Positions 1-64,000 of a DNA stretch of 64,000 bases are shown here, one piece after another. The notes under the pieces are model-generated. The model was not told the DNA's origin. It searched no databases and saw nothing but the letters and a program-made list of their open reading frames with translations. The translations under genes were made by a program, and so were the position numbers. The first letter of the stretch is position 1; each line of letters begins with the position of its first letter. Source of the DNA: Kiritimatiellia bacterium (GTDB taxonomy: Bacteria > Verrucomicrobiota > Kiritimatiellia > RFP12 > UBA1067); contig JBMNFY010000017.1 of NCBI GenBank assembly GCA_050949565.1, positions 1,184,001 to 1,248,000 of the forward strand. The letters are read 5' to 3'.

Positions 1-112
1 AAAACGACTCGGTGTCCTGCCCGGCACGCCGAGCGGACCAGGAGCCGACCAGCACCACCGACGCCAAGAAACCCAAGATGATCCATGCGTCCAGCCAAGA
101 AAGCGTCAACAT
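1..112 (-). CDS. Sodium:solute symporter family protein, N-terminus (runs off window)
   Basis: Manual translation from ATG at 112 gives MLTLSWLDAWIILGFLASVVLVGSWSARRAGQDTESF, a typical SSS first TM helix; not in the ORF track. Confidence 0.7.
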   Translation of the reverse strand, partial: MLTLSWLDAWIILGFLASVVLVGSWSARRAGQDTESF

Positions 113-199
113 ACGAACGTCCCTTCGTGAGTGGGTCGATGTCCAGCAGGGAACTTCCGCTCAGAGGCCGGGCGTTCCCTGCTGGACGACTCGCCTTGC

Positions 200-1549
200 T
201 TATTTCTTCATGTACGCCGCCGCCACCTTCTTGAAGGCGTCGATGCACGCCTGCATGTGCGCCTCGGTGTAGACGGGATGGGTGAAGAAGCACATCGTGC
301 GGTCGGTCAGCCAATGCGCGGTCGGACAGTCCATCTGCGTGTAATCAATGTTACGCGCCTTGGGATCGAAGAACGGATACTTCGCCACGCCGAAGCCGTT
401 ACGCTCGATGTAGGCGCGCTCCTTGTACATCTCCGGCCAGAGCACGCTGTAGACCGGCACGCCCTCGGCCGCGATCGCCGCGATGAACTCCTTCATCGTG
501 CAGGTCAGCTTGGAGGTGTCCAGCACGAACGGCGCCCACCAGTAGGAGTTCTGCCGGTCCTTGGTGTCCAGCGGCGTATGCAGCACCAGCGGATGCTTCT
601 CCAGCGCCTTCTTCACCATCTTGCCGTTGCGGATGCGGTTCTTGAGATTCCAAGAGTCGAAGCGCTTCAACTCGCACAGGCCGATCTGGGACTGAATCTC
701 GGTCATGCGGTAATTAAAGCCGACCCGCTTGTGGATGTACATCAGCTTGCCTTCCATCTCCAGCAGGTTCAGGCGCTCCTTCACGTCATAACCGTGGTCG
801 CGGAACGAGCGGCACTCCCACGCGAGATCGTCGTCGTTCGTGACGACCATGCCGCCTTCACCGCCGGTGGTAAAGTGCTTGCTCTGGCAGAAGCTGAAGC
901 AACCCACGTGACCGATCGTGCCGGCCTTGCGCCCTTTGTAGAGGCCGCCGAAACACTGCGCGCAATCTTCGATCACCTTGAGGTTGTACTTCTTGGCGAT
1001 CTTCATGATCGGGTCCATGTCCACGACCACGCCGTACAGGTGCACCACCACGATGCCGCGCGTACGCTCCGTGATCTTTTCCTCGATCTGCTTGGGATCG
1101 ATCTGGTGGTCGTACCCCACGTCGGTGAAGACCGGCAACGCGCCCGCCTGCAGAACGCAGAATGAGGAAGCGATGAACGAGTAGGACGGACAGATCACCT
1201 CGTCACCAGGGCCAATTCCCAATGACGCGATCGCGGTGTGCAGCGCCGCCGTGCCGTTCGTCACGCTGATGGCATTGCGCACGCCCAACCATTTGGCGAA
1301 CGCGGTCTCAAACTGCATGCCGACCGGTCCCGTCCAATAGTTCACCTTGCCGCTCACCAACGGCTCCAGCGCCGTCTTCAGGGACTCTTCCGAAAAAGAG
1401 GGCCACATGGGGAACCCCTTGTCCCATACTTTGGGACCACCGTTCACCGCCAGAGCGACTGACTGCACCGCGCTTTTTTTCACGGGCTTTTTCACGGCCT
1501 TCTTCACGGTCTTTTTACTCGTACTCTTTTTGCCTGTAGCTTTTTTCAT
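200..1549 (-). CDS. DegT/DnrJ/EryC1/StrS family PLP-dependent aminotransferase with Lys-rich N-terminal extension
   Basis: Motifs NGTAALH, VHLYG, IEDCAQ, FSFCQSKHFTTGGEGG, GFNYRMTE; start at 1549 follows an AAAGGAG RBS. Confidence 0.92.
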   Translation of the reverse strand: MKKATGKKSTSKKTVKKAVKKPVKKSAVQSVALAVNGGPKVWDKGFPMWPSFSEESLKTALEPLVSGKVNYWTGPVGMQFETAFAKWLGVRNAISVTNGTAALHTAIASLGIGPGDEVICPSYSFIASSFCVLQAGALPVFTDVGYDHQIDPKQIEEKITERTRGIVVVHLYGVVVDMDPIMKIAKKYNLKVIEDCAQCFGGLYKGRKAGTIGHVGCFSFCQSKHFTTGGEGGMVVTNDDDLAWECRSFRDHGYDVKERLNLLEMEGKLMYIHKRVGFNYRMTEIQSQIGLCELKRFDSWNLKNRIRNGKMVKKALEKHPLVLHTPLDTKDRQNSYWWAPFVLDTSKLTCTMKEFIAAIAAEGVPVYSVLWPEMYKERAYIERNGFGVAKYPFFDPKARNIDYTQMDCPTAHWLTDRTMCFFTHPVYTEAHMQACIDAFKKVAAAYMKK

Positions 1550-1614
1550 TCGTGTTTCTCCTTTGTGTGTGAACACGGGCGGTTCCGCACCACCCTATCA
1601 GTCTTTATCCATCC

Positions 1615-1715
1615 GAGGGTCTCGTAAAACCCCTTGTCTGCAAGTGTGGCACGGGCATCTTGCCCGTGTTTCATGGGCGGGACGCCCATGCCACGAGGGG
1701 TTTTGCAAGAGCCTC
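1615..1715. mobile_element. 101-bp MITE-like element with terminal inverted repeats enclosing a REP doublet
   Basis: Ends GAGGGTCTCGTAAAACCCCT / AGGGGTTTTGCAAGAGCCTC; core GTGGCACGGGCATCTTGCCCGTG-TTT-CATGGGCGGGACGCCCATGCCAC; CATCC on both flanks; near-identical copy at 12479. Confidence 0.8.
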
Positions 1716-1721
1716 CATCCA

Positions 1722-3074
1722 TCAAACCTCGACGATGCCCAGCGGCTGCGCCGTGCGCCAGGCCCCGCGCGTGAAATCCGGCACCTCGACAGCACTGCCG
1801 CCCCCGAGCACCGATCGCTCGGTCAGCTCCACCAGCGAACTCCATGCCGCGCCATCGTAGACATCCTGATCCAGCGGCAGGCCATTGAGCAGACAGTGAC
1901 AGAGGCGATACTCCATGATGTAGTCCATGCCGCCGTGTCCGCCGTTCTTCTTGGCGATCTCGCCGATCTTACGCCACAGCGGATGGGTATACTTCGCCTT
2001 CAACTCGGCGAGCGCCTTATCGTCGAGCCACGTGTGCCAGTTGGGCGAGAGCGCGACGCGCAGCGGATACGAGCGCAACGTGCCCTTGGTACCGGAAATC
2101 AAATTGATGCGGTCATACGGTCGCGGACTGTAGCGTCCGTACTGCACCATGATCGTACGTCCTTTAACGGTCCGGATGACCGTCGTGCTCATGTCGCCTG
2201 TCTTGTACGGATAACTCGCACGCGGATCGGATGCGCCGTATTTCTCGCGGACGAATGATGACAAGCCGAACTCACCGGAGCTGAGCGACACCAGACGCTC
2301 AAAGCGGTCGCCGCGATTGATGCCCATGTACTGCGCGATCGGACCGAGCCCGTGCGTCGGATACGAGTTGCCGGTGTGGTGCTTGAAAAACTCAAAGGCG
2401 TAATCTTTGTAGTAGGTACCGTCGGTCAAGCCAGCGCGCAGTTCGTGGATGTAGCCGCAGTCGCCATGCACCAACTCGCCCAGCAATCCATTGCGCGCCA
2501 ACATGAGCGCAAACAGCTCATCCTCGCCGTAGCAGCAGTTCTCCAGCATCATGCAGTGCAGACGCGTCTTTTCCGCCATCTCCACCAGGCTCCAGCAGCC
2601 CTCCACCGTCATGGCGATCGGCACCTCAACACACACATGCTTGCTGCACTGCATGGCGTACAGCGCCATCGGTACATGGAACTGCCAAGGCGTGCAGACG
2701 TAGACCAAGTTCACGTCCGGCCGTTCACAGAGCTTCTTGTAAACCTCCTCCGACCCAAAGTACGTCTGCGGTTTGGCGTGACCGGCGGCGACCACATCCC
2801 GCGCGCTTTTCTCGGCGCGGTCCTCGAACACATCGCAAATCGCCACCACCCGCGTTTTAGGAATGCGGCTGAGCCGATTGACCGCGCCCGGTCCGCGCTT
2901 GCCGACGCCGATGATGCCGACGCGCACCTCATCCAGCTTCGGAGCCGTCAACCCCATCACCGACTCGCCGGTTCGCGGTGCCCGCCCCAAGGTCCGGCAT
3001 CCCGCCGCCTGCATCGAGGCCGCAAGACCCGCCGCTGCCGAAGCCACTTTCAAGAACTCACGCCGCTTTGTCAT
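1722..3074 (-). CDS. Gfo/Idh/MocA family, GH109-like alpha-N-acetylgalactosaminidase, Tat signal
   Basis: MTKRREFLK twin-arginine leader; GVGKRG, CTPWQFH, MMLENCCY, YPTHGLGP, GGHGGMD. Confidence 0.88.
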   Translation of the reverse strand: MTKRREFLKVASAAAGLAASMQAAGCRTLGRAPRTGESVMGLTAPKLDEVRVGIIGVGKRGPGAVNRLSRIPKTRVVAICDVFEDRAEKSARDVVAAGHAKPQTYFGSEEVYKKLCERPDVNLVYVCTPWQFHVPMALYAMQCSKHVCVEVPIAMTVEGCWSLVEMAEKTRLHCMMLENCCYGEDELFALMLARNGLLGELVHGDCGYIHELRAGLTDGTYYKDYAFEFFKHHTGNSYPTHGLGPIAQYMGINRGDRFERLVSLSSGEFGLSSFVREKYGASDPRASYPYKTGDMSTTVIRTVKGRTIMVQYGRYSPRPYDRINLISGTKGTLRSYPLRVALSPNWHTWLDDKALAELKAKYTHPLWRKIGEIAKKNGGHGGMDYIMEYRLCHCLLNGLPLDQDVYDGAAWSSLVELTERSVLGGGSAVEVPDFTRGAWRTAQPLGIVEV

Positions 3075-3304
3075 GACCGCCGCCCCTCCCTCCACTTCGC
3101 TGATCCATGTGAACACCATTCAGACCATGGTTAAAGTATCGCACAACCACATCAACCCGGCAAGCGCCATATCCGGCGTTCTTGACCCTTAATCCGGCGT
3201 TGTGTGGTTTTTTGTCGTTGCCGTACGCAGCAAGATGCCGTATGGTGGTTCAGGTTTCATTGCAGCGGTTTTTAGACACGATTGACATGATTGACGTGAT
3301 TGAC

Positions 3305-4168
3305 ATGAAACTGATTGCTGAAAAATCGTCGCTCCTTTCGGCCTCCGACCTTGTCGCATGCAACCTCGTTCGCGGCATGGATTTCGGGGATGTCTGGCAC
3401 TGTCACCCCGCCTGCGAGATCACGCTGGTCCGGCGCGGCGGTTCGGAGCGATGGGTCGGCGACACCCTGGAGCCGCTCGCCCCCGGCGATCTGGTTTTTC
3501 TGGGGCCGGAGCTTCCGCACGACTACCGCAACACCCCACTGCCGAACCAGCGTCCGAAACCCGTCGAGGCCATCGTCACACACTTCATGCCGCACCTGCT
3601 GGGCGAGGAGTGGCGCACGCTGGCGGTCATGGAGCCGCTGCGGCGATTGTTCGAACGCGCCCGTCGCGGTCTGCGTATCGGCGGGCGTACCCGCGACCAC
3701 GCGGAGGCGATTCTGCTGAAGATGGTTCGTGCGCAAGGCTTGCGCCGCCTGATCCTGCTGCTCGAACTGTTGGATCTGCTGTCGCGCTCAAAGCAACTGA
3801 CCGCCATCTCCTCCGAAGGTTTTCTGCTCAAGCCCCGAACTTCTTCTTCAGACCGCATCGGCGCCGTGTGCGTCTATATTGAACAGAACTTAACCTCCAC
3901 GATCCGCGTGACCGACCTCGCCCGGATGGTGGGCCTCAGTGAGAGCGCTTTCAGCCGGTTGTTCAAGCGTTGCACCAACAGCACAGTGCCGCAATACATC
4001 AACCGTCTGCGCATCGCGCACGCCTGCCGGTTACTCGCCGAAACCGACCTGACCATCGCCGAGATCATCCGCCAATGCGGCTACCAATCCCCCGCCCACT
4101 TCCAGCGGCAATTCCAAAAGATCCACCGCCGCCCCCCGCAAACCTATCGCCGCGCATTGAGAGAGTGA
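3305..4168 (+). CDS. AraC family transcriptional regulator (cupin + HTH)
   Basis: WHCHPACEI cupin; LARMVGLSESAFSRLFK and CGYQSPAHFQRQF HTH; divergent from GH109. Confidence 0.9.
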   Translation: MKLIAEKSSLLSASDLVACNLVRGMDFGDVWHCHPACEITLVRRGGSERWVGDTLEPLAPGDLVFLGPELPHDYRNTPLPNQRPKPVEAIVTHFMPHLLGEEWRTLAVMEPLRRLFERARRGLRIGGRTRDHAEAILLKMVRAQGLRRLILLLELLDLLSRSKQLTAISSEGFLLKPRTSSSDRIGAVCVYIEQNLTSTIRVTDLARMVGLSESAFSRLFKRCTNSTVPQYINRLRIAHACRLLAETDLTIAEIIRQCGYQSPAHFQRQFQKIHRRPPQTYRRALRE

Positions 4169-4184
4169 GCAACGGAGAGGTTCT

Positions 4185-4242
4185 CCCCTCGTGGCATGGG
4201 CGTCCCGCCCATGAAACACGGGCAAGATGCCCGTGCCACACC
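4185..4242. repeat. REP doublet core without the MITE terminal inverted repeats
   Basis: Reverse complement of the core in the 1615 and 12479 elements. Confidence 0.85.
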
Positions 4243-4880
4243 AGCAAGCAAGCTTCAAAGCTGTTTGCGTCTCACAAAACGCGATTTGTGAGATTCTAAA
4301 ACACTAATGTCTAACAAGTGAGATTCAAAGCACATCCGCGAACATACCAGAATGAAAACAAAGTTTATCATAACTGGCTTATTAACAAGAAGTTGCACGT
4401 TTTAGAAAGATTGCTTTCATGAGAGGGCTGAAAACACCTGCAAGGCCAGACATTCCGGTTCATCCTTTTTGTTAGTTGGTTACGATTTGTAACCGACTGG
4501 TTTTTCTGCACCTTTTTTTTTAGCGTATACGGATATCATACGGGGTTTGCTTGAAGGTCACCTGTTCCTCTCTAAACCGTGAGAACGAGGATAGTGAGAA
4601 CGGGCAGAAAGACCTCCCTCCACCACCACGCCGCGTTGCAGAGCGGCCAGCCGTACTCGTCGTATCCGGGTTTATTGCGTTTCTTCTCGTTCATGTACGT
4701 CAGTTTAGAAATTTCGGTCTGGGGTTGTCAAGATTGCCCATAGTGTGCGCGTAAAACCTTGTACCACGCAGCCACTCCGCGCCCGCGACCATTCACAGCA
4801 CCAAAGACTCTTTACCGGGTTGTCTCCCCGCGCGCCCCCATTGCATATTCTGCGCACGCTCGGCACCCATCCTCCCACCC

Positions 4881-4954
4881 GTTTTTACACTCATCATTGC
4901 GACCACTAAGTGGTCGCAATAAGAGAGATCGACTGGCGACCCACGACCTGCGAC
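4881..4954. repeat. ~75-bp dispersed repeat with ATTGCGACCAC-N3-GTGGTCGCAAT palindrome
   Basis: Perfect 11-bp arms at 4896-4920; homologous inverted copy at 19152-19225. Confidence 0.75.
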
Positions 4955-5003
4955 AAAACTCCTAAATCCTAAATCCTAAATGTTCACTCCGCGCGCAGCG
5001 CGG
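4955..5003 (-). repeat. Hairpin + (TTTAGGA)n composite repeat
   Basis: Plus strand AAAACTCCTAAATCCTAAATCCTAAATGTTCACT followed by CCGCGC-GCA-GCGCGG. Confidence 0.75.
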
Positions 5004-6074
5004 CTATCTCTGCGCACCGAATTTGACATAGACGGGGCGGTGAAGCGCGAACGGTCCATGGGCGGGGGTGAGCCGTCCCGTGGCTTTGTCGTAAGCGTAG
5101 GACATCAGCTCGTTGGAGTTTTCGTGTCCGAGCAGCACGAACTTCTCGCCCGGCATGAATTCAAAGTCGCGCGGCGATTTGCCGACCAGCTTGGAGATCG
5201 CCAGCAGCGACATCTTGCCGGTGTCGGGATCGATGTCATACGCGGCGATGCTGTCGTGTCCCCGGTTTGAGCCGAAAAGGCGGCGGCCGTCGGATGTGAT
5301 CTTGATGGCTGACGCTTTGCTGTATTCCGTGAAATCATCCGGTAACATGGAAATCGTCTGAACGTGGATGAAGGCCTCGCCAGTGTAGAGAAACGACGAG
5401 ATCGTGTTGTTGAGTTCATTCAGCAGATAGGCGGTTTTGCCGTTCGGATGAAAGATGATGTGGCGCGGTCCGGCGCCGCCAGCCGTGGCAATGGCCAGCG
5501 CCGGTTTTTCTTTGAGCCCCGCCGCGCGACCGGGGAAGTCATACACCTTCACGCGGTCAATGCCGAGGTCGACGATGCAGAGGTGACGGCCATCCGGCGA
5601 GACTTCGGCACAATGGGCATGCGCTTTCTCTTGGCGCTTGGGATCGGGGCCGCTGCCGGTGTGCGTCACGGTGACCGGCGGCGCGTCGGCGATCCGGCCA
5701 TCTTCGGTCAGTTCAAAGACGCCGGAGAGCGCGTTGGTGTACTCGGCGAAAACGAGTGACTTCTCGTCGGGTGCGAGCGCGACGTAGCAGGGCGGGGTCA
5801 CGCCGATCGGCTTGTGATTGAGCGGCAGCAGCGTGTCGCCCTGAATCGCGTAAGCCGCGACGGCACCGTTGACGTTACGCGCACCGAACTCCGGCAGACC
5901 AAGGCCAGCGTAGAGGCGCGTACGGGCTTTGTTGAGCGAAAGGTAGATCGCATTTTCAATACCCCCGACAAGACCGACAGGCCGGAACGCGCCGGTCTCG
6001 GTGTCGCTTTCAAAAATGTGGATGCCCTCTTTTTTCTCATCCGTGTAACAGCCAACGTAGGTCAATACTTTCAT
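5004..6074 (-). CDS. pgl: 6-phosphogluconolactonase (lactonase family, beta-propeller)
   Basis: YVGCYT, RQEKAHAH, DLGIDRV, GAGPRHIIFHP, SNRGHDSI, PRDF motifs. Confidence 0.88.
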   Translation of the reverse strand: MKVLTYVGCYTDEKKEGIHIFESDTETGAFRPVGLVGGIENAIYLSLNKARTRLYAGLGLPEFGARNVNGAVAAYAIQGDTLLPLNHKPIGVTPPCYVALAPDEKSLVFAEYTNALSGVFELTEDGRIADAPPVTVTHTGSGPDPKRQEKAHAHCAEVSPDGRHLCIVDLGIDRVKVYDFPGRAAGLKEKPALAIATAGGAGPRHIIFHPNGKTAYLLNELNNTISSFLYTGEAFIHVQTISMLPDDFTEYSKASAIKITSDGRRLFGSNRGHDSIAAYDIDPDTGKMSLLAISKLVGKSPRDFEFMPGEKFVLLGHENSNELMSYAYDKATGRLTPAHGPFALHRPVYVKFGAQR

Positions 6075-6140
6075 GCCATCAGTGTGGCACGGATCGGCGC
6101 GGACTGTAAAGGGAGAAGTGAGAAGAGGGAAGGAGAAAGG

Positions 6141-6245
6141 AAATTTAGGAGTTAAAATTTAGGAGTTAGGAGTTGAATGTCAGGATCGGCGGCTTCGATA
6201 TCGACGGCTCTGCCAAAAACTCCTAATTCCTAAATCCTAACTCCT
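6141..6245. repeat. Inverted pair of TTAGGA(G/T) heptamer arrays
   Basis: AAATTTAGGAGTTAAAATTTAGGAGTTAGGAGTT (6141-6174) opposite AACTCCTAATTCCTAAATCCTAACTCCT (6218-6245). Confidence 0.8.
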
Positions 6246-6263
6246 CACTGCTATCTCCCCGCG

Positions 6264-7391
6264 CTATGCGCGGGACAGATATCGGCGCTGGACGCGGTTA
6301 CCGAATGAGCAGATGATTTCGTAGGGATGGGTGTTTTTGAGCGCGGCCCAATCCTCGACCGTCAGCGCGTGAATGCCCGTGCCGCCCAAGCAGACGACCT
6401 CATCACCCACCTGCGCCTCTGGCACGCTCTCCAGCGATACGGTCGTGTAGTCCATCGAGAGCCGTCCGATCACCGGACAGGGCACGCCATGGATCAGCAG
6501 GTAGCCCCGGTTGGAGAGTGCCAGCGGCAGGCCGTCCGCATACCCGGCCGAAACGGTGCCGACACACGTTGCATGGTGTAGGCGGTAGGTGTGGCCGTAA
6601 CCGATGCCGGTGCCAGCGGGCAGAGTGCGGATCGCGGTCAGGCGGGTTTTCAGTGTGAGCACCGGCGACACATGTAGCGTCCGGCGTCCGGCAGTATCGA
6701 AAGAACCGTGCAGGTTAATGCCAGTGCGCACTTGATTGAACGGGGCGCGACAGGCACGTGGGAAATTGTTGATCGCGTCGCTGTTGGCAATGTGCCGTTT
6801 CGCAAAGTGAATGCCGCGCGCGGCAGCCTGCTCCACGATCGCGCAGAAGGTATCCATCTGGTTGTCGGTCAATTCTGATCCGGTCTGGTACGCGTAGGGA
6901 AAGTGCGAGAAGATCCCCTCCAGCCGCAGCCCGGGCAGAGCGGCGGCCTGCTCGATCACCGGCAACGCCTCTTGCGCAAGAATCCCGAGGCGACCCATGC
7001 CGGTATCGAGTTTGACGTGCGCGGTGGCAGTGGTGCCGTGACGCACCGCCGCCGCGCTGATGCGCGCAGCAGTCACGCTGTCAGTAATGGGCAGTGTCAC
7101 GCCGGCCTCAACCATCGGCTCAATCTCGTCCGGCAAAATACTGCTGAGTATCTGCACCGGTTTGCCAAGCGGCAGAAGTTGCAAGGCTTCGTGCGGCTCG
7201 GCCACGCCGAAGCTGGTCGCGCCAGCTTGCGCAAGAGCCTCAGCAATGGGCAACACCCCCAACCCATAGGCGTTGGCCTTGAGCACAGCTAACACCACAC
7301 ACGGCGCGACCGCCTCGCTGATTTTGCGGTAGTTGTCTACAAGCGTATCAAGATCAATCTCAAGCCATACCCTGCGCGGAATATCATTCAT
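6264..7391 (-). CDS. alr: Alanine racemase
   Basis: AVLKANAYGLG PLP lysine, KLDTGMGRLG, GYADG, GRLSMD. Confidence 0.96.
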   Translation of the reverse strand: MNDIPRRVWLEIDLDTLVDNYRKISEAVAPCVVLAVLKANAYGLGVLPIAEALAQAGATSFGVAEPHEALQLLPLGKPVQILSSILPDEIEPMVEAGVTLPITDSVTAARISAAAVRHGTTATAHVKLDTGMGRLGILAQEALPVIEQAAALPGLRLEGIFSHFPYAYQTGSELTDNQMDTFCAIVEQAAARGIHFAKRHIANSDAINNFPRACRAPFNQVRTGINLHGSFDTAGRRTLHVSPVLTLKTRLTAIRTLPAGTGIGYGHTYRLHHATCVGTVSAGYADGLPLALSNRGYLLIHGVPCPVIGRLSMDYTTVSLESVPEAQVGDEVVCLGGTGIHALTVEDWAALKNTHPYEIICSFGNRVQRRYLSRA

Positions 7392-7417
7392 GCATCTCGT
7401 CCCGGTTGCGTGTTTTT

Positions 7418-8803
7418 TCAGGTCTCAAGTTGAAATGAGGGGTTCGCGGAGGTGACTAGACGGGTTGCCTCGTCGTTGCCGTCAAAGCGTCCCTTGCGGC
7501 TATTCCACGACAGACGGCCGGGCACGCGTTGCGCGATACAGCCCGTCAGCACCGTCTCCATCAACGGGCGTACATGCGAAGCGTCGTCAGGTGTCAGCGT
7601 GCCGGCACGCAACGCATCGAGAAAGCGGACGTGCGTATCCGCACTGTCCGACGGCAGCGGTGTTTGTTCGCACGCCGGATGTTTCCCGGCGTCCACCAGC
7701 CGCTTCTCGCCAGCCAGGGCCATGCGTTGCCGTCCGCCAGTTTCGTCAGCCATCAGCCACACCCCGGCTTCGCCCACCAGCAGGCAGCCACTGCTTGGGG
7801 AATTCCCGAGCGAGCGCACCACCGTCGGCAAACGGGCCGCCGCCGGTCGGCGACCGCCATCATGCCAAGTGAGTGTGACCGGCGGCCGACGGCGAGCAGG
7901 TGCGCGGAAGAACGCCTCAACGCGGCTGGCGCGCGGGTACATCTCGGATGTCGCCCCATCAACCTCCTCTGCGGTCACTGTACGGGGGGCGCCCAAGTCC
8001 AGCGCGCGGAAGGGCAGGCTCAGAAGTTGGCAGCCGACATCACCCAAAGCGCCTCCGCCGAAGTCATACCAGCCGCGCCAGTTGTAACGGTGGTAGACGC
8101 GCTGTTTGAAGGGACGGGGCGGTGCGCCACACAACCACAATTCCCAGTCCAGTTCGGGCGGCACTGGGTCGCTGCCCTCCGGCCGATTACCGCCCTGCGG
8201 CCACACTGGCCGCGCAGTCCAAGCGTGCACCTCGGTGACCGCGCCGATGATGCCGCCGCGCAACAGCGTAACCGCACGACGGAACTCTGGATGTGTTGCG
8301 GGTTCGTCGCCCATCCAGAGCGCCACGTCGTACTGGCGCGCCTTGCGCTCAAGTACAGCGGCTTCGGCGAGCGTGTGCGTCAACGGCGGTTCGATAAACA
8401 CATGGCACCCCCGCTCCATCGCCCAAGCTGCCTGTGTGGCGTGGCCGTGATTCGGCGTGGCGATCAGCACCGCATCAAGTTCGCGCTCGGCTTCGAAAAG
8501 CACACGGAAATCTTTGTAAAGCCTCATGCCCGGCTGCGTATCAGCGAGTGTGTCGCGCGCCGCGAGCAACGCGCGTTCGTCTACGTCGCACAGCGCCACC
8601 AGCCGGTCGCCTGCGGCACTGACCGCGCGCCAGCACGCCTCGCCACGTCCTGCCACACCGAGCACTGCGACATTCAACCGACTGCTGCCAACACGCCGCC
8701 GACGCGCCGCACTGACGCGTCCTACGGGCGTACGGCAGCCGCCAGCCAGAACGCTGCCCGCAAGGATCGTTTTGAGAAAGTGTCTGCGTGTCGTCGTGTT
8801 CAT
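7418..8803 (-). CDS. Gfo/Idh/MocA family oxidoreductase, Tat signal
   Basis: Start at 8803 (GAGGAGG RBS), MNTTTRRHFLK; ATPNHGH, LDWELW, NWRGWYDFGGGALGD. Confidence 0.85.
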   Translation of the reverse strand: MNTTTRRHFLKTILAGSVLAGGCRTPVGRVSAARRRRVGSSRLNVAVLGVAGRGEACWRAVSAAGDRLVALCDVDERALLAARDTLADTQPGMRLYKDFRVLFEAERELDAVLIATPNHGHATQAAWAMERGCHVFIEPPLTHTLAEAAVLERKARQYDVALWMGDEPATHPEFRRAVTLLRGGIIGAVTEVHAWTARPVWPQGGNRPEGSDPVPPELDWELWLCGAPPRPFKQRVYHRYNWRGWYDFGGGALGDVGCQLLSLPFRALDLGAPRTVTAEEVDGATSEMYPRASRVEAFFRAPARRRPPVTLTWHDGGRRPAAARLPTVVRSLGNSPSSGCLLVGEAGVWLMADETGGRQRMALAGEKRLVDAGKHPACEQTPLPSDSADTHVRFLDALRAGTLTPDDASHVRPLMETVLTGCIAQRVPGRLSWNSRKGRFDGNDEATRLVTSANPSFQLET

Positions 8804-8826
8804 GTGTCCTCCTCGCGCCGTGCGCG

Positions 8827-10206
8827 TCACTCGGTATCTGCCAATTCGCGCCGCCGCAACACCGCGCAACTCGCCGCTGCCAGCAGCAACGGGAAGAGCA
8901 AGGCGTTCCAGCCCAGCGACGTGCGCAACATGTCGGTGTCTATTCGTTCGCCATTCGTCAAGGCCGCCAGCGGCTTGGCCTGCAGAGCGCGGCGCGTGGC
9001 ACTGTGCACCACGCGCGACACCAACACACCGGCGCGATTGCGCCACTTCTGGGCATCCTCTTCCGAAACCACCTGCACCACAGAGTTACCCACCATCGTA
9101 AGCACCAGCAGCATGGTCGCCACAAAAGCGGCCACCGGCAATGAAAAACAGACACTCAGCGCCAAGCCGAAGGCTGCCAGCAGTGCCAGCACGCTCCAGT
9201 GCACCGCCGCCGCGCGCAGCATGTTCATCCAAAAACTGCCGCCCGGCGTCAACAGCGCCACGTCCTTGCGGAAGCGCAATAGGAGCCCCGCTGCGCGCTT
9301 CGGGTCGCTGGTGTGCATGAAACTCAGCTCGAATGCGCGCACGCCTTCTGTCGGAATCTGACCGAAGGCACGCGCGTCCACAACGAACTCGATCTCCTTC
9401 AGCGTGAAATCGTCCAGCGGCACTTCGACGGCCCGCCCCGTCTCGACACAGCTCAATCGGCAGATGCCGCTCACCTGTGTCCGCGTGTTGTACTCCGTCT
9501 CAAAGCGCATACGCGCGGCAATCACCTCGCCGATATGTAGCGGCCGACGCAACTGGAAACGCCACGCCTGTCGGCCTCCCGGCGGGATCTCGCTGTATTT
9601 CTCGTGCGCCTTCTGCTCCAGCACGCGCAGAATGGTGCGCTCACTGTAACCGCTCGGCAACTGGTCACGCGCCTGTAAATCGGCAAAAATTTCACGCGCC
9701 TCTTCACGCGGAGTCGGCAGCAACGGACGTGCCACATGACGGCTGACCGGCCGTTCAATCACTTCCCATCCGTCGCGGCACATGCGCCAATGCACCTGCG
9801 CGTAGACGCCCGCATAGACAACCAACAAGGCCACCGCATTCATCACCAGCAGCGCCAGCCACTTGCCGACCCAGAACTCTACCGCGCGCACCGGCTTCAC
9901 GGCCGAAAGCTGTATGCGGGCGCTATCGATCTCCGCCGCAAAAAGAGCACAGGCTGCCCAGAGCGTCGCCAGGCAGAGAATGCCGAAGGCGAAACTCAGC
10001 GTGTAGGTGAGCAGGATATGCAACTCCCCTTCGGGCGTGCCATCGCCCTTCACAACGCCGGGCAACACCAGCACGCAGGCCGCCAACAACACAAGCAGCG
10101 CCGCGACCGTCCGCGTCCGTAGCGCGGCCCGCACAGCGAGAACCGTCACGCCGCCGATGCGCCGCGCGCTCGCTGCGAAAAACCGATGGAGTAACTTTGA
10201 AGGCAT
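8827..10206 (-). CDS. ABC transporter permease-like membrane protein
   Basis: Multiple TM segments, KPVRAVEFWVGKWL motif; downstream of the ABC ATPase; start moved to 10206 because the upstream ORF part translates repeats. Confidence 0.75.
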   Translation of the reverse strand: MPSKLLHRFFAASARRIGGVTVLAVRAALRTRTVAALLVLLAACVLVLPGVVKGDGTPEGELHILLTYTLSFAFGILCLATLWAACALFAAEIDSARIQLSAVKPVRAVEFWVGKWLALLVMNAVALLVVYAGVYAQVHWRMCRDGWEVIERPVSRHVARPLLPTPREEAREIFADLQARDQLPSGYSERTILRVLEQKAHEKYSEIPPGGRQAWRFQLRRPLHIGEVIAARMRFETEYNTRTQVSGICRLSCVETGRAVEVPLDDFTLKEIEFVVDARAFGQIPTEGVRAFELSFMHTSDPKRAAGLLLRFRKDVALLTPGGSFWMNMLRAAAVHWSVLALLAAFGLALSVCFSLPVAAFVATMLLVLTMVGNSVVQVVSEEDAQKWRNRAGVLVSRVVHSATRRALQAKPLAALTNGERIDTDMLRTSLGWNALLFPLLLAAASCAVLRRRELADTE

Positions 10207-10224
10207 AAACAAGGAGTATTCTAC

Positions 10225-10334
10225 TTCAGAGTTCAGAGTTCGACGTTCAGCGTTCAGCGTTAAAAAACGTTCAACGCTCAACGTTCAACTTTTAACGCTC
10301 AAGTCACAGGCAAAGAGTTGGAAGTTGGAGTTGG
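10225..10334. repeat. Heptamer tandem arrays (TTCAGMG, AACGYTC, GAGTTGG)
   Basis: TTCAGAGTTCAGAGTTCGACGTTCAGCGTTCAGCG, then AACGTTCAACGCTCAACGTTCAAC, then GAGTTGGAAGTTGGAGTTGG overlapping the ATPase 3' end. Confidence 0.75.
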
Positions 10335-11252
10335 ATCTGTTTCGGGAGCGGAGAGGGTTGCGCCGAGGAAGGGGGCCATGGCGAACGTGCGCTGCTGTCC
10401 GTCTCGTGCCACCACTTGCAGGAAGTAGCGCTCAAGGCTCATCGCCGGGTACTCTTGTCGCACGCGCCGTCCCGTGCGCGCCTCCAGCTCGGCGCGTACC
10501 GCTGCGGCGTCGGGCTCGTCCAAGCCCTCCACCTCAAAGCGCACGGCGTCCGGCTGGCGCAACAGATCGGCGATCTTGCCCTCGGCGCACAACACACCGC
10601 GATCGAGGATCGCTACACGGTCGCACACGTCTTCGACATCCGCCAGCAGGTGGGAAGTCATGAGCACCGTCACGCCGCCTTTGGCCAGCGCGCAAACGAG
10701 GTCCTTCACCTCGCGGCTGCCGATCGGATCAAGTCCGGAAGTCGGCTCGTCGAGGATCAACAACCTAGGCGCGTTGACCAGCGCCTGGGCCAACCCCACG
10801 CGACGCGCCATGCCCTTTGAAAAGCCGCCCACCGCACGGTCGGCGGCATGTTCGAGATCAACCATAGCCAGCAGCTCGCGTGTGCGTTGCACTGCCTGTG
10901 CGCGCGATAGACCGAAGAGACTGGCGTAGTACATCAGCGTCTCGCGCGGCGTCAGAAAGGTGTGCAGGTGCGAGACCTCAGGCAGATAGCCGATACACGC
11001 CTTGGCATGCGTGTCGTCAGGCGCGGAGCCCAACACGCGGATCGTGCCGGCCGTGGGGCGCAACAGGCCGAGTAGCATTTTGATCGTGGTGCTTTTACCG
11101 GAGCCGTTCGGTCCCAGCAAGCCAAAGACTTCACCGTCGTTGATCGTGAGATCCAGCCCTTTGACCGCCTCCACGGTGGGGCGTCGCCAGAAGTCGCGGA
11201 ACACCTTGCGCAGTCCGCGCGTCTCAATCACTGGTGATTTGCTAGCAGGCAT
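10299..11252 (-). CDS. ABC transporter ATP-binding protein
   Basis: GPNGSGKST Walker A, FSKGM signature, LILDEPTSGLD. Confidence 0.95.
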   Translation of the reverse strand: MPASKSPVIETRGLRKVFRDFWRRPTVEAVKGLDLTINDGEVFGLLGPNGSGKSTTIKMLLGLLRPTAGTIRVLGSAPDDTHAKACIGYLPEVSHLHTFLTPRETLMYYASLFGLSRAQAVQRTRELLAMVDLEHAADRAVGGFSKGMARRVGLAQALVNAPRLLILDEPTSGLDPIGSREVKDLVCALAKGGVTVLMTSHLLADVEDVCDRVAILDRGVLCAEGKIADLLRQPDAVRFEVEGLDEPDAAAVRAELEARTGRRVRQEYPAMSLERYFLQVVARDGQQRTFAMAPFLGATLSAPETDPTPTSNSLPVT

Positions 11253-11282
11253 CTCTCAATTCCTCCCGTGCGCCGTTGCGCG

Positions 11283-12365
11283 TCATCCCAAATCCCGTTC
11301 ACGGAACGCCAGACAGCCAGCGCCCAGAAAGAGCACGCAGCAAGTCAGCGCATAGAGCGCGGCCGCGCCGACATAGCGCCAAGCAATACGTCCGCCACGC
11401 GCGACTGCGTCGCACAACCAGAAATTCTGCAGGTCCGGCAGCAGACCAGCTACCAGACCGCGTACCGACCAGAACGGCGCACCGATCAGCAACGAGTCGC
11501 CGGCCAGACCCAGCAGCAATACGCCAGCGCAGATCGCGAGGGTCGGGCCGGTCGGCAGGCGCGTGGCCAGCGCGGTCGCCAGTGCCGCGAAAATCGCCAA
11601 CGCAAAGAGCACCAGCAACGCAACGGGGATCACGCGCAGATTCAGTTCCGGATGATAGAACACCCAACCCGCCGCATGGGCGTGGCCCGCGCCACTGTCG
11701 AGACAGGCGGCCTCCCCGAGCAACGGGTAGAGTTGACCCAGACGATTGTAGAAACCGGTGGCGAGCACCACCAGCACCTGTGACAGCACCACGCCGACAA
11801 AGGCCGAAACCCCAAACCTCCGCCGCCCGTAGTAGTGGCGCGCCGCTGCCACGAGCAACGCCACAGCCACGCCCGCCACACCCAGCACCAACGTGATCAC
11901 GTCCATCACGTAGCCGGTATACTCAATATGCGAAATGAAGTGCGCCGAGCCGCGTTCTGCCAGCAACGTCGCACAGAGCACGCCCAACCAAAACAGCATG
12001 GTCACCGCGAGCACGCCCAACGCCTTCGCCAGCAGAAACGTCACACGCCGCACCGGCTTGCCCAGCGCGGCGGCGGCGGTGCCGCACGTAATCTCTCCGG
12101 ACACCGTGCGGCCAGCCGTGCCGGCGGCGAGCACCAGACCGAACACCAGCATACACGCCAAACCGCTATCGCGCGCGAGCCGTCCGTCTTCGCCGAACCG
12201 GTGAAACTGAAAGACCGGCACCAGCAGCGTCGTCATCACTGCCGAGAGCAGAATCAAAAAAGCGACCGGTTGCTGGATCGCTTCGACCAGCGTAGCCCGT
12301 GCAATGGCCGCTGTCTGTTTCAGTGCGAGGCCTCGCGCCCTACTTTGACCGTCATGGGGAAACAT
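11283..12365 (-). CDS. ABC transporter permease
   Basis: IARATLVEAIQQP, KPVRRVTFLLAK, terminal FRERDLG; start codon uncertain. Confidence 0.78.
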   Translation of the reverse strand: MFPHDGQSRARGLALKQTAAIARATLVEAIQQPVAFLILLSAVMTTLLVPVFQFHRFGEDGRLARDSGLACMLVFGLVLAAGTAGRTVSGEITCGTAAAALGKPVRRVTFLLAKALGVLAVTMLFWLGVLCATLLAERGSAHFISHIEYTGYVMDVITLVLGVAGVAVALLVAAARHYYGRRRFGVSAFVGVVLSQVLVVLATGFYNRLGQLYPLLGEAACLDSGAGHAHAAGWVFYHPELNLRVIPVALLVLFALAIFAALATALATRLPTGPTLAICAGVLLLGLAGDSLLIGAPFWSVRGLVAGLLPDLQNFWLCDAVARGGRIAWRYVGAAALYALTCCVLFLGAGCLAFRERDLG

Positions 12366-12478
12366 GTCAGAGAGTGTAGCGAATCGTCTCTTGACCGTCA
12401 AAGATAGTAATGAAACCTGAAAATCAGGATTCTGTTCAAGTCATGCCCACCTGTGATACTCTTTTACTGCTCTCGTGT

Positions 12479-12579
12479 GAGGGTCTTGCAAAACCCCTTG
12501 CCTACAGGTGTGGCACGGGCATCTTGCCCGTGTTTCATGGGCGGGACGCCCATGCCACGAGGGGTTTTGCAAGAGCCTC
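12479..12579. mobile_element. 101-bp MITE-like element with REP doublet (second copy)
   Basis: GAGGGTCTTGCAAAACCCCT...AGGGGTTTTGCAAGAGCCTC; GTGT on both flanks. Confidence 0.82.
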
Positions 12580-12616
12580 GTGTGTAACAGCAAACCCCAA
12601 CCTTTAATTTTCCGCG

Positions 12617-14287
12617 ATGCTCGTTCAGCTTTCAGTCAAAAATTTGGCCATTGTCGAAATGGCCGAGGTGGTGTTCGGTCCCGGCCTCAACATCATCACC
12701 GGTGAGACCGGCGCGGGCAAGTCGGTGCTTATGGGTGCTTTGGATTTGGTGCTCGGCGGACGCGCTGACAGGTCCGCCGTGCGCGAGGGCGCCTCAGAAG
12801 CCTGGGTAGAGGCCGTGTTCAGCCTCGCCGACAGCCGTGCCGTCGACCGTCTGCTTGATGACGCCAGCCTGCCGCTGTGCGAAGAGGGTGCATTGCTGGT
12901 GCGGCGTTCGGTCGCGGCCGCGGGCGCGGGCCGCTGCTTGGTCAATGACACGCCGACCACGGTTCAGACGCTGCGCCGTCTGGGCAGCCTGCTGGTTGAT
13001 ATCCACGGACCGTACGACCATCAGTCACTGCTTGATCCAGATTTCCAGCGCGATGTGCTGGATGCCTATGGCCATTGCGCCGCCGTGCGCGATGCTTACA
13101 GCGGGGCGTGGCGCGAACTTCAAACGCTGCGCGCGCGCCTGGCTGAATTGCAGGGCGACACCGCCGATATCGAGGCCGAGATCGACCGCTTGCAGTTTAT
13201 GGTCGACGAGATTTCAAGCGCGGGGCTGAGTGAAGATGACGAGGAGCCTTTAGTCGCCCAGCACGCCGAGGCCGCCAACGCCGAGCAGATCCTCGCAGTG
13301 GGCACGGCGATCTGCAACGGACTGATAGACGGCGAACAGTCGGCCTTTGACCTGCTGGCCGGGATCCAGACGCAACTTACCGAGCTGGCGCACATCCTGC
13401 CCGAGGCCGCCGCCTGGCGCACCGACGCGCAGGCCGCCGCCGTCCAAATCCAAGAGGTAGGACGCGCCGTCGCCGACCGACTCATCCGGATCGAGGCCGA
13501 TCCCGACCGCCTGCAGCAGCTTGAGGCGCGCATGGCTTTGGTCCAAAGGCTAAAGCGCAAATACGGGCGCACCGTCGGCGACGTACTGGCCACGCTCGCC
13601 GAACATCAAGCGCGCCTGCACGACTTGGCAACGCGCACCGAACAGGTCGAACGCTTGCAGACCGATATCGCAGAGGCTGAGGGTGTCCTTACCCGTAAGG
13701 CTGACGCGCTCACCAAGAGCCGTACGCAGGCCGCCGGTAAACTGGCCCGCGCAATCACCAAAGAGTTGCACGACCTCGGCTTCCTCAAATCCGGCTTCGC
13801 GGTGGACCTCGCGGCCTGTGCGCCGGGGCCGCACGGCGCGGACCTCATCTCATTCGGTTTCGCCCCCAACCCCGGCGAGCCGATGCGACCGCTGAAAGCC
13901 ATCGCCTCCAGCGGCGAGATCTCGCGCGTCATGCTCGCCGTCAAAGCGGTACTCGCCGCGCATGACAGCATCCCCGTACTGGTGTTTGATGAGATCGACG
14001 CCAACATCGGCGGCGAGATCGGGCGCGTCGTGGGCCAGAAGATGCGTCATGTGGCCGAAACCCACCAGGTCATCTCCATCACGCACCTGCCGCAGTCCGC
14101 CGTCTACGGCCACCAGCACTACGTGGTTTCAAAAGAGGTGGTCAAAGGACGCACGCGTATGCGCGTCGAGGCACTTGACGATGCGCACCGCGTCGACGAA
14201 ATCGCGCGCATGCTCGGCGGCAAAGGGCTGACCAGCGTAATCGAAAGCCACGCCCGCGAACTACTCGCCTCTGCGAGAGAGAAGTGA
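12617..14287 (+). CDS. recN: DNA repair protein RecN
   Basis: ITGETGAGKS, ASSGEISRVML, FDEIDANIGG, ITHLPQ. Confidence 0.97.
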   Translation: MLVQLSVKNLAIVEMAEVVFGPGLNIITGETGAGKSVLMGALDLVLGGRADRSAVREGASEAWVEAVFSLADSRAVDRLLDDASLPLCEEGALLVRRSVAAAGAGRCLVNDTPTTVQTLRRLGSLLVDIHGPYDHQSLLDPDFQRDVLDAYGHCAAVRDAYSGAWRELQTLRARLAELQGDTADIEAEIDRLQFMVDEISSAGLSEDDEEPLVAQHAEAANAEQILAVGTAICNGLIDGEQSAFDLLAGIQTQLTELAHILPEAAAWRTDAQAAAVQIQEVGRAVADRLIRIEADPDRLQQLEARMALVQRLKRKYGRTVGDVLATLAEHQARLHDLATRTEQVERLQTDIAEAEGVLTRKADALTKSRTQAAGKLARAITKELHDLGFLKSGFAVDLAACAPGPHGADLISFGFAPNPGEPMRPLKAIASSGEISRVMLAVKAVLAAHDSIPVLVFDEIDANIGGEIGRVVGQKMRHVAETHQVISITHLPQSAVYGHQHYVVSKEVVKGRTRMRVEALDDAHRVDEIARMLGGKGLTSVIESHARELLASAREK

Positions 14288-14402
14288 TAGGTAAGATGTA
14301 ATAGGTAACCGGTAGGTAAGAAGCAGTAGGCAGTAGGCAATAGGCAATAGGCAAAAACTCCTAAATCCTAAATATTAACTCTGGCCTTCGCGTCGCGCGC
14401 GG
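14288..14402. repeat. Heptamer arrays (TAGGYAA/TAGGCAG) plus an inverted hairpin+(TTTAGGA)n unit between convergent genes
   Basis: CAGTAGGCAGTAGGCAATAGGCAATAGGC, then AAAAACTCCTAAATCCTAAATATTAACTCT. Confidence 0.75.
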
Positions 14403-14405
14403 CGG

Positions 14406-15099
14406 TCAGGAGAATTGCTTGATGGCACCCGCGACGGCGCGCACCAGCAGGTTGACAACCGCTGAATAGGCCGCTGCCGTGCGCACCAGCAGGGCGGCAA
14501 CCACCGCCGACAGTGAGATAGAGGTGGTGCAGATCAGCCAGAGAAGAATCCCCAGCATATTGAAAATATAGATCACGGCGTACGAAAGGATCCGCCCGTA
14601 CTCGAGAATGTCGGGTTGCCGGGTCAAGAGGCTCTGGACAGTGAAGCAGAGATGGAACCCCCAAGTAAGCCCGACGAGAAAAAGCCAGACATAAGGCAAG
14701 GGAACGGGTTGCACAAAACACCCGACCAGCCAGCGGAGCAGCAGCACCAGCACCGTGTAGAAAGGAAAGAAGTAGGGCGCCAGCGTAATCAGCAGGTTGG
14801 TCTTGGAGAGGCTGACGCTGCCGCCTTTAGCCGTGACCTTCATCTTGCGAATCCGCGCGCCGAAAAGCAAGGCCCAGAGCGCATGCGTCAACTCGTGCGC
14901 CATCACGTAAGCCCGTGCAGGCTGCGGCATGACGAACCATAAGACCAGCCAGAGCGTGTAGCCGATTCCCAACCAAAGCACTTCGGGAGAAAAAAGACCG
15001 CCCGCCAACCCGCGTAACAGGTCAAGCAGGGCCGAGAGTCATCGCCACACACAGCGGAATCAACGCCAATCCCGCAACCAGCCGGAAAAAACGATTCAT
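14406..15099 (-). pseudogene. M50-like membrane metallopeptidase with an apparent 1-nt frameshift near 15035
   Basis: HELTH zinc motif and LITLAPYFFP; ATG at 15099 (MNRFFRLVAGLALIPLCVAMT) is 1 nt out of frame with the main ORF; could be a sequencing error. Confidence 0.65.
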
Positions 15100-15105
15100 T
15101 CAGGA

Positions 15106-15414
15106 TTACCGCGACGCCTCGGCATCGAACACAAAGACCAGTTCCCCTTCGCGCACCCGCCGGTTCATGCGGGCCACGCGCTCGACATACTCAGGATCGG
15201 TCTTGAAACGTTGCTGCTTATCCTTCAGCAGCTTGAGTTGGTGGTTCTTGTAATCGATCCGACGCATCAGCTCGTTCCGCTGCTGGTCGAGCCCCTTCAT
15301 TTGATAGTATTTGGGGACAATCGTCACCGCACCCGCGATAATCACGAGTGCCGTAGCGATAATCAACGTCGTCCGCGTTATGATGGTCAAAAATACGTTC
15401 ACAACTTCAGCCAC
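15106..15414 (-). CDS. Septum formation initiator (FtsB/DivIC family)
   Basis: TM helix + coiled coil + DPEYVERVAR...GELVF; start approximate. Confidence 0.82.
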   Translation of the reverse strand: MAEVVNVFLTIITRTTLIIATALVIIAGAVTIVPKYYQMKGLDQQRNELMRRIDYKNHQLKLLKDKQQRFKTDPEYVERVARMNRRVREGELVFVFDAEASR

Positions 15415-15590
15415 ATCTGGACACAACCCACAGTATCCACCCCCAGTGAACACATTGTGCGGAGAAAAGTCAACCGGATTTTTGAAAAATCCAACGGAAA
15501 ACCAATCCCCGTTTTTACGCCGCTCATTTTAGGCTCTTATTTCGGGTTCTGCAACGCTATAATGAAAAGAACTTCACTGGAGAATGTGGA

Positions 15591-16877
15591 ATGAAGAAGC
15601 TGTTAGTGATCCAGGTCGCCGCGCTCGGTCATGCTTGGGCCGAGCGGCACGGTGTCCGTACGGTGGCCGGTTTGCCGTTGCGCCCGCTCGCGCCGGTTTT
15701 CCCGGCCCTGACCTGTACCGCGCAGGCGACCCTGCGTACTGGCTTGACGCCTGCGGCGCACGGTATGGTCGCGAACGGCTTTTTTGATCCGACGCTGCGT
15801 CGTGCGTCTTTTTGGGAGCAGTCCAGCGCTTTGGTGCAGGGACCGCGTATCTGGCAGGCGTTCCGCGACCGGGGCGGCACGGTGGGCATGACCTTTTTCC
15901 AACAGAGCTTAGGTGAGTCGGTGGACCTCGTGTTTTCGCCAGCGCCGATCCACAAGCACAGCGGCGGTATGATCATGGGGTGTTACGGACAACCATCCGG
16001 ACTGGAGGCACGCCTCACCGCACATGCCGGCAGCGCCTTCCGCCTCAGCCAGTACTGGGGGCCGTTGGCGTCGGTCAAGGCCTCGGAATGGATTACCGAG
16101 GCCATTGCCGGCCTGCTCGCCGAGCCGGATGCGCCGGATTTGCTTTTCACCTACCTGCCAGGTTTGGATTATGACCTACAGCGCTTCGGGCCGGATCACC
16201 CGCGTAGCCTACGCGCCCTCAAAACGGTCCATGCGGAGTTGGAGCGGCTCTTTGCTGTTGCCGCCGCCAACGACTACGAGGTCGCGGCCTTCGGCGATTA
16301 CGCGATCACGCCAGTCACAGGCGCCCCGGTCTTTCCCAATCGTGCCCTGCGTGCCACCGGGCTCATGGCGGTGCGCGATGTGCGCGGTATGCTCTATCCC
16401 GACTTTTACCAGAGCCGCGCCTTTGCGGTGGTTGACCATCAGGTCGCGCTGGTCTCCGTGCTTGATCCCTCCGCCCTGCCGCGCGCAGCCGAGGTTCTCG
16501 GCGCACTGGAGGGCGTGGCTCAGGTACTGGACAAGGCCGGACAGGCCGCGCTAGGTGTCGATCATCCCCGCGCCGGCGAGCTGTTGCTGGTGGCATCGCC
16601 GGGGTACTGGTTCGCCTACCCGTGGTGGGACACCGCCCGCGAGGCACCTGATTACGCCGGTCACGTCGATATCCACAGCAAACCGGGCTTCGATCCGTGC
16701 GAGCTGTTTTTCGATCGGCTACCCTTCCGCACCTGTCAGGATCGCACCCGCATCCGTGGCACGCACGGCTTGGCCGGTCCCGACTGCGAAACTGCCTTTG
16801 TTTCAACCCAGCCCTTCGCCTGTTCCGCACTGCCGGAATTCGCCGCCGCTGTGCGCGCGTGGCTCGCGCCGACATGA
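15591..16877 (+). CDS. Alkaline phosphatase / nucleotide pyrophosphatase family protein, EboF-like
   Basis: PVFPALTCTAQAT, HGMVANG, YLPGLDYDLQRFGP, VDIHSKPGFDPCELF, IRGTHG. Confidence 0.85.
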   Translation: MKKLLVIQVAALGHAWAERHGVRTVAGLPLRPLAPVFPALTCTAQATLRTGLTPAAHGMVANGFFDPTLRRASFWEQSSALVQGPRIWQAFRDRGGTVGMTFFQQSLGESVDLVFSPAPIHKHSGGMIMGCYGQPSGLEARLTAHAGSAFRLSQYWGPLASVKASEWITEAIAGLLAEPDAPDLLFTYLPGLDYDLQRFGPDHPRSLRALKTVHAELERLFAVAAANDYEVAAFGDYAITPVTGAPVFPNRALRATGLMAVRDVRGMLYPDFYQSRAFAVVDHQVALVSVLDPSALPRAAEVLGALEGVAQVLDKAGQAALGVDHPRAGELLLVASPGYWFAYPWWDTAREAPDYAGHVDIHSKPGFDPCELFFDRLPFRTCQDRTRIRGTHGLAGPDCETAFVSTQPFACSALPEFAAAVRAWLAPT

Positions 16878-16898
16878 TCCCCGCAATCCCCGAATGAT

Positions 16899-18071
16899 AT
16901 GAAAACCATCCAACAAGCTATTTCAGTCTCGTTCCGTTACCCCGTCATATTCACACACGGCGTTTTTGATCCGGAGAACACCGCATTGGTCAAGACCCTG
17001 ACCCGCGGCCGACACACGACGCGCGCCCGTGCGCTGGTAGTGGTCGACGACGGTGTCGCTGCGGCGTGGCCCGCGCTCTGCGATGATATCGCACGCTACT
17101 TTAGCATGCATGACGCATCGCTTGAGCTGGTACGCGCACCGCTGGTCGTGCCGGGTGGCGAGCAGGCCAAAAACGAGTGGAACACCGTGCGCGAGCTGAT
17201 GACGCTGGCCGCCGCCGAGCACATGGATCGGCACAGCTATTTTGTGGCGGTCGGCGGCGGCAGCATGCTCGACATGGTCGGTTTCGCCGCCGCCTTGATT
17301 CACCGCGGTCTGCGGTTCGTGCGCCTGCCGACCACCGTGCTGGCGCAGAACGATGCCGGGGTCGGCGTCAAAAACGGCATGAACGCTGTCGGTGCCAAGA
17401 ACTTTGTGGGAACCTTCGCGCCACCATTCGCGGTGCTCAACGATGGCGACTTTCTGCGGACGCTACCGCAGCGCGAATGGGTCGGGGGTGTCGCGGAGGC
17501 GTTCAAGGTGGCGATCATCAAAGACGCGCATTTTTTTGACTACCTCTGCAAAAAAGCGGCGGCCTTGCGCGACCGGGACCAGCGCGTGATGGAGCGTGTC
17601 GTACACAAGACCGCCGCGCTGCATCTGGAGCATATCGCGACCTCCGGTGATCCGTTTGAATTTGGCAGCGCGCGCCCGCTCGACTTCGGCCACTGGGCCG
17701 CGCACCGCTTGGAGTTGCTCTCCGGTTTCACGCTGGGACACGGCCCGGCCGTCGCGATCGGCATCGCACTCGACAGCACTTATGCGATGCTGAAACGCCT
17801 GATCACACCGGCCGAGCATCAATCGATCATCGACGGTTTGGCGACCTGCGGTCTACCCGTGTGGTCGCCGCTGCTGGAGCGGCCCGGCGCCGACGGCCAG
17901 CCGGATGTGCTGGTCGGCCTTGAGCAGTTCCGTGAGCATCTCGGCGGCCGCCTGTGCGTAACGTTGCCCCGCTCGATCGGCGATAAGGTCGAAGTTCACC
18001 GCATCGACCTGCCGCTCATGGTTGAGGCCATCGGGCGTCTGCGCCCCGCACCTGCTGAGGGAGAAAAATGA
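16899..18071 (+). CDS. 3-dehydroquinate synthase-like sugar phosphate cyclase, EboD-type
   Basis: PGGEQAKN, PTTVLAQNDAGVGVKNG, DPFEFGSARPLDFGHWAAH. Confidence 0.85.
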   Translation: MKTIQQAISVSFRYPVIFTHGVFDPENTALVKTLTRGRHTTRARALVVVDDGVAAAWPALCDDIARYFSMHDASLELVRAPLVVPGGEQAKNEWNTVRELMTLAAAEHMDRHSYFVAVGGGSMLDMVGFAAALIHRGLRFVRLPTTVLAQNDAGVGVKNGMNAVGAKNFVGTFAPPFAVLNDGDFLRTLPQREWVGGVAEAFKVAIIKDAHFFDYLCKKAAALRDRDQRVMERVVHKTAALHLEHIATSGDPFEFGSARPLDFGHWAAHRLELLSGFTLGHGPAVAIGIALDSTYAMLKRLITPAEHQSIIDGLATCGLPVWSPLLERPGADGQPDVLVGLEQFREHLGGRLCVTLPRSIGDKVEVHRIDLPLMVEAIGRLRPAPAEGEK

Positions 18072-18991
18072 AAAAAGGGGCACGCTCCTACGCAAACGAT
18101 CCCATCGTCTATCTCGATGGAAAAGAGCGGCGGTCGCTTGACCTCCGGCCATACGGGGTGGCGTGTATTCCATTTCTCGGCTTAAGCAATTTCCAGACGG
18201 TGCGGACGGGAACGGAAGAGCATGTGCATGAAGGATGTGTCGAGGTCTCCTTGTGCCTACGCGGCAATCTCGCGTTTGAGGCCGACGGCATTGAGTACCC
18301 GTTTCTGCCGGGTTCAGTCTTTGTATCACAACCGCATGAACCGCATCGGATGCGCCACAATCCCAAGGGACTCATGCTTCAGCGCATCCTTTTCAAGATT
18401 CCGAAAAAAGGGGCGTGTGTGCTTGATTTGCCGCGCCGCGAAAACGCATGGCTCGTTCGGGAAATGCAAAATTTTCCCATGCGGTTGTTCCCCGCAACGG
18501 AACGAGTCAAGGTTGCGTTTGCGAGACTTTTCGAGCGGTACGACTCTGAAGAACGCGGGACGGTATCCTGTCGGCTCAAAATGAAAGCGGCGGTGCTCGA
18601 ACTCCTGCTGGCACTGATTGAAGCTCCGCATGCCCCGGCGTCTTCGAAAGGACGCCCGCACGCCAAAGTGAAGGCGATCGTCGAGCGGCTGCGAAAAATG
18701 CCGACGGAAAATTATCCCGTGGAAAACCTCGCGCAGGAGGCCGCGCTCTCTGTCGTAGCTTTCACCGATGCGTTCAAGCGGGCCACCGGGCTCCCCCCTC
18801 ACGCCTTCCTCCTCGATCAGCGGGTCAAGGCCGCCCGGATCGACCTCGCCGATCCGCTCAAGAATATTGCGTCGATCGCCGCGAAATACCGCTTCTCGTC
18901 GCCTCAGCATTTTGCCACGGTCTTCAAACGCATCACCGGCCAAACGCCTCGCGCGTACCGCGAACGCGTTACGCGCGGAGTCAACATGTAG
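18068..18991 (+). CDS. AraC family transcriptional regulator
   Basis: HVHEGCVE cupin; FKRATGLPPHAF and FSSPQHFATVFKRITG. Confidence 0.9.
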   Translation: MKKGARSYANDPIVYLDGKERRSLDLRPYGVACIPFLGLSNFQTVRTGTEEHVHEGCVEVSLCLRGNLAFEADGIEYPFLPGSVFVSQPHEPHRMRHNPKGLMLQRILFKIPKKGACVLDLPRRENAWLVREMQNFPMRLFPATERVKVAFARLFERYDSEERGTVSCRLKMKAAVLELLLALIEAPHAPASSKGRPHAKVKAIVERLRKMPTENYPVENLAQEAALSVVAFTDAFKRATGLPPHAFLLDQRVKAARIDLADPLKNIASIAAKYRFSSPQHFATVFKRITGQTPRAYRERVTRGVNM

Positions 18992-18993
18992 AA

Positions 18994-19482
18994 ATTAGGA
19001 TTTAGGAGTTAGGAGTTAGCACTGCTCGGTTTTTCTCTCACAGAGGCACAGAGGGCACAGAGAGGCTTTTGGGATTTGGCGCTGCCTGGTTTTTTCTCAC
19101 ACAAAGGCACTAAGGGCACAAAATTTTTTTTTGGGGGGGGGCTGGCCGCAAATCGCAAGTCGCGGGTCGCGAGTCAGCCTCCCTTATTGCGACCACCCAG
19201 TGGTCACAATGGTGAGAGTAAAAGCACTGCTCGGCTTTTTCACTGCGCAGAGGTCAGTAGGGCGGGGCGTCTCGAACCGCCCTGCGCATGTCTTTTACCG
19301 GCGGCTCTCTTTCGGCGGTCCGAGACGTCCCGCCGTACTTTGTCTCACGCCAAATCCAGTTGTCCGGCTCGCGGAGCACCGGGAGGGACGAGCGTCGCTC
19401 GTCCGCGGGCAAGCAGACGCTTGCCCCTCCCTGCGCTTCGCAAACCCGATGGCAAGAGTTGGTTTCAAATTACCTGTCCCTT
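18994..19482. repeat. Mosaic of at least six short repeat families between convergent regulator genes
   Basis: TTAGGAG array; CACAGAGGG 9-mers; 75-bp palindromic repeat; GTAG-initiated REP doublet 19257-19338; GGGAGGG REP doublet 19381-19431; TTCAAATTACCTGTCCCTT 19464-19482. Confidence 0.8.
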
Positions 19483-20678
19483 GGTTGTCGGGGACTGCCG
19501 ATCCTTCCGGGACTGCCGGTAGCGGCGGTGCGGTTGGCGGCGCGCCAGGCGCGCATGGAGTGGCCCGTTGTGCGTTTGAAGAATTTGCGCAAGGAGTTCG
19601 GATTCGTGAAGCCGCAAAAATCAGAGATCGCCTTCAGTTGAATGTTCGGGTCTTTGAGTAACTGCTTGGCACGATCAAGCTGGACGGCGTGGATTTCATC
19701 GAGAATGGAATGGCCGGTGGCTTTCCGGAAACGGATGTCCGCCTGCCGCCGTGAACAGGGGAAAAGCCGTGCGACGCGCGCCGCCGTGAGACCGTTGCAG
19801 GCTTCGCGGCGGATGAAGTCCAGCGCCTCAAGGACGCTCTTGTCCGTTTGAACGAGAAGACGTGTCGAGGCGCGGCGGACGATTCTGAACGGCCCGAACG
19901 AGTGATGACGCTTGCCCTGATAGCCCTCTTTCGCGCGAAAACGCGCGAGCAACATGAGCGCGGCGAGATTCCCGCCGCGGCGGAAGTCGGGTTCAATGGA
20001 GGAGAGCGTTGGGACAGTGTGCTCGCAAATGGGTTCGTAGTTGTCCACACCGAGAACGGCGAGTGCCTCGGGGATGGCGATCTCCTCGAATCTGGCCGCT
20101 GTAATCGCTTCGGCCGCTGTCTGATCGTTCGCAGCAAAAAGTGCGCAGGGCTTCGGAAGTCCTCGAAGAAACAGACGGAGTTCATGCTGTCGTTTGGTTG
20201 CGTCCCCCACTGCTTGCGGGGCGAACACCCTGCAGCGTTTCCCATTCAACTTGAGAGCGGCAATGAAAGCCTTCTGACGTACCGTACACCAGTGGTGCGG
20301 TTCGGCATGCGGAAGATAGGCGAAGGTGTCGAACCGCGTCATCAATAGTTCGCGTGCCGCGAGCCGTGCTGTTTCTGCCGAATCATGCGTCACGGAAAAG
20401 CTGCCGCTCGGAAGCGTCTGCTGATCGTGTGAGAAGAACACGGTCGGCAGCATATCGAACTGACGTGCGTCGACGGTTGCGGACTCCTTGCCGCATTCGA
20501 CGATTGCGCCGAGCGGATGCCAGAACTCCACGAGTTCGCGGAGCCGTGTCTGCGTCGGGAATTCGTCGATGGCCTGCACATACCAGCCGATGCGCTTGGC
20601 GATTTCAAGCACGCCGGCGAGCTTGCCTGGTGCGCTCGTCTTTGCAGGCGATTGAAAATAGAGGATGACCTTTACCAT
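19470..20678 (-). CDS. XylR-type regulator (periplasmic-binding-fold domain + AraC HTH)
   Basis: LPKPCALFAAND, LAVLGVDN, PTLSSI, CGFTNPNSLRKFFKR; its stop codon lies inside the 19-bp repeat. Confidence 0.88.
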   Translation of the reverse strand: MVKVILYFQSPAKTSAPGKLAGVLEIAKRIGWYVQAIDEFPTQTRLRELVEFWHPLGAIVECGKESATVDARQFDMLPTVFFSHDQQTLPSGSFSVTHDSAETARLAARELLMTRFDTFAYLPHAEPHHWCTVRQKAFIAALKLNGKRCRVFAPQAVGDATKRQHELRLFLRGLPKPCALFAANDQTAAEAITAARFEEIAIPEALAVLGVDNYEPICEHTVPTLSSIEPDFRRGGNLAALMLLARFRAKEGYQGKRHHSFGPFRIVRRASTRLLVQTDKSVLEALDFIRREACNGLTAARVARLFPCSRRQADIRFRKATGHSILDEIHAVQLDRAKQLLKDPNIQLKAISDFCGFTNPNSLRKFFKRTTGHSMRAWRAANRTAATGSPGRIGSPRQPRDR

Positions 20679-20887
20679 GACTCGTAGTTTAGCACGTCCG
20701 CGGCAGGTTCTCAAACGGGATTCTTTTTTTTGCTGGAACGGGATTATGAATAGCGGGCGGTCTGCTATACTGCGAATTATGCGCTTACGGTGAAGTGAAT
20801 GTTTCGAGGATTGAAGTTGACGATGTAGTGACAAGAGGGCGGAGAAGCGTGCGTTGCCGTTGATGTGAGCCCCCTTAAAACGAAAGG

Positions 20888-22990
20888 ATGCTGATGATGC
20901 GAAGTGTATTTGTTTTGACGCTGGTGCTAGCCGCGAAAATGGTCAGCGCGGAGGGGTTCGCGCTTGTGACGGCGGATTGTGCCGTACCGATCACGGTGGC
21001 GGCGGGCGAGCCTGAGTTTGTGCGGCTCGCGGCGGAGGATCTGGCGTCGGACGTGCAGAAGATCACAGGCAAACGGCCTAAGCTCGTGACGGACGGCCAG
21101 GTGCCGGCCGGCGTGTGTGTGGTGATCCGTACGAAGGCGGGCGGCCCCTGGGAGAGTTACCGCGTCTCGACCGAAGGCGGGCGGCTCGTCATCGAGGGCG
21201 GCGACGCGCGCGGTACGGTGTTCGGCGTGTACGCTTTCATCGAACGGTATCTGAAGGTTGATCCCTTGTACTACTGGTCCGGCCGCGAACCGGAAAAGCG
21301 CGCGGAGTTACGCTGGGATTCGGTCGCGCTGAGCTCGGGCGCACCGTCGTTCAAGTTCCGCGGCTGGTTCATCAACGACGAGGACTTTTTGACTGAATGG
21401 AAAGAGAGCGCGGGCAAGCGCTACATCGATTATCCGTTCTACAGCCAGGTCGTGAATCACGATGTGATACGGGCGATCATCGAGTCGTTGGTGCGAAGCG
21501 GTTTCAACCTCATCATCCCGGCGAGTTTCATCGACATCATGAACCCGCCCGAGTCCGCAATCATCCAGGAGTGCGTGCGGCGCGGCGTGTTCGTGTCACA
21601 GCATCACGTCGAGCCCCTGGGGGTGAGCGCATTTTCCTACTTCAACTACTGGAAAGCGCGCGGCAAAGACCTGAAGTACTCCTGCTTCAGCCATCCCGCA
21701 GAGGTACGCGAGGTGTGGCGCGCCTACGCGCAGAAGTGGGCTGCGTACCCGAACGTGATCTGGCAGCTCGGGTTGCGCGGCGTGGCGGATCGCCCCATGT
21801 GGCATGCGGATTCCAACGTGCCGCAATCGAACGAAGAGCGCGGGCGGATCATCTCCGAGGCGATGGCGGAGCAGGTGCGGATCTTAGACGAGGTCTGTCC
21901 GAATCAACCGCGTCTGATGTCGACGACGCTGTGGGCGGAAGGGGCGGTGCTAAACCAAAAAGGGTTGCTAAAGATTCCAGAGGGCACAATCATTGTGTTT
22001 GCCGACAACTCGCCCGGATGGAAATGGCAGCGGGACTTCTACGAGACTCCGCGCAATCCTAAGAACACATACGGGGTCTACTACCACCACGCACTGATCG
22101 GTGGCGGCCCGCACCTCGCGCAGGCGGTGCCGCCGAACAAGACGTTCGAACTGCTGCGGGCAGCGCAGGAGCGGGGAGCGGGTGAGTACGCGATCTTCAA
22201 CGTCTCGAATATCCGCGAGTTCGTGTTGGGCATCGCCGCGACAGCGGAGATGACGTGGCGGATGGAGGGCTATGCCCCAGATGCGTGGCTGGACGGTTGG
22301 GTGGGCGAGCGCTTCTCGAAGCGGCAGGCGGAAATCGCCAACGCCTACCGCATCTACTTCAACGCCTACCAAATCCACGACCTGCAAAAAGTGCCGTTCC
22401 TGCTGGACGGGAATATGTTCCTCGCGGGCAACAAGGCCTTGCTCACGATGGCCGAGAAGATCAGGGGCAAAAGGATCGGGGCTGGGGCATCGACCGAGAA
22501 GATGCTGGCGTCCGGCGGGGGCGACGATAAGAAAGCGGAGGACGACGCTTTCTGGGACGGGCTGAGCGACGCGATACCGAAGCCGCTGCCCCGACGCGAA
22601 TCGTTCAAGCGTATTGTCGCCGAAAAGGCGGGCTTTGAGTTGGCTCTGCTGCATGCGCGCACCGCCGGAAGTGCGTTGCCGGAGGGAGAGGCCGCGCTCC
22701 TTTACGACAACCTGATTTATCCGTGCGGAATCATGCAGCAGACCTGTGCGTGGCTGGATCGGGTTTTCATCGCCCACGAAGCGCTTGATCTCGGCGACCT
22801 GCCAACGTGTGTGCGGTTGTTGAAAGAGGCCGATGAGGCGTTCTCGGAGATTCCGCATCTGGCCAAAGGGTACTGCGCGGGAAAGTGGGCCGACTGGTAT
22901 CGGGGTTGTAAAAAGCTGAATATTACTGCGACACTGAAAAGAACACGGGATGTCGCGAAGCTGGCTGAAAGGGCGGCGGCACAGAAATGA
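20888..22990 (+). CDS. Secreted glycoside hydrolase, GH115-like
   Basis: Signal peptide; GGDARGTVFGVY, FRGWFINDED, LGLRGVAD, YGVYYH, NVSNIRE. Confidence 0.78.
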   Translation: MLMMRSVFVLTLVLAAKMVSAEGFALVTADCAVPITVAAGEPEFVRLAAEDLASDVQKITGKRPKLVTDGQVPAGVCVVIRTKAGGPWESYRVSTEGGRLVIEGGDARGTVFGVYAFIERYLKVDPLYYWSGREPEKRAELRWDSVALSSGAPSFKFRGWFINDEDFLTEWKESAGKRYIDYPFYSQVVNHDVIRAIIESLVRSGFNLIIPASFIDIMNPPESAIIQECVRRGVFVSQHHVEPLGVSAFSYFNYWKARGKDLKYSCFSHPAEVREVWRAYAQKWAAYPNVIWQLGLRGVADRPMWHADSNVPQSNEERGRIISEAMAEQVRILDEVCPNQPRLMSTTLWAEGAVLNQKGLLKIPEGTIIVFADNSPGWKWQRDFYETPRNPKNTYGVYYHHALIGGGPHLAQAVPPNKTFELLRAAQERGAGEYAIFNVSNIREFVLGIAATAEMTWRMEGYAPDAWLDGWVGERFSKRQAEIANAYRIYFNAYQIHDLQKVPFLLDGNMFLAGNKALLTMAEKIRGKRIGAGASTEKMLASGGGDDKKAEDDAFWDGLSDAIPKPLPRRESFKRIVAEKAGFELALLHARTAGSALPEGEAALLYDNLIYPCGIMQQTCAWLDRVFIAHEALDLGDLPTCVRLLKEADEAFSEIPHLAKGYCAGKWADWYRGCKKLNITATLKRTRDVAKLAERAAAQK

Positions 22991-22999
22991 CAAATGGAC

Positions 23000-23492
23000 T
23001 TCAAATTACCTGTCCCTTAAGGCAAACAAAAAAAGCTGTTCTCCTTGTGGACAAATCTAAGGCTCATAATGGCCTATTACCGTAAGACGGTAAAAGCGCA
23101 CTCGCATCTGCGGTGCAAATACAAGGAGAACAGTGAAGGGCAGGGGTACAATAAACGGGACGGAGATGAAAGACCAAAAATTTTAAATTTTCGCTCCACT
23201 TAGTCGTTTTACACTGCTATCCCACGAAAAATCTGCGAAATCTGCGCCATCTGCGGATCAAAAAACCGAGCCATGCCAGAAACCAGAGAGCGTTGAGATT
23301 TCAACTGCCGGTTTTAGGCTAAATACCTGTCCCTTTGTCGTCCCTTAGTTGCACAAGATTGGTGCCGGGCTGTGTGGCACGGGCATCTTGCCCGTGTGGC
23401 GGCGTGAAACGCCGCCCGGACGAGCAACGCTCGTCCCTCCCGGCACTCCGCGAGCCGCGCCACTTAGTATGGTCTAAATACCTGTCCCTTAG
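23000..23492 (+). repeat. Three co-oriented (A/T)AAT(T)ACCTGTCCCTT sites with intervening 9-mer array and REP hairpins
   Basis: Sites at 23000-23018, 23317-23335, 23474-23492; ATCTGCG 9-mers near 23231; REP hairpins 23372-23457. Confidence 0.8.
23036..23133 (-). ncRNA. Candidate structured RNA, four-way junction
   Basis: Perfect 13-bp closing stem CTGTTCTCCTTGT/ACAAGGAGAACAG enclosing three hairpins; U7 tract follows on the minus strand; strand uncertain. Confidence 0.5.
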
Positions 23493-23584
23493 TCGTCGAT
23501 GCCCGCCTTACGCGGAAAGAGTCGCCAGCGGCGAGTGGTTACGCCCGTGAGCAGACCTTTGCGGCCTTATCCTGACGAAAGCGT

Positions 23585-23613
23585 TTGACAATCGGCCCCT
23601 GCCTAAATATATT
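23585..23613 (+). promoter_or_regulatory. Sigma70-type promoter for the defence operon
   Basis: TTGACA-17 bp-TATATT about 95 bp upstream of the xis-like gene. Confidence 0.7.
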
Positions 23614-23707
23614 AGAGGATGTTTTAAGTTGGGGAAGCTGCGCCCAGCATCCCCGTTACCGCCTCTGGCGTGGCAAGAAAACCAATCGCCCATGAGGAGC
23701 TAGAGAA

Positions 23708-23923
23708 ATGGCCGAGATGGAAGACCGCTGGTTATCAGTAGACGAGATAGGCAAGTACCTCGGTGTCAGTAGTGACACCGTTTACCGCTGGATCGACAAG
23801 CATGCGATGCCCGCCCATCGCATGGGCCGCCTCTGGAAGTTCAAGAAGGATGAGGTGGACGAATGGGTAAAGGCCGGTGGCGCGGCCGAGCCTGCGGAAA
23901 CAGACAAGAAGCGCAAGGAGTAA
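23708..23923 (+). CDS. Excisionase-family helix-turn-helix DNA-binding protein
   Basis: WLSVDEIGKYLGVSSDTVYRWI...GRLWKFKKDEVDEW; AGGAG RBS. Confidence 0.9.
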   Translation: MAEMEDRWLSVDEIGKYLGVSSDTVYRWIDKHAMPAHRMGRLWKFKKDEVDEWVKAGGAAEPAETDKKRKE

Positions 23924-23932
23924 TAACGGGCT

Positions 23933-26107
23933 ATGAACCATGTGATCCACAACAGCATCGTGAATTTTATCTGGGGTATCGCCGACGACGTGCTGCGCGA
24001 TGTTTATGTGCGCGGCAAGTACCGCGACGTGATCCTGCCGATGACGGTCATCCGCCGTCTCGACGCGCTCTTGGAGCCGAGCAAGGAAAAGGTGCTCGGC
24101 ATGAAGAAGCAGCTCGACGGGGCCGGGATCGCCAACCAGCACGCCGCGCTCTGCCAGGCCGCAGGCGAGGCCTTTTACAACGTCTCGCCCTTTACCCTGC
24201 GCGACCTGAAGAACCGCGCCAAGCAACAACAGCTCAAGGCCGATTTCGAAGCGTATCTGGACGGCTTTTCGCCCAACGTCCAGGAGATCCTCGACAAGTT
24301 CAAGTTCCGCAACCAGATCCCGACCTTGATCGAGGCCGACATCCTCGGCCACCTGATCGAGAAGTTCCTCGACAACCGCGTCAACCTCAGCCCCAAGCCG
24401 GTGCAGGACGTGGACGGCAACGAGCTTCTTCCGGCGCTCGACAACCACTCGATGGGCACCATCTTCGAGGAGCTGATCCGCCGCTTCAACGAGGAGAACA
24501 ACGAAGAGGCCGGAGAGCACTTCACGCCCCGCGACGTGGTCAAGCTCATGGCCGACCTGATCTTCCTGCCGGTGGCCGACGATATCGAGTCGGGCGCCTA
24601 CCTTGTTTACGACGGGGCCTGCGGCACCGGCGGAATGCTGACAGTGGCTGAAGAGCGCTTGGCCGAGCTGGCCGAAAGCCACGGCAAGGATGTCTCCATT
24701 CATCTGTTCGGCCAGGAGGTGCAGCCGGAAACCTACGCCATCTCCAAGGCCGACCTGCTGCTCAAAGGCGAAGGGGCCGAGGCGGAGAACATGAAGTACG
24801 GCTCCACGCTCTCCAGCGATGCCTTCCCGTCGCAGGAATTCGATTTCATGCTCTCCAATCCGCCCTATGGCAAGAGCTGGAAGACCGACCTGGAGCGCCT
24901 GGGCGGCAAGGGCGATATCAAGGACCCGCGCTTTGTCACCCAGCACGGTGGCGACCCGGAATACAAGATGATCACCCGCTCCTCGGACGGGCAGCTCATG
25001 TTCCTGGTCAATAAGCTCTCCAAGATGAAGCACACTACCCGCCTCGGCAGCCGCATCGCCGAGATTCACAACGGCTCGTCGCTCTTCACCGGCGACGCCG
25101 GTCAGGGCGAGAGCAATATCCGCCGCTGGATCATCGAGAACGACTGGCTGGAGGCCATCATCGCCCTGCCGGAGAACATGTTCTACAACACCGGCATCGC
25201 CACCTACATCTGGGTGCTGACCAACCGCAAGTCTGATACGCGCCGGGGCAAGGTCCAGCTCATTGACGCCACCGAATGGTACGTGCCGCTGCGGCGCAAC
25301 CTCGGCAAGAAAAATTGCGAACTCTCCGAAGAGCAGATTCAAACCATTGTCGATCTGGTGGTCAATCCCCGCGAGACCGAGAAATCCAAGATCTTCCCCA
25401 ACGAGGCCTTCGGCTACTGGAAGGTGACGGTGGACCGTCCGCTGCGCCTCGCTGTCGACCTGAGTCCGGCCCGGCTGGAACGGTTCGAGCGGGCCTGCGC
25501 CAAGGCCAAGGAAGAACCGCTGGCCAACCTGGCCCACCGCGTGGCCGAGACGCTTGGAACCGGGCCGCATCTGGATTTCAACGCCTTCATGGACGCCGTT
25601 GAGGCCGATGCCGACAAGCACAGCGTGAAGCTCACCGCCAAGCGCAAGAAGCTGCTGCAGAGCGACCTCTGCGACACCAGCGAGGACGCCGCGCCGGTGC
25701 TGAAGAAGGTTCACAAGCCGGGCAAGACCACGCCAGACCCCATGATTGGGAAGTTTGAAGTGGGAAGTTTGAAATGTGAGCAGGATAAACGTCACCCCTC
25801 ACATCTGTCCCTTCCCCCTTCTTCTGTAGTCGAATACGAGCCAGATACCGCCCTACGCGACAGCGAACAGGTACCGCTGCTGGAAGAGGGCGGCATTGAG
25901 GCATTCTTCCGGCGAGAGGTGCTGCCCTACACCCCAGATGCCTGGATTGATCCGGACAAGACCCAGATTGGCTATGAGATTTCTTTTACCCGGCATTTCT
26001 ACAAACCCGCACCTATGCGTACCCTAAAGGAAATCACGGCCGATATCTACGCGCTGGAGCAGGAGACCGAAGGGCTTCTGGAACAGATTGTCGGGGAGGC
26101 TCAGTGA
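23933..26107 (+). CDS. hsdM: Type I restriction-modification methyltransferase subunit M
   Basis: AGEHFTPRDVV, YDGACGTGGML, SNPPYG (N6-adenine), NTGIATY. Confidence 0.96.
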   Translation: MNHVIHNSIVNFIWGIADDVLRDVYVRGKYRDVILPMTVIRRLDALLEPSKEKVLGMKKQLDGAGIANQHAALCQAAGEAFYNVSPFTLRDLKNRAKQQQLKADFEAYLDGFSPNVQEILDKFKFRNQIPTLIEADILGHLIEKFLDNRVNLSPKPVQDVDGNELLPALDNHSMGTIFEELIRRFNEENNEEAGEHFTPRDVVKLMADLIFLPVADDIESGAYLVYDGACGTGGMLTVAEERLAELAESHGKDVSIHLFGQEVQPETYAISKADLLLKGEGAEAENMKYGSTLSSDAFPSQEFDFMLSNPPYGKSWKTDLERLGGKGDIKDPRFVTQHGGDPEYKMITRSSDGQLMFLVNKLSKMKHTTRLGSRIAEIHNGSSLFTGDAGQGESNIRRWIIENDWLEAIIALPENMFYNTGIATYIWVLTNRKSDTRRGKVQLIDATEWYVPLRRNLGKKNCELSEEQIQTIVDLVVNPRETEKSKIFPNEAFGYWKVTVDRPLRLAVDLSPARLERFERACAKAKEEPLANLAHRVAETLGTGPHLDFNAFMDAVEADADKHSVKLTAKRKKLLQSDLCDTSEDAAPVLKKVHKPGKTTPDPMIGKFEVGSLKCEQDKRHPSHLSLPPSSVVEYEPDTALRDSEQVPLLEEGGIEAFFRREVLPYTPDAWIDPDKTQIGYEISFTRHFYKPAPMRTLKEITADIYALEQETEGLLEQIVGEAQ
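25748..25824. repeat. In-frame inverted heptamer-array pair inside hsdM
   Basis: GGAAGTT-TGAAGTG-GGAAGTT-TGAAATG-TGAG, 11-nt spacer, TCACCCC-TCACATC-TGTCCCT-TCCCCCT; encodes GKFEVGSLKCEQDKRHPSHLSLPPS. Confidence 0.7.
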
Positions 26108-27471
26108 TGAAGCTGGCTCCTTATCCAGAATACAAGGATTCTGGTGTTCCGTGGTTAGGGAAGATACCGGCGCACTGGGAACTACATCGTGGAAAATGGC
26201 TTTTTCGCAAAATGGAAAGGCCGGTTCGCTCGCAAGATGAAGTAGTCACATGCTTTCGCGATGGAACAGTTACCTTGCGAAAGAATCGTCGAATCCGGGG
26301 CTTTACCGAATCTCTCAAGGAAATCGGATACCAAGGTATTCGCAAAGGCGATCTGGTTATCCATCAAATGGATGCCTTTGCTGGCGCAGTTGGGGTATCT
26401 GACTCCGATGGGAAGGGGACTCCAGTTTATTCTGTTTGTCTCCCCAAAAGAGATTTAGACACGCATTACTACGCACAACTGGTGCGTGAGATGTCTCGCT
26501 CGTATTTTATAACTTCGCTTGCAAAGGGTATCAGGGAGAGATCAACAGATTTTCGATTCGATACCTTCGCGTCACTAACGCTCCCCGTTCCTTTGCCGGA
26601 AGAGCAAAAGGCAATTTCTCGGTTCATGAGAAATGAATCCGCACAGATCAACAAATTCATCCGCAACAAGCGGCGGCTCATCGAACTGCTCAAGGAGCAG
26701 AAGCAGAACGTCATCAACCAGGCCGTGACCCGGGGGCTTGATCCCAAGGTCAAGTTCAAGCCCAGCGGCGTGGAATGGATCGGAGATATTCCGGAGCATT
26801 GGGAGGTTCGCCGACTCAAGTTCTTGTGCCACAACCTGAATGAACAAACTTCCGAAAAACAGCCAGGCGAGACGTATATAGCTCTTGAACACGTAGAAAG
26901 CTGGACCGGCAGGATTTCACTACCTGATGACGAGATCACCTTTGATAGTCAGGTGAAACGTTTTCAGCCCGGTGATGTTTTGTTCGGAAAGCTACGCCCG
27001 TATCTGGCGAAGGTAACACGGCCACAGACCGCTGGAGTTTGTGTAGGCGAGTTTCTGGTTTTGCGAGCGACCGGAGATGTATCGGCTGATTTCCTTGAAC
27101 AAAAGCTTCGTTCAAAACGCGTAATTGATCTGATTAACAGCTCAACATTTGGGGCAAAAATGCCCCGGGCTGATTGGACATTCATAGGCAATCTGAAGTT
27201 TGCGTATCCACCTGCGGACGAGCAGCGAGAAATTCTTGAGCACATCCAGGAAAAGTCAGCGGAAATCGACCAGGCCATTATCCGTGCCCAACGTGAAATC
27301 GAACTGATGCGCGAGTACCGCACCAGGCTGATTTCCGATGTGGTCACCGGCCAGGTGGATGTGAGAAATGTGAAGTGTGAAGGGGGAAGTTTGAATGAAG
27401 ATGAGTTCGAGGATATTGAAGAGGTAGAGGAAGAAATCGAATTGCCGGAAGGTGGAGAGGATGACGAATAA
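26104..27471 (+). CDS. hsdS: Type I R-M specificity subunit S
   Basis: YKDSGVPWLGKIPAHW and PSGVEWIGDIPEHW conserved repeats, two TRDs, LISDVVTGQVDV. Confidence 0.95.
   Translation: MMKLAPYPEYKDSGVPWLGKIPAHWELHRGKWLFRKMERPVRSQDEVVTCFRDGTVTLRKNRRIRGFTESLKEIGYQGIRKGDLVIHQMDAFAGAVGVSDSDGKGTPVYSVCLPKRDLDTHYYAQLVREMSRSYFITSLAKGIRERSTDFRFDTFASLTLPVPLPEEQKAISRFMRNESAQINKFIRNKRRLIELLKEQKQNVINQAVTRGLDPKVKFKPSGVEWIGDIPEHWEVRRLKFLCHNLNEQTSEKQPGETYIALEHVESWTGRISLPDDEITFDSQVKRFQPGDVLFGKLRPYLAKVTRPQTAGVCVGEFLVLRATGDVSADFLEQKLRSKRVIDLINSSTFGAKMPRADWTFIGNLKFAYPPADEQREILEHIQEKSAEIDQAIIRAQREIELMREYRTRLISDVVTGQVDVRNVKCEGGSLNEDEFEDIEEVEEEIELPEGGEDDE
27361..27400 (+). repeat. Purine-rich heptamer array upstream of the four-helix-bundle gene (within hsdS 3' end)
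   Basis: GTGAGAAATGTGAAGTGTGAAGGGGGAAGTTTGAATGAAG. Confidence 0.7.
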
Positions 27472-27832
27472 ACAGCCTCCTGAAATAACTGCGAGGGCCT
27501 TTGAATTTGCGGTGCGAATCGTAAAGCTGTGTCAACACCTTGACGAGTCCCCAGGCGTAGCGAGGACCCTTGCCAGGCAGCTTATCCGTTCCGGCACATC
27601 GATTGGCGCGAATCTGGAAGAAGGGAAAGGCGCTCAGTCGGAAGCGGATTATCTGACCAAGTGTTCCATAGCGTGCAAGGAAGCCCGGGAAACCCTGTAT
27701 TGGCTAAGGTTGCTTGCCGCGTCGGAAATCCTGACGACAAATCGTCTTTCGGAAATAACAAAAGAATGCGACGAGCTGGTAGCCATTCTCACCAGCATTA
27801 CCAAACGGCTGAAGGAGAAACAGAATGGCTAA
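27461..27832 (+). CDS. Four helix bundle protein (23S rRNA IVS protein / TIGR02436-like family)
   Basis: RAFEFAVRIV, QLIRSGTSIGANLEEG, IACKEARETLYWLRLL, ECDELVAIL; GGAGAGG RBS. Confidence 0.92.
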   Translation: MTNKQPPEITARAFEFAVRIVKLCQHLDESPGVARTLARQLIRSGTSIGANLEEGKGAQSEADYLTKCSIACKEARETLYWLRLLAASEILTTNRLSEITKECDELVAILTSITKRLKEKQNG

Positions 27833-28862
27833 GAATTCTTCACCCCTCACCCCTCACACTTCAAACTTCTACCGAGCCCTTTTGGGCGAGGTAAAAGAGC
27901 GCATCCGCTCCGCCCAGTATGAAGCCCTCAAGGCGGTCAACAAGGAGCTGGTCGGCCTGTACTGGGACATCGGGCGGCTGATCGTGGAGCGGCAGGATGT
28001 TGAAGGCTGGGGCAAGGCGGTGGTGGAACAGCTCGCCGCCGATCTGCGGACGGAGTTTCCCGGCGTGGGTGGCTTTTCGGCCTCCAACCTCTGGCGGATG
28101 AAGGCCTTTTTCGAGGCGTACACCGGCCTGGAAAAACTCGCACCACTGGTGCGAGAAATCGGCTGGAGCCACAACCTGGCTATCCTGGAGCGCTGCAAGG
28201 ACCCGCTGGAGCGGGAATTCTATCTGCGCATGACCCGCAAGTTCGGCTGGTCCAAGAATGTCCTCATTCACCAGATCGACAACCAGAGCTATGAAAAATC
28301 CCTGCTGGGCCAGACCAACTTCGACCAGGCGCTGACGCCGGAACTTCGCGCCCAGGCCAAGCTGGCGGTGAAGGACGAATACACCTTCGATTTTCTGGAA
28401 CTGGGCGAGGAACACAGCGAGCGGGAGCTGGAGCGGGCGCTCATCGCCCGGATCGAGGATTTCCTCCGGGCCATGGGCGGCATGTTCGCCTTCATGGGCA
28501 GCCAATACCGGCTGGAGGTGGACGGCAAAGAGTTTTTCATCGACCTCTTGTTGTTTCACCGCCGTCTGCGCTGCCTTGTCGCCATTGAATTGAAAGTCGG
28601 CGAATTCCTGCCGGAGTTCGTCGGCAAGATGCAGTTTTATCTGGCGGCTCTGGACCGGCAGATCCGCCAGGAGGACGAGAACCCCTCCATCGGTATCATC
28701 CTGTGCAAGGAGAAGAGCCGCACGATTGTGGAATACGCCCTGCACGACGCCCGCAAGCCCATCGGCGTGGCCACTTATGAAATCACCAAGACCCTGCCCA
28801 AGGCGCTGAAAGGCCAACTGCCGTCACCGAAGGACATCGCCCATTTGCTGGAGGACCTATGA
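27825..28862 (+). CDS. DUF1016 / YhcG family PD-(D/E)XK nuclease
   Basis: LYWDIG, GFSASNLWRM, KDEYTFDFL, IDLLLFH, AIELKVGEF, GKMQFYL. Confidence 0.93.
   Translation: MAKNSSPLTPHTSNFYRALLGEVKERIRSAQYEALKAVNKELVGLYWDIGRLIVERQDVEGWGKAVVEQLAADLRTEFPGVGGFSASNLWRMKAFFEAYTGLEKLAPLVREIGWSHNLAILERCKDPLEREFYLRMTRKFGWSKNVLIHQIDNQSYEKSLLGQTNFDQALTPELRAQAKLAVKDEYTFDFLELGEEHSERELERALIARIEDFLRAMGGMFAFMGSQYRLEVDGKEFFIDLLLFHRRLRCLVAIELKVGEFLPEFVGKMQFYLAALDRQIRQEDENPSIGIILCKEKSRTIVEYALHDARKPIGVATYEITKTLPKALKGQLPSPKDIAHLLEDL
27836..27870 (-). repeat. Pyrimidine-rich heptamer array downstream of the four-helix-bundle gene (within DUF1016 5' end)
   Basis: TTCTTCACCCCTCACCCCTCACACTTCAAACTTCT, complementary in register to the 27361 array. 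Confidence 0.7.
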
Positions 28863-31800
28863 AACCGACCGACACCAGCGAAAAGGGCCTGGAGTCCATC
28901 ATCGTCGCGTCCCTCGTGGAGGAGGCCGGATACGTTCAGGGTGATCCGCAGGACTACGACCGGGAACACGCTGTCGACCTGGCCAAGCTGCTGCAATTCC
29001 TCTCCGCCACCCAGCCCGAGACCTATGAGGCTCTTGGCATCGGCGAGGAAGACGGCTCTTCCAATCCTCGGCGCACCCAGTTTCTGCAGCGCCTGCAGGG
29101 CGAGATCGCCAAGCGCGGCGTGGTAGACGTGCTGCGCGGCGGCATCAAGCACGGCCCGGCCCATGTGGACCTTTTCTACGGCACGCCGACGCCGGGCAAC
29201 GTGAAGGCGGCCGAACGGTTCGCGGCCAACATCTTCAGCGTCACCCGCCAACTTCGCTACAGCCGCAACGAGACCGCGCTCTCCCTCGACATGGCCGTAT
29301 TCATCAACGGCCTGCCCATCGCCACCTTCGAACTCAAAAATAAGCTCACCAAGCAGACGGTGCTCGATGCCGTGCAGCAGTACCAGCGCGACCGCGACCC
29401 GAAGGAGCTGCTGTTCCAGTTCGGCCGTTGCGTCGTTCATTTTGCCGTGGACGATCACGAGGTGCGTTTTTGCACCCACCTCAAGGGCAAGGGCTCGTGG
29501 TTTCTGCCCTTCAACAAGGGCTACAACGACGGCGCGGGCAATCCGCCCAACCCTGATGGGCTCGCCACCGACTACCTGTGGAAGGAGACCCTCTCCAAAG
29601 AGGGGTTGACCGATATCCTGGAAAACTACGCCCAGGTGGTGGAGGAAAAGGACGAGAAGACCGGCAAAAAGCGATACAAGCAGATCTTCCCCCGTTACCA
29701 CCAGTTGAAGGTGGTGCGCATGCTGCTGGCCAATGCCGCCGAGAGCGGCATCGGCAGGCGCTACCTGATCCAGCACTCGGCGGGCAGCGGCAAAAGTAAC
29801 TCCATCGCCTGGCTGGCGCACCAGCTCGTGGGGCTGGAACACGAGAGCAAGGCGTTGTTCGACTCGGTCATTGTGGTCACCGACCGGCGGGTGCTCGACA
29901 AACAGATCCGCGACACCATCAAGCAGTTCGCCCAGGTTTCCGCCACCGTCGGCCATGCCGAGCATTCCGGCGACCTGCGCCGCTTCCTCAAGGCCGGTAA
30001 GAAAATTATCATCACCACGGTGCAGAAGTTCCCGTTCATCCTCGATGAGATCGGCGACGAACACCGTAAGAGCAAGTTCGCCATCATCATCGACGAGGCC
30101 CATTCCAGCCAGGGCGGCAAGACCACTGCCGCGATGAATCGTGTGCTGGAAGAGACCGCGCCCTACGGCGGCTCTGATGACGAGGGGGAAGAGACGGTCG
30201 AGGACAAGATCAATAAGATCATGGAAGGCCGGAAGATGGTGACCAACGCCAGCTACTTCGCTTTCACCGCGACTCCCAAGAACAAGACCCTGGAGATCTT
30301 CGGCGAGCCGGACCCGCAGCCCGACGGAACCGTGAAGCACCACCCGTTCCACAGCTACACGATGAAACAGGCCATCCAGGAGGGCTTCATCCTCGATGTG
30401 CTGAAGAACTACACCCCGGTGGAGAGCTATTACCGCCTGGCCAAGACCGTGGAGGACGACCCGCTCTTCGACGCCAACAAGGCACAGAAAAAGCTGCGCC
30501 GCTATGTGGAGTCCCATGAGCACGCCATCCGCGAGAAGGCGGAGATCATGGTGGACCACTTCCACGCCCAGGTGATCGGCCACCGCAAGATCGGCGGCCA
30601 TGCCCGGGCCATGGTCATCACCAACGGTATCGAGCGGGCCATTCAGTATTTCCACGCCTTCAAGGACTACCTCAAGGAGCGCAAAAGCCCTTACGAGCCC
30701 ATCGTGGCTTTTTCCGGAGAGCATGAGTACGGCGGCAAAAAGGTCACCGAAGCGACCCTGAACGGCTTCCCCAGCAGTCAGATCCCGGACAAGGTTCAGC
30801 AGGACCCGTACCGCTTCCTGATCGTCGCCGACAAGTTCCAGACCGGCTACGACGAACCGCTGCTGCACACCATGTACGTGGACAAGGCGCTCTCCGGCAT
30901 CAAGGCGGTGCAGACCCTCTCGCGCCTCAATCGCGCCCACCCGCAGAAGCACGACACCTTTGTACTCGATTTCTACAACGACTCGGAGACCATCCAGAAG
31001 TCGTTCGAGCCCTATTACCGGACCACCATCCTCAGTGACGAGACCGACCCCAACAAGCTCCATGATCTGAAGTCGGATCTGGACGGCTACCAGGTCTATT
31101 CGCAGGCGCAAATCGACGATCTGGTGGGGCTTTACCTGAACGGCGCGGACCGCGACAAGCTCGACCCGATCCTGGATGCCTGCGTGGCCACCTACAACGC
31201 CGATCTTGATGAGGACGGCCAGGTGGACTTCAAAGGCAAGGCCAAGGCCTTCGTGCGCACCTACGGCTTTCTGTCCTCGATTCTGGCGTACTCGAGTGCC
31301 GACTGGGAAAAGCTGTCGATCTTCCTGAACTTCCTGATTCCGAAGCTTCCCGCGCCCAAGGAAGAGGACCTGTCCCGGGGCATCCTGGAGGCCATCGACA
31401 TGGACAGCTACCGTGTCGAGGTGAAAACCAGCCTGAAGATCGGCCTTCCAGATCAGGATGCCGAAATCGGACCGGTGCCGACCAGCGGCGGTGGCCGCAA
31501 ACCGGAACCGGAGTTGGACCAACTGAGCAATATCATCAAGGCGTTCAACGACCAGTTCGGCAACATCGATTGGAAGGACGGCGACAAGATCCGCAAGGTC
31601 ATCGCTGAGGAGATCCCGGCCAAGGTCGCGGCGGACGCGGCCTACCAGAACGCCATGAAGAACAACGATAAGAAGACCGCCCGGATCGAACACGACGCCG
31701 CGCTGCAGCGCGTCATGATCGACCTCTTGTCCGACCACACCGAGCTGTTCAAGCAGTTCAGCGACAACCCGTCGTTCAAGAAATGGCTGGGCGACACCAT

Positions 31801-31864
31801 CTTCGGCGTGACTTATCAGCAACAGGCCGAACAATCCGCAACGGGGGCGAGCCATGGACGTTAA
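28859..31864 (+). CDS. hsdR: Type I restriction endonuclease subunit R
   Basis: D..FINGLPIATFELKN nuclease, QHSAGSGKS, IIDEAHSSQ, FTATP, KFQTGYDEP, QTLSRLNR. Confidence 0.96.
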   Translation: MKPTDTSEKGLESIIVASLVEEAGYVQGDPQDYDREHAVDLAKLLQFLSATQPETYEALGIGEEDGSSNPRRTQFLQRLQGEIAKRGVVDVLRGGIKHGPAHVDLFYGTPTPGNVKAAERFAANIFSVTRQLRYSRNETALSLDMAVFINGLPIATFELKNKLTKQTVLDAVQQYQRDRDPKELLFQFGRCVVHFAVDDHEVRFCTHLKGKGSWFLPFNKGYNDGAGNPPNPDGLATDYLWKETLSKEGLTDILENYAQVVEEKDEKTGKKRYKQIFPRYHQLKVVRMLLANAAESGIGRRYLIQHSAGSGKSNSIAWLAHQLVGLEHESKALFDSVIVVTDRRVLDKQIRDTIKQFAQVSATVGHAEHSGDLRRFLKAGKKIIITTVQKFPFILDEIGDEHRKSKFAIIIDEAHSSQGGKTTAAMNRVLEETAPYGGSDDEGEETVEDKINKIMEGRKMVTNASYFAFTATPKNKTLEIFGEPDPQPDGTVKHHPFHSYTMKQAIQEGFILDVLKNYTPVESYYRLAKTVEDDPLFDANKAQKKLRRYVESHEHAIREKAEIMVDHFHAQVIGHRKIGGHARAMVITNGIERAIQYFHAFKDYLKERKSPYEPIVAFSGEHEYGGKKVTEATLNGFPSSQIPDKVQQDPYRFLIVADKFQTGYDEPLLHTMYVDKALSGIKAVQTLSRLNRAHPQKHDTFVLDFYNDSETIQKSFEPYYRTTILSDETDPNKLHDLKSDLDGYQVYSQAQIDDLVGLYLNGADRDKLDPILDACVATYNADLDEDGQVDFKGKAKAFVRTYGFLSSILAYSSADWEKLSIFLNFLIPKLPAPKEEDLSRGILEAIDMDSYRVEVKTSLKIGLPDQDAEIGPVPTSGGGRKPEPELDQLSNIIKAFNDQFGNIDWKDGDKIRKVIAEEIPAKVAADAAYQNAMKNNDKKTARIEHDAALQRVMIDLLSDHTELFKQFSDNPSFKKWLGDTIFGVTYQQQAEQSATGASHGR

Positions 31865-32909
31865 AACGGCCGCAATTCAGGTTTTGCAACAGGCCGGAAC
31901 GGCGCTGCACGCCAAGGATATCGCCGAGCAGATCATGGCTGCCGGTCTCTGGCAGTCCGGAGGTAAGACCCCAGAGGCCACCGTCAGCGCCCGGCTCTAC
32001 TCCGACATCAAGAGCAATGGGGATAAGTCGTGCTTTGTAAAAGTAGGCCCTCAGACCTTCGCACTTCGGGATTCCACAGAAATAGAGGGTGACACGGCGT
32101 CGGTTCTTGCACCTGTCGAAAAGCCCTCAAAACCTCATCCCATCAACGCGGGCTTTTCCTTCATCGATTGTGCTCAGAAGGTGCTTGAGGAGTTCAGCGG
32201 CAAAAATCCGATGCACTACAAGGAAATCACCGAGAAGGCGTTGGAAAAAGGATGGTTGGTGACGAGCGGAAAAACGCCCGAGGCCACCATGTATGCCCAG
32301 GTGATTACCGAGATCAAACGCCAGCAGAAACGCGGTGAGCGGCCCCGCTTCGTTCAGCACGGCCGTGGCTATGTGGGCCTGAGCCAATGGATGGGGCGTG
32401 GACTCGCATTCCAAATCGAGCAGCACAACCACCAGGTCCGCAAGGTCTTGCGCGAGCGCTTGCTGGCCATGAAGCCCGGTGAGTTCGAGGAGCTCATCTC
32501 GCAGTTGCTGGCGGAGATGGGTTTCGAGATGGTCGAGGTAACCAAGCTCAGCGGCGACGGCGGCATCGATGTCCGGGGCACCTTGGTGGTCGGTGACGTG
32601 GTCCGCATCAAGATGGCCGTCCAGGTCAAGAAATGGAAGCTCAAGAATAATATCCAGGCTCCGGTGGTTCAGCAGGTGCGCGGCAGCCTCGGAGCGCACG
32701 AGCAAGGTCTGATCATCACCACCAGCGACTTCAGCCCCGGAGCCGTCAAGGAAGCCGCCCAGGCAGACAAAACCCCCATCGCCCTAATGAACGGGGACCA
32801 GCTTGTGATGCTCCTGATGGAACACGGCATCGGCGTCCATCGCTCGACGCCTGACTTGTTTGAAATTGATGAAGAGTTTGTAACAGGAGGCGAGTCAAAA
32901 AATGAATGA
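31854..32909 (+). CDS. mrr: Mrr-family (type IV) restriction endonuclease with two HARE-HTH domains
   Basis: Two GKTPEAT winged-helix repeats; FEELISQLL..MGF, GDGGIDV, VQVKKW. Confidence 0.88.
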   Translation: MDVKTAAIQVLQQAGTALHAKDIAEQIMAAGLWQSGGKTPEATVSARLYSDIKSNGDKSCFVKVGPQTFALRDSTEIEGDTASVLAPVEKPSKPHPINAGFSFIDCAQKVLEEFSGKNPMHYKEITEKALEKGWLVTSGKTPEATMYAQVITEIKRQQKRGERPRFVQHGRGYVGLSQWMGRGLAFQIEQHNHQVRKVLRERLLAMKPGEFEELISQLLAEMGFEMVEVTKLSGDGGIDVRGTLVVGDVVRIKMAVQVKKWKLKNNIQAPVVQQVRGSLGAHEQGLIITTSDFSPGAVKEAAQADKTPIALMNGDQLVMLLMEHGIGVHRSTPDLFEIDEEFVTGGESKNE

Positions 32910-35900
32910 GAAAGCTTTGGTTCAAGTTCACGGTGCAGTTGCGAAGCATCTTAGCGACGTAGCCGGGCAACTCGCCGTATTTCTAGAAAGAGTTTTACCG
33001 CCGCTGTTTGACGACTGGTGGAACAAAGCGGTCGTAAACACCCTGTCGTTTCAGCAAAAGAGACGGTTGGAGCAACGCAACATCACGTCACTGGGTGGCC
33101 TTGACCTCGCTGGACTTCTTCGGGTGTTGGACCAGAACTGGTATCAGATTTCCAACAGCCTGGACCTGACCTCCGAAGCCCGTCACTTCGTCAAGGAAAT
33201 GCAAACGGTCCGTAATCACTGGGCACACGCGGACACAGAGGGTTTCCCCGTTGACGACATATACCGGGATCTGGACACCCTCCAGCGTTTTGCGGTTGTT
33301 ATCGGCGCGGATGACACGTTGATTCAAGATTTACGGAAAACAAAGGCGGCTCTTCTCGCGTCGGAGACCCAGCCGCAACCTGACCCAGGCGCAGAGACGC
33401 CCTCCGCGCCTCCGGAAAGGAAAAACGATGCGGCCGAATTCGAACCCGGGCAAATCGTCTTCGCCAAATCAAACCCATCAAGCCGTGGCGCTGTGGTTGC
33501 CGTGCTGGCCGGAAAGCCTGAGAACCGATTCAAGGTCTTCATAGACGGGACAACCCAAACGTTTTACGCGTCGCAATTACAAGCCGAAGACCAGCGTGAG
33601 GAAAAGGAAAACATCTTACCCTGCGACCAATTCCATGCCTATCTCACCGCGCTTCAGATAAAGTATCCGGGGCTATCCACCCTCTACTCACTCAACGCCG
33701 CCCGTGTCGACTTCATCCCCTATCAATTCAGACCGGTGTTGCGCTTTATCCGGTCGGATCGTCCGCGCTTGCTCATTGCCGACGGCGTTGGTGTAGGTAA
33801 GACCATTGAAGCTGGCCTCATCCTGCGCGAGCTTCAGGCGCGGCGTGAGGTACGTTCCGTGCTCATTGTCTGCCCGCGCCCGCTGGTTACCGAGAAAAAG
33901 TGGCAGAACGAAATGAAACGCTTCGAGGAGCGCTTTACCCATCTTGATGGCGCTACCTTGCGGTATTGCATTAACGAAATGGATCTGGATGGTGTCTGGC
34001 CGGAGCAACACCAGAAAAGCATCGTCCCGTACTCCCAGTTCGATGAAACACTCCTGTATGGCTCGGCTCCCGAAGGAAAGCGGAAGCGGAAAAAAGGCCT
34101 CCTGGACCTTGATCCGCCACCCCGCTTCGATCTGGTTATTGTCGACGAGGCTCACCACATTCGAAACCAGGACACATTCAGCCACAAGGCCGTGAAGTTT
34201 TTCTGCGATCATGCTGAAGCGGTAGTTTTCTTGACGGCCACCCCGATCCAGCTCGGCAGCAACGACCTCTTTGTTCTTCTGAATACGCTCCGCCCCGATC
34301 TCATCATCGATCAGGAGAGCTTCTCGCACATGGCTGAGCCGAACCCGTTTATCAATCAGGCGGTGTCGGCGATGCGGTCTCAAACGCCGGAATGGCAAAA
34401 CCTGGCGATGGAAGCTCTCGATCAGGCGGCGTCCACGCCCTGGGGCCAGGCCATACTCAGACACAATCCGGATTTTGGTCGGGTCCGCTCTGAACTCTTG
34501 GGAGGCGGGGTTACACACGAGGAACGCATAAGGATGATCTCCGACACGGAGGGGATGCACACCTTCGCCGGTATCATCAACAGAACCCGCCGCCGCGACA
34601 TTGGGAATTTCACGGTCAGGAAGCCCGAGACTGTCGTCGTGCCATTCACTCCGGCTCAGCAGCATTTGCATGACGAACTTTTGAGAATCCAGGCTGAAAT
34701 ATTCAGCCAGATTCACAATGGGGTTAACGTGAAGTTCATGATGACCACCATCAGGCGACAGGCGGCCAGTTGCCTCTTTGGTCTTGCCCCCTTTCTTGAG
34801 GAGATCCTCAATCGCCATCTCGATGAACTGTCCTGGGAAGAAGCGGATGACACCGGCGTCCCCGAGGACGAGGCCATCATTCCCATCCAAAGCCAAATCC
34901 AGAATCTGCTGAAGGCGGCTCGTACCCTTGAGGCAAGCGACCCCAAACTCGAAGCTTTACGCAACATCATCCGCGACAAGCAAAGCCTCCCGAACAACAA
35001 GGTCATGCTGTTCAGTAGCTTCCGGCATACCCTGAGCTACTTATTCGACCATCTGAGCAAGGACGGTTTTCGCGTCGGGTTGATCCATGGGGGGACACCG
35101 GATGAGGATCGCGTGTCCCTTCGAGCCCGTTTTGAGAAGCCGAAGGAGGATGAGGACTGTCTCGACCTGTTGCTGTTTTCCGAAATCGGCTGCGAAGGTC
35201 TCGATTATCAGTTCTGCGACTGCATCGTGAACTACGATCTTCCTTGGAATCCCATGCGGGTAGAACAGCGCATCGGCCGTATCGACAGAAACGGGCAGAA
35301 GAGCGAGAGCGTCGCCATCGTCAACTTGATAACGCCGGGAACCGTGGATGCGGATATCTACGAGCGGTGCCTGGTGCGCATCGGGGTCTTCAATAACGCC
35401 CTCGGAGGGAGCGAGGAAATACTCGGGGAAATCACTCGTGAGATCAAAAACATCGCCGAAAACTACGAGTTGAGTGAGGAGGAGCGCAAGGGGAAGCTCC
35501 AGCAACTATCCGACAACAAAATCCGACTCATCCAGGAGCAGGAAGAGCTGGAGCAGAAGCAGGCGGAGCTGTTTGGCATTCGCCTTCCCCAAGAGCAGAT
35601 GAACCGCGAAATTGCCGACGCGGCGAGTTTCTGGCTATCACCGGCTTCACTCCGCAGGGTGGTGACCCTTTACCTGCAGCGCGTGTGCGGTAAAGACCAG
35701 GAGTTTATTCTTGGCGAAAAGCCGCTCAAGACCCTCCGGCTGGCCCAGGAATCCCGTGGCCACCTTTTAAGGGATTTTCAGCAGCTCCCCAGGCAGAACA
35801 CTTCTGCTTACCGCGAATGGGAAAATTGGCTCAAGGGCGGGAGCCAGCATTTGGCCATCACCTTCGAGTCTGATTGCGCCATGCAGCATCCCGAGGCCGC

Positions 35901-36501
35901 CTTCATCATGCCCCTCCATCCATTGGTCAAACAGGCGGCTCTGTCATTTGATACCAAACAACGAGTCACAACCAACCTGAAGGCAGTATCCAACGAGATC
36001 CCCGCAGGCAGGTACGAATTCGCTATTTACCAATGGCGCTACCACGGCATCAGGGAGGACTTGGTGCTTAAGCCTATCGCCTCGAACGCCACGGTGACTG
36101 AGCATCTTGGTCGCCTTTTGGAGAGTGCGGCGGATTGTCCTGGCGCTATGCCAGACGGCCTTGGCGCTTCAGTTTGGGACGACTTGGACGCCCAGCACTA
36201 CAGCTTGTGGAACGACGCGAGAAGCAGACACCGGCAAAAGACCCAGGAACAGGCTGAATACCGGCGGGAGAGCCTATCCACCAGTCACCGAGCGCGAATC
36301 GCTCTTCTGGAAGAACAGCTTAGCCAAGCGACCAACGAGAAGATACAAAAAATGCGTCAGTCTCAAATTGCCGCCGCAGAGGCGGACTACGCAAGACGAA
36401 TCCAAGAGCTGGACATCGCTTTGGAGAGAGCGGACATCGTCGCCGGTCCTGTTGCGTATGGTGTGATTCATGTTTCCGGGGGAAGCGCCAATGCCGACTG
36501 A
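32902..36501 (+). CDS. SNF2-family helicase/ATPase with N-terminal Swt1-like HEPN domain
   Basis: RNHWAH (Rx4H) at 33211-33228; ADGVGVGKT, DEAHH, LTATP, EGLDYQF, WNPMRVEQRIGRIDR. Confidence 0.88.
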   Translation: MNEKALVQVHGAVAKHLSDVAGQLAVFLERVLPPLFDDWWNKAVVNTLSFQQKRRLEQRNITSLGGLDLAGLLRVLDQNWYQISNSLDLTSEARHFVKEMQTVRNHWAHADTEGFPVDDIYRDLDTLQRFAVVIGADDTLIQDLRKTKAALLASETQPQPDPGAETPSAPPERKNDAAEFEPGQIVFAKSNPSSRGAVVAVLAGKPENRFKVFIDGTTQTFYASQLQAEDQREEKENILPCDQFHAYLTALQIKYPGLSTLYSLNAARVDFIPYQFRPVLRFIRSDRPRLLIADGVGVGKTIEAGLILRELQARREVRSVLIVCPRPLVTEKKWQNEMKRFEERFTHLDGATLRYCINEMDLDGVWPEQHQKSIVPYSQFDETLLYGSAPEGKRKRKKGLLDLDPPPRFDLVIVDEAHHIRNQDTFSHKAVKFFCDHAEAVVFLTATPIQLGSNDLFVLLNTLRPDLIIDQESFSHMAEPNPFINQAVSAMRSQTPEWQNLAMEALDQAASTPWGQAILRHNPDFGRVRSELLGGGVTHEERIRMISDTEGMHTFAGIINRTRRRDIGNFTVRKPETVVVPFTPAQQHLHDELLRIQAEIFSQIHNGVNVKFMMTTIRRQAASCLFGLAPFLEEILNRHLDELSWEEADDTGVPEDEAIIPIQSQIQNLLKAARTLEASDPKLEALRNIIRDKQSLPNNKVMLFSSFRHTLSYLFDHLSKDGFRVGLIHGGTPDEDRVSLRARFEKPKEDEDCLDLLLFSEIGCEGLDYQFCDCIVNYDLPWNPMRVEQRIGRIDRNGQKSESVAIVNLITPGTVDADIYERCLVRIGVFNNALGGSEEILGEITREIKNIAENYELSEEERKGKLQQLSDNKIRLIQEQEELEQKQAELFGIRLPQEQMNREIADAASFWLSPASLRRVVTLYLQRVCGKDQEFILGEKPLKTLRLAQESRGHLLRDFQQLPRQNTSAYREWENWLKGGSQHLAITFESDCAMQHPEAAFIMPLHPLVKQAALSFDTKQRVTTNLKAVSNEIPAGRYEFAIYQWRYHGIREDLVLKPIASNATVTEHLGRLLESAADCPGAMPDGLGASVWDDLDAQHYSLWNDARSRHRQKTQEQAEYRRESLSTSHRARIALLEEQLSQATNEKIQKMRQSQIAAAEADYARRIQELDIALERADIVAGPVAYGVIHVSGGSANAD

Positions 36502-39500
36502 CTACGACAGGATACGAGAGGACAATATCCGTGAGTACGGTCAAGGGACACGCCACCTGTCCTTTCTGGGCCGACTGTACACAGATCGAACCCATTTCGT
36601 TTTCGAGCTTCTTCAGAATGCGGAGGATGCGGGCGCTACCCGAATACTCTTCAGCCTTTTCGACGACAGGCTGGAAGTTACCCATGATGGCCGTCTTTTC
36701 AATGAGCGGGATGTCAGAGGGGTGTGCGGTGTCGGAGAAGGAACCAAAACCGAAGATCTGACGCAAATAGGAAAGTTCGGAATCGGTTTCAAGTCGGTCT
36801 ACGCCTACACGGCTACTCCGGAAGTCCACTCCGGCGGAGAAGGTTTCAGGATAGAGAACTACGTGCGCCCTTACGCGGTGACCTCCAAGCCAGCCGGTAA
36901 CTCCTGGACCACGCTCTTTGTCTTCCCCTTCAATACTGAAGAAATAGCGCCAGAGACCGCATGCAAGGAAATCGGCGATCGCCTCCGCAACCTGAGCGCC
37001 AGAACACTTTTGTTCCTCAGAAGGATCAACGAAATCGAGTACAGGCTGCCAAACTCAACAGGCGGTGTCTACCTGCGAGAAGAGATTGCACGAGGACCCG
37101 CCCGACAAGTCAGCATCATCGGTCAAAACAACGGCAAGGACGAGGAGGAAAACTGGCTCATTTTTGAACGACCGGTACCCGTACCGGGGAATTCGGATAC
37201 TGTGCGTGTTGAAGTCAGCTTCCGGCTGGAGGCAGAAGACAAGGCCGGAAAGAATCCCGAACGTATAGTCAAGGTTAAAGATTCTCCCCTGGTCGTTTAT
37301 TTCCCGACAGAGAAGGCCACAAGGTTCGGATTCCTCATTCAAGGGCCATACAGGACAACACCATCTCGTGACAATATTCCAAAAGACGACGACTGGAATG
37401 AGACGCTGGTAAAAGAAACTGCTGAACTCATCGGAGATATTCTGCCTGAGATAAAGGATCTTGGCCTGCTCTCGGTATCCTTCCTTGAGGCGCTTCCGAT
37501 TAGAACCGAGGATTTTCCAGGCGACAGCATGTTTTATCCCATCGTCGAGTCGGTTCGGAACACGTTGATCAAAGAAGCACTCCTCCCGGCCGATGACGGT
37601 TCGTTCGTGTCCGCCGGGAACGCAAAACTCGCTCGCGGTGCTGACCTCAGAAAACTGCTGGGCCAGGTGCAGCTTGGTCAGTTGTTTCAGTCCCCATCCA
37701 CAATCAAATGGCTTACCGGGGAGATAACCCAGGACCGAACGCCTGACCTCCGTTCCTACTTGATTAGCGAACTTGACGTGGAGGAAGTGACTCCGGACGG
37801 TTTAGCCCGAAGAATCAGCAATGCCTTTCTGTCTATCCAACCAGATGAATGGTTTGTTGATTTTTATGGATATCTATCCGGCCAGGAGGCGCTTTGGAGA
37901 TCCAAAGGTGTTTATGGGTATCCTGCGGAAGGCCCCCTTCGCAGGAAACCGATTATTAGATGTCAGGATGGACAGCAACGCGCTCCTTTCGATGAATCTG
38001 GCAATCCCATCGTCTTTCTCCCTGTCGAGTCAAGGGTTGAGTACCATGTTGTCCGCAAATCTATCTACGAAAACGAGAAGGTAGCGGAGTTTATGCAGCG
38101 GCTTGGTCTAGTCGCTCCTGACATCTGTACGCGTGTGCTCAATGACATCATCCCTCTTTATCAGGACGACTCTGAAATAGAAGATGATGCCCACACCGAC
38201 CATGTCTCGGTCATCGCCTACGCCATGGTATTGGAAGAATCTCCGCATTACAGCAAAATGATATCCGCACTTAAGGATACCACTTGGGCGTTGGCTACTA
38301 ACGCAAAAACAGGTGAGCAATTCTACGACAAGCCAACTCATCTGTTCCTTCAGTCACCGGAGCTGCAAACCTTCTTCGAGGGGAACGTAAATGTTTGGTT
38401 CCTAGCCGAAGAAGTGGAGAACATCGACTGGCAGAAGCTGGGCGTCCGCACTGGCCCGGTCATCAATTGTCGTGGCCTTCATACAAGTCGCAATCACTTT
38501 GTTTCTTTGTGTTCGTTTCACGGATGGCATAAGCGCGGTGTCGACGGTTTTGACCCCGACACGAGTATCGATGAGCTGGAACACGCACTCATGCATATCT
38601 CACTTCCAAAGGCGGCATACATCTGGAACGAGTTGTTGCCGCCTCTAATTAGGTTTCTACACGGCCGCTACCAACGAGCCACCCACCAGAACTACGACAA
38701 TGCCACCACCTACGAAGAAGACTCGAAGTTGTGCCAAATGTTGAAGAGCCATGCTTGGTTACCCGTTGGCGTCGACGAATTCAAGAAGCCTTCTGAATGC
38801 ACAATCGCCGACTTGGTTGGTGAACTAAAGCGTAATGAAGATCTTGCAGAGGTTCTTGGGGTTCAACCCGACCCCGAAAAGCTGGCTCAGGAGGTGCTGA
38901 AGAGCGAGGATGCGCTGAAACGTGAACAAGCCAAAGCACTCGGGGTTGGCCCTGATGTGCTGGACTACATAATAAATAACCCTGAGAAAATTGAGCGTTT
39001 GATGCAGAAAGATATGGCTGCCCGCAAGGACCGCCCAACGTTTCCAACCAGGCCAGTCGCCAATCCGGAACGACGTCAAGAGCGTCTTGGCGAGCAACTA
39101 ACCGACGCGCCCGATAAGGAATACGAGAAACGCGAAAGAAGTGTTCGAACCACCAACGGTGCCATTGACCCGACCACATGGCTCCGGAATCAATATACGA
39201 ACGAAGCCGACCAAATGATCTGCCAGATATGCAAATTTGAGATGCCGTTCCGCAAGCGCGACGGGCAACACTACTTCGAGAAAAAGGAAGTGCTCTCCAG
39301 AGTTTTTCTTCCAAAGGAACATGAAGCCCAATATCTGGCACTTTGCCCTCTCTGCGCCGCTAAATACGATGAATTTGTAAAAACCGACGACGAGGTAATG
39401 GCCGAGCTAAGGGAAGAGATTGTCAGTGCGGAGGATTGTGAGATTCCAATATCACTCGGTGACGAGAAAACCAGCATCCGTTTCGTAGAGACACACCTTC

Positions 39501-39535
39501 ACGATTTGAAGGTCATTATGGATGAGGCGGAATGA
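36491..39535 (+). CDS. Sacsin-like GHKL ATPase with C-terminal Zn-binding HNH-like domain
   Basis: FELLQNAEDA, THDG, IGKFGIGFKSVY, TTPSRD; C-terminal CQIC...LALCPLC. Confidence 0.8.
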   Translation: MPTDYDRIREDNIREYGQGTRHLSFLGRLYTDRTHFVFELLQNAEDAGATRILFSLFDDRLEVTHDGRLFNERDVRGVCGVGEGTKTEDLTQIGKFGIGFKSVYAYTATPEVHSGGEGFRIENYVRPYAVTSKPAGNSWTTLFVFPFNTEEIAPETACKEIGDRLRNLSARTLLFLRRINEIEYRLPNSTGGVYLREEIARGPARQVSIIGQNNGKDEEENWLIFERPVPVPGNSDTVRVEVSFRLEAEDKAGKNPERIVKVKDSPLVVYFPTEKATRFGFLIQGPYRTTPSRDNIPKDDDWNETLVKETAELIGDILPEIKDLGLLSVSFLEALPIRTEDFPGDSMFYPIVESVRNTLIKEALLPADDGSFVSAGNAKLARGADLRKLLGQVQLGQLFQSPSTIKWLTGEITQDRTPDLRSYLISELDVEEVTPDGLARRISNAFLSIQPDEWFVDFYGYLSGQEALWRSKGVYGYPAEGPLRRKPIIRCQDGQQRAPFDESGNPIVFLPVESRVEYHVVRKSIYENEKVAEFMQRLGLVAPDICTRVLNDIIPLYQDDSEIEDDAHTDHVSVIAYAMVLEESPHYSKMISALKDTTWALATNAKTGEQFYDKPTHLFLQSPELQTFFEGNVNVWFLAEEVENIDWQKLGVRTGPVINCRGLHTSRNHFVSLCSFHGWHKRGVDGFDPDTSIDELEHALMHISLPKAAYIWNELLPPLIRFLHGRYQRATHQNYDNATTYEEDSKLCQMLKSHAWLPVGVDEFKKPSECTIADLVGELKRNEDLAEVLGVQPDPEKLAQEVLKSEDALKREQAKALGVGPDVLDYIINNPEKIERLMQKDMAARKDRPTFPTRPVANPERRQERLGEQLTDAPDKEYEKRERSVRTTNGAIDPTTWLRNQYTNEADQMICQICKFEMPFRKRDGQHYFEKKEVLSRVFLPKEHEAQYLALCPLCAAKYDEFVKTDDEVMAELREEIVSAEDCEIPISLGDEKTSIRFVETHLHDLKVIMDEAE

Positions 39536-39548
39536 CTCTGGGGGGATC

Positions 39549-40075
39549 ATGAAGTATCCGAAAAAGCACATATCAATTCGCGTGCCTTGGCACGATTCCG
39601 GATGGGATGGTCGAGTCTGTGCCAATCCACGGCTTAACGGGGCTTGCCTCAAGCTCAAACGGATTGGGCAGGAGAGAAACGATATCGCCGAGGAAGCGGT
39701 CGCCGGTCAATCGCTTGCGGACTTGCCTCAAGAAAAATGGCCTTGTTGCGTGGCTGAGCGGGTCGCGTTCATGTCGCCATTCGAATACACGAGGGTCGCC
39801 AACCACCCATACAAGCACACATCCGAGGGGAGTCACGGACACTTCGCTCCTACCGATTTACGCCATCCCGCCTATTCCGCTCCTGCGGTCCCATTCGCTT
39901 GGATGTTGCGGGAATCGATGGATGAGCTCGGCGAAACATATGGTTTGGATGTGCGGCCGCAGCGGGAGCCGGATTTAGAATTCTCCACACAGTGGATACA
40001 AGCCATAGAGAACCAAAAGGCCCTGTCAGATTGTTTTTGCGACCACATCAAGCCAGAAGAATCACTCTGTTTTTT
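39549..40075 (+). pseudogene. N-terminus of a large RecD-like/AAA helicase, truncated by IS66
   Basis: HISIRVPWHDSGWDGRVC..P..NGAC recalled as the N-terminal motif of such proteins; the ORF stops in the IS66 end GTAAGCG. Confidence 0.65.
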
Positions 40076-40375
40076 GTAAGCGTTCACGGGGGGGGAGGGG
40101 TTCCTGCGACAAGTCGGTACTACCGTGCGCCTCGATTAGAACGGGCGTCTTCCCTAACCTCGATCAAGTGCACCGGTTAAGGGTGGCGGTTAAGAAGGCG
40201 ATGAAGTGTCCGCTTAAGAGTAAGAGCACAGACACTTCGCACCTGCACTTCGTCGCAACACTTCAACCCCACTCTTACTCGGTTACGCTTACTCGATCCC
40301 CGCTTGCTCGATCCCGTCTTGTCGCGCTAACGATGCGATCCGCCCGGCGTCCCTGCGGCGGGGGAGCCGGGCGAA

Positions 40376-41770
40376 TTAGCCCGAGGCGGGTAACAGGGAG
40401 GGTGCGGGTTCGTTATGAAAGTAGGCGCGGACGGCTGTGAGGATAAACTCGAAGGCGAAACGCTCCTGAAGTGAACAGGTGCCGACCACCGTCCATAGCC
40501 GTTCGTTGGTTTTTCGTCCTTTTTCGCTGCGCGTACCCTGTGTGATGAGGCGATCAATCACTATAAAACGAACCGCTTGCTCGGCCAAATTATTGGTGGG
40601 GCCGATGCCGGGTGTGGTGATGAACGCGAAGTAGGCTTTTCCGTTTGTGCGAAAGCGTTTGGCCATATTATACCACTGTCCAAAAGTATTTATACTAAAG
40701 GTTTTGGACGAAGCGTTTGCTTGAAGGTGCATCCATCCGGTACCAACCAGGCTCCTGATCATATCGGGCGCGTGGTACATGTCCCTGAGAACTCGGGCGA
40801 CCGCATCGTCCATCGCGGTGATCGTCCCGTGGACCTTGTTCGCGACCCTGTCGCGGACGATTTCCCAGAGCTTCTCAACCGGATTAAGCTCAGGGCTGTA
40901 CGCGGGCAGGGGGAGCAGTCGCACATTCGCCGGGAGCGTTCCGTCACCGGGCCGCTGGTGAAAGCCGGCGTTGTCCCAGATCACCACGTGATGGGCTTCC
41001 GGGTCGCGCTCGGCGATCTGCCGGAGGAACATCAGCGAGAAGCCGAGGTTCACTGACGGCAGGAGCAGGAACTCGCTCTCGCCGCTGACCACGTCGACCG
41101 CGCCGTACGCATACCCCCATTCGTAATCCATCTGCATGCGCTTGACCGTCCTTTGCCCCCGCAGGCTCCAGCACCTGCGGAGCCTGTCGTGCAACCCGTA
41201 CCGCGCCTCGTCCGCGGCCCAAACGCGGACGCGGGCACCCTGCGGAATGTCCAACGCCGCAAGCTTCTCATACAGGTGCGCTTTGAATTCCTCGGCGAGA
41301 GCCTCGTCCTTCTTTGCGTGGACGGGACGCGGCACCTTGTGCGCCCCTCCGAGTTTTCCCAGCCAGTACCTCACCGTGCTGCCGGATCTTTCGATGCCGT
41401 ACTCGTCTCGCAGCCACTCCCTGACCTGCCCGGAGGTGACCCAGGCCCCGTCCGCCAGCCCCTTCGCCAGCGCCGAGGCGATCTCCTCGCTCTTCATCTC
41501 GCTCGGCCGCCCCGGGCGCGCCCCGTCCCCCAGCAGCCCGTCAAGCCCCCCAGAGAAATAGGCGTTGAACCAGTTGATGACCGTCGCGCGAGACCGCATC
41601 ACGATCTCGCCAAGCCGCTGGTAGCTGTAGATGCCCTCCGTCGCGAGCAGCAGCACCTGGGCCTTCTGCCTGTCCTTTGCGCAAGACGCCTCTTTGTAAA
41701 CGCGCTCGAGTTCCTCGCGCGCGGCCGGATCGAGTACGACTTTCACGCATGGCCGTCCTTTTCGTTTCAT
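40376..41770 (-). CDS. IS630 transposase reading through in frame into the C-terminal part of the IS66 transposase
   Basis: HTH region then ADEARYG / WDNAGFH / PAYSPELNPVE (DDE); junction GQWY-NMAKRFR. Confidence 0.88.
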   Translation of the reverse strand: MKRKGRPCVKVVLDPAAREELERVYKEASCAKDRQKAQVLLLATEGIYSYQRLGEIVMRSRATVINWFNAYFSGGLDGLLGDGARPGRPSEMKSEEIASALAKGLADGAWVTSGQVREWLRDEYGIERSGSTVRYWLGKLGGAHKVPRPVHAKKDEALAEEFKAHLYEKLAALDIPQGARVRVWAADEARYGLHDRLRRCWSLRGQRTVKRMQMDYEWGYAYGAVDVVSGESEFLLLPSVNLGFSLMFLRQIAERDPEAHHVVIWDNAGFHQRPGDGTLPANVRLLPLPAYSPELNPVEKLWEIVRDRVANKVHGTITAMDDAVARVLRDMYHAPDMIRSLVGTGWMHLQANASSKTFSINTFGQWYNMAKRFRTNGKAYFAFITTPGIGPTNNLAEQAVRFIVIDRLITQGTRSEKGRKTNERLWTVVGTCSLQERFAFEFILTAVRAYFHNEPAPSLLPASG

Positions 41771-41838
41771 GAGAAAAGTGTCTCAAAAAACCGTCTGACG
41801 TGCAACTATTATAGTATAATTATTTTTCATCGGAGGTA
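40671..41838 (-). mobile_element. IS630-family insertion sequence, 1168 bp
   Basis: Imperfect 27-bp IRs TACCACTGTCCAAAAGTATTTATACTA / TACCTCCGATGAAAAATAATTATACTA; TTA on both flanks; removal restores the IS66 frame AFNMA. Confidence 0.9.
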
Positions 41839-42444
41839 TTAAAGGCTTCGCGCTTCAGTTCTTTGCCGTTTTTGTCGAGGCGTGAGGGAACATCGTTGAG
41901 TGCGGCTTCTATGATGGTTTCGCGAGCACTTTCCAAGGCACGCGTAAAAGCCTCGGAAGAATAACGCTCACGATTATGGATGACCTTGAACATCTCTTTG
42001 ACGGTGGCAAGGAGCTTTTTCCCGTAGGCTTTCGTCTCGGCGTCATGCAACCCGGTCAGATATTTGATGTCGCGGATCAGGTGGGCGATGCAGAACTGCA
42101 CGGTGATGTTGAAGTCGCTCATGTACTTGTGGTAGGCGGAGAAGTAGTCGCAGCCGAGCACGCCGTCGAATTCCTCGCCGAGCACGTCGAGCAGGACCTT
42201 CGAGCCGCGGGTCTTGTCGATCTTGAAGAGCACGTACAGTTCGGCCCGGAACACCCAGGTCCAGAACTTCCCGCCGTTGTCCTTGTGGCCCGTCTCGTCC
42301 ACGTTGATCGCCTGCTCCAGAGGCAGCCGGCCGAGCAGTTCGGCGTAGGGTGCGTCGAGCGCGGCGGAGGCCTTCGCGACGACCTTGCGCAGGTAGCCGC
42401 GGGAGACGCTTTCACCCAGCACGTCGCGCACGAACTTGCGGATC
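41839..42444 (-). pseudogene. IS66 transposase central fragment
   Basis: IRKFVRDVLG...NVDETGH...WTWVF...CDYFSAY; 5' end missing. Confidence 0.85.
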
Positions 42445-44094
42445 GGACCGGATGTCGCGAAGGAGCTTGGATGGAGCATCGGTAACGGCGGGCCGCTCTG
42501 CATGAAGGGATTCCGCGACCCCTATCCGCTTTCCGGCGACTGCTTTCTTGTGGCACGCGGCTACGACCTGCAGCTTGTGGACCGGCAGGGCACATGCGAG
42601 ACCGTCTGGACCGATAAGGTGATGGTGCACGATCCGCGGCCGCTCAAGCCGCGCCCGCGCGAGCCGGTTCTGGCGAGCAAACTCAACCTCTCAAAGGAAA
42701 CAGGCGTGTTCACACTCGCGGATGTCTACCAGAGCCGCAACATGAAAGGAATCCCGCGTGGAAAGATTAAGAAACTGCTGATCATGGAGGACCTGCCGAA
42801 AAGCGCGAGCCGCCACGGACCGCGCGGCGCACACGGGGGACACATTTCGCTGCACCGCATCATCGGAGAGGTGCCGGTTGAAGCGGACGGCAGCGCCTGC
42901 TTCGAGGCACCCGCGTTGCGTGCGTTGATGTTTGCCGCCCTCGATGAAAAGGGGATCGCCGTCAAACGCATGCAGAACTTCACGCAGGTGATGCCGGGAG
43001 AGGTCCAGGGCTGCGTAGGCTGCCACGAGAAGCGCACCGAAAATTCCAACCACGAGGTGTTGAATCGTCCGGGGACGTTGCTCGCAACCATGCGCGCGCC
43101 ATCCAGACCGCGCAAGCCGGAGGGCGTGCCCGACGTGTTTGTGTACCGCCGCGACATCCAGCCGATCCTCGACCGCCACTGCGCCTCGTGCCACTCTACC
43201 GAAAAAGCGACGGCCCGCGTGATCCTCTCCGCCGACCTCTCTGAATGGCGTTCGCTCAGCTATGACATGCTCTATGCGTTCGACCAAATCAGCCGTGCGA
43301 CAAGTTGGAAAGAAAACGGCAATAACGGCAGCTACGAATTCGGTACGGGGGCCTCGCCGCTCATGAACAAGCTCGATGGCTCGCATCACGGCGTAAAGGT
43401 GACGGTGCAGGAGTGGGACATGATGCGTCTGTGGGTTGAATCGAGCGCGCACTACACAGGCACGTACGCCACGCACAACCACTTCGAGAGCCAGATCGGC
43501 GCGCGGCGGAACAAGCAGCTCATTGAAAACGGAAACGTGGGCGGCGACTGGTGGTTCACCTCCTTCGATAAGCCGCGGCTGGCCGAACCGCTGGAGGAGA
43601 TCGCGAAGCGGAAGTGCTACACCTGCCACGGGAACATGTACAAGCTCGGACGCCTACGCCGCGAACAGCGGGACTGTAACAGGTGGACGAACGGTTGTCC
43701 CCCGGACTGGCTCAACAGCCCGAACTACTCCTACACGCTTTTCAACATGACGCACCCCGAGAAGTCTCCGTTCCTCGCGGCGGCGATGCCGCGCGAGTTG
43801 GGCGGTTACGGGTGGTGTACGAACGCGCTCGGTAAAACCGCGCACGCCTTCACGGGCAAAGACGATCCCGACTATGTGGCCGTACTGAAGTTGATCGCCG
43901 AGGCCGACGCGCGCCAGCGCGAGTTAGGCCGTCTGGAGTATCCCGGCTACCGTCCGAAGCCCTACTACGTGTACTGGATGAAACGCTTCGGCATCTTGCC
44001 GCCCGAGACGGATCTCAACACAGGCCCCATCGACTATTTCAAGGCCGACGAGGAGTATTGGCAGTCGCTCTGGTGGAAACCGGCATCAAACTGA
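42441..44094 (+). pseudogene. HzsA-related multiheme protein (hydrazine synthase alpha middle-domain-like), N-terminally truncated
   Basis: FRDPYPLS, GEVPVEADGSACF, ALDEKG.AV, MPGE..GCVGCHE, DIQPILDRHCASCH, CYTCH; no signal peptide or RBS; abuts the IS66 fragment. Confidence 0.72.
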
Positions 44095-44116
44095 AAACCC
44101 GCCACCAACCACTTTT

Positions 44117-44210
44117 CCGCGCAACGCGCGGGTTTAGGATTTAGGATTTGGGATTTTTATCTGAGCGTTGAGAGTTGAATGTTTTCGCTATTCGTTGTCA
44201 TTCGTTATTC
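44117..44210 (+). repeat. CCGCGC hairpin + (TTTAGGA)n and further short arrays
   Basis: CCGCGCAACGCGCGG-GTTTAGGATTTAGGATTTGGGATTT; GCGTTGAGAGTTGAATGTT; ATTCGTT twice. Confidence 0.7.
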
Positions 44211-44281
44211 TCTCTCGCGTGGACGCCTCAAATATGGTTCAATAGGCCACATCATAAACGTCGGAGGAGGAGCGATATCGT

Positions 44282-44665
44282 ATGGCCAGCAACACATATG
44301 AAATGACCGGATCGGTCAAAACCATTTTCGAGCCCATGACTTTCCCCAGCGGTTTTTCAAAGCGTGAATTCCTGTTGACGATGGAGGATGACTATCCCCA
44401 AGACGTCAAGTTCACTTGCATCAAGGAGCGCGCCGCGCAACTGGACAATGTAACACCGGGTGAGCGCGTCAGCGTCTCTTTCCGCATACGCTGTCGTGAA
44501 TGGCAGGGTAAGTATTTCATCGATCTGGAAGCCTTCCGCATCAACAAGAAGGAGGGCGACGGTACGATGATCGAATACGAGAATAGTGGCGGTGGATTCG
44601 AGGACAGCGGCTTCGAAAGCGGCGGACTCGAACCGATCGACGATGACCCTCCGCTACCATTCTAA
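44282..44665 (+). CDS. DUF3127 family protein (SSB-like OB fold with acidic tail)
   Basis: GFSKREF, YPQDVKF, REWQGKYF, C-terminal DDDPPLPF. Confidence 0.88.
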   Translation: MASNTYEMTGSVKTIFEPMTFPSGFSKREFLLTMEDDYPQDVKFTCIKERAAQLDNVTPGERVSVSFRIRCREWQGKYFIDLEAFRINKKEGDGTMIEYENSGGGFEDSGFESGGLEPIDDDPPLPF

Positions 44666-44677
44666 GCCGGGGATTGA

Positions 44678-45547
44678 ATGAGCGAGACGCCCAAAACATT
44701 GCGTGAATTGATCGTTCTGGGCGAAGCGTATCTGCGCGGACGCGCGGTTGCCGATCCCCGTACGGTGTGCGAATTGCTGGCGGCACGCCTCTTCAACTGC
44801 GGGCGGCTGGGTCTGCATCCGCATCTCGACGTGGTCCCGCAGACGCGCATCGTGGATGCGCTGCGCCGCGGATTGCTCCGCGTGGCTGGCGGTGAGCCGG
44901 TGCAGTATGTGCTGGGACGGTGGGATTTCCGCGACCTGACATTGAAGGTCGACCGGCGCGCCTTGATCCCGCGCCCTGAAACCGAGCAACTGGTGGATCT
45001 CGTTCTGGCCTCGCGGCAGATCAAAGAGACCCCGAAACCGCTGGTGGTGGATGTCGGCACTGGCAGCGGCTGTATCATCCTCAGTTTGGCCCATGCGTTG
45101 CGCAACGGCGTATTCGTGGGGCTGGACATCAGCGCCGAGGCGATCGAACTGGCACAAGAAAACGCCGCCCTGACCGGACTTGCGGAGCGCGTGCTGTTCG
45201 CCGAGAGCGACGGCTGCGGCGAGTTTGACCCGGCCAGTGTCGATGTCCTGGTATCAAATCCGCCCTATATCCCGTCGCGAACCGTCGACGGCTTGGAGCG
45301 CCATATCCGCGACCATGAACCGCGCTTGGCGCTGGATGGCGGGCCGGACGGACTGTGCGTTTACCGTGCCCTGTTGCTAGATGCGGTCATGGTGCTGAAA
45401 GCCGGCGGCGGCGTGTTTTTCGAGATCGGCGATGATCAGGGCCCGGCACTGCGCGAGTTGCTGGACGCGCACGGCTTTTCCGAAGTGACCATCCATAAGG
45501 ACTACGCGGGCCGTGACCGTTTCGCGACCGGCGTTCTGAATGAGTGA
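44678..45547 (+). CDS. prmC: Release factor glutamine methyltransferase
   Basis: GEPVQY, LIPRPETE, DVGTGSG, SNPPYI, ALDGGPDGL. Confidence 0.95.
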   Translation: MSETPKTLRELIVLGEAYLRGRAVADPRTVCELLAARLFNCGRLGLHPHLDVVPQTRIVDALRRGLLRVAGGEPVQYVLGRWDFRDLTLKVDRRALIPRPETEQLVDLVLASRQIKETPKPLVVDVGTGSGCIILSLAHALRNGVFVGLDISAEAIELAQENAALTGLAERVLFAESDGCGEFDPASVDVLVSNPPYIPSRTVDGLERHIRDHEPRLALDGGPDGLCVYRALLLDAVMVLKAGGGVFFEIGDDQGPALRELLDAHGFSEVTIHKDYAGRDRFATGVLNE

Positions 45548-45553
45548 GCGCGC

Positions 45554-45668
45554 CCGCGCGGCTGTGCAGCCGCGCGGAGTTAGCATTTAGGATTTAGGAG
45601 TTAGGATTTAGGAGTTTTCCGCGCATAGGCGCGGAGGTTTTTCATGAAGTTTCATGTGTTTCATGGTT
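45554..45668 (+). repeat. GC hairpins + (TTTAGGA)n + TTTCATG arrays between convergent genes
   Basis: CCGCGCGGCTG-TG-CAGCCGCGCGG-AGTTAGCA-TTTAGGATTTAGGAGTTAGGATTTAGGAGTTTT-CCGCGCATAGGCGCGG. Confidence 0.75.
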
Positions 45669-45713
45669 CCATCCAAATCGGGATCGCCGCCGGGATCGAT
45701 CACTTAACCGCCA

Positions 45714-47168
45714 CTACAACTTAAGGTCTGCGAAGGCGTCGCCGAGCGAGCCGAAGCCGCCCGAGACCTTGTTCTTATTGGCGGAGCGCCAAGCCGCGAC
45801 TTCATCTTCCTCTGTCTCACCGCCGCTGCCGCCCGTCTCCCATTTGCTCGGCAACGTGAGCGAAATGCGGTCGCCTTCGACCGACTTGACCACCACCTCG
45901 ATTTTGCTCGACGGCGGGAAGTTGCGTTCCAGCTTCGCGGCCGGATTGCCGCCTTTGGGGATGTCGGTTTCGCTGATGTGCAACAAACCGGTCTTTTCTT
46001 CCGAAAGGCGCACGAAAATCCCGAAGGGCTGGATCGATTCGACGATCCCTTCGACCTTCGCGCCCTCACTCAACTCGCCGGGCTGCAGCGCCTTGACGCG
46101 CTCATCCACCGGCCGCAGACTGAACCGGCGGCGCTCAAGGTCTACGCTGTCGACCTGCAACAGGAGTTCCTGACCCTCGGTCACGACTTCGCGCGCGGAC
46201 ATCAAACGGCGCCCACCGCCCAGTTTGCTGATTGGGATCAATCCCTCGACACCAGGAACAAGCTGCGCGAACGCACCGAAGCGCTCGATCTTGGTGATCG
46301 TGCCGATGAAGGTCGCACCCTGCGGGAAACGCGCCATCGCGTCGTCCCACGGGTCGCCCTGTGCGCCGCGCAGGCTGAGCGAAATGCGGTTGCGCTCCCA
46401 GTCCAGCTCTTTGATCTGCACATCGACCTTGTCGCCGACCTTGACCACGTCCTCCGGCTTCACATCGCGTCCCCAGGCGATCTCCTTGAGCGGGATCAAA
46501 CCCTCCGCGCCGCCGAGTTCGACGAACACACCGAAATCCACGATGCGCGTCACCGTGCCGGTGACGATCATGCCGACATACAAATCTTCCTTCAGCTCTT
46601 CGCGCTGCGCCTCGCGCTCCTTCTCCAACAGGGCGCGGCGGCTGACGATCACGTTTGAGCCGCGCTCGTCGTCGCCATACTCGGTGATCAGAAAGTTAAA
46701 GGTGTGCCCGATGTACTCGGCGTCGTCTTGACGGAAAAGGTTGATCTGCGAGAAGGGACAGAAGGCGCGTTTACCGGCAACCGTCACCTCATAGCCGCCG
46801 TTGATCTCTTTCTCGACGCGTCCTTCAATCGGCATCTGGCGCTGGTAGGCGTCCGCCAGCGAGCGATCGACCACCTGCTTGGCGTCCATGCTGCCGGAAA
46901 AGAGGAACGCACCGTTCTGCATGCCGGCGAAGATCACCTCGACCGTATCGCCAATCGCGCAGCGCAACGTCCCGTCCTCTTGGGTCATGTCCGCGAGCGG
47001 CACCAGTCCCTCACGCTTCGCATTGACATCCAACGTCACATACTGGGTATTGATATTGCTGACCGTTCCGCGCACTCGCTCTCCCGGGTCGAACCCTTTA
47101 CGGTAGTTGCTCAACTGCGCGTCCAGCAATGACTCAAAATCTGCCATCGATACTTTTTTATCGCTCAT
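45714..47168 (-). CDS. 30S ribosomal protein S1-like multi-S1-domain protein
   Basis: About five S1 repeats (DFGVFVELGG.EGL, RFGAFAQL, PFGIFVRL..GLLHISE); RAFCPFSQI; tail GFGSLGDAF. Confidence 0.85.
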   Translation of the reverse strand: MSDKKVSMADFESLLDAQLSNYRKGFDPGERVRGTVSNINTQYVTLDVNAKREGLVPLADMTQEDGTLRCAIGDTVEVIFAGMQNGAFLFSGSMDAKQVVDRSLADAYQRQMPIEGRVEKEINGGYEVTVAGKRAFCPFSQINLFRQDDAEYIGHTFNFLITEYGDDERGSNVIVSRRALLEKEREAQREELKEDLYVGMIVTGTVTRIVDFGVFVELGGAEGLIPLKEIAWGRDVKPEDVVKVGDKVDVQIKELDWERNRISLSLRGAQGDPWDDAMARFPQGATFIGTITKIERFGAFAQLVPGVEGLIPISKLGGGRRLMSAREVVTEGQELLLQVDSVDLERRRFSLRPVDERVKALQPGELSEGAKVEGIVESIQPFGIFVRLSEEKTGLLHISETDIPKGGNPAAKLERNFPPSSKIEVVVKSVEGDRISLTLPSKWETGGSGGETEEDEVAAWRSANKNKVSGGFGSLGDAFADLKL

Positions 47169-47331
47169 CTCTTGCTCCGAATAAGGCGTATAGGATACGC
47201 CATTCTGCCTCTCAGATGCAATCAGAACTACTCTTCCTTTCAGGCTTGTCACAGAAATCGGTATCGGAGATACTACTGGTGTTGGCGACGAACAATGGCA
47301 GTTAGGAAATTCGCACAAGGAGGCCGTTATC

Positions 47332-48744
47332 GTGTTCAGAACAAAATGTGTCGTTGTGCTTTTGGTTGTCTCCTCTTCAGCACTCTGCAGCGTAGCCCGC
47401 GCGGGTCTACTCGGCTATTGGCCGCTGGATGAAACCTCCGGTACGGTCGCGACCAATCTGGTGCCCGGCGGAACAAATGGAATATTGGTGGGGACCGGCA
47501 TCACTTGGATGAACGACCCTGAGCGCGGCCAGGTGCTGAGCTTCGGCGCGGCGGGCATCACGAATTATGTCGATGCGGGCGTCTTGCCGCCGATCGGCAA
47601 CACCACCGACTTCACCTGGAGTTTTTGGGCGTATCATCAGGATGCGGCGAACAACGATGTGATCCTAGGCAACCGCTATAACTCTGACTCTCAAGCCGGA
47701 AGCCAGTGGATCAAGTTCACGCCCACCAAATTCGAGTGCAACATCGACCCCTCGCCCCACTTGGACTACGCGGACCTCCCTAGGGACCAATGGATCCATC
47801 ATGCCGTCGTTAAACGGGCAGTAGACCGCTCACTCACCTACTATCGTAACGGCGTGGCCGTCATAACGACCAATGTCACCTTTACCAGCACGGCGACCGG
47901 GCGCCCCTTCTACATGGGCGGAGATAAGTTTGCCGAGTGGTGGATGGGACGGCTCGATGATGTGGCCATCTGGGACAGCGCCCTGCCTGCGGAGTCAATC
48001 GCAGGATTGGCGGATGGCACGCTTACACCGCTCACCGCACCGTTCTACCTTAAGGTTGGCGTGTTCGATCTAGCCGACGCCGTCGGTGGCGGTGACGGCA
48101 CTCTGCCCGGCCTGGGCGGCGCAGGCAATCTGGGCGTCACCATGGGGGTTTACAAAACCTTCCCGAACAATCGATTTGTTGATGGCGTCTTCGCGCCGAA
48201 CACGAACGATGTCGCCTGTGTTATCGACGGCGCGGGCCGCACATACGACTTCAATGACCAGAACAGCACCGGCGGCGCGGGGTTACCGTGGTGTAACGGG
48301 CTGAATATGGATACCGACCCCTCGGTGGCGGGCGGACTGCTGCCGGATTTCAACGGCGACCCCGATAACCATTCGCTGCTCTCCGGACACGCCAGCAAGG
48401 GAATCACCTTTGACCTGGAGGCGGTCCGTGCGGCAACCGGTCTGTATATCGAATCGTTCACCGCCACGATCGGCGATTCGCGGCCCAAGACTGGCGGTTC
48501 CATCAGTTACTATGTCTTTGTTGACGGCATATTGGTGACCAACCGCTTCAACGTTCGTGACAGCGAAGATTTCATAACCGTCACCGAAGTGTCGACCGGA
48601 CGCTATCTCTCAATCGCCATCACCGACGCCAACGATGACCCCTTCTGCGACCACGGCTATCTCGGCGATCCGTTCCTGCACTTGACGCTACCGCCGCCCC
48701 CCTCTCCGGTACACCCAAAAGGCACTATGTTCCTTCTCCGTTAA
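47332..48744 (+). CDS. Secreted LamG/concanavalin-A-like domain protein with C-terminal Pro linker and PKGTMFLLR tail
   Basis: Signal peptide; GLLGYWPLDE, WIHHAVV, YRNG, GRLDDVAIWDSAL; AAGGAGG RBS. Confidence 0.8.
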   Translation: MFRTKCVVVLLVVSSSALCSVARAGLLGYWPLDETSGTVATNLVPGGTNGILVGTGITWMNDPERGQVLSFGAAGITNYVDAGVLPPIGNTTDFTWSFWAYHQDAANNDVILGNRYNSDSQAGSQWIKFTPTKFECNIDPSPHLDYADLPRDQWIHHAVVKRAVDRSLTYYRNGVAVITTNVTFTSTATGRPFYMGGDKFAEWWMGRLDDVAIWDSALPAESIAGLADGTLTPLTAPFYLKVGVFDLADAVGGGDGTLPGLGGAGNLGVTMGVYKTFPNNRFVDGVFAPNTNDVACVIDGAGRTYDFNDQNSTGGAGLPWCNGLNMDTDPSVAGGLLPDFNGDPDNHSLLSGHASKGITFDLEAVRAATGLYIESFTATIGDSRPKTGGSISYYVFVDGILVTNRFNVRDSEDFITVTEVSTGRYLSIAITDANDDPFCDHGYLGDPFLHLTLPPPPSPVHPKGTMFLLR

Positions 48745-48771
48745 GACACCCCCTATTATCTCCATTTCACT

Positions 48772-49602
48772 ATGAGCACCTACCAAGAATTCCAACACGC
48801 ATTACGTACGACGGGTCGTTACGAGACGGCCGCCGCCACCCGACCGGTAGAGACGCTGCGCATCTCGCCGCTCAACTCGTTCCGCTATGCGTTTACGATC
48901 ATCGGCATCGCCGTGCGCTGTGCCGTCAGACACCTCTTCCGCCGTCTGGATTACGACGTGTGGGGGCGCATCTGCATGAGAGCGGTGACCTTCGCGGAAA
49001 AGCTGGGTGGCGTGATGACCTTCGAGGGTTTTGAGCAGCGCGCCGCCTATGACGGACCGGTCGTTTATGTTTCCAACCACATGAGCACGCTTGAGACCTT
49101 TGTCTTTCCCTCGACGTTGCTCACCTTCGGCAAGATCGCGATTGTCCTCAAAAAAAGCCTGGCCGAGATTCCGCTGGTCGGCAAGGCCGCCTTGCGTATC
49201 GGATGCATTCCGATAACGCGCAAAAACGCACGCGAAGACCTGAAGACCGTGCTGGAGGTCGGCGCTCAGCGGCTGGCTGAAGGTCACTCGGTTCTGCTCT
49301 TCCCGCAGGGTACACGGCAGGCGGTCTTCGATGGCAAGAAGTTCAATTCACTGGGCTCTAAGCTGGCTGAACGCGCTGGCGTGCCAGTCGTGCCGCTGGC
49401 GGTCAAGACCGATTTCCTCAAGACCGGCAAATGGATCAAGGATTTTGGCGAGGTCGATCCCAACAAGCCGATCCGTTTCGCCTGCGGCCCCGTGTTGCCC
49501 GCCACACTCGGCGCACGCGCCACGCACGATCAGAGTATCGCGTTCATCGCGTCCAAATTGGAAGAGTGGGAGAAGGATGTCGAAGTAATAAGTAATGGGT
49601 AG
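48772..49602 (+). CDS. 1-acyl-sn-glycerol-3-phosphate acyltransferase family protein
   Basis: SNHMSTLE and FPQGTR motifs. Confidence 0.88.
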   Translation: MSTYQEFQHALRTTGRYETAAATRPVETLRISPLNSFRYAFTIIGIAVRCAVRHLFRRLDYDVWGRICMRAVTFAEKLGGVMTFEGFEQRAAYDGPVVYVSNHMSTLETFVFPSTLLTFGKIAIVLKKSLAEIPLVGKAALRIGCIPITRKNAREDLKTVLEVGAQRLAEGHSVLLFPQGTRQAVFDGKKFNSLGSKLAERAGVPVVPLAVKTDFLKTGKWIKDFGEVDPNKPIRFACGPVLPATLGARATHDQSIAFIASKLEEWEKDVEVISNG

Positions 49603-49663
49603 ATCAGACGGATCGGACGGATCGGACGGATCGGACAAAAGACCCATTACCTGTTGCCTATTC
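49584..49663. repeat. 9-mer array (TCGGACGGA) nested inside an inverted heptamer pair
   Basis: GTAATGGGT (49592-49600) pairs with ACCCATTAC (49642-49650) around ATCAGACGG-ATCGGACGG-ATCGGACGG-ATCGGAC. Confidence 0.75.
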
Positions 49664-50767
49664 CACTATCTTGACCGGTGTGCCGTCCGGTAGCAGTACG
49701 CACAGTTCCTCAATGTCCGCATTCCGGAAGCGCACGCGTCCGGCATCGGAGATGCGGCCGAGCGATGACACGTCCCATGTGCCGTGCAGCCCGAGCAGGC
49801 GGGCGGGCGGAGTCTCGCCAGTTGCAGAGAGCGTCATCCAGCGTGTACCCAAAATATTTTGCGGGTGGCCGAACGGCACCTCGCCGCCGTCCGGCAGGCG
49901 GTAGGCAGGCTCCTGTACCTTGTTACGCACAACGTACGTGCCGACCGGAATGTCGGCAGTGGGCCCCAGTCCCACCACATATCGTTTGCAGAACTGGCCG
50001 TTAAGCATGAGGACTGCGGAGGTCGTCTGCTTGAAGATCGTCAACTCAAAAGCCGGTTTGTCGAGTACCCAGATCTCACGACCGACACGCAGGCGGTCGG
50101 GCCGGTCGATGCCGTTGGCCTGAAGCAGATATGCCTGCGTGGTACCGTAGCGTCTGGCCAGTTTACTGATCAGGTCGCCGGACACGACCCGATGGCGCGC
50201 TTTTTCGGGCATGGCGCGGTCTTTGAAAAATAGCGTCGTGTTGATCTCGCCGATTCGCCGCTCGACAAAAGTGCGCACGTCCTCCACGTCACGACGGGCG
50301 AGCAATTGGTGCAGAACCTGACGCGCGGCAACCAACTCATCTGCGGTCTCATGCCGGGACACCTGTTCAAGTAGACGCTGCACTTCGGCCGATTGCGCCG
50401 CGGCGGTGGGCACTGCCTTGCGTTCCGCATCCAACCAGCGCTCGGCTGCAGTCGCTGTTGTAGCGCTATCTTCTTTCGCAGCGTCCACCGCTTTTTCGCG
50501 TTGACCGAAATTGAGAAAGTGCCGCCAGAACGAGGGGCGTTCGCGCTGGGCCTCAACCTCAGGCATACTGTAGCGGGTCTGTCCGGGGGCCTCCTCTTCT
50601 TCAGCCGCCGCCTTTGCGCTCGAACGTCCGGCACAGCTACGCAACGCCAGCAACGGCACGCCGATCGCCAGAACCAAGATCGCCGGCAGCCACAGCTTCC
50701 GCAGCGGCGAACTCGTTTGTCCGTCGTGCTCAATGCCGTATATGCCGCGTTGTCGTCGAAAAGACAT
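49658..50767 (-). CDS. LysM + L,D-transpeptidase (YkuD) domain protein
   Basis: TM anchor, LysM HRVVSGD..SKLARRYGTT, NILGTRWM, GLHGT; catalytic Cys position reads Arg. Confidence 0.85.
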   Translation of the reverse strand: MSFRRQRGIYGIEHDGQTSSPLRKLWLPAILVLAIGVPLLALRSCAGRSSAKAAAEEEEAPGQTRYSMPEVEAQRERPSFWRHFLNFGQREKAVDAAKEDSATTATAAERWLDAERKAVPTAAAQSAEVQRLLEQVSRHETADELVAARQVLHQLLARRDVEDVRTFVERRIGEINTTLFFKDRAMPEKARHRVVSGDLISKLARRYGTTQAYLLQANGIDRPDRLRVGREIWVLDKPAFELTIFKQTTSAVLMLNGQFCKRYVVGLGPTADIPVGTYVVRNKVQEPAYRLPDGGEVPFGHPQNILGTRWMTLSATGETPPARLLGLHGTWDVSSLGRISDAGRVRFRNADIEELCVLLPDGTPVKIVE

Positions 50768-50797
50768 GTGAACCGTTCCGCAGAGCCACCGCCCGGG

Positions 50798-51517
50798 CTA
50801 CTGGCGCTGCTGTAGTTTTTCCAGCATCTCGCGCGTGGCCTGCTCAATGCCGACAAACAACGCGCGACAAACGATGCTGTGCCCGATATTCAAGGTGTTA
50901 AGGTGGGGGATCGCCAGAATAGGATCGACATTATCGAGGGTCAAGCCATGCCCAGCGTTAACCACCAAACCGAGCGCGTGAGCGCGTTGCGCCGCATCTG
51001 TGAGGCGCGCCAGCTCCTTCTTGCGCTCTGTGCCCGTATGCTCAGCATACGCGCCCGTGTGCAGTTCGATTGTCGGCGCACCGATAGCAGAGGCGGCCTC
51101 GACCTGTTGCGCGTCAGGGTCAATGAAAAGACTCACCGCGATACCCGCTTCGCTCAATGCCTCCACTACCGGGACCAGCGCGTCGCGCTGCCCGACAACA
51201 TCCAGTCCGCCTTCAGTGGTCAGTTCCTGTCGCCGCTCCGGCACCATGCAGACCTCCTCGGGCTTGACTTCGAGTGCGATCCTCACAATGTCAGGGTTGT
51301 TGGCCATCTCCAGATTCATGCGCGTGGAGAGCGTCTCGCGCAACGCATAAACATCCGCATCCTGAATATGGCGGCGGTCTTCGCGCAGGTGGATGGTGAT
51401 GCCGTGCGCACCCGCCTTTTCACAAAGCGCCGCCGCCTCCAGCAGGCTCGGATAGTCGGTGCGCCGCGCCTGCCGCAGCGTGGCTACGTGGTCAATATTG
51501 ACACCTAGACGAATCAT
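50798..51517 (-). CDS. pdxJ: Pyridoxine 5'-phosphate synthase
   Basis: LGVNIDHVATLRQAR, HLREDRRHI, TTEGGLD, NAGHGL, NIGH. Confidence 0.97.
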   Translation of the reverse strand: MIRLGVNIDHVATLRQARRTDYPSLLEAAALCEKAGAHGITIHLREDRRHIQDADVYALRETLSTRMNLEMANNPDIVRIALEVKPEEVCMVPERRQELTTEGGLDVVGQRDALVPVVEALSEAGIAVSLFIDPDAQQVEAASAIGAPTIELHTGAYAEHTGTERKKELARLTDAAQRAHALGLVVNAGHGLTLDNVDPILAIPHLNTLNIGHSIVCRALFVGIEQATREMLEKLQQRQ

Positions 51518-51680
51518 GACGTGAATCTCCTCTTTTTATTGTTAAGCATAGCATAGTTTGTCCTTAGTGAAAATAACGCATATTGACGAGCTTCTCAGAA
51601 CGTGTTAATTTCAGCTTATCTGTTCGTGTGTTCGGTCACCGAACAGCACATGGTACGGACGCGAAAAAAGGAGATTCTAC

Positions 51681-52745
51681 ATGATTCGCACAACTCGGCC
51701 CCCGATCCGGATCGGCATCGCTGGCTTAGGACGGGCTGGACTCGAGATGCACTGCCCTGAGCTAGCGCAGATCCCGGAACTGTTCAAAATCATCGCAGTG
51801 TGCGATCCAGTCAAAGAGCGCCGCGACTTGGCCTTGGAGCGCTTGCCCGACGTGCGCACCTACCGCCGCTATGAAGACCTGCTGGCGGACCCCGATGTCG
51901 AACTGGTCGATATTGCCACGCGCTCCGACGAGCACGCCGCGCATGCGTTGCAGGCATTGAAAACCCGCAAGTGGGTGCATATCGAACAGCCCTTCTGCTG
52001 CGACTACGATCAGGCTATGATCCTGCGCGCAGCGGCGATCAAAGCTGGTAACCGCCTGCTGGTACGCCACAACTACCGTTACGAACCGGCCTTCGTGCAG
52101 GTGAAAGAGGTCATCCGTTCCGGTGTACTGGGACCGATCTACGACATCAAGATCCGTCGCGGCACCTACGAGCGGCGCGACGATTGGCAGACGGTCAAGC
52201 GTTGCGGTGGCGGTACGGCGCTTACTTGGGGACCGCAGTTCCTTGATCAAGCGCTGGACCTGCTGAACGCGCCGCCGATCAAGGTGTGGTCGGACTTCAA
52301 ACGCGTGGCGGCGGTCGGTGATGCCGAGGATTTCATGCGCGTGATCCTGCGTAACATGGCCGGCTTGACCGTTGATCTGGAAATCTCGGGCGGGCGCATC
52401 AATGAGATTCCGCAGTTTATCGTGACCGGAACCAAGGGCGAGTTCACGCTCTATCAGGGTGCGGCCGAAGGCACGATACGCCATCTGGACCGTAAGCAAA
52501 AGTTACCGCGTCGGCGCTCCAGCGTGCGGACTCCGCCGCTGGGTAGTTTCGGTACACCCGAGACGCTGAACTGGATCGAAACCAAGGTTCCGGTGGCGCC
52601 CAAGGACGATAACGGCATGGCGCTGATCTGGGAATATGTTTTCAACACGATCCGCGAGAACAAGACCTTCCCGATCCCGCTTGATCACACGATTGAGACC
52701 ATGCGCATTCTGACGTTGATCAAAAAAGAGAGCGCGTTTGCCTGA
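51681..52745 (+). CDS. Gfo/Idh/MocA family oxidoreductase
   Basis: IGIAGLGRAG Rossmann fold, RRDDWQT..CGGG, AVGDAED. Confidence 0.88.
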   Translation: MIRTTRPPIRIGIAGLGRAGLEMHCPELAQIPELFKIIAVCDPVKERRDLALERLPDVRTYRRYEDLLADPDVELVDIATRSDEHAAHALQALKTRKWVHIEQPFCCDYDQAMILRAAAIKAGNRLLVRHNYRYEPAFVQVKEVIRSGVLGPIYDIKIRRGTYERRDDWQTVKRCGGGTALTWGPQFLDQALDLLNAPPIKVWSDFKRVAAVGDAEDFMRVILRNMAGLTVDLEISGGRINEIPQFIVTGTKGEFTLYQGAAEGTIRHLDRKQKLPRRRSSVRTPPLGSFGTPETLNWIETKVPVAPKDDNGMALIWEYVFNTIRENKTFPIPLDHTIETMRILTLIKKESAFA

Positions 52746-52747
52746 AT

Positions 52748-52854
52748 CCGCGCGCGGCGCGGAGGCAGGCTGTGAGACTGTAAGGCTGTGAGGCTTTTGG
52801 CATGGCTACGCGGGGGGCACTCAGAAACCTTACAGCCTCAACACCTCACAGCCT
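52748..52854. repeat. CCGCGC hairpin + inverted pair of 8-mer (GGCTGTRA) arrays between convergent genes
   Basis: AGGCTGTGAGACTGTAAGGCTGTGAGGCT opposite CCTTACAGCCTCAACACCTCACAGCCT. Confidence 0.75.
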
Positions 52855-53464
52855 ATTCGCGGGCTTCGCCTGCGGCTGCCGCGCACTTGATCGCGCGCGT
52901 GTCCGTCACGATCCAGTCCATCGCGATGTCATGCGCGTCTAGAGGTAGCGGTTCGTCTTGCACCTGCCAATCGTAACAGACCGCGATCTTCAGCGTCGCA
53001 CTCGGGGCATGGCTGAGAAGGTCGTCGTAATGGCCAGCACCGTAGCCGAGACGCCCACCGCGCGTGTCGAACACCAGACCCGGCACGATGAACGCCTGCA
53101 CATCCCACGGCATCACGGGAATGCGCACTTCCGGTTCGCGGACGCCGTGACGGCCGGAGATCAGGCGCATCGTGGGATCAATCGCATACAGCCGGTACCC
53201 GTTCTCAGAGTTACTCCAAGCCGGCACGCACACCTCACGCCCGGCCGCCCAAATTTCGCGCGCGATGTAGCGCGTCGGGATTTCGTTGCGTGTGCTGAGA
53301 TAGATGCAGATACGCCATGTGCGCATCAGCAGATTAACCGGCGATCTGACCACCCGCTCGCAAATGGCGCGCCCGGCCTCGCGCCGCGCCTCTTGACTCA
53401 TGACACGGCGCTTTTCGCGCATCGCGTCGCGGATCGTCTGCTTGGTTTTTTTCTCGTCGCTCAA
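52853..53464 (-). CDS. 5-formyltetrahydrofolate cyclo-ligase
   Basis: [30 protein letters not shown]. Confidence 0.93.
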
Positions 53465-55278
53465 AACAGCCCCTTGACCTTACCGGTGGCGGTGTCGATG
53501 TCGATACGGCGGAAGGCCGCGTTAGAGGCCGTGCCCGGCATGAGCTTGATATCGCCTGTAACCGGCACCACCAGCCCCGCGCCCTGATAGATCAACAGGT
53601 CGCGCACCGGCAACGTCCAACCGCGCGGACGCCCCGTCAGGGTAGAATCGTGCGAAAGGCTGTATTGCGTCTTGGCCATGCACACCGGCAGGCGCGCGAT
53701 GGCCGGATCGGCTTCGAACGCGGCGAGCTTGGCCTTGGCTTCGTCGGAGTAGGATACACCGTCACCGCCGTAGACCTCCTCGGTAATCGCCGCGATACGG
53801 TCTGACAACGGCTCGTCGAGGTCTGAGAGAAAATCAAAGTGGTTGGAATCTTCGCACGCTTCCACCACCGCCTCGGCCAGTTCGAGCGCACCTTCCCCAC
53901 CGCGCAACCAGTGATCGGAGACCGCGAAGCGCGCCCCGGCGGCTTCGGACACGCGCCGCACCAGCGCATGCTCGGCCGGCGTATCGGTGTGGAAGCTGTT
54001 GAGGCAGACCACCGGACGGATACCGGAACGCTTGACAATGCCGATGTGCGCCAGCAGGTTATCACACCCTTTCTCCAGCAGTTCCAGATTTTCGCCGGTG
54101 TAGACCGGATCAAGCGGCCGTCCGGCCTGTACCGCAGGGCCGCCACCATGCAGCTTGAGCGCACGCACAGTGGCCACGATCACCACCGCGTCAGGTTTAA
54201 GCCCGGAGCAGCGGCATTTGATGTTCCAGAATTTCTCGTAGCCGATGTCAGAAGCGAAGCCGCTCTCGGTGACCAGATAGTCGCAGAGCTTGGAGGCCAG
54301 ACGGTCGGCGATGACGGAACTCTGGCCGATGGCGATGTTCGCAAAGGGGCCGGCGTGTACCAGCATCGGCTGGCCTTCGAGCGTCTGCATCAGCGTGGGG
54401 TTGGCCGCGCGCGTCATCCAGGCGGCCATCGCGCCGTCCACCTCAAGGTCGGCAGTAGTGATCGGCTTCCCGGCTTTCGAGTAGGCCACGATGATGCGGC
54501 CAAGGCGCGCGCGCAGATCGGCGAGATCGGTAGCCATCGCCAGAATCGCCATGACTTCCGAGGCCACGGTGATGTAAAAACCGGACGCCATTTGGAAGCC
54601 GTCCATGCGGCCACCGCGACCGATCTCGATGTTGCGCAACGCCTGTGCGCAGAAGTCCATGGCCCAGCGCAACTGCACACGGTCGGGATCAATGTCGAGC
54701 CGTGCGAGGCGGCTCTGCGCGAGGCGCGCGTCATCGTAATTGCGCTCATGCTGCATGCGCGCGGTCAGCGCGACCATCGCCAGATTGTTGGCGTTGGTGA
54801 TCGCGTCGATATCGCCGGTGAGGCCGAGCGAGAGCGGCGCGAGCGGCACGACCTGCGCGAGACCGCCGCCGGCGGCCGATCCCTTGATGTTGAAGGTCGG
54901 GCCACCGCTGGGCTGACGAACCGTACCAAGCGCGCGCCGACCGAGCCGACCCAAGCCTTGCACCAAGCCGAGCGTGGTGGTCGTCTTGCCTTCACCCAGC
55001 GGCGTCGGCGTGATCGCGGTGACATCGATATACTTGGCGCGGCGCGGCGGATCGCCCAGACGCGCGTGTACGGCGTTCGCATCGATTTTGGCGAGCAGGC
55101 GTCCATACGGGATGATCTCATCCGGCAGCAAGCCCATCTCGGCGGCCAGGTCAGCGACCGGGCGCAGGTTCTGTTCAGCGGCTTCGGCGATTTCCCAATC
55201 GGCGAGTTGTGTGGGGTCTAGTTTCATGGACTTCAGCGTATCGTTTTTCCAGTTTTGCGTTTTGTCCGCATTCAACAT
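53461..55278 (-). CDS. fhs: Formate--tetrahydrofolate ligase
   Basis: [43 protein letters not shown]; start could be a later Met. Confidence 0.96.
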
Positions 55279-57479
55279 GTCGTCATAATACCAGCAGGGC
55301 GCTCTTTAAGCCACTGGATTTTGTCCTCTTCGTCGCGACGGATCACTTCCACGTAGTATTTCTTGCCGCGCACGAAGAGCCCATGCACCGCGTCCGCGCC
55401 TTCGGATTCGGCCACGGCCTGGACGATATCGATCATCGGCCGCGTGATGGTGAGGCCGGGCAGGAAGACCGGAATACCGGGCGGGTAGGGCACGAGCAAC
55501 TGGCTGCTGATGCGGCCCTCGGCCTGATCCAGTTCGATTAGCTCACCGTCGCACAGGGCGGCATCACGCGGCAACACGGTGGCCTGACCGTTCACGGCGT
55601 CGGCCACGCTGCTGTCGAAGGCGTCGCGCTCGGGACGTCCGATCGCCTCTTTCATCCGCATGATGGCACGGTAAAGGTATTCGAAATGATCTTCGACCGT
55701 GCCGATGGTGACCAGAAACAGCAAGGTGACCGGCGTTGACTTCTCCCACTGGATCTTGGCGTCGAGCAGCAGGTCCTTAAAGCGGCGGCACGCCTCAGGG
55801 TTCTTGAAGGAGAGTATGATCTTGAGCGGGTCGTGCAGATAGCCTTCGCGTTCATAGGCGGGGGCGTCCCCCGCACCGACAATTTCACGCAGGCCCGCAA
55901 AGCAGACTTCTTCGGGTAGACCACACTCGCGCGCAACACGCGCCTTGAAGGTCTTGACCCAGCGCAGGCGCTCTTCAATCAGCTTGAGCCCCTCCAGCCG
56001 CATCTGCACGCCGGCGCAGTCGAGGGTGGCCATCATCGGATAGTGAGGCGAGGTGGAGTGCCAGTAGCGCAACACCTCGTGCAGATTGTGGATGAACTTA
56101 TCGTAGGAACCACGGCCATTGACAGCGAAGCGCGTGAGCAGCCAGCGCCACTCGGCAGATTCGCTCTCGAAAAGCTGCTTGAACCGCAGCGAGACGTGGA
56201 TCATCGAGGACTGACTGAAGGCCGCCAGCGTCTTGTGGGTGGAGTGTACGGCGAAATGGGCACTGGAGGTCTCGTGGATAGCGTTGTAACGCACGCGTCG
56301 CCCGTTCGCGGTCACTGCCGTATAGTAGGGATGGAAGCTGAGATAAGATGCCCACGCCTCATCCGCATAAAAGAGAATACCGTGGCGCTCGCAGAGCCGC
56401 GCGACCTCCCAGACCGGATAGAGAATCCCTTCGTAGGTGCAGGTGGTGAGCACCAGCATGCGCGGTTTGGCATGTTCGGGATAGTGCGTGGTAAGGGCGC
56501 GCCGCAGATCCTCCATGGCGATCGGCGCCCAAACGCCAAGATGGGCATTGAAGCGTGCCGGCAGATAGTTGGGGATGGCACCGGCCATCACAACGGCATG
56601 ATGAACCGACTTGTGGCAGTTGCGATCGAGCAGCACGGTCTCACCGGGCCGCAGCAGCGTCATCAACATCGCCTTATTGGAGGTGGTCGAGCCGTTGGTG
56701 ATGTAATAGCTCTGAGCCGAGCCGAAGATCTCCGAAGTGAGACGTTGAGCATCGGCCAGCGGCGTGCGCGATCCCGGCGTAGAGAGGTCGCCCAGACTGT
56801 GAACCGAAACACTGAGGTCGGCGCGGAAAGTCATCGGGCCATACTCGTGGCGGAATCCCTGCAAGAAAAGCGAACGGCTGAAGGCGTGGCCGGCGTTATG
56901 ACCGGGCGTGTGCCAAGAGGAGCCGGCCTCGTCCATCACGTAGTGACGCAGAGCGTGCCAGAAGCGAGGTTCCCACAAGGCGCGGAACAGGTGGTGCACG
57001 CGGGACTGGTGCGCTTGGATATTGTCAAACACCTCGCGCGACTTGAGCACCCAACGGCGCGACGGCACGCGGACCCGTTCCGCGCCCGGTGTCGTCAACA
57101 CGATCTTGGGAATCGGCGGAAAGTAGGTGTAGAGCCACCGAGTGAGCGGTATGCCTTCGAGGTTTAAGGCATGTAGCGGCAGACGCCGCCCCGGTTGCGC
57201 CGGGTCATCAAAGGCGTCATCCAGCATAAAGAGGATGCAGGTCTTCCCGTCATCCGTCAGCATGCCCTCCACCGTCTCGTCCGAGAACAGCCCGCGCTGA
57301 AGCTCTTCAGGCGAGGCGACTGGCACAATCCTCAGCGGCGGCCAATCAATCGGCTCATCCGACGGGAAGGTCTCGTCACAGAAACGGCGGAAAATATCCG
57401 ACAGGCCGTGTGTCAGCGCCTGAAGACGCTCGTGCTCCAGAGAGGAACTCTGAAGGTAAAAAACAGTTAGTTCATTCAT
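55272..57479 (-). CDS. Orn/Lys/Arg decarboxylase (PLP fold type I)
   Basis: [51 protein letters not shown]. Confidence 0.9.
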
Positions 57480-57498
57480 CAGACGCGGGATCGTCCGT

Positions 57499-57678
57499 TT
57501 ACTCTAGCGGCATGGGGTTGCAGAGGTTCTCCTCTTTGTCGGCCACCCGACCGCAGTTGAAGCAGATGTGTGTCGGTTCTTTAGTCACTTGCTTGATCAT
57601 TTCAAATTGCGATTGGCTGGCCAGCACACAAAGATGCCCCTCGTGTTTTCCAATACAAACGCGGCTCTTTTCACTCAT
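57499..57678 (-). CDS. Small Cys/His-rich protein (59 aa), probable metal binder
   Basis: MSEKSRVCIGKHEGHLCVLASQSQFEMIKQVTKEPTHICFNCGRVADKEENLCNPMPLE; AAAGGAG RBS; below the ORF-track cutoff. Confidence 0.75.
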   Translation of the reverse strand: MSEKSRVCIGKHEGHLCVLASQSQFEMIKQVTKEPTHICFNCGRVADKEENLCNPMPLE

Positions 57679-57945
57679 AATTCGTTGTTTCTCCTTTCTT
57701 AATTGAAGTTCCCGTCATTTTATCATAAGCCCCGCTCTCCGGACAACGGGTTTCAGGTTTCTGGGCAGGGCCGCAGAGTTAACATTTAGGAGTTTTTGCT
57801 CCTATGATTTCATAAATAACGTCGCGCAAGGGCTTGTCGCTGCTCCCCGTTTCTTGATACCATGACGCTATGGTGTGAAAAGGATCGTATGCCGTTGGTT
57901 GATACAACGGCACGGGCTTCGTCCACAACAGTCAGGGGAACAAAG

Positions 57946-58635
57946 ATGAAAACGTTATTGTCGGCAAAAACACTCATCGCCGCAATCGCGGCGTTCGTAA
58001 GCGTCCTCACCGTTCAGGCAGGCAACGCATGGTTGTATGACAACTCCGCAAAGACTCTAACCGAGCAGGTCACCGATGGTTCCATGCCTTGGGTGATTGG
58101 CGGGGTTTCCGCGTCCGGTACGGAACTCTCGGCAACAGCGACATCAAGCAACTTCGCGACTCTTACGACAACTGGTGACTCAACCGAACTCGACTTCACC
58201 ACCATCACCAATGCCTCCGGCACCGCTTTCACTCTAGTGAGACTTGGCGCCCATATTCTTAAACAACGCTCGACACTCACCAAGGTAACAGCGCCCGAAC
58301 TGGGCGAGGCTAGTAATTACGCTTTCATGGCTTGCACGGCACTTGTGGATGTCGTTGCGCCCAAACTTCCCAAAGTCGGTGTCCAAACCTTCAATGGTTG
58401 TACTTCGTTGTTCTTCCCCAGCCGATGGGACGTAGAACGTCAATGCACGGATCTTGACAGCATTACTACAATCGGCAAGGAAAATTTTAGAGGAACGGCT
58501 CTGTCCGGTAGGATTTCGTTCAAGGGCTGCACCATGGCTTCGACAGCCAGTGGTCTTTTCCAGAACTGTACCATCACAGAGATCGAGCTTAAGCCAGAGG
58601 GGGAGCACGATTTTGGGGCATATATGTGCGCATGA
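57946..58635 (+). pseudogene. Secreted BspA-type leucine-rich-repeat protein, apparently truncated
   Basis: Signal peptide; AFMACTAL, TFNGCTSL, ITTIGKENF, FQNC repeats; ends abruptly. Confidence 0.6.
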
Positions 58636-58772
58636 CCGACCGCGTGATGGCGTTCAACAACAAGGTTGTGGCGCTCGTCCACAAGGTGATGCCAGAAAAG
58701 AAGTTCTGTTTTATAGCCTACAACAACTATAGCGGCCTTCCCTGTGCGATGCGGCACGATACAACAGGATGA
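58632..58772 (+). pseudogene. Internal fragment resembling DUF4838 proteins
   Basis: MTDRVMAFNNKVVALVHKVMPEKKFCFIAYNNYSGLP resembles the DR..F.N.VA..PDK..AY..Y..P motif. Confidence 0.45.
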
Positions 58773-58868
58773 TGGGGAAATGATCGGTGTTCTGACTCCG
58801 CAATTTTCGCATCTTCGCACCGTCGCGCGAGAAAAAACCACTTTTTGCAAAAAACCGCATTCTCCTGT

Positions 58869-58897
58869 TTGCCATAGCGGCGGGAATCGGGTATAGT
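58869..58897 (+). promoter_or_regulatory. Sigma70-type promoter
   Basis: TTGCCA-17 bp-TATAGT upstream of 58975. Confidence 0.6.
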
Positions 58898-58974
58898 TGG
58901 GACATCAATTACGGTTCTCTTCTCGATTTCCGAGGTGGCCGTAGTGCCGTTTTCACATGTGACACGAGGTGATC

Positions 58975-59484
58975 ATGAAAAAAGTGTTGTTCGGTTTGCT
59001 GATGGCGGGGGTGATTGTGTTTGGCGCCAGTGCCGCTGAAAAGGTGCGTTGGCCGGTCTGGTTCGCTTTCAACGGCGTGGAGGATATCGATGTCGTCGGG
59101 CTTCGCCTGAACCTCCCTTCTGGCGAGTGTGAGCAGGTGACGGGCATCGACCTCGGTTTTATTGGCCGTTCCCAGTATTACAATGGCATCCAAATCAACC
59201 TGTTCCGCAATGACGTCGAGGACACCCTTGCGGGCTGGCAGATCGGTTGCTACAACTCGACAAGCCTGGGTGACGCGCTGGGCTTGCAGACGGGCCTTTG
59301 GAATGAGGCGCAGAGCCTCTATGGGTTTCAGGCCGGCTTGGTGAACCTCGCTGATTACGCGACGGGCTTTCAGATCGGGCTGATCAACCGCGTAGAGGAT
59401 ATGCACGGCTACCAGATTGGATTGGTCAACATTATCCGCAGCGGTCGCGTCCCCTTCTGTCCGATCATCAACGCGTGCTTCTAA
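58975..59484 (+). CDS. Secreted LA_2272-type repeat protein
   Basis: Signal peptide; repeated GxQxGLxN units; terminal PFCPIINACF. Confidence 0.8.
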   Translation: MKKVLFGLLMAGVIVFGASAAEKVRWPVWFAFNGVEDIDVVGLRLNLPSGECEQVTGIDLGFIGRSQYYNGIQINLFRNDVEDTLAGWQIGCYNSTSLGDALGLQTGLWNEAQSLYGFQAGLVNLADYATGFQIGLINRVEDMHGYQIGLVNIIRSGRVPFCPIINACF

Positions 59485-59581
59485 CCGTTGCTTTTTATCG
59501 TCCGGCAACGCCTGAGGCGCTGTCGTGTGCGCGGCGGGCAAGCCAAGGCCCGCCGTCTTCTTTTATTTCAGGAGAGTGTCC

Positions 59582-60805
59582 ATGCAGATCAAACCGTTTG
59601 CCGCCCTGCGCCCCGCCCCCGAAAAAGCCGCTCTTGTCGCCGCCGTGCCCTACGATGTGGTTGATACCGCCGAGGCGCGCACCCTAGCCGCCGGCAATCC
59701 CGACAGCTTCCTGCATGTTTCGCGCCCTGAGATCGATCTGCCGGACAGCGTGGACATCCATGACGATGCCGTGTACGCGCAGGGTGTCAAGGCCTTCCGT
59801 GACCTTCAGGCGCGCGGCGCGCTGGTGCGTGAGGCTGACGAGCGGCTCTATGTCTACCGCCAGATTATGGGTGGCCACAGCCAGACCGGCGTGGTTGCTT
59901 GCTGTCACATTGATGACTATGCTTGCGACATCATTCGCAAACATGAGAAGACCCGCAAGGATAAAGAGGATGACCGTACGCGTCATTGCCTTGAGTTGAA
60001 TGCCAATTCCGGGCCGGTCTTTCTGACCTACCGCGACACTCCCGCGCTCGACGCGCTGGTTGCCGCCACCCAGCAGACGACTCCGCTTTACGACTTCACC
60101 GCGCCGGACGGCGTGCGTCACACGGTCTGGCGCGTCGAGGAGGACGCCGCCCCGTGGGTCGAAGCGTTTGCCGAGGTTCCGCTGGCTTACGTGGCGGACG
60201 GCCACCACCGCGCGGCTGCCGCTTTCCGCGCCGGCCAACAGCGTCGCGCCGCCAATCCGGCCCATACCGGGCGCGAGGAGTACAATTGGTTTCTCGCTGT
60301 ACTCTTCCCGGGAACCCAGTTGCGCATTCTGCCCTACAATCGCTGCGTGGCGGATCTCAACGGTCTCGCGCCCGAAGCTTTTCTGGCGCAGGTCTCCAAA
60401 ATCTTTACTACCGCTCCGGCTGACGGTGCTGATCCGACCGGTCCGCGTGAAGTGCGCATGTACCTCGCTGGCCGCTGGTATGCGCTCACTTGGGACGAGG
60501 TCGTGGCCGACGACCCGGTGAGCCGCCTTGATGTCAGCGTGTTGCAGGACCGCCTGCTTGCACCGGTGCTGGGTATCGATGATCCGCGCACTAGCATGCG
60601 CATTTCATTTGTCGGCGGCATTCGCGGCGCTGCTGAGCTGATCCGCCGCGTGGACGGCGGACGCGACGCGGTGGCCTTTTCGATGTACCCCGTGACTGTC
60701 GCTCAGATGATGGATGTCGCGGATGCGGGCAAGATCATGCCGCCCAAGAGTACTTGGTTCGAGCCCAAGCTACGTTCGGGCCTGCTGGTTCACACGCTGG
60801 ATTGA
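59582..60805 (+). CDS. DUF1015 family protein
   Basis: IKPFAALRP, PYDV, KHEKTR, YVADGHHR, MPPKSTWFEPKLRSGL; AGGAG RBS. Confidence 0.93.
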   Translation: MQIKPFAALRPAPEKAALVAAVPYDVVDTAEARTLAAGNPDSFLHVSRPEIDLPDSVDIHDDAVYAQGVKAFRDLQARGALVREADERLYVYRQIMGGHSQTGVVACCHIDDYACDIIRKHEKTRKDKEDDRTRHCLELNANSGPVFLTYRDTPALDALVAATQQTTPLYDFTAPDGVRHTVWRVEEDAAPWVEAFAEVPLAYVADGHHRAAAAFRAGQQRRAANPAHTGREEYNWFLAVLFPGTQLRILPYNRCVADLNGLAPEAFLAQVSKIFTTAPADGADPTGPREVRMYLAGRWYALTWDEVVADDPVSRLDVSVLQDRLLAPVLGIDDPRTSMRISFVGGIRGAAELIRRVDGGRDAVAFSMYPVTVAQMMDVADAGKIMPPKSTWFEPKLRSGLLVHTLD

Positions 60806-60811
60806 GTTGGT

Positions 60812-61351
60812 TCAAAGCGCCACGCGCTGGCCAGCCGACCGGCGTACCGGCTGCTGCGGCAGGAGGCCCGCCTCGTGGCGGGCGGCTTGCGGGTTATCAA
60901 CGATCACGCTGAAGACGCGGTAGCGCGCGGTGAGGCCGGAAGCCGACTTCAGCATCGGCGGCGGGTGGCCTTTGCCGGTGTAGGCCTTGCCGGTTTTGCG
61001 TGTCCGTTCGTTGAAGGCCGTCCAGCCTTCAGCATCTTCGGCTTCGAGGATTTCCTGCACATCCTCCTTCGAGAGCCGCGTGCGCGAATTTTCGAACGTG
61101 GCCTTTTCGTACCGGATGCGCAGCGTTACGTCGTTGACACTCGCCGCCGTGATGATCCAGTCGCCGTGGTAGTAGACGATGTTGCGCGCGTTCGCAAGAA
61201 TCATGTGCTCCGCATCGTCCAACTCCGTGCCGGCGCCACCGTAGCGCGCTTCACTCTGCTTGACACTTTCGCCCACGCGTGCCTGTGCCGCACAGACCAC
61301 GCTTAGCAAGCAAGCCATGGCCAAACTAACGATATCCATTCGCATCCTCAT
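60812..61351 (-). CDS. Hypothetical secreted protein
   Basis: Signal peptide AQA|RVGE...ARYG; overlaps the stop of the DtxR gene. Confidence 0.65.
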   Translation of the reverse strand: MRMRMDIVSLAMACLLSVVCAAQARVGESVKQSEARYGGAGTELDDAEHMILANARNIVYYHGDWIITAASVNDVTLRIRYEKATFENSRTRLSKEDVQEILEAEDAEGWTAFNERTRKTGKAYTGKGHPPPMLKSASGLTARYRVFSVIVDNPQAARHEAGLLPQQPVRRSAGQRVAL

Positions 61352-61731
61352 CGGGCGACCCTCCTTTTACGTGTGTGCGTTTTGACGAAGTCAGCGATGC
61401 GAGTCAAGGTCTCGGGGCTGAGAAAATGCTCCATCGCGCAGGCATCCTTCTCCGCTGTTTCGTCAGAGACCTTGAGCAGCGTCAAGAATTCCTTGAGCAG
61501 CGTATGGCGACCGAGAATCTCGCTGGCGGCATGCGTACCGGCCTCGGTGAGATCTACGGCACCATACGGCTCTTGGGTGACATAACCACGTTTCTTGAGT
61601 TCAAGCACCGCCTTGATGACTGAGGGCATCTTGACGTGCAACGCCTGCGCCACATCGCGCACGCGGGCACTGCCGTTCGTCTGCGCCAGTAGGTAGATGG
61701 TCTCCAAATAGTCTTCTAGGCTGTTGGTCAT
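61348..61731 (-). CDS. DtxR/MntR family metal-dependent regulator
   Basis: SLEDYLETIY, VKMPSV, RHTLLKEFL, DACAMEH. Confidence 0.93.
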   Translation of the reverse strand: MTNSLEDYLETIYLLAQTNGSARVRDVAQALHVKMPSVIKAVLELKKRGYVTQEPYGAVDLTEAGTHAASEILGRHTLLKEFLTLLKVSDETAEKDACAMEHFLSPETLTRIADFVKTHTRKRRVAR

Positions 61732-61788
61732 GTCACGTCCGCAACCTGAACGTTGGGCGTTGCCCCCCGTCCATTCACGGTGATGGGC

Positions 61789-62961
61789 TTACCGTTTCTT
61801 CTCGAAGCCCTGCTCGTTGATGATCTTCTGCAATCCGGCGCGCAGCGTGCAATCTTCCGGCAGAACCTTGTTGCGGATCAGGACGTTGAAGGCGTTGCGC
61901 AGACCGATGATCTCGCCTTTACGGCCCTCCAACTTCTGCTTGTCCATGCCGCCCAGTTCAGCGAGATAGGCATTCGCGATCGTCTTGATCTCGTTGATGC
62001 GGGGCTCCGTCTTTTCATAGGAGATAACCTCCAGCAAACGGTGGAGCGCCGCCGCCTTGTTGGGGTCGGCGGGGTTGGCCCGCGCATATAACTTGGCCGC
62101 AGTCTCGCGCCGCAGCGCCATCACGTCCGCCTCGTTGGCGGCCGGTCCGCCGTGCGTGGTATTAGCATAACGGGAAGGAATTTCGCGTAGCCAGATGTTG
62201 CGGAAGCGCACCGGATTGCCGTGGTCCTGAAGTTGCAGCGGCAACTTGTTCGCGTGCGGCTTCAACGGACGGCGGCGGCAATGCGTGGTCAGACCTTCCA
62301 TTTCCCAGTGATCCTGTACCAACACGCCGTTGTGGAAAACGGTGACCGATCCCGGCCACTTCAACGTCTCACCCTCCCAGATCGGCTGGTGAAATACGAT
62401 GTCATAGGTCTGCCATTCGCCCGGCTTGCGGCAGGCGTTCACCATCGGCGGATTCTCGGCATAGACCGACGCGGCTTGGCCGTCGGCATAGTTGGGATTC
62501 TTGTTACTGCCGTCAGGCAGGACTTCCGTCTCATAGGAGTCCAGCACCTGAATCTCATAGTTGCCCATCAGGAAGACGCCGCTGTTGCCGCGACCCTGGC
62601 CTTGCCCTTCGACCCGGATAGGTGCCGCCCACTCGATGTGCAACTGGCAGTCGCCGAACGACTGCTTGGTACGGATATAACCCGCGCCTTTGACCGACTC
62701 AAGCGCACCGTCCACCAGACGCCACTTGGTCGGCTCGCCCTTGGTGCTCTCCCAGTTGTCCAGCGAGGTGCCGTCAAAAAGGACAATCGCATCCGACGGC
62801 GGCTGGCCCGGCTCCGCCGTAATTTTCTTAGGCACCGGGCGATTCATGTCGTGTACCGCCCATGCATGCAATGCGTCAGGCGTATCGCCATACAATCCCG
62901 CCATCACTGTCGCCGCAGACCCTGCGGCCAGAGCCGCCACCATCATTCGTACGTGCTTCAT
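61789..62961 (-). CDS. DUF1080 (3-keto-disaccharide hydrolase-like) secreted protein
   Basis: PPSDAIVLFDG, FGDCQLHIEW, GNSGVF, YEIQVLDS, LQDHGNPVRFRNIW; GGAGG RBS. Confidence 0.88.
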   Translation of the reverse strand: MKHVRMMVAALAAGSAATVMAGLYGDTPDALHAWAVHDMNRPVPKKITAEPGQPPSDAIVLFDGTSLDNWESTKGEPTKWRLVDGALESVKGAGYIRTKQSFGDCQLHIEWAAPIRVEGQGQGRGNSGVFLMGNYEIQVLDSYETEVLPDGSNKNPNYADGQAASVYAENPPMVNACRKPGEWQTYDIVFHQPIWEGETLKWPGSVTVFHNGVLVQDHWEMEGLTTHCRRRPLKPHANKLPLQLQDHGNPVRFRNIWLREIPSRYANTTHGGPAANEADVMALRRETAAKLYARANPADPNKAAALHRLLEVISYEKTEPRINEIKTIANAYLAELGGMDKQKLEGRKGEIIGLRNAFNVLIRNKVLPEDCTLRAGLQKIINEQGFEKKR

Positions 62962-63067
62962 TCGCGTATTCCTCCAAAGATATAAACCGTCACTCGGTTG
63001 TTGCCGAACAGTGTGGCACAAAAGCACGCGGATGACAAACGTAATCACGGGCAAAGCCCGCGATGGG

Positions 63068-63147
63068 GTGTAAGGCTGTGAGGCTGTGAGGGGAAGTCAG
63101 GCGGCTCGTCCCCCAAAAAACTCCGTATCTCCGTACCTCCGTGGTGA
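63068..63147. repeat. GGCTGTGA 8-mer array and CTCCGT array
   Basis: GTGTAAGGCTGTGAGGCTGTGAGG; CTCCGTATCTCCGTACCTCCGTGGTG. Confidence 0.65.
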
Positions 63148-63216
63148 AAAAGGCACGTTTCATGCTCTTTGTTGAGCGGAACTACGGACCGTGGTACTAT
63201 GCCCGTGAATGCGTAG

Positions 63217-63327
63217 GTGGCTCTGGTACATTCTTGCAAAACCCCTCGTGGCATGGGCGTCCCGCCCATGAAACACGGGCAAGATGCCCGTGCCACACCT
63301 GAAAGCACTGGGTTTTGCAAGAGCCAC
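63217..63327. mobile_element. Third, degenerate MITE/REP-doublet copy in reverse orientation
   Basis: Same REP core; ends GTGGCTCT[insertion]TCTTGCAAAACCCC / GGGTTTTGCAAGAGCCAC; no target duplication visible. Confidence 0.72.
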
Positions 63328-63363
63328 ACATCGTGTGATAAAATCTAAACTCGGACGGCAAAG

Positions 63364-64000
63364 ATGAAAAAGACGACATTACACGCTTTTATCAGTGACG
63401 CGCTCAGGGTGGCATGCGCAGTGATGGGTTTTGCGCTTGCGGCATCGGGTGCTCCTTTGACCGAACGCGAAGTGCTCGACAGATTATCCATCTGGATGGA
63501 CGGCCATCCGGTGATGGGCAGTCTGGCGGGAAGCACCATCGCGTCAACAGTTCGATTTCCGGAAAACGGCGATGCCTACAGCGTGTACGTTGTGGCGTTC
63601 TCGCCGATCGGCTATGCCGTGCTCAACAGTGATGACCGGCTGCCGCTTACCGTCGCCTTTAGTGCATCGTCAAGCGTCAATTTGGCCGACCTGCCCGATA
63701 ACGCCTTCCGCGCCGCTCTGCTGACCCATGCAGAAAAGGCACTGCAAGCGCTGCGCGGGATGGACGCCGCGGCCGCGCCCGACCTCTCCTACCGCCGCGC
63801 CGCGAGCCGCGGACCTCTGAGCATTGAGCAATACGGTCCCTTCCTGACGACTACTTGGAACCAGTGCAATCCGTACAACCTACTGTGCCCTGATGACCCC
63901 AACGGCAGTGATTACTACGGACACCGCGTGCCGTCCGGTTGCACGCCGACCGCCTACGCGCAGGTGCTCTACTACCACCGCTGGCCGCTCTACGGACAAG
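63364..64000 (+). CDS. Peptidase C10 (streptopain-like) with prodomain, runs off window
   Basis: Manual translation: GYAVLNSDDRLP prodomain; PFLTTTWNQCNPYNLLCP; SGCTPTAYAQVLYYHRWP with catalytic Cys. Confidence 0.85.
   Translation, partial: MKKTTLHAFISDALRVACAVMGFALAASGAPLTEREVLDRLSIWMDGHPVMGSLAGSTIASTVRFPENGDAYSVYVVAFSPIGYAVLNSDDRLPLTVAFSASSSVNLADLPDNAFRAALLTHAEKALQALRGMDAAAAPDLSYRRAASRGPLSIEQYGPFLTTTWNQCNPYNLLCPDDPNGSDYYGHRVPSGCTPTAYAQVLYYHRWPLYGQ

Follow-up and report, generated by a model that had tools for sequence, protein, structure and literature searches.

The sacsin-like ATPase encoded in the window (the whole stretch of 64,000 nucleotides that was analyzed) contains a discrete exchangeable cassette, and this is the new element reported here. 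The ATPase gene and the adjoining SNF2 helicase gene are the real unit of the locus, a widespread two-gene module for which the restriction–modification (R-M) genes and the Mrr gene are optional neighbors. The overall explanation that we favor, with moderate confidence and as a single joint reading, is that four separable defense modules are chained in one operon and that the pair is an anti-phage system, in which the cassette would be the sensor and the HEPN domain the effector.

Operon layout and spread of the pair

Ten plus-strand ORFs at 23708-40079 were identified downstream of one predicted sigma-70-like promoter, TTGACA-17-TATATT (23585..23613, +; 11/12 in the promoter scan), as the original prediction had described. 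This promoter occurred once in the window, and none of 100 shuffles contained a match. The first gene (23708..23923, +) encodes a 71-aa DNA-binding protein of the excisionase/MerR type (Pfam HTH_17, E 3.2e-16). The type I R-M block, which is context outside the pair (23933..31864, +; Pfam, PADLOC, and NCBIfam matches), comprises hsdM (23933-26107), hsdS (26104-27471), a gene for a four-helix-bundle protein (27452-27832), a gene for a YhcG/DUF1016 PD-(D/E)xK protein (27825-28862; PADLOC PDC-S02), and hsdR (28859-31864), all on the plus strand. It is followed by a gene for a restriction endonuclease with two HARE-HTH domains and Mrr_cat (31854..32909, +; Pfam HARE-HTH 1.6e-45, Mrr_cat 4.8e-27; PADLOC mREase_IV and PDC-S02). 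The two core genes of the pair come next, namely, that of a DrmD-like HEPN-SNF2 helicase of 1199 aa (32902..36501, +) and that of a sacsin/Tiamat-like GHKL ATPase of 1014 aa (36491..39535, +), and a truncated ORF (39549-40079, +) ends the operon. The four modules would thus be the type I R-M genes with two embedded accessory genes, the HARE-HTH/Mrr endonuclease, the Swt1-HEPN-SNF2 helicase with the Tiamat-like GHKL ATPase, and a PDC-S68 helicase gene destroyed by IS66. The junctions were as tight as predicted, with overlaps of 11 nt (hsdR/mrr), 8 nt (mrr/SNF2), and 11 nt (SNF2/sacsin-like, counted from the sacsin-like ATG at 36491) and a 13-nt gap before the last gene, whose ATG at 39549 is the start of its PADLOC profile alignment. 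A tRNA was sought in the window, together with an integrase, as a sign of an island border, and no tRNA was found.

The domain calls of the original prediction, namely, Swt1-HEPN with SNF2, a sacsin-like GHKL protein whose HNH zinc module is degenerate, and an IS-cut RecD-like helicase, were all recovered. In the case of the SNF2 protein, Pfam HEPN_Swt1, SNF2-rel_dom, and Helicase_C were matched. The HEPN domain lies at residues 21-135 (32962..33306, +; PF18731 HEPN_Swt1, E 4.1e-20) and has the predicted intact Rx4H motif, RNHWAH, at residues 104-109 (nt 33211-33228). The protein therefore belongs to the Swt1-like HEPN family, which is defined by an Rx4-6H motif in an all-alpha domain. The motif RN[RHK]WAH was present in 45 of the 56 aligned SNF2 proteins, that is, in 45/45 HEPN-bearing orthologues; the other 11 comprised two frameshift-split ORFs, eight proteins without a HEPN domain, and one with a different N-terminus. 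Walker A GKT, DExH, and motif VI were conserved in all 56 orthologues. The HEPN-SNF2 N-terminus is carried by 737 clusters at 90% identity, and the C-terminal 360 residues gave one weak match, DUF3146 (E 0.064), in Pfam at E<=5.

The top PADLOC match of the SNF2 protein was DISARM DrmD (PDLC02623, 393 bits, residues 180-1058), and the NCBIfam DISARM_DrmD alignment reached residue 1159. However, its score of 318.2 bits was below the NF038317 equivalog cutoff of 610, the protein carries HEPN as an additional domain at its N-terminus, and its partner is a GHKL ATPase. DISARM membership was rejected, as no DrmA, DrmB (DUF1998), DrmC (PLD), or DISARM methylase was found by Pfam among the ten operon genes and the other 34 window ORFs. 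The same search rejected BREX and Mza, whose core genes were absent; the predicted lack of a match to the three systems was thus confirmed (no DUF1998, PLD, PglZ, Z1, or AIPR).

The SNF2 gene adjoined the ATPase gene in 81 of the 82 testable loci, defined as those with at least 200 nt upstream of the ATPase gene, and in 57 of 58 lineages. In 79 of these loci, it immediately preceded the ATPase gene on the same strand; it was directly downstream in two (L067 and L068) and missing beside the ATPase gene in one (L091). The two matches overlapped or abutted in 62 of the 79. When 400 genomes of the same phylum were sampled without bias, both complete HEPN-SNF2 orthologues (G156 and G320) were immediately followed by the sacsin-like gene. 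Members of several bacterial phyla and an archaeon carry the pair, and it was also found on plasmids; on one plasmid each of Rhizobium and Methanomethylovorans, an annotated 'helicase-related protein' abuts the ATPase homologue. The SNF2 protein was 78-98% identical to loci in records titled Sedimentisphaerales, Desulfobulbaceae, Desulfofustis, Acidobacteria, and Geopsychrobacteraceae. No copy of the pair was detected in six genomes of the same genus (56-89% complete), and phage records yielded one distant, partial match with 27.6% identity. The SNF2 and sacsin-like genes are a near-obligate, translationally coupled, and horizontally spread pair.

The neighbors of the pair included type I and III R-M genes, BREX genes (BrxC and PglZ), PLD-SNF2, NERD helicase, AAA_13/AAA_15 ATPases, and SbcCD-like genes, and the Mrr gene immediately preceded SNF2 in 8 of 40 testable loci (5/29 lineages). 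The patchy distribution, the defense neighbors, and horizontal transfer suggest that the pair is an anti-phage system. The prediction of a defense candidate without a characterized function was upheld, and no experiment on the HEPN-SNF2/Tiamat-like pair family was found in the searched literature. It is highly improbable that the pair is instead a non-autonomous R-M accessory, serving as sensor or backup once the type I enzyme has been blocked. The pair does share its operon and apparent promoter with hsdMSR in the window, the order hsdR-Mrr-pair is identical in L017, and the L004 pair comes after a type III mod/res pair. However, among the 39 loci whose upstream sequence reached at least 6 kb, an hsdR-like match was found in nine and was missing in 30, the R-M type varied among loci, and the upstream neighbors were diverse (HerA-like ATPase, protein kinase, SbcCD-like, ChaN-like, and others). 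With an hsdR-like match in so few loci, the original suggestion of a backup upon R-M inhibition gained no support.

The exchangeable cassette of the ATPase

The cassette covers residues ~471-841 of the ATPase (approximately 370 residues; 37903..39014, +). Between genes that were 95-100% identical on both flanks, the cassettes were 20-45% identical, and in blastn against the twin locus L017, the stretch 37903-38892 stayed unaligned. Contigs from RNA libraries left the window sequence exactly at 37902 and rejoined it at 39015 after 1100 letters of different sequence, and two cassette alleles coexisted in one community sample. Among 175 homologues, the allele classes comprised 121, 21, 11, and 4 sequences, in addition to 18 singletons. 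Within allele classes, the dN/dS of the cassette was 0.11-0.26, and that of the N-terminal region was 0.08-0.19 in nine of the ten pairs with a value and 0.34 in one. The cassette is a discrete unit that otherwise near-identical genes exchange, and inside each allele class it evolves under purifying selection. Positive selection was also considered for the cassette and rejected because its dN/dS was about 0.2, with no excess amino-acid change within classes. Accordingly, an arms-race reading would have allele exchange as its single basis.

The cassette had zero Pfam matches at E<=5. Its core was predicted to fold with pLDDT 93.1 and pTM 0.86, and a search with residues 590-800 gave no convincing relative, the best Foldseek E-value being 1.0 and the best VIA hit being SidC (Z 4.1, 64 residues aligned). 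The helical part (model residues 74-186) showed weak ARM/HEAT-like rows with a VIA Z of about 3.7. As modeled, the cassette core appears to be without a solved structural relative among those searched, which does not by itself prove a new fold. As for the RNA libraries, coverage was absent over 38409-38978, and operon sequence in them may be DNA carry-over rather than transcript.

In the anti-phage explanation favored here, the exchangeable cassette would be the surface on which a phage-derived cue is sensed. ATP-driven dimerization of the GHKL head is typical of the superfamily; in the pair, such dimerization would bring two SNF2 partners together on DNA. The paired HEPN domains would then form a composite RNase site and cut RNA, with an abortive or growth-arrest response, and the dead HNH module could be a DNA-binding or partner-docking element. 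A more far-reaching version is offered only tentatively. In it, the cassette would be a plug-in specificity module without a solved fold relative, represented by ancient, recombining, and coexisting allele classes, and ATPase dimerization would activate the SNF2-borne HEPN RNase; the pair would then be a reprogrammable sensor-effector and the two-protein bacterial counterpart of animal sacsin. In the animal protein, three Hsp90-like sacsin repeats are combined with a J domain and, at the C-terminus, a HEPN domain (PMC3710099). A sacsin-type ATPase is coupled with HEPN in both cases, whereas animal sacsin is one polypeptide with another HEPN family and the window encodes two partner proteins; no evidence of a direct descent link between them was found. 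The near-identical genes that differ in one exchangeable central module constitute a natural experiment, and the cassette differences could reveal where in a sacsin-type ATPase recognition takes place.

The HNH-like module and related systems

The sacsin-like ATPase was matched by Pfam SACS (8.6e-19), NCBIfam P_loop_sacsin (90.8 bits; cutoff 50), and PADLOC TmtA (PDLC03972, 231 bits), the last aligning residues 35-776 to profile positions 36-803 of 1302. Its Bergerat-type E39, N43, and D46 and the GxGxG region were invariant in 27 homologues. The C-terminal part, residues ~881-1008 (39131..39514, +), is an McrA-type HNH-like zinc module without the catalytic histidines. The predicted CQIC..CPLC zinc module lacking the usual HNH histidines was located at residues 911-914 and 952-955. 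In the 27 homologues, Cys911, 914, 952, and 955 were invariant, as were E930, E933, E943, and Q947, and H944 was present in at least 90%. The profile of the module matched EcoKMcrA (6ghc_A) with E 7.7e-5, and in this alignment the catalytic HH, N, and H of McrA corresponded to V/K-E, Q, and A. VIA-align placed 86 residues of the module on the HNH domain of McrA (Z 6.2, rmsd 3.0 A) and also matched it to TagI (Z 6.2). The best Foldseek matches were the HNH proteins McrA, TagI, and Cap5, with weak E-values from 0.026, and Pfam at E<=5 gave nothing beyond zinc-ribbon noise. The module is carried by 746 clusters at 50% identity (E<=1e-10). The ATPase is a Tiamat-like protein in which an McrA-type HNH fold without catalytic histidines takes the place of the nuclease. 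The module could still be active despite the lost histidines, as PacI is an HNH enzyme that works without canonical residues (cited in passages of bioRxiv 10.64898/2026.09.30.754977).

The retained fold bears on a second reading, which we regard as rather unlikely. Here, the pair would be primarily DNA-directed and restriction-like, the SNF2 protein translocating along foreign DNA, the HNH-like module or a nearby nuclease such as Mrr nicking or cutting that DNA, and HEPN being a last-resort suicide add-on, a role that has been proposed for HEPN-DUF499 of BREX-related systems. The HNH fold is kept with its invariant Cys4 and acidic and glutamine positions, and the nucleases Mrr, REase-ARP, and Mrr_N-protein recur beside the pair. 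The HEPN domain is missing in 7 of 38 lineages (8/51 loci) in which the pair is nevertheless kept; it therefore cannot be the sole effector. According to the available passages of the same preprint, the B. cereus Tiamat protein cleaves ssDNA and introduces nicks into dsDNA, and the neighbors of Tiamat are mostly helicases (bioRxiv 10.64898/2026.09.30.754977), while an N-terminal HEPN domain on DUF499 ATPases is read as a backup effector in the text seen of PMC12839542. The replaced canonical HNH positions, the HEPN domain with intact Rx4H in 31 of the 38 lineages, and the lack of a consistently linked methyltransferase to mark self DNA count against a DNA-directed pair.

Comparison with Tiamat (TmtA), a single-gene anti-phage system (Millman et al. 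2022 via bioRxiv 10.64898/2026.09.30.754977) whose E44A ATPase mutant loses protection, as the preprint states in citing earlier work, showed both likeness and difference. The window ATPase has the N-terminal Hsp90/GHKL-type ATPase domain of Tiamat in the strict sense, part of the central region also aligns, and both proteins occur in defense islands. In contrast to Tiamat, it has no DUF3883/PD-(D/E)xK nuclease by Pfam and ends in the McrA-type HNH-like fold, its 1014 aa compare with TmtA profiles of 1063-1782 positions, and it is not stand-alone, being SNF2-paired in nearly every testable locus.

The system had been predicted to be unnamed, and this was not sustained. The parts are not unnamed, since PADLOC models matched all three proteins, the SNF2 protein as DrmD-like, the N-terminal two thirds of the ATPase as TmtA, and the last one as PDC-S68. 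A preprint of October 2026 already lists, in its passages on the subject, HNH-type Tiamat-like proteins with a helicase-nuclease neighbor, under the name "Type IV-A/IV-B" (bioRxiv 10.64898/2026.09.30.754977). As these passages define the types, the window ATPase has the Type IV-A features, an McrA-type fold with V/K-E, Q, and A for HH, N, and H, and the abutting HEPN-SNF2 gene provides the adjacent helicase-nuclease fusion of Type IV-B. The Type IV-B neighborhood of the preprint has an adjacent gene for a helicase that bears a nuclease domain, and Swi/Snf is among the listed partner helicases; the IV-B helicase may correspond to the Swt1-HEPN SNF2 protein. The Type IV text seen of the preprint does not identify that helicase as SNF2 with Swt1-HEPN and contains no near-obligate pairing, swappable cassette, facultative HEPN, PDC-S68 linkage, or experiment on the type. 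The helicase-partnered Tiamat-like branch is large.

Hma, a Type-1 DUF499-centered BREX-related system (parts of PMC11232893, PMC12839542, and PMC3710099), shares with the pair an SNF2 helicase, a large sensor ATPase of which one region evolves fast, an N-terminal Swt1-family HEPN domain, and a nuclease, in another arrangement. As described there, Hma has HEPN on the STAND/DUF499 ATPase, the PD-(D/E)xK nuclease on SNF2, and a methyltransferase as a core gene, whereas the window pair has HEPN on SNF2, a GHKL-type ATPase, and no conserved methyltransferase. Membership in Hma was rejected, since no DUF499 or DUF3883 was found in the operon and the HmaA model was a secondary match of 137 bits.

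The PDC-S68 gene and its interruption

The last gene is a 5' fragment of approximately 176 codons (39549..40075, +) of a PDC-S68-type RecD-like SF1 helicase gene, and it matched PADLOC PDLC05065 (222.6 bits) over profile positions 1-174 of 1221. The PADLOC PDC-S68 protein is a RecD-like SF1 helicase of about 1220-1270 aa; the window gene falls short of the full length (~1220 aa with the RecD-like SF1 core). Intact homologues beside the pair scored 1380-1657 bits, and those of L003 and L017 have 1242-1258 aa with AAA_30, AAA_19, and UvrD_C_2. The protein departs from its L017 homologue after ...EESLCF, and a search of the genome did not recover the remainder of the gene. An IS66-family remnant follows directly (40076..42503, -), and an IS630-family element lies within the transposase gene of this remnant. 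The end of the IS66 remnant begins with GTAAGCG at 40076, which we take to be the usual IS66 terminus. The ORF at 40376-41770 (-) matched NCBIfam transpos_IS630 at residues 36-329 and IS66 profile positions 305-384, the ORF at 41820-42503 (-) matched IS66 profile positions 110-288, and a search of the genome for other IS copies reported the self match alone. An IS66 element cuts the PDC-S68 gene after approximately 176 codons, in agreement with the predicted IS disruption.

The N-terminus of PDC-S68 (a 600-residue region; 618 residues queried) matched zero Pfam families at E<=5 and unnamed clusters only in the ESM Atlas, and no mention of PDC-S68 was found in the searched literature. The PADLOC prefix 'PDC-S' presumably denotes a single-gene candidate.

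The original prediction had treated the HEPN-SNF2, sacsin-like, and RecD-like genes as one system; this was not borne out, as the tight pair stands alone across the testable loci and the RecD-like gene accompanies it in 19 of 56 lineages. Thus, in the proposed check on the co-occurrence of the three genes, conserved synteny held for SNF2 and the sacsin-like gene, and the RecD-like gene proved independent. It is accordingly improbable that the three form one obligate three-ATPase system that is IS-inactivated here. In favor of such a system, a PDC-S68-type gene was directly after the pair in 31 of the 73 loci with downstream sequence, and some of these homologues are only 25-39% identical, so that the linkage to the pair is old and recurrent; the 13-nt spacing in the window is tight, and the L017 operon continues through PDC-S68 into two more genes with 4-nt overlaps. 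However, the gene was missing after the pair in 37 of the 56 lineages, and PADLOC presumably treats it as a single-gene candidate. The annotation is therefore corrected to separate modules that often share an operon, and PDC-S68, Mrr, and R-M probably act independently of the pair and are simply co-located with it. Three full-length PDC-S68 homologues in the 400-genome sample all occurred without the pair, one of them between hsdM and hsdS. PDC-S68 had also decayed independently, with the pair intact, at four other loci, being truncated at approximately residue 61 in L018 and L019, internally depleted in L020, and ended at 709 aa in L008.

The helicase-ATPase pair and its neighbours

The Swt1-HEPN/SNF2 helicase gene (32902-36501, + strand) and the sacsin/Tiamat-like GHKL ATPase gene (36491-39535, +) were compared across loci anchored on the ATPase, namely, 9 genome loci and the best 80 of at least 574 confirmed metagenome loci; these 89 loci formed 64 groups at 95% nucleotide identity. 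Of the 82 loci whose upstream sequence extended for 200 nt or more, 79 had the SNF2 gene directly upstream on the same strand, and the two matches overlapped or abutted in 62 of those 79. In two loci (L067 and L068), the SNF2 gene was directly downstream, and the sole testable locus without it (L091) carried a divergent 1099-aa form of the ATPase with a methylase downstream. An even sample of 400 genomes from the phylum of the window contained two complete HEPN-SNF2 orthologues, each with a sacsin-like gene immediately after it, and a third orthologue cut by a contig end. In RefSeq annotation of a Rhizobium plasmid and an archaeal Methanomethylovorans plasmid, a "helicase-related protein" abuts the ATPase homologue. 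This is a large family: the HEPN-bearing N-terminus was common to 737 clusters at 90% identity, with HEPN_Swt1 and SNF2 domains together in all 120 of the matches listed. The C-terminal 171 residues of the ATPase were common to 746 clusters at 50% identity (E <= 1e-10), mostly as the end of proteins of ~1000-1070 aa. The conserved unit is the HEPN-SNF2 and ATPase gene pair, and the module, as judged from sequence, is real and conserved.

Two further observations concern the partners. The sacsin-like proteins of the phylum sample (G156:C7:406136-407476 and G320:C42:18390-19871; 1092-1098 aa) match the window ATPase only over the N-terminal 440-460 residues, so their C-terminal half may be a different one. 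In five loci, SNF2 and ATPase are separated by a conserved gene of 206-219 aa (L046:3902-4552, L051:7309-7947, L055:253-873, L070:6915-7574, and L088:3178-3828); its L046 representative matched no Pfam or PADLOC family.

The original prediction joined a RecD-like gene to the pair as a three-gene system. This was not supported, as a gene of the PDC-S68 type (the PADLOC candidate name for the RecD-like SF1 helicase) followed the pair in only 31 of 73 loci (19 of 56 lineages). Thus, PDC-S68 is enriched beside the pair, yet not bound to it. The pair was whole while PDC-S68 had decayed in L008, L018, L019, and L020, and the three full-length PDC-S68 homologues of the 400-genome sample all occurred without the pair. 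One of these homologues (L097, G332:C125; 48% identical) sits between hsdM-like and hsdS-like genes and so belongs to a type I R-M operon that lacks the pair. Intact relatives are RecD-like SF1 helicases of 1242-1258 aa, whose 600-residue N-terminal region matched no known family, and the literature search found no paper on PDC-S68. Mrr preceded the pair in 8 of 40 loci, and an hsdR-like gene lay inside the locus in 9 of 39. Other neighbours varied, including type I/III R-M, BrxC/PglX/PglZ, PLD-SNF2, a NERD helicase, AAA_13/AAA_15 ATPases, and SbcCD-like genes.

In loci of the L017 type (L017, a metagenome locus, at 14772-16702; likewise L020, L021, and L023-L025), genes for an ADP-ribosylglycohydrolase (324 aa) and an REase-ARP PD-(D/E)xK nuclease (319 aa) come after PDC-S68, overlapping by 4 nt. 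Neither had a PADLOC match; together with PDC-S68, they may make up an additional module. In L083 (9942-10805), an REase-ARP gene lies between ATPase and PDC-S68. A conserved 82-aa ORF without a family match was observed just upstream of SNF2 (L037:4143-4391, L038-L042, and L069); in 6 of these 7 loci, a ResIII/Helicase_C helicase, 619 aa long or in a partial version, precedes it.

Architecture of the ATPase and its central cassette

L017 is the twin of the window, with the order YhcG-hsdR-Mrr-SNF2-ATPase-PDC-S68 and proteins 92-99% identical, the exception being the ATPase at 71%. In 40-residue bins, ATPase identity was 95-100% over residues 1-470, 20-47% over ~480-840, and 87-100% over 840-1014. 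At the DNA level, 28467-37902 aligned at 95.9% and 38893-40081 at 91.9%, with no alignment between. The divergent segment is a central cassette (residues ~471-841; 37903-39014), the feature most worth follow-up. This pattern was not confined to L017. When 175 full-length, non-redundant homologues were compared, their middle regions fell into classes of 121, 21, 11 (that of the window), and 4 members and 18 singletons, and of the 463 pairs whose N-terminal parts were at least 90% identical, 20% were <40% identical in the middle. Within classes, the cassette dN/dS was 0.11-0.26, and this purifying selection argues that the variation reflects functional alleles of old origin being exchanged rather than fast point mutation. 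Public runs gave independent support: in four metatranscriptome libraries, contigs tracked the window to exactly 37902, carried 1100 other letters, and rejoined at 39015. One of these libraries (run X15) contained the window's allele as a 250-nt contig (38179-38428; depth 3) together with contigs of the major allele (depth 7-11); thus, cassette variants coexist in one digester community. Residues 471-1014 gave a predicted fold with a mean pLDDT of 88.7. The cassette core (residues 590-800) folded alone with pLDDT 93.1 and pTM 0.86, and the searches returned no convincing solved relative (best Foldseek E 1.0, best VIA Z 4.1).

The last 130 residues of the ATPase adopt a McrA/TagI-type HNH fold. 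A profile built from 55 homologues found EcoKMcrA by sequence (E 7.7e-5), and VIA-align gave Z 6.2 for both the McrA HNH domain (rmsd 3.0 A, 86 residues) and TagI; the Foldseek top ranks, McrA, TagI, and Cap5, were weak (E 0.026 and worse). The four cysteines of the module are invariant, and the CQIC...CPLC noted earlier was confirmed at residues 911-955. In the sequence alignment, the McrA HH, N, and H positions correspond to V/K-E, Q, and A, so the earlier reading as an HNH module without histidines was right.

Relation to described systems and proposed function

Tiamat (TmtA) has a DUF3883 nuclease, whereas the window ATPase lacks DUF3883 and is matched by the PADLOC Tiamat models only over its first 776 residues. 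The top defence-library match of the SNF2 protein was a DrmD model (393 bits); however, it scored 318 bits against DISARM DrmD, below the NCBI cutoff of 610, and no DISARM core genes accompanied it. Hma, a DUF499 BREX-related system, combines the same parts in another arrangement. The closest description was found in an October 2026 preprint (bioRxiv 10.64898/2026.09.30.754977), whose available text reports Type IV-A Tiamat-like proteins with an HNH-like fold without catalytic residues in place of the nuclease, a Type IV-B neighbourhood in which a helicase is fused to a nuclease, and Swi/Snf among the partner helicases. From this text, we infer that Type IV-B corresponds to the HEPN-SNF2 pair. 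Within the readable text of the literature searched, no description of the HEPN-SNF2 and sacsin-like pair itself was found. The pair fits best as a Tiamat-type variant that has a helicase partner.

The patchy distribution, cross-phylum near-identity, and defence-gene neighbours suggest that the pair is a defence system. It was found in none of six same-genus genomes, which are incomplete. In the preferred model, the cassette would sense a phage cue, and the GHKL heads of the ATPase would dimerise on ATP, ATP-dependent dimerisation being an established property of the GHKL superfamily. The dimerised ATPase would then juxtapose two SNF2-borne HEPN domains, leading to HEPN-mediated RNA cleavage; according to the October 2026 preprint, HEPN domains must dimerise for an active site. 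A Swt1-family HEPN domain lies at the SNF2 protein N-terminus (E 4e-20), with the RNHWAH noted earlier at residues 104-109, and the Rx4H motif is intact in every HEPN-bearing protein (45/45). HEPN was present in 43 of 51 testable loci and 31 of 38 lineages; the lineages of the pair without it favour the main rival, in which the pair would act on DNA in a restriction-like manner and HEPN would serve as a backup, as does the DNase activity reported for Tiamat.

Defence island, IS break and expression

The promoter candidate TTGACA-17-TATATT was present as claimed, at one site in the window (23585-23613; promoter-scan score 11/12) and in none of 100 shuffles. Downstream, ten + strand genes encode, in order, a 71-aa HTH_17 protein, HsdM, HsdS, a four-helix-bundle protein ("23S rRNA intervening sequence"), a YhcG/DUF1016 nuclease (PADLOC PDC-S02), HsdR, a HARE-HTH+Mrr endonuclease, the HEPN-SNF2 protein (1199 aa), the sacsin-like protein (1014 aa), and a fragment of 176 codons. 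The quoted overlaps of 11, 8, and 11 nt from hsdR to the ATPase gene and the 13-nt gap after it were exact. The type I R-M system is complete, with Pfam, PADLOC, and NCBIfam concordant. The four-helix-bundle and YhcG/DUF1016 genes (27452-28862) sit inside it, after hsdS and before hsdR, and the stop and start codons at these junctions overlap. The remaining window held ordinary metabolism and no further defence genes; thus, the island spans ~23.5-40.1 kb, with IS debris at its end. The setting is an ordinary defence island with one neighbour gene killed by an IS.

That neighbour, predicted to be RecD-like and IS-disrupted, proved to be the 5' end of PDC-S68 (39549-40075, +). Its frame tracks the L017 homologue as far as ...EESLCF, after which GTAAGCG is reached at 40076. 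Further on (40376-42503, -), an IS66 transposase gene is represented by its C-terminal part, with an IS630-family element nested inside it. One ORF (40376-41770, -) reads through from the IS630 transposase to the C-terminal portion of the IS66 one, and about 110 profile positions are missing from the start of the IS66 gene. The remainder of PDC-S68 was absent from the whole 4.66-Mb assembly (92% complete), and the ADP-ribosylglycohydrolase and REase-ARP genes of L017-type loci are also missing in the window, which suggests that an IS-mediated deletion removed the downstream genes. Contigs of three of the four RNA libraries extended past 40075 into intact PDC-S68, so the insertion is absent from those relatives.

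Six metatranscriptome runs contained 45-49% of the words sampled from the stretch, and one RNA library gave an 11,967-nt contig across Mrr, SNF2, ATPase, and PDC-S68. Since DNA carry-over into RNA libraries is possible, these contigs only hint at transcription of the operon. Beyond the island, 42436-44094 encodes a multi-haem cytochrome c-like protein of 552 aa whose middle domain is of the hydrazine-synthase-alpha type (PF18582, E 3.5e-21); its gene starts inside the IS66 remnant, and thus its 5' end may be affected.
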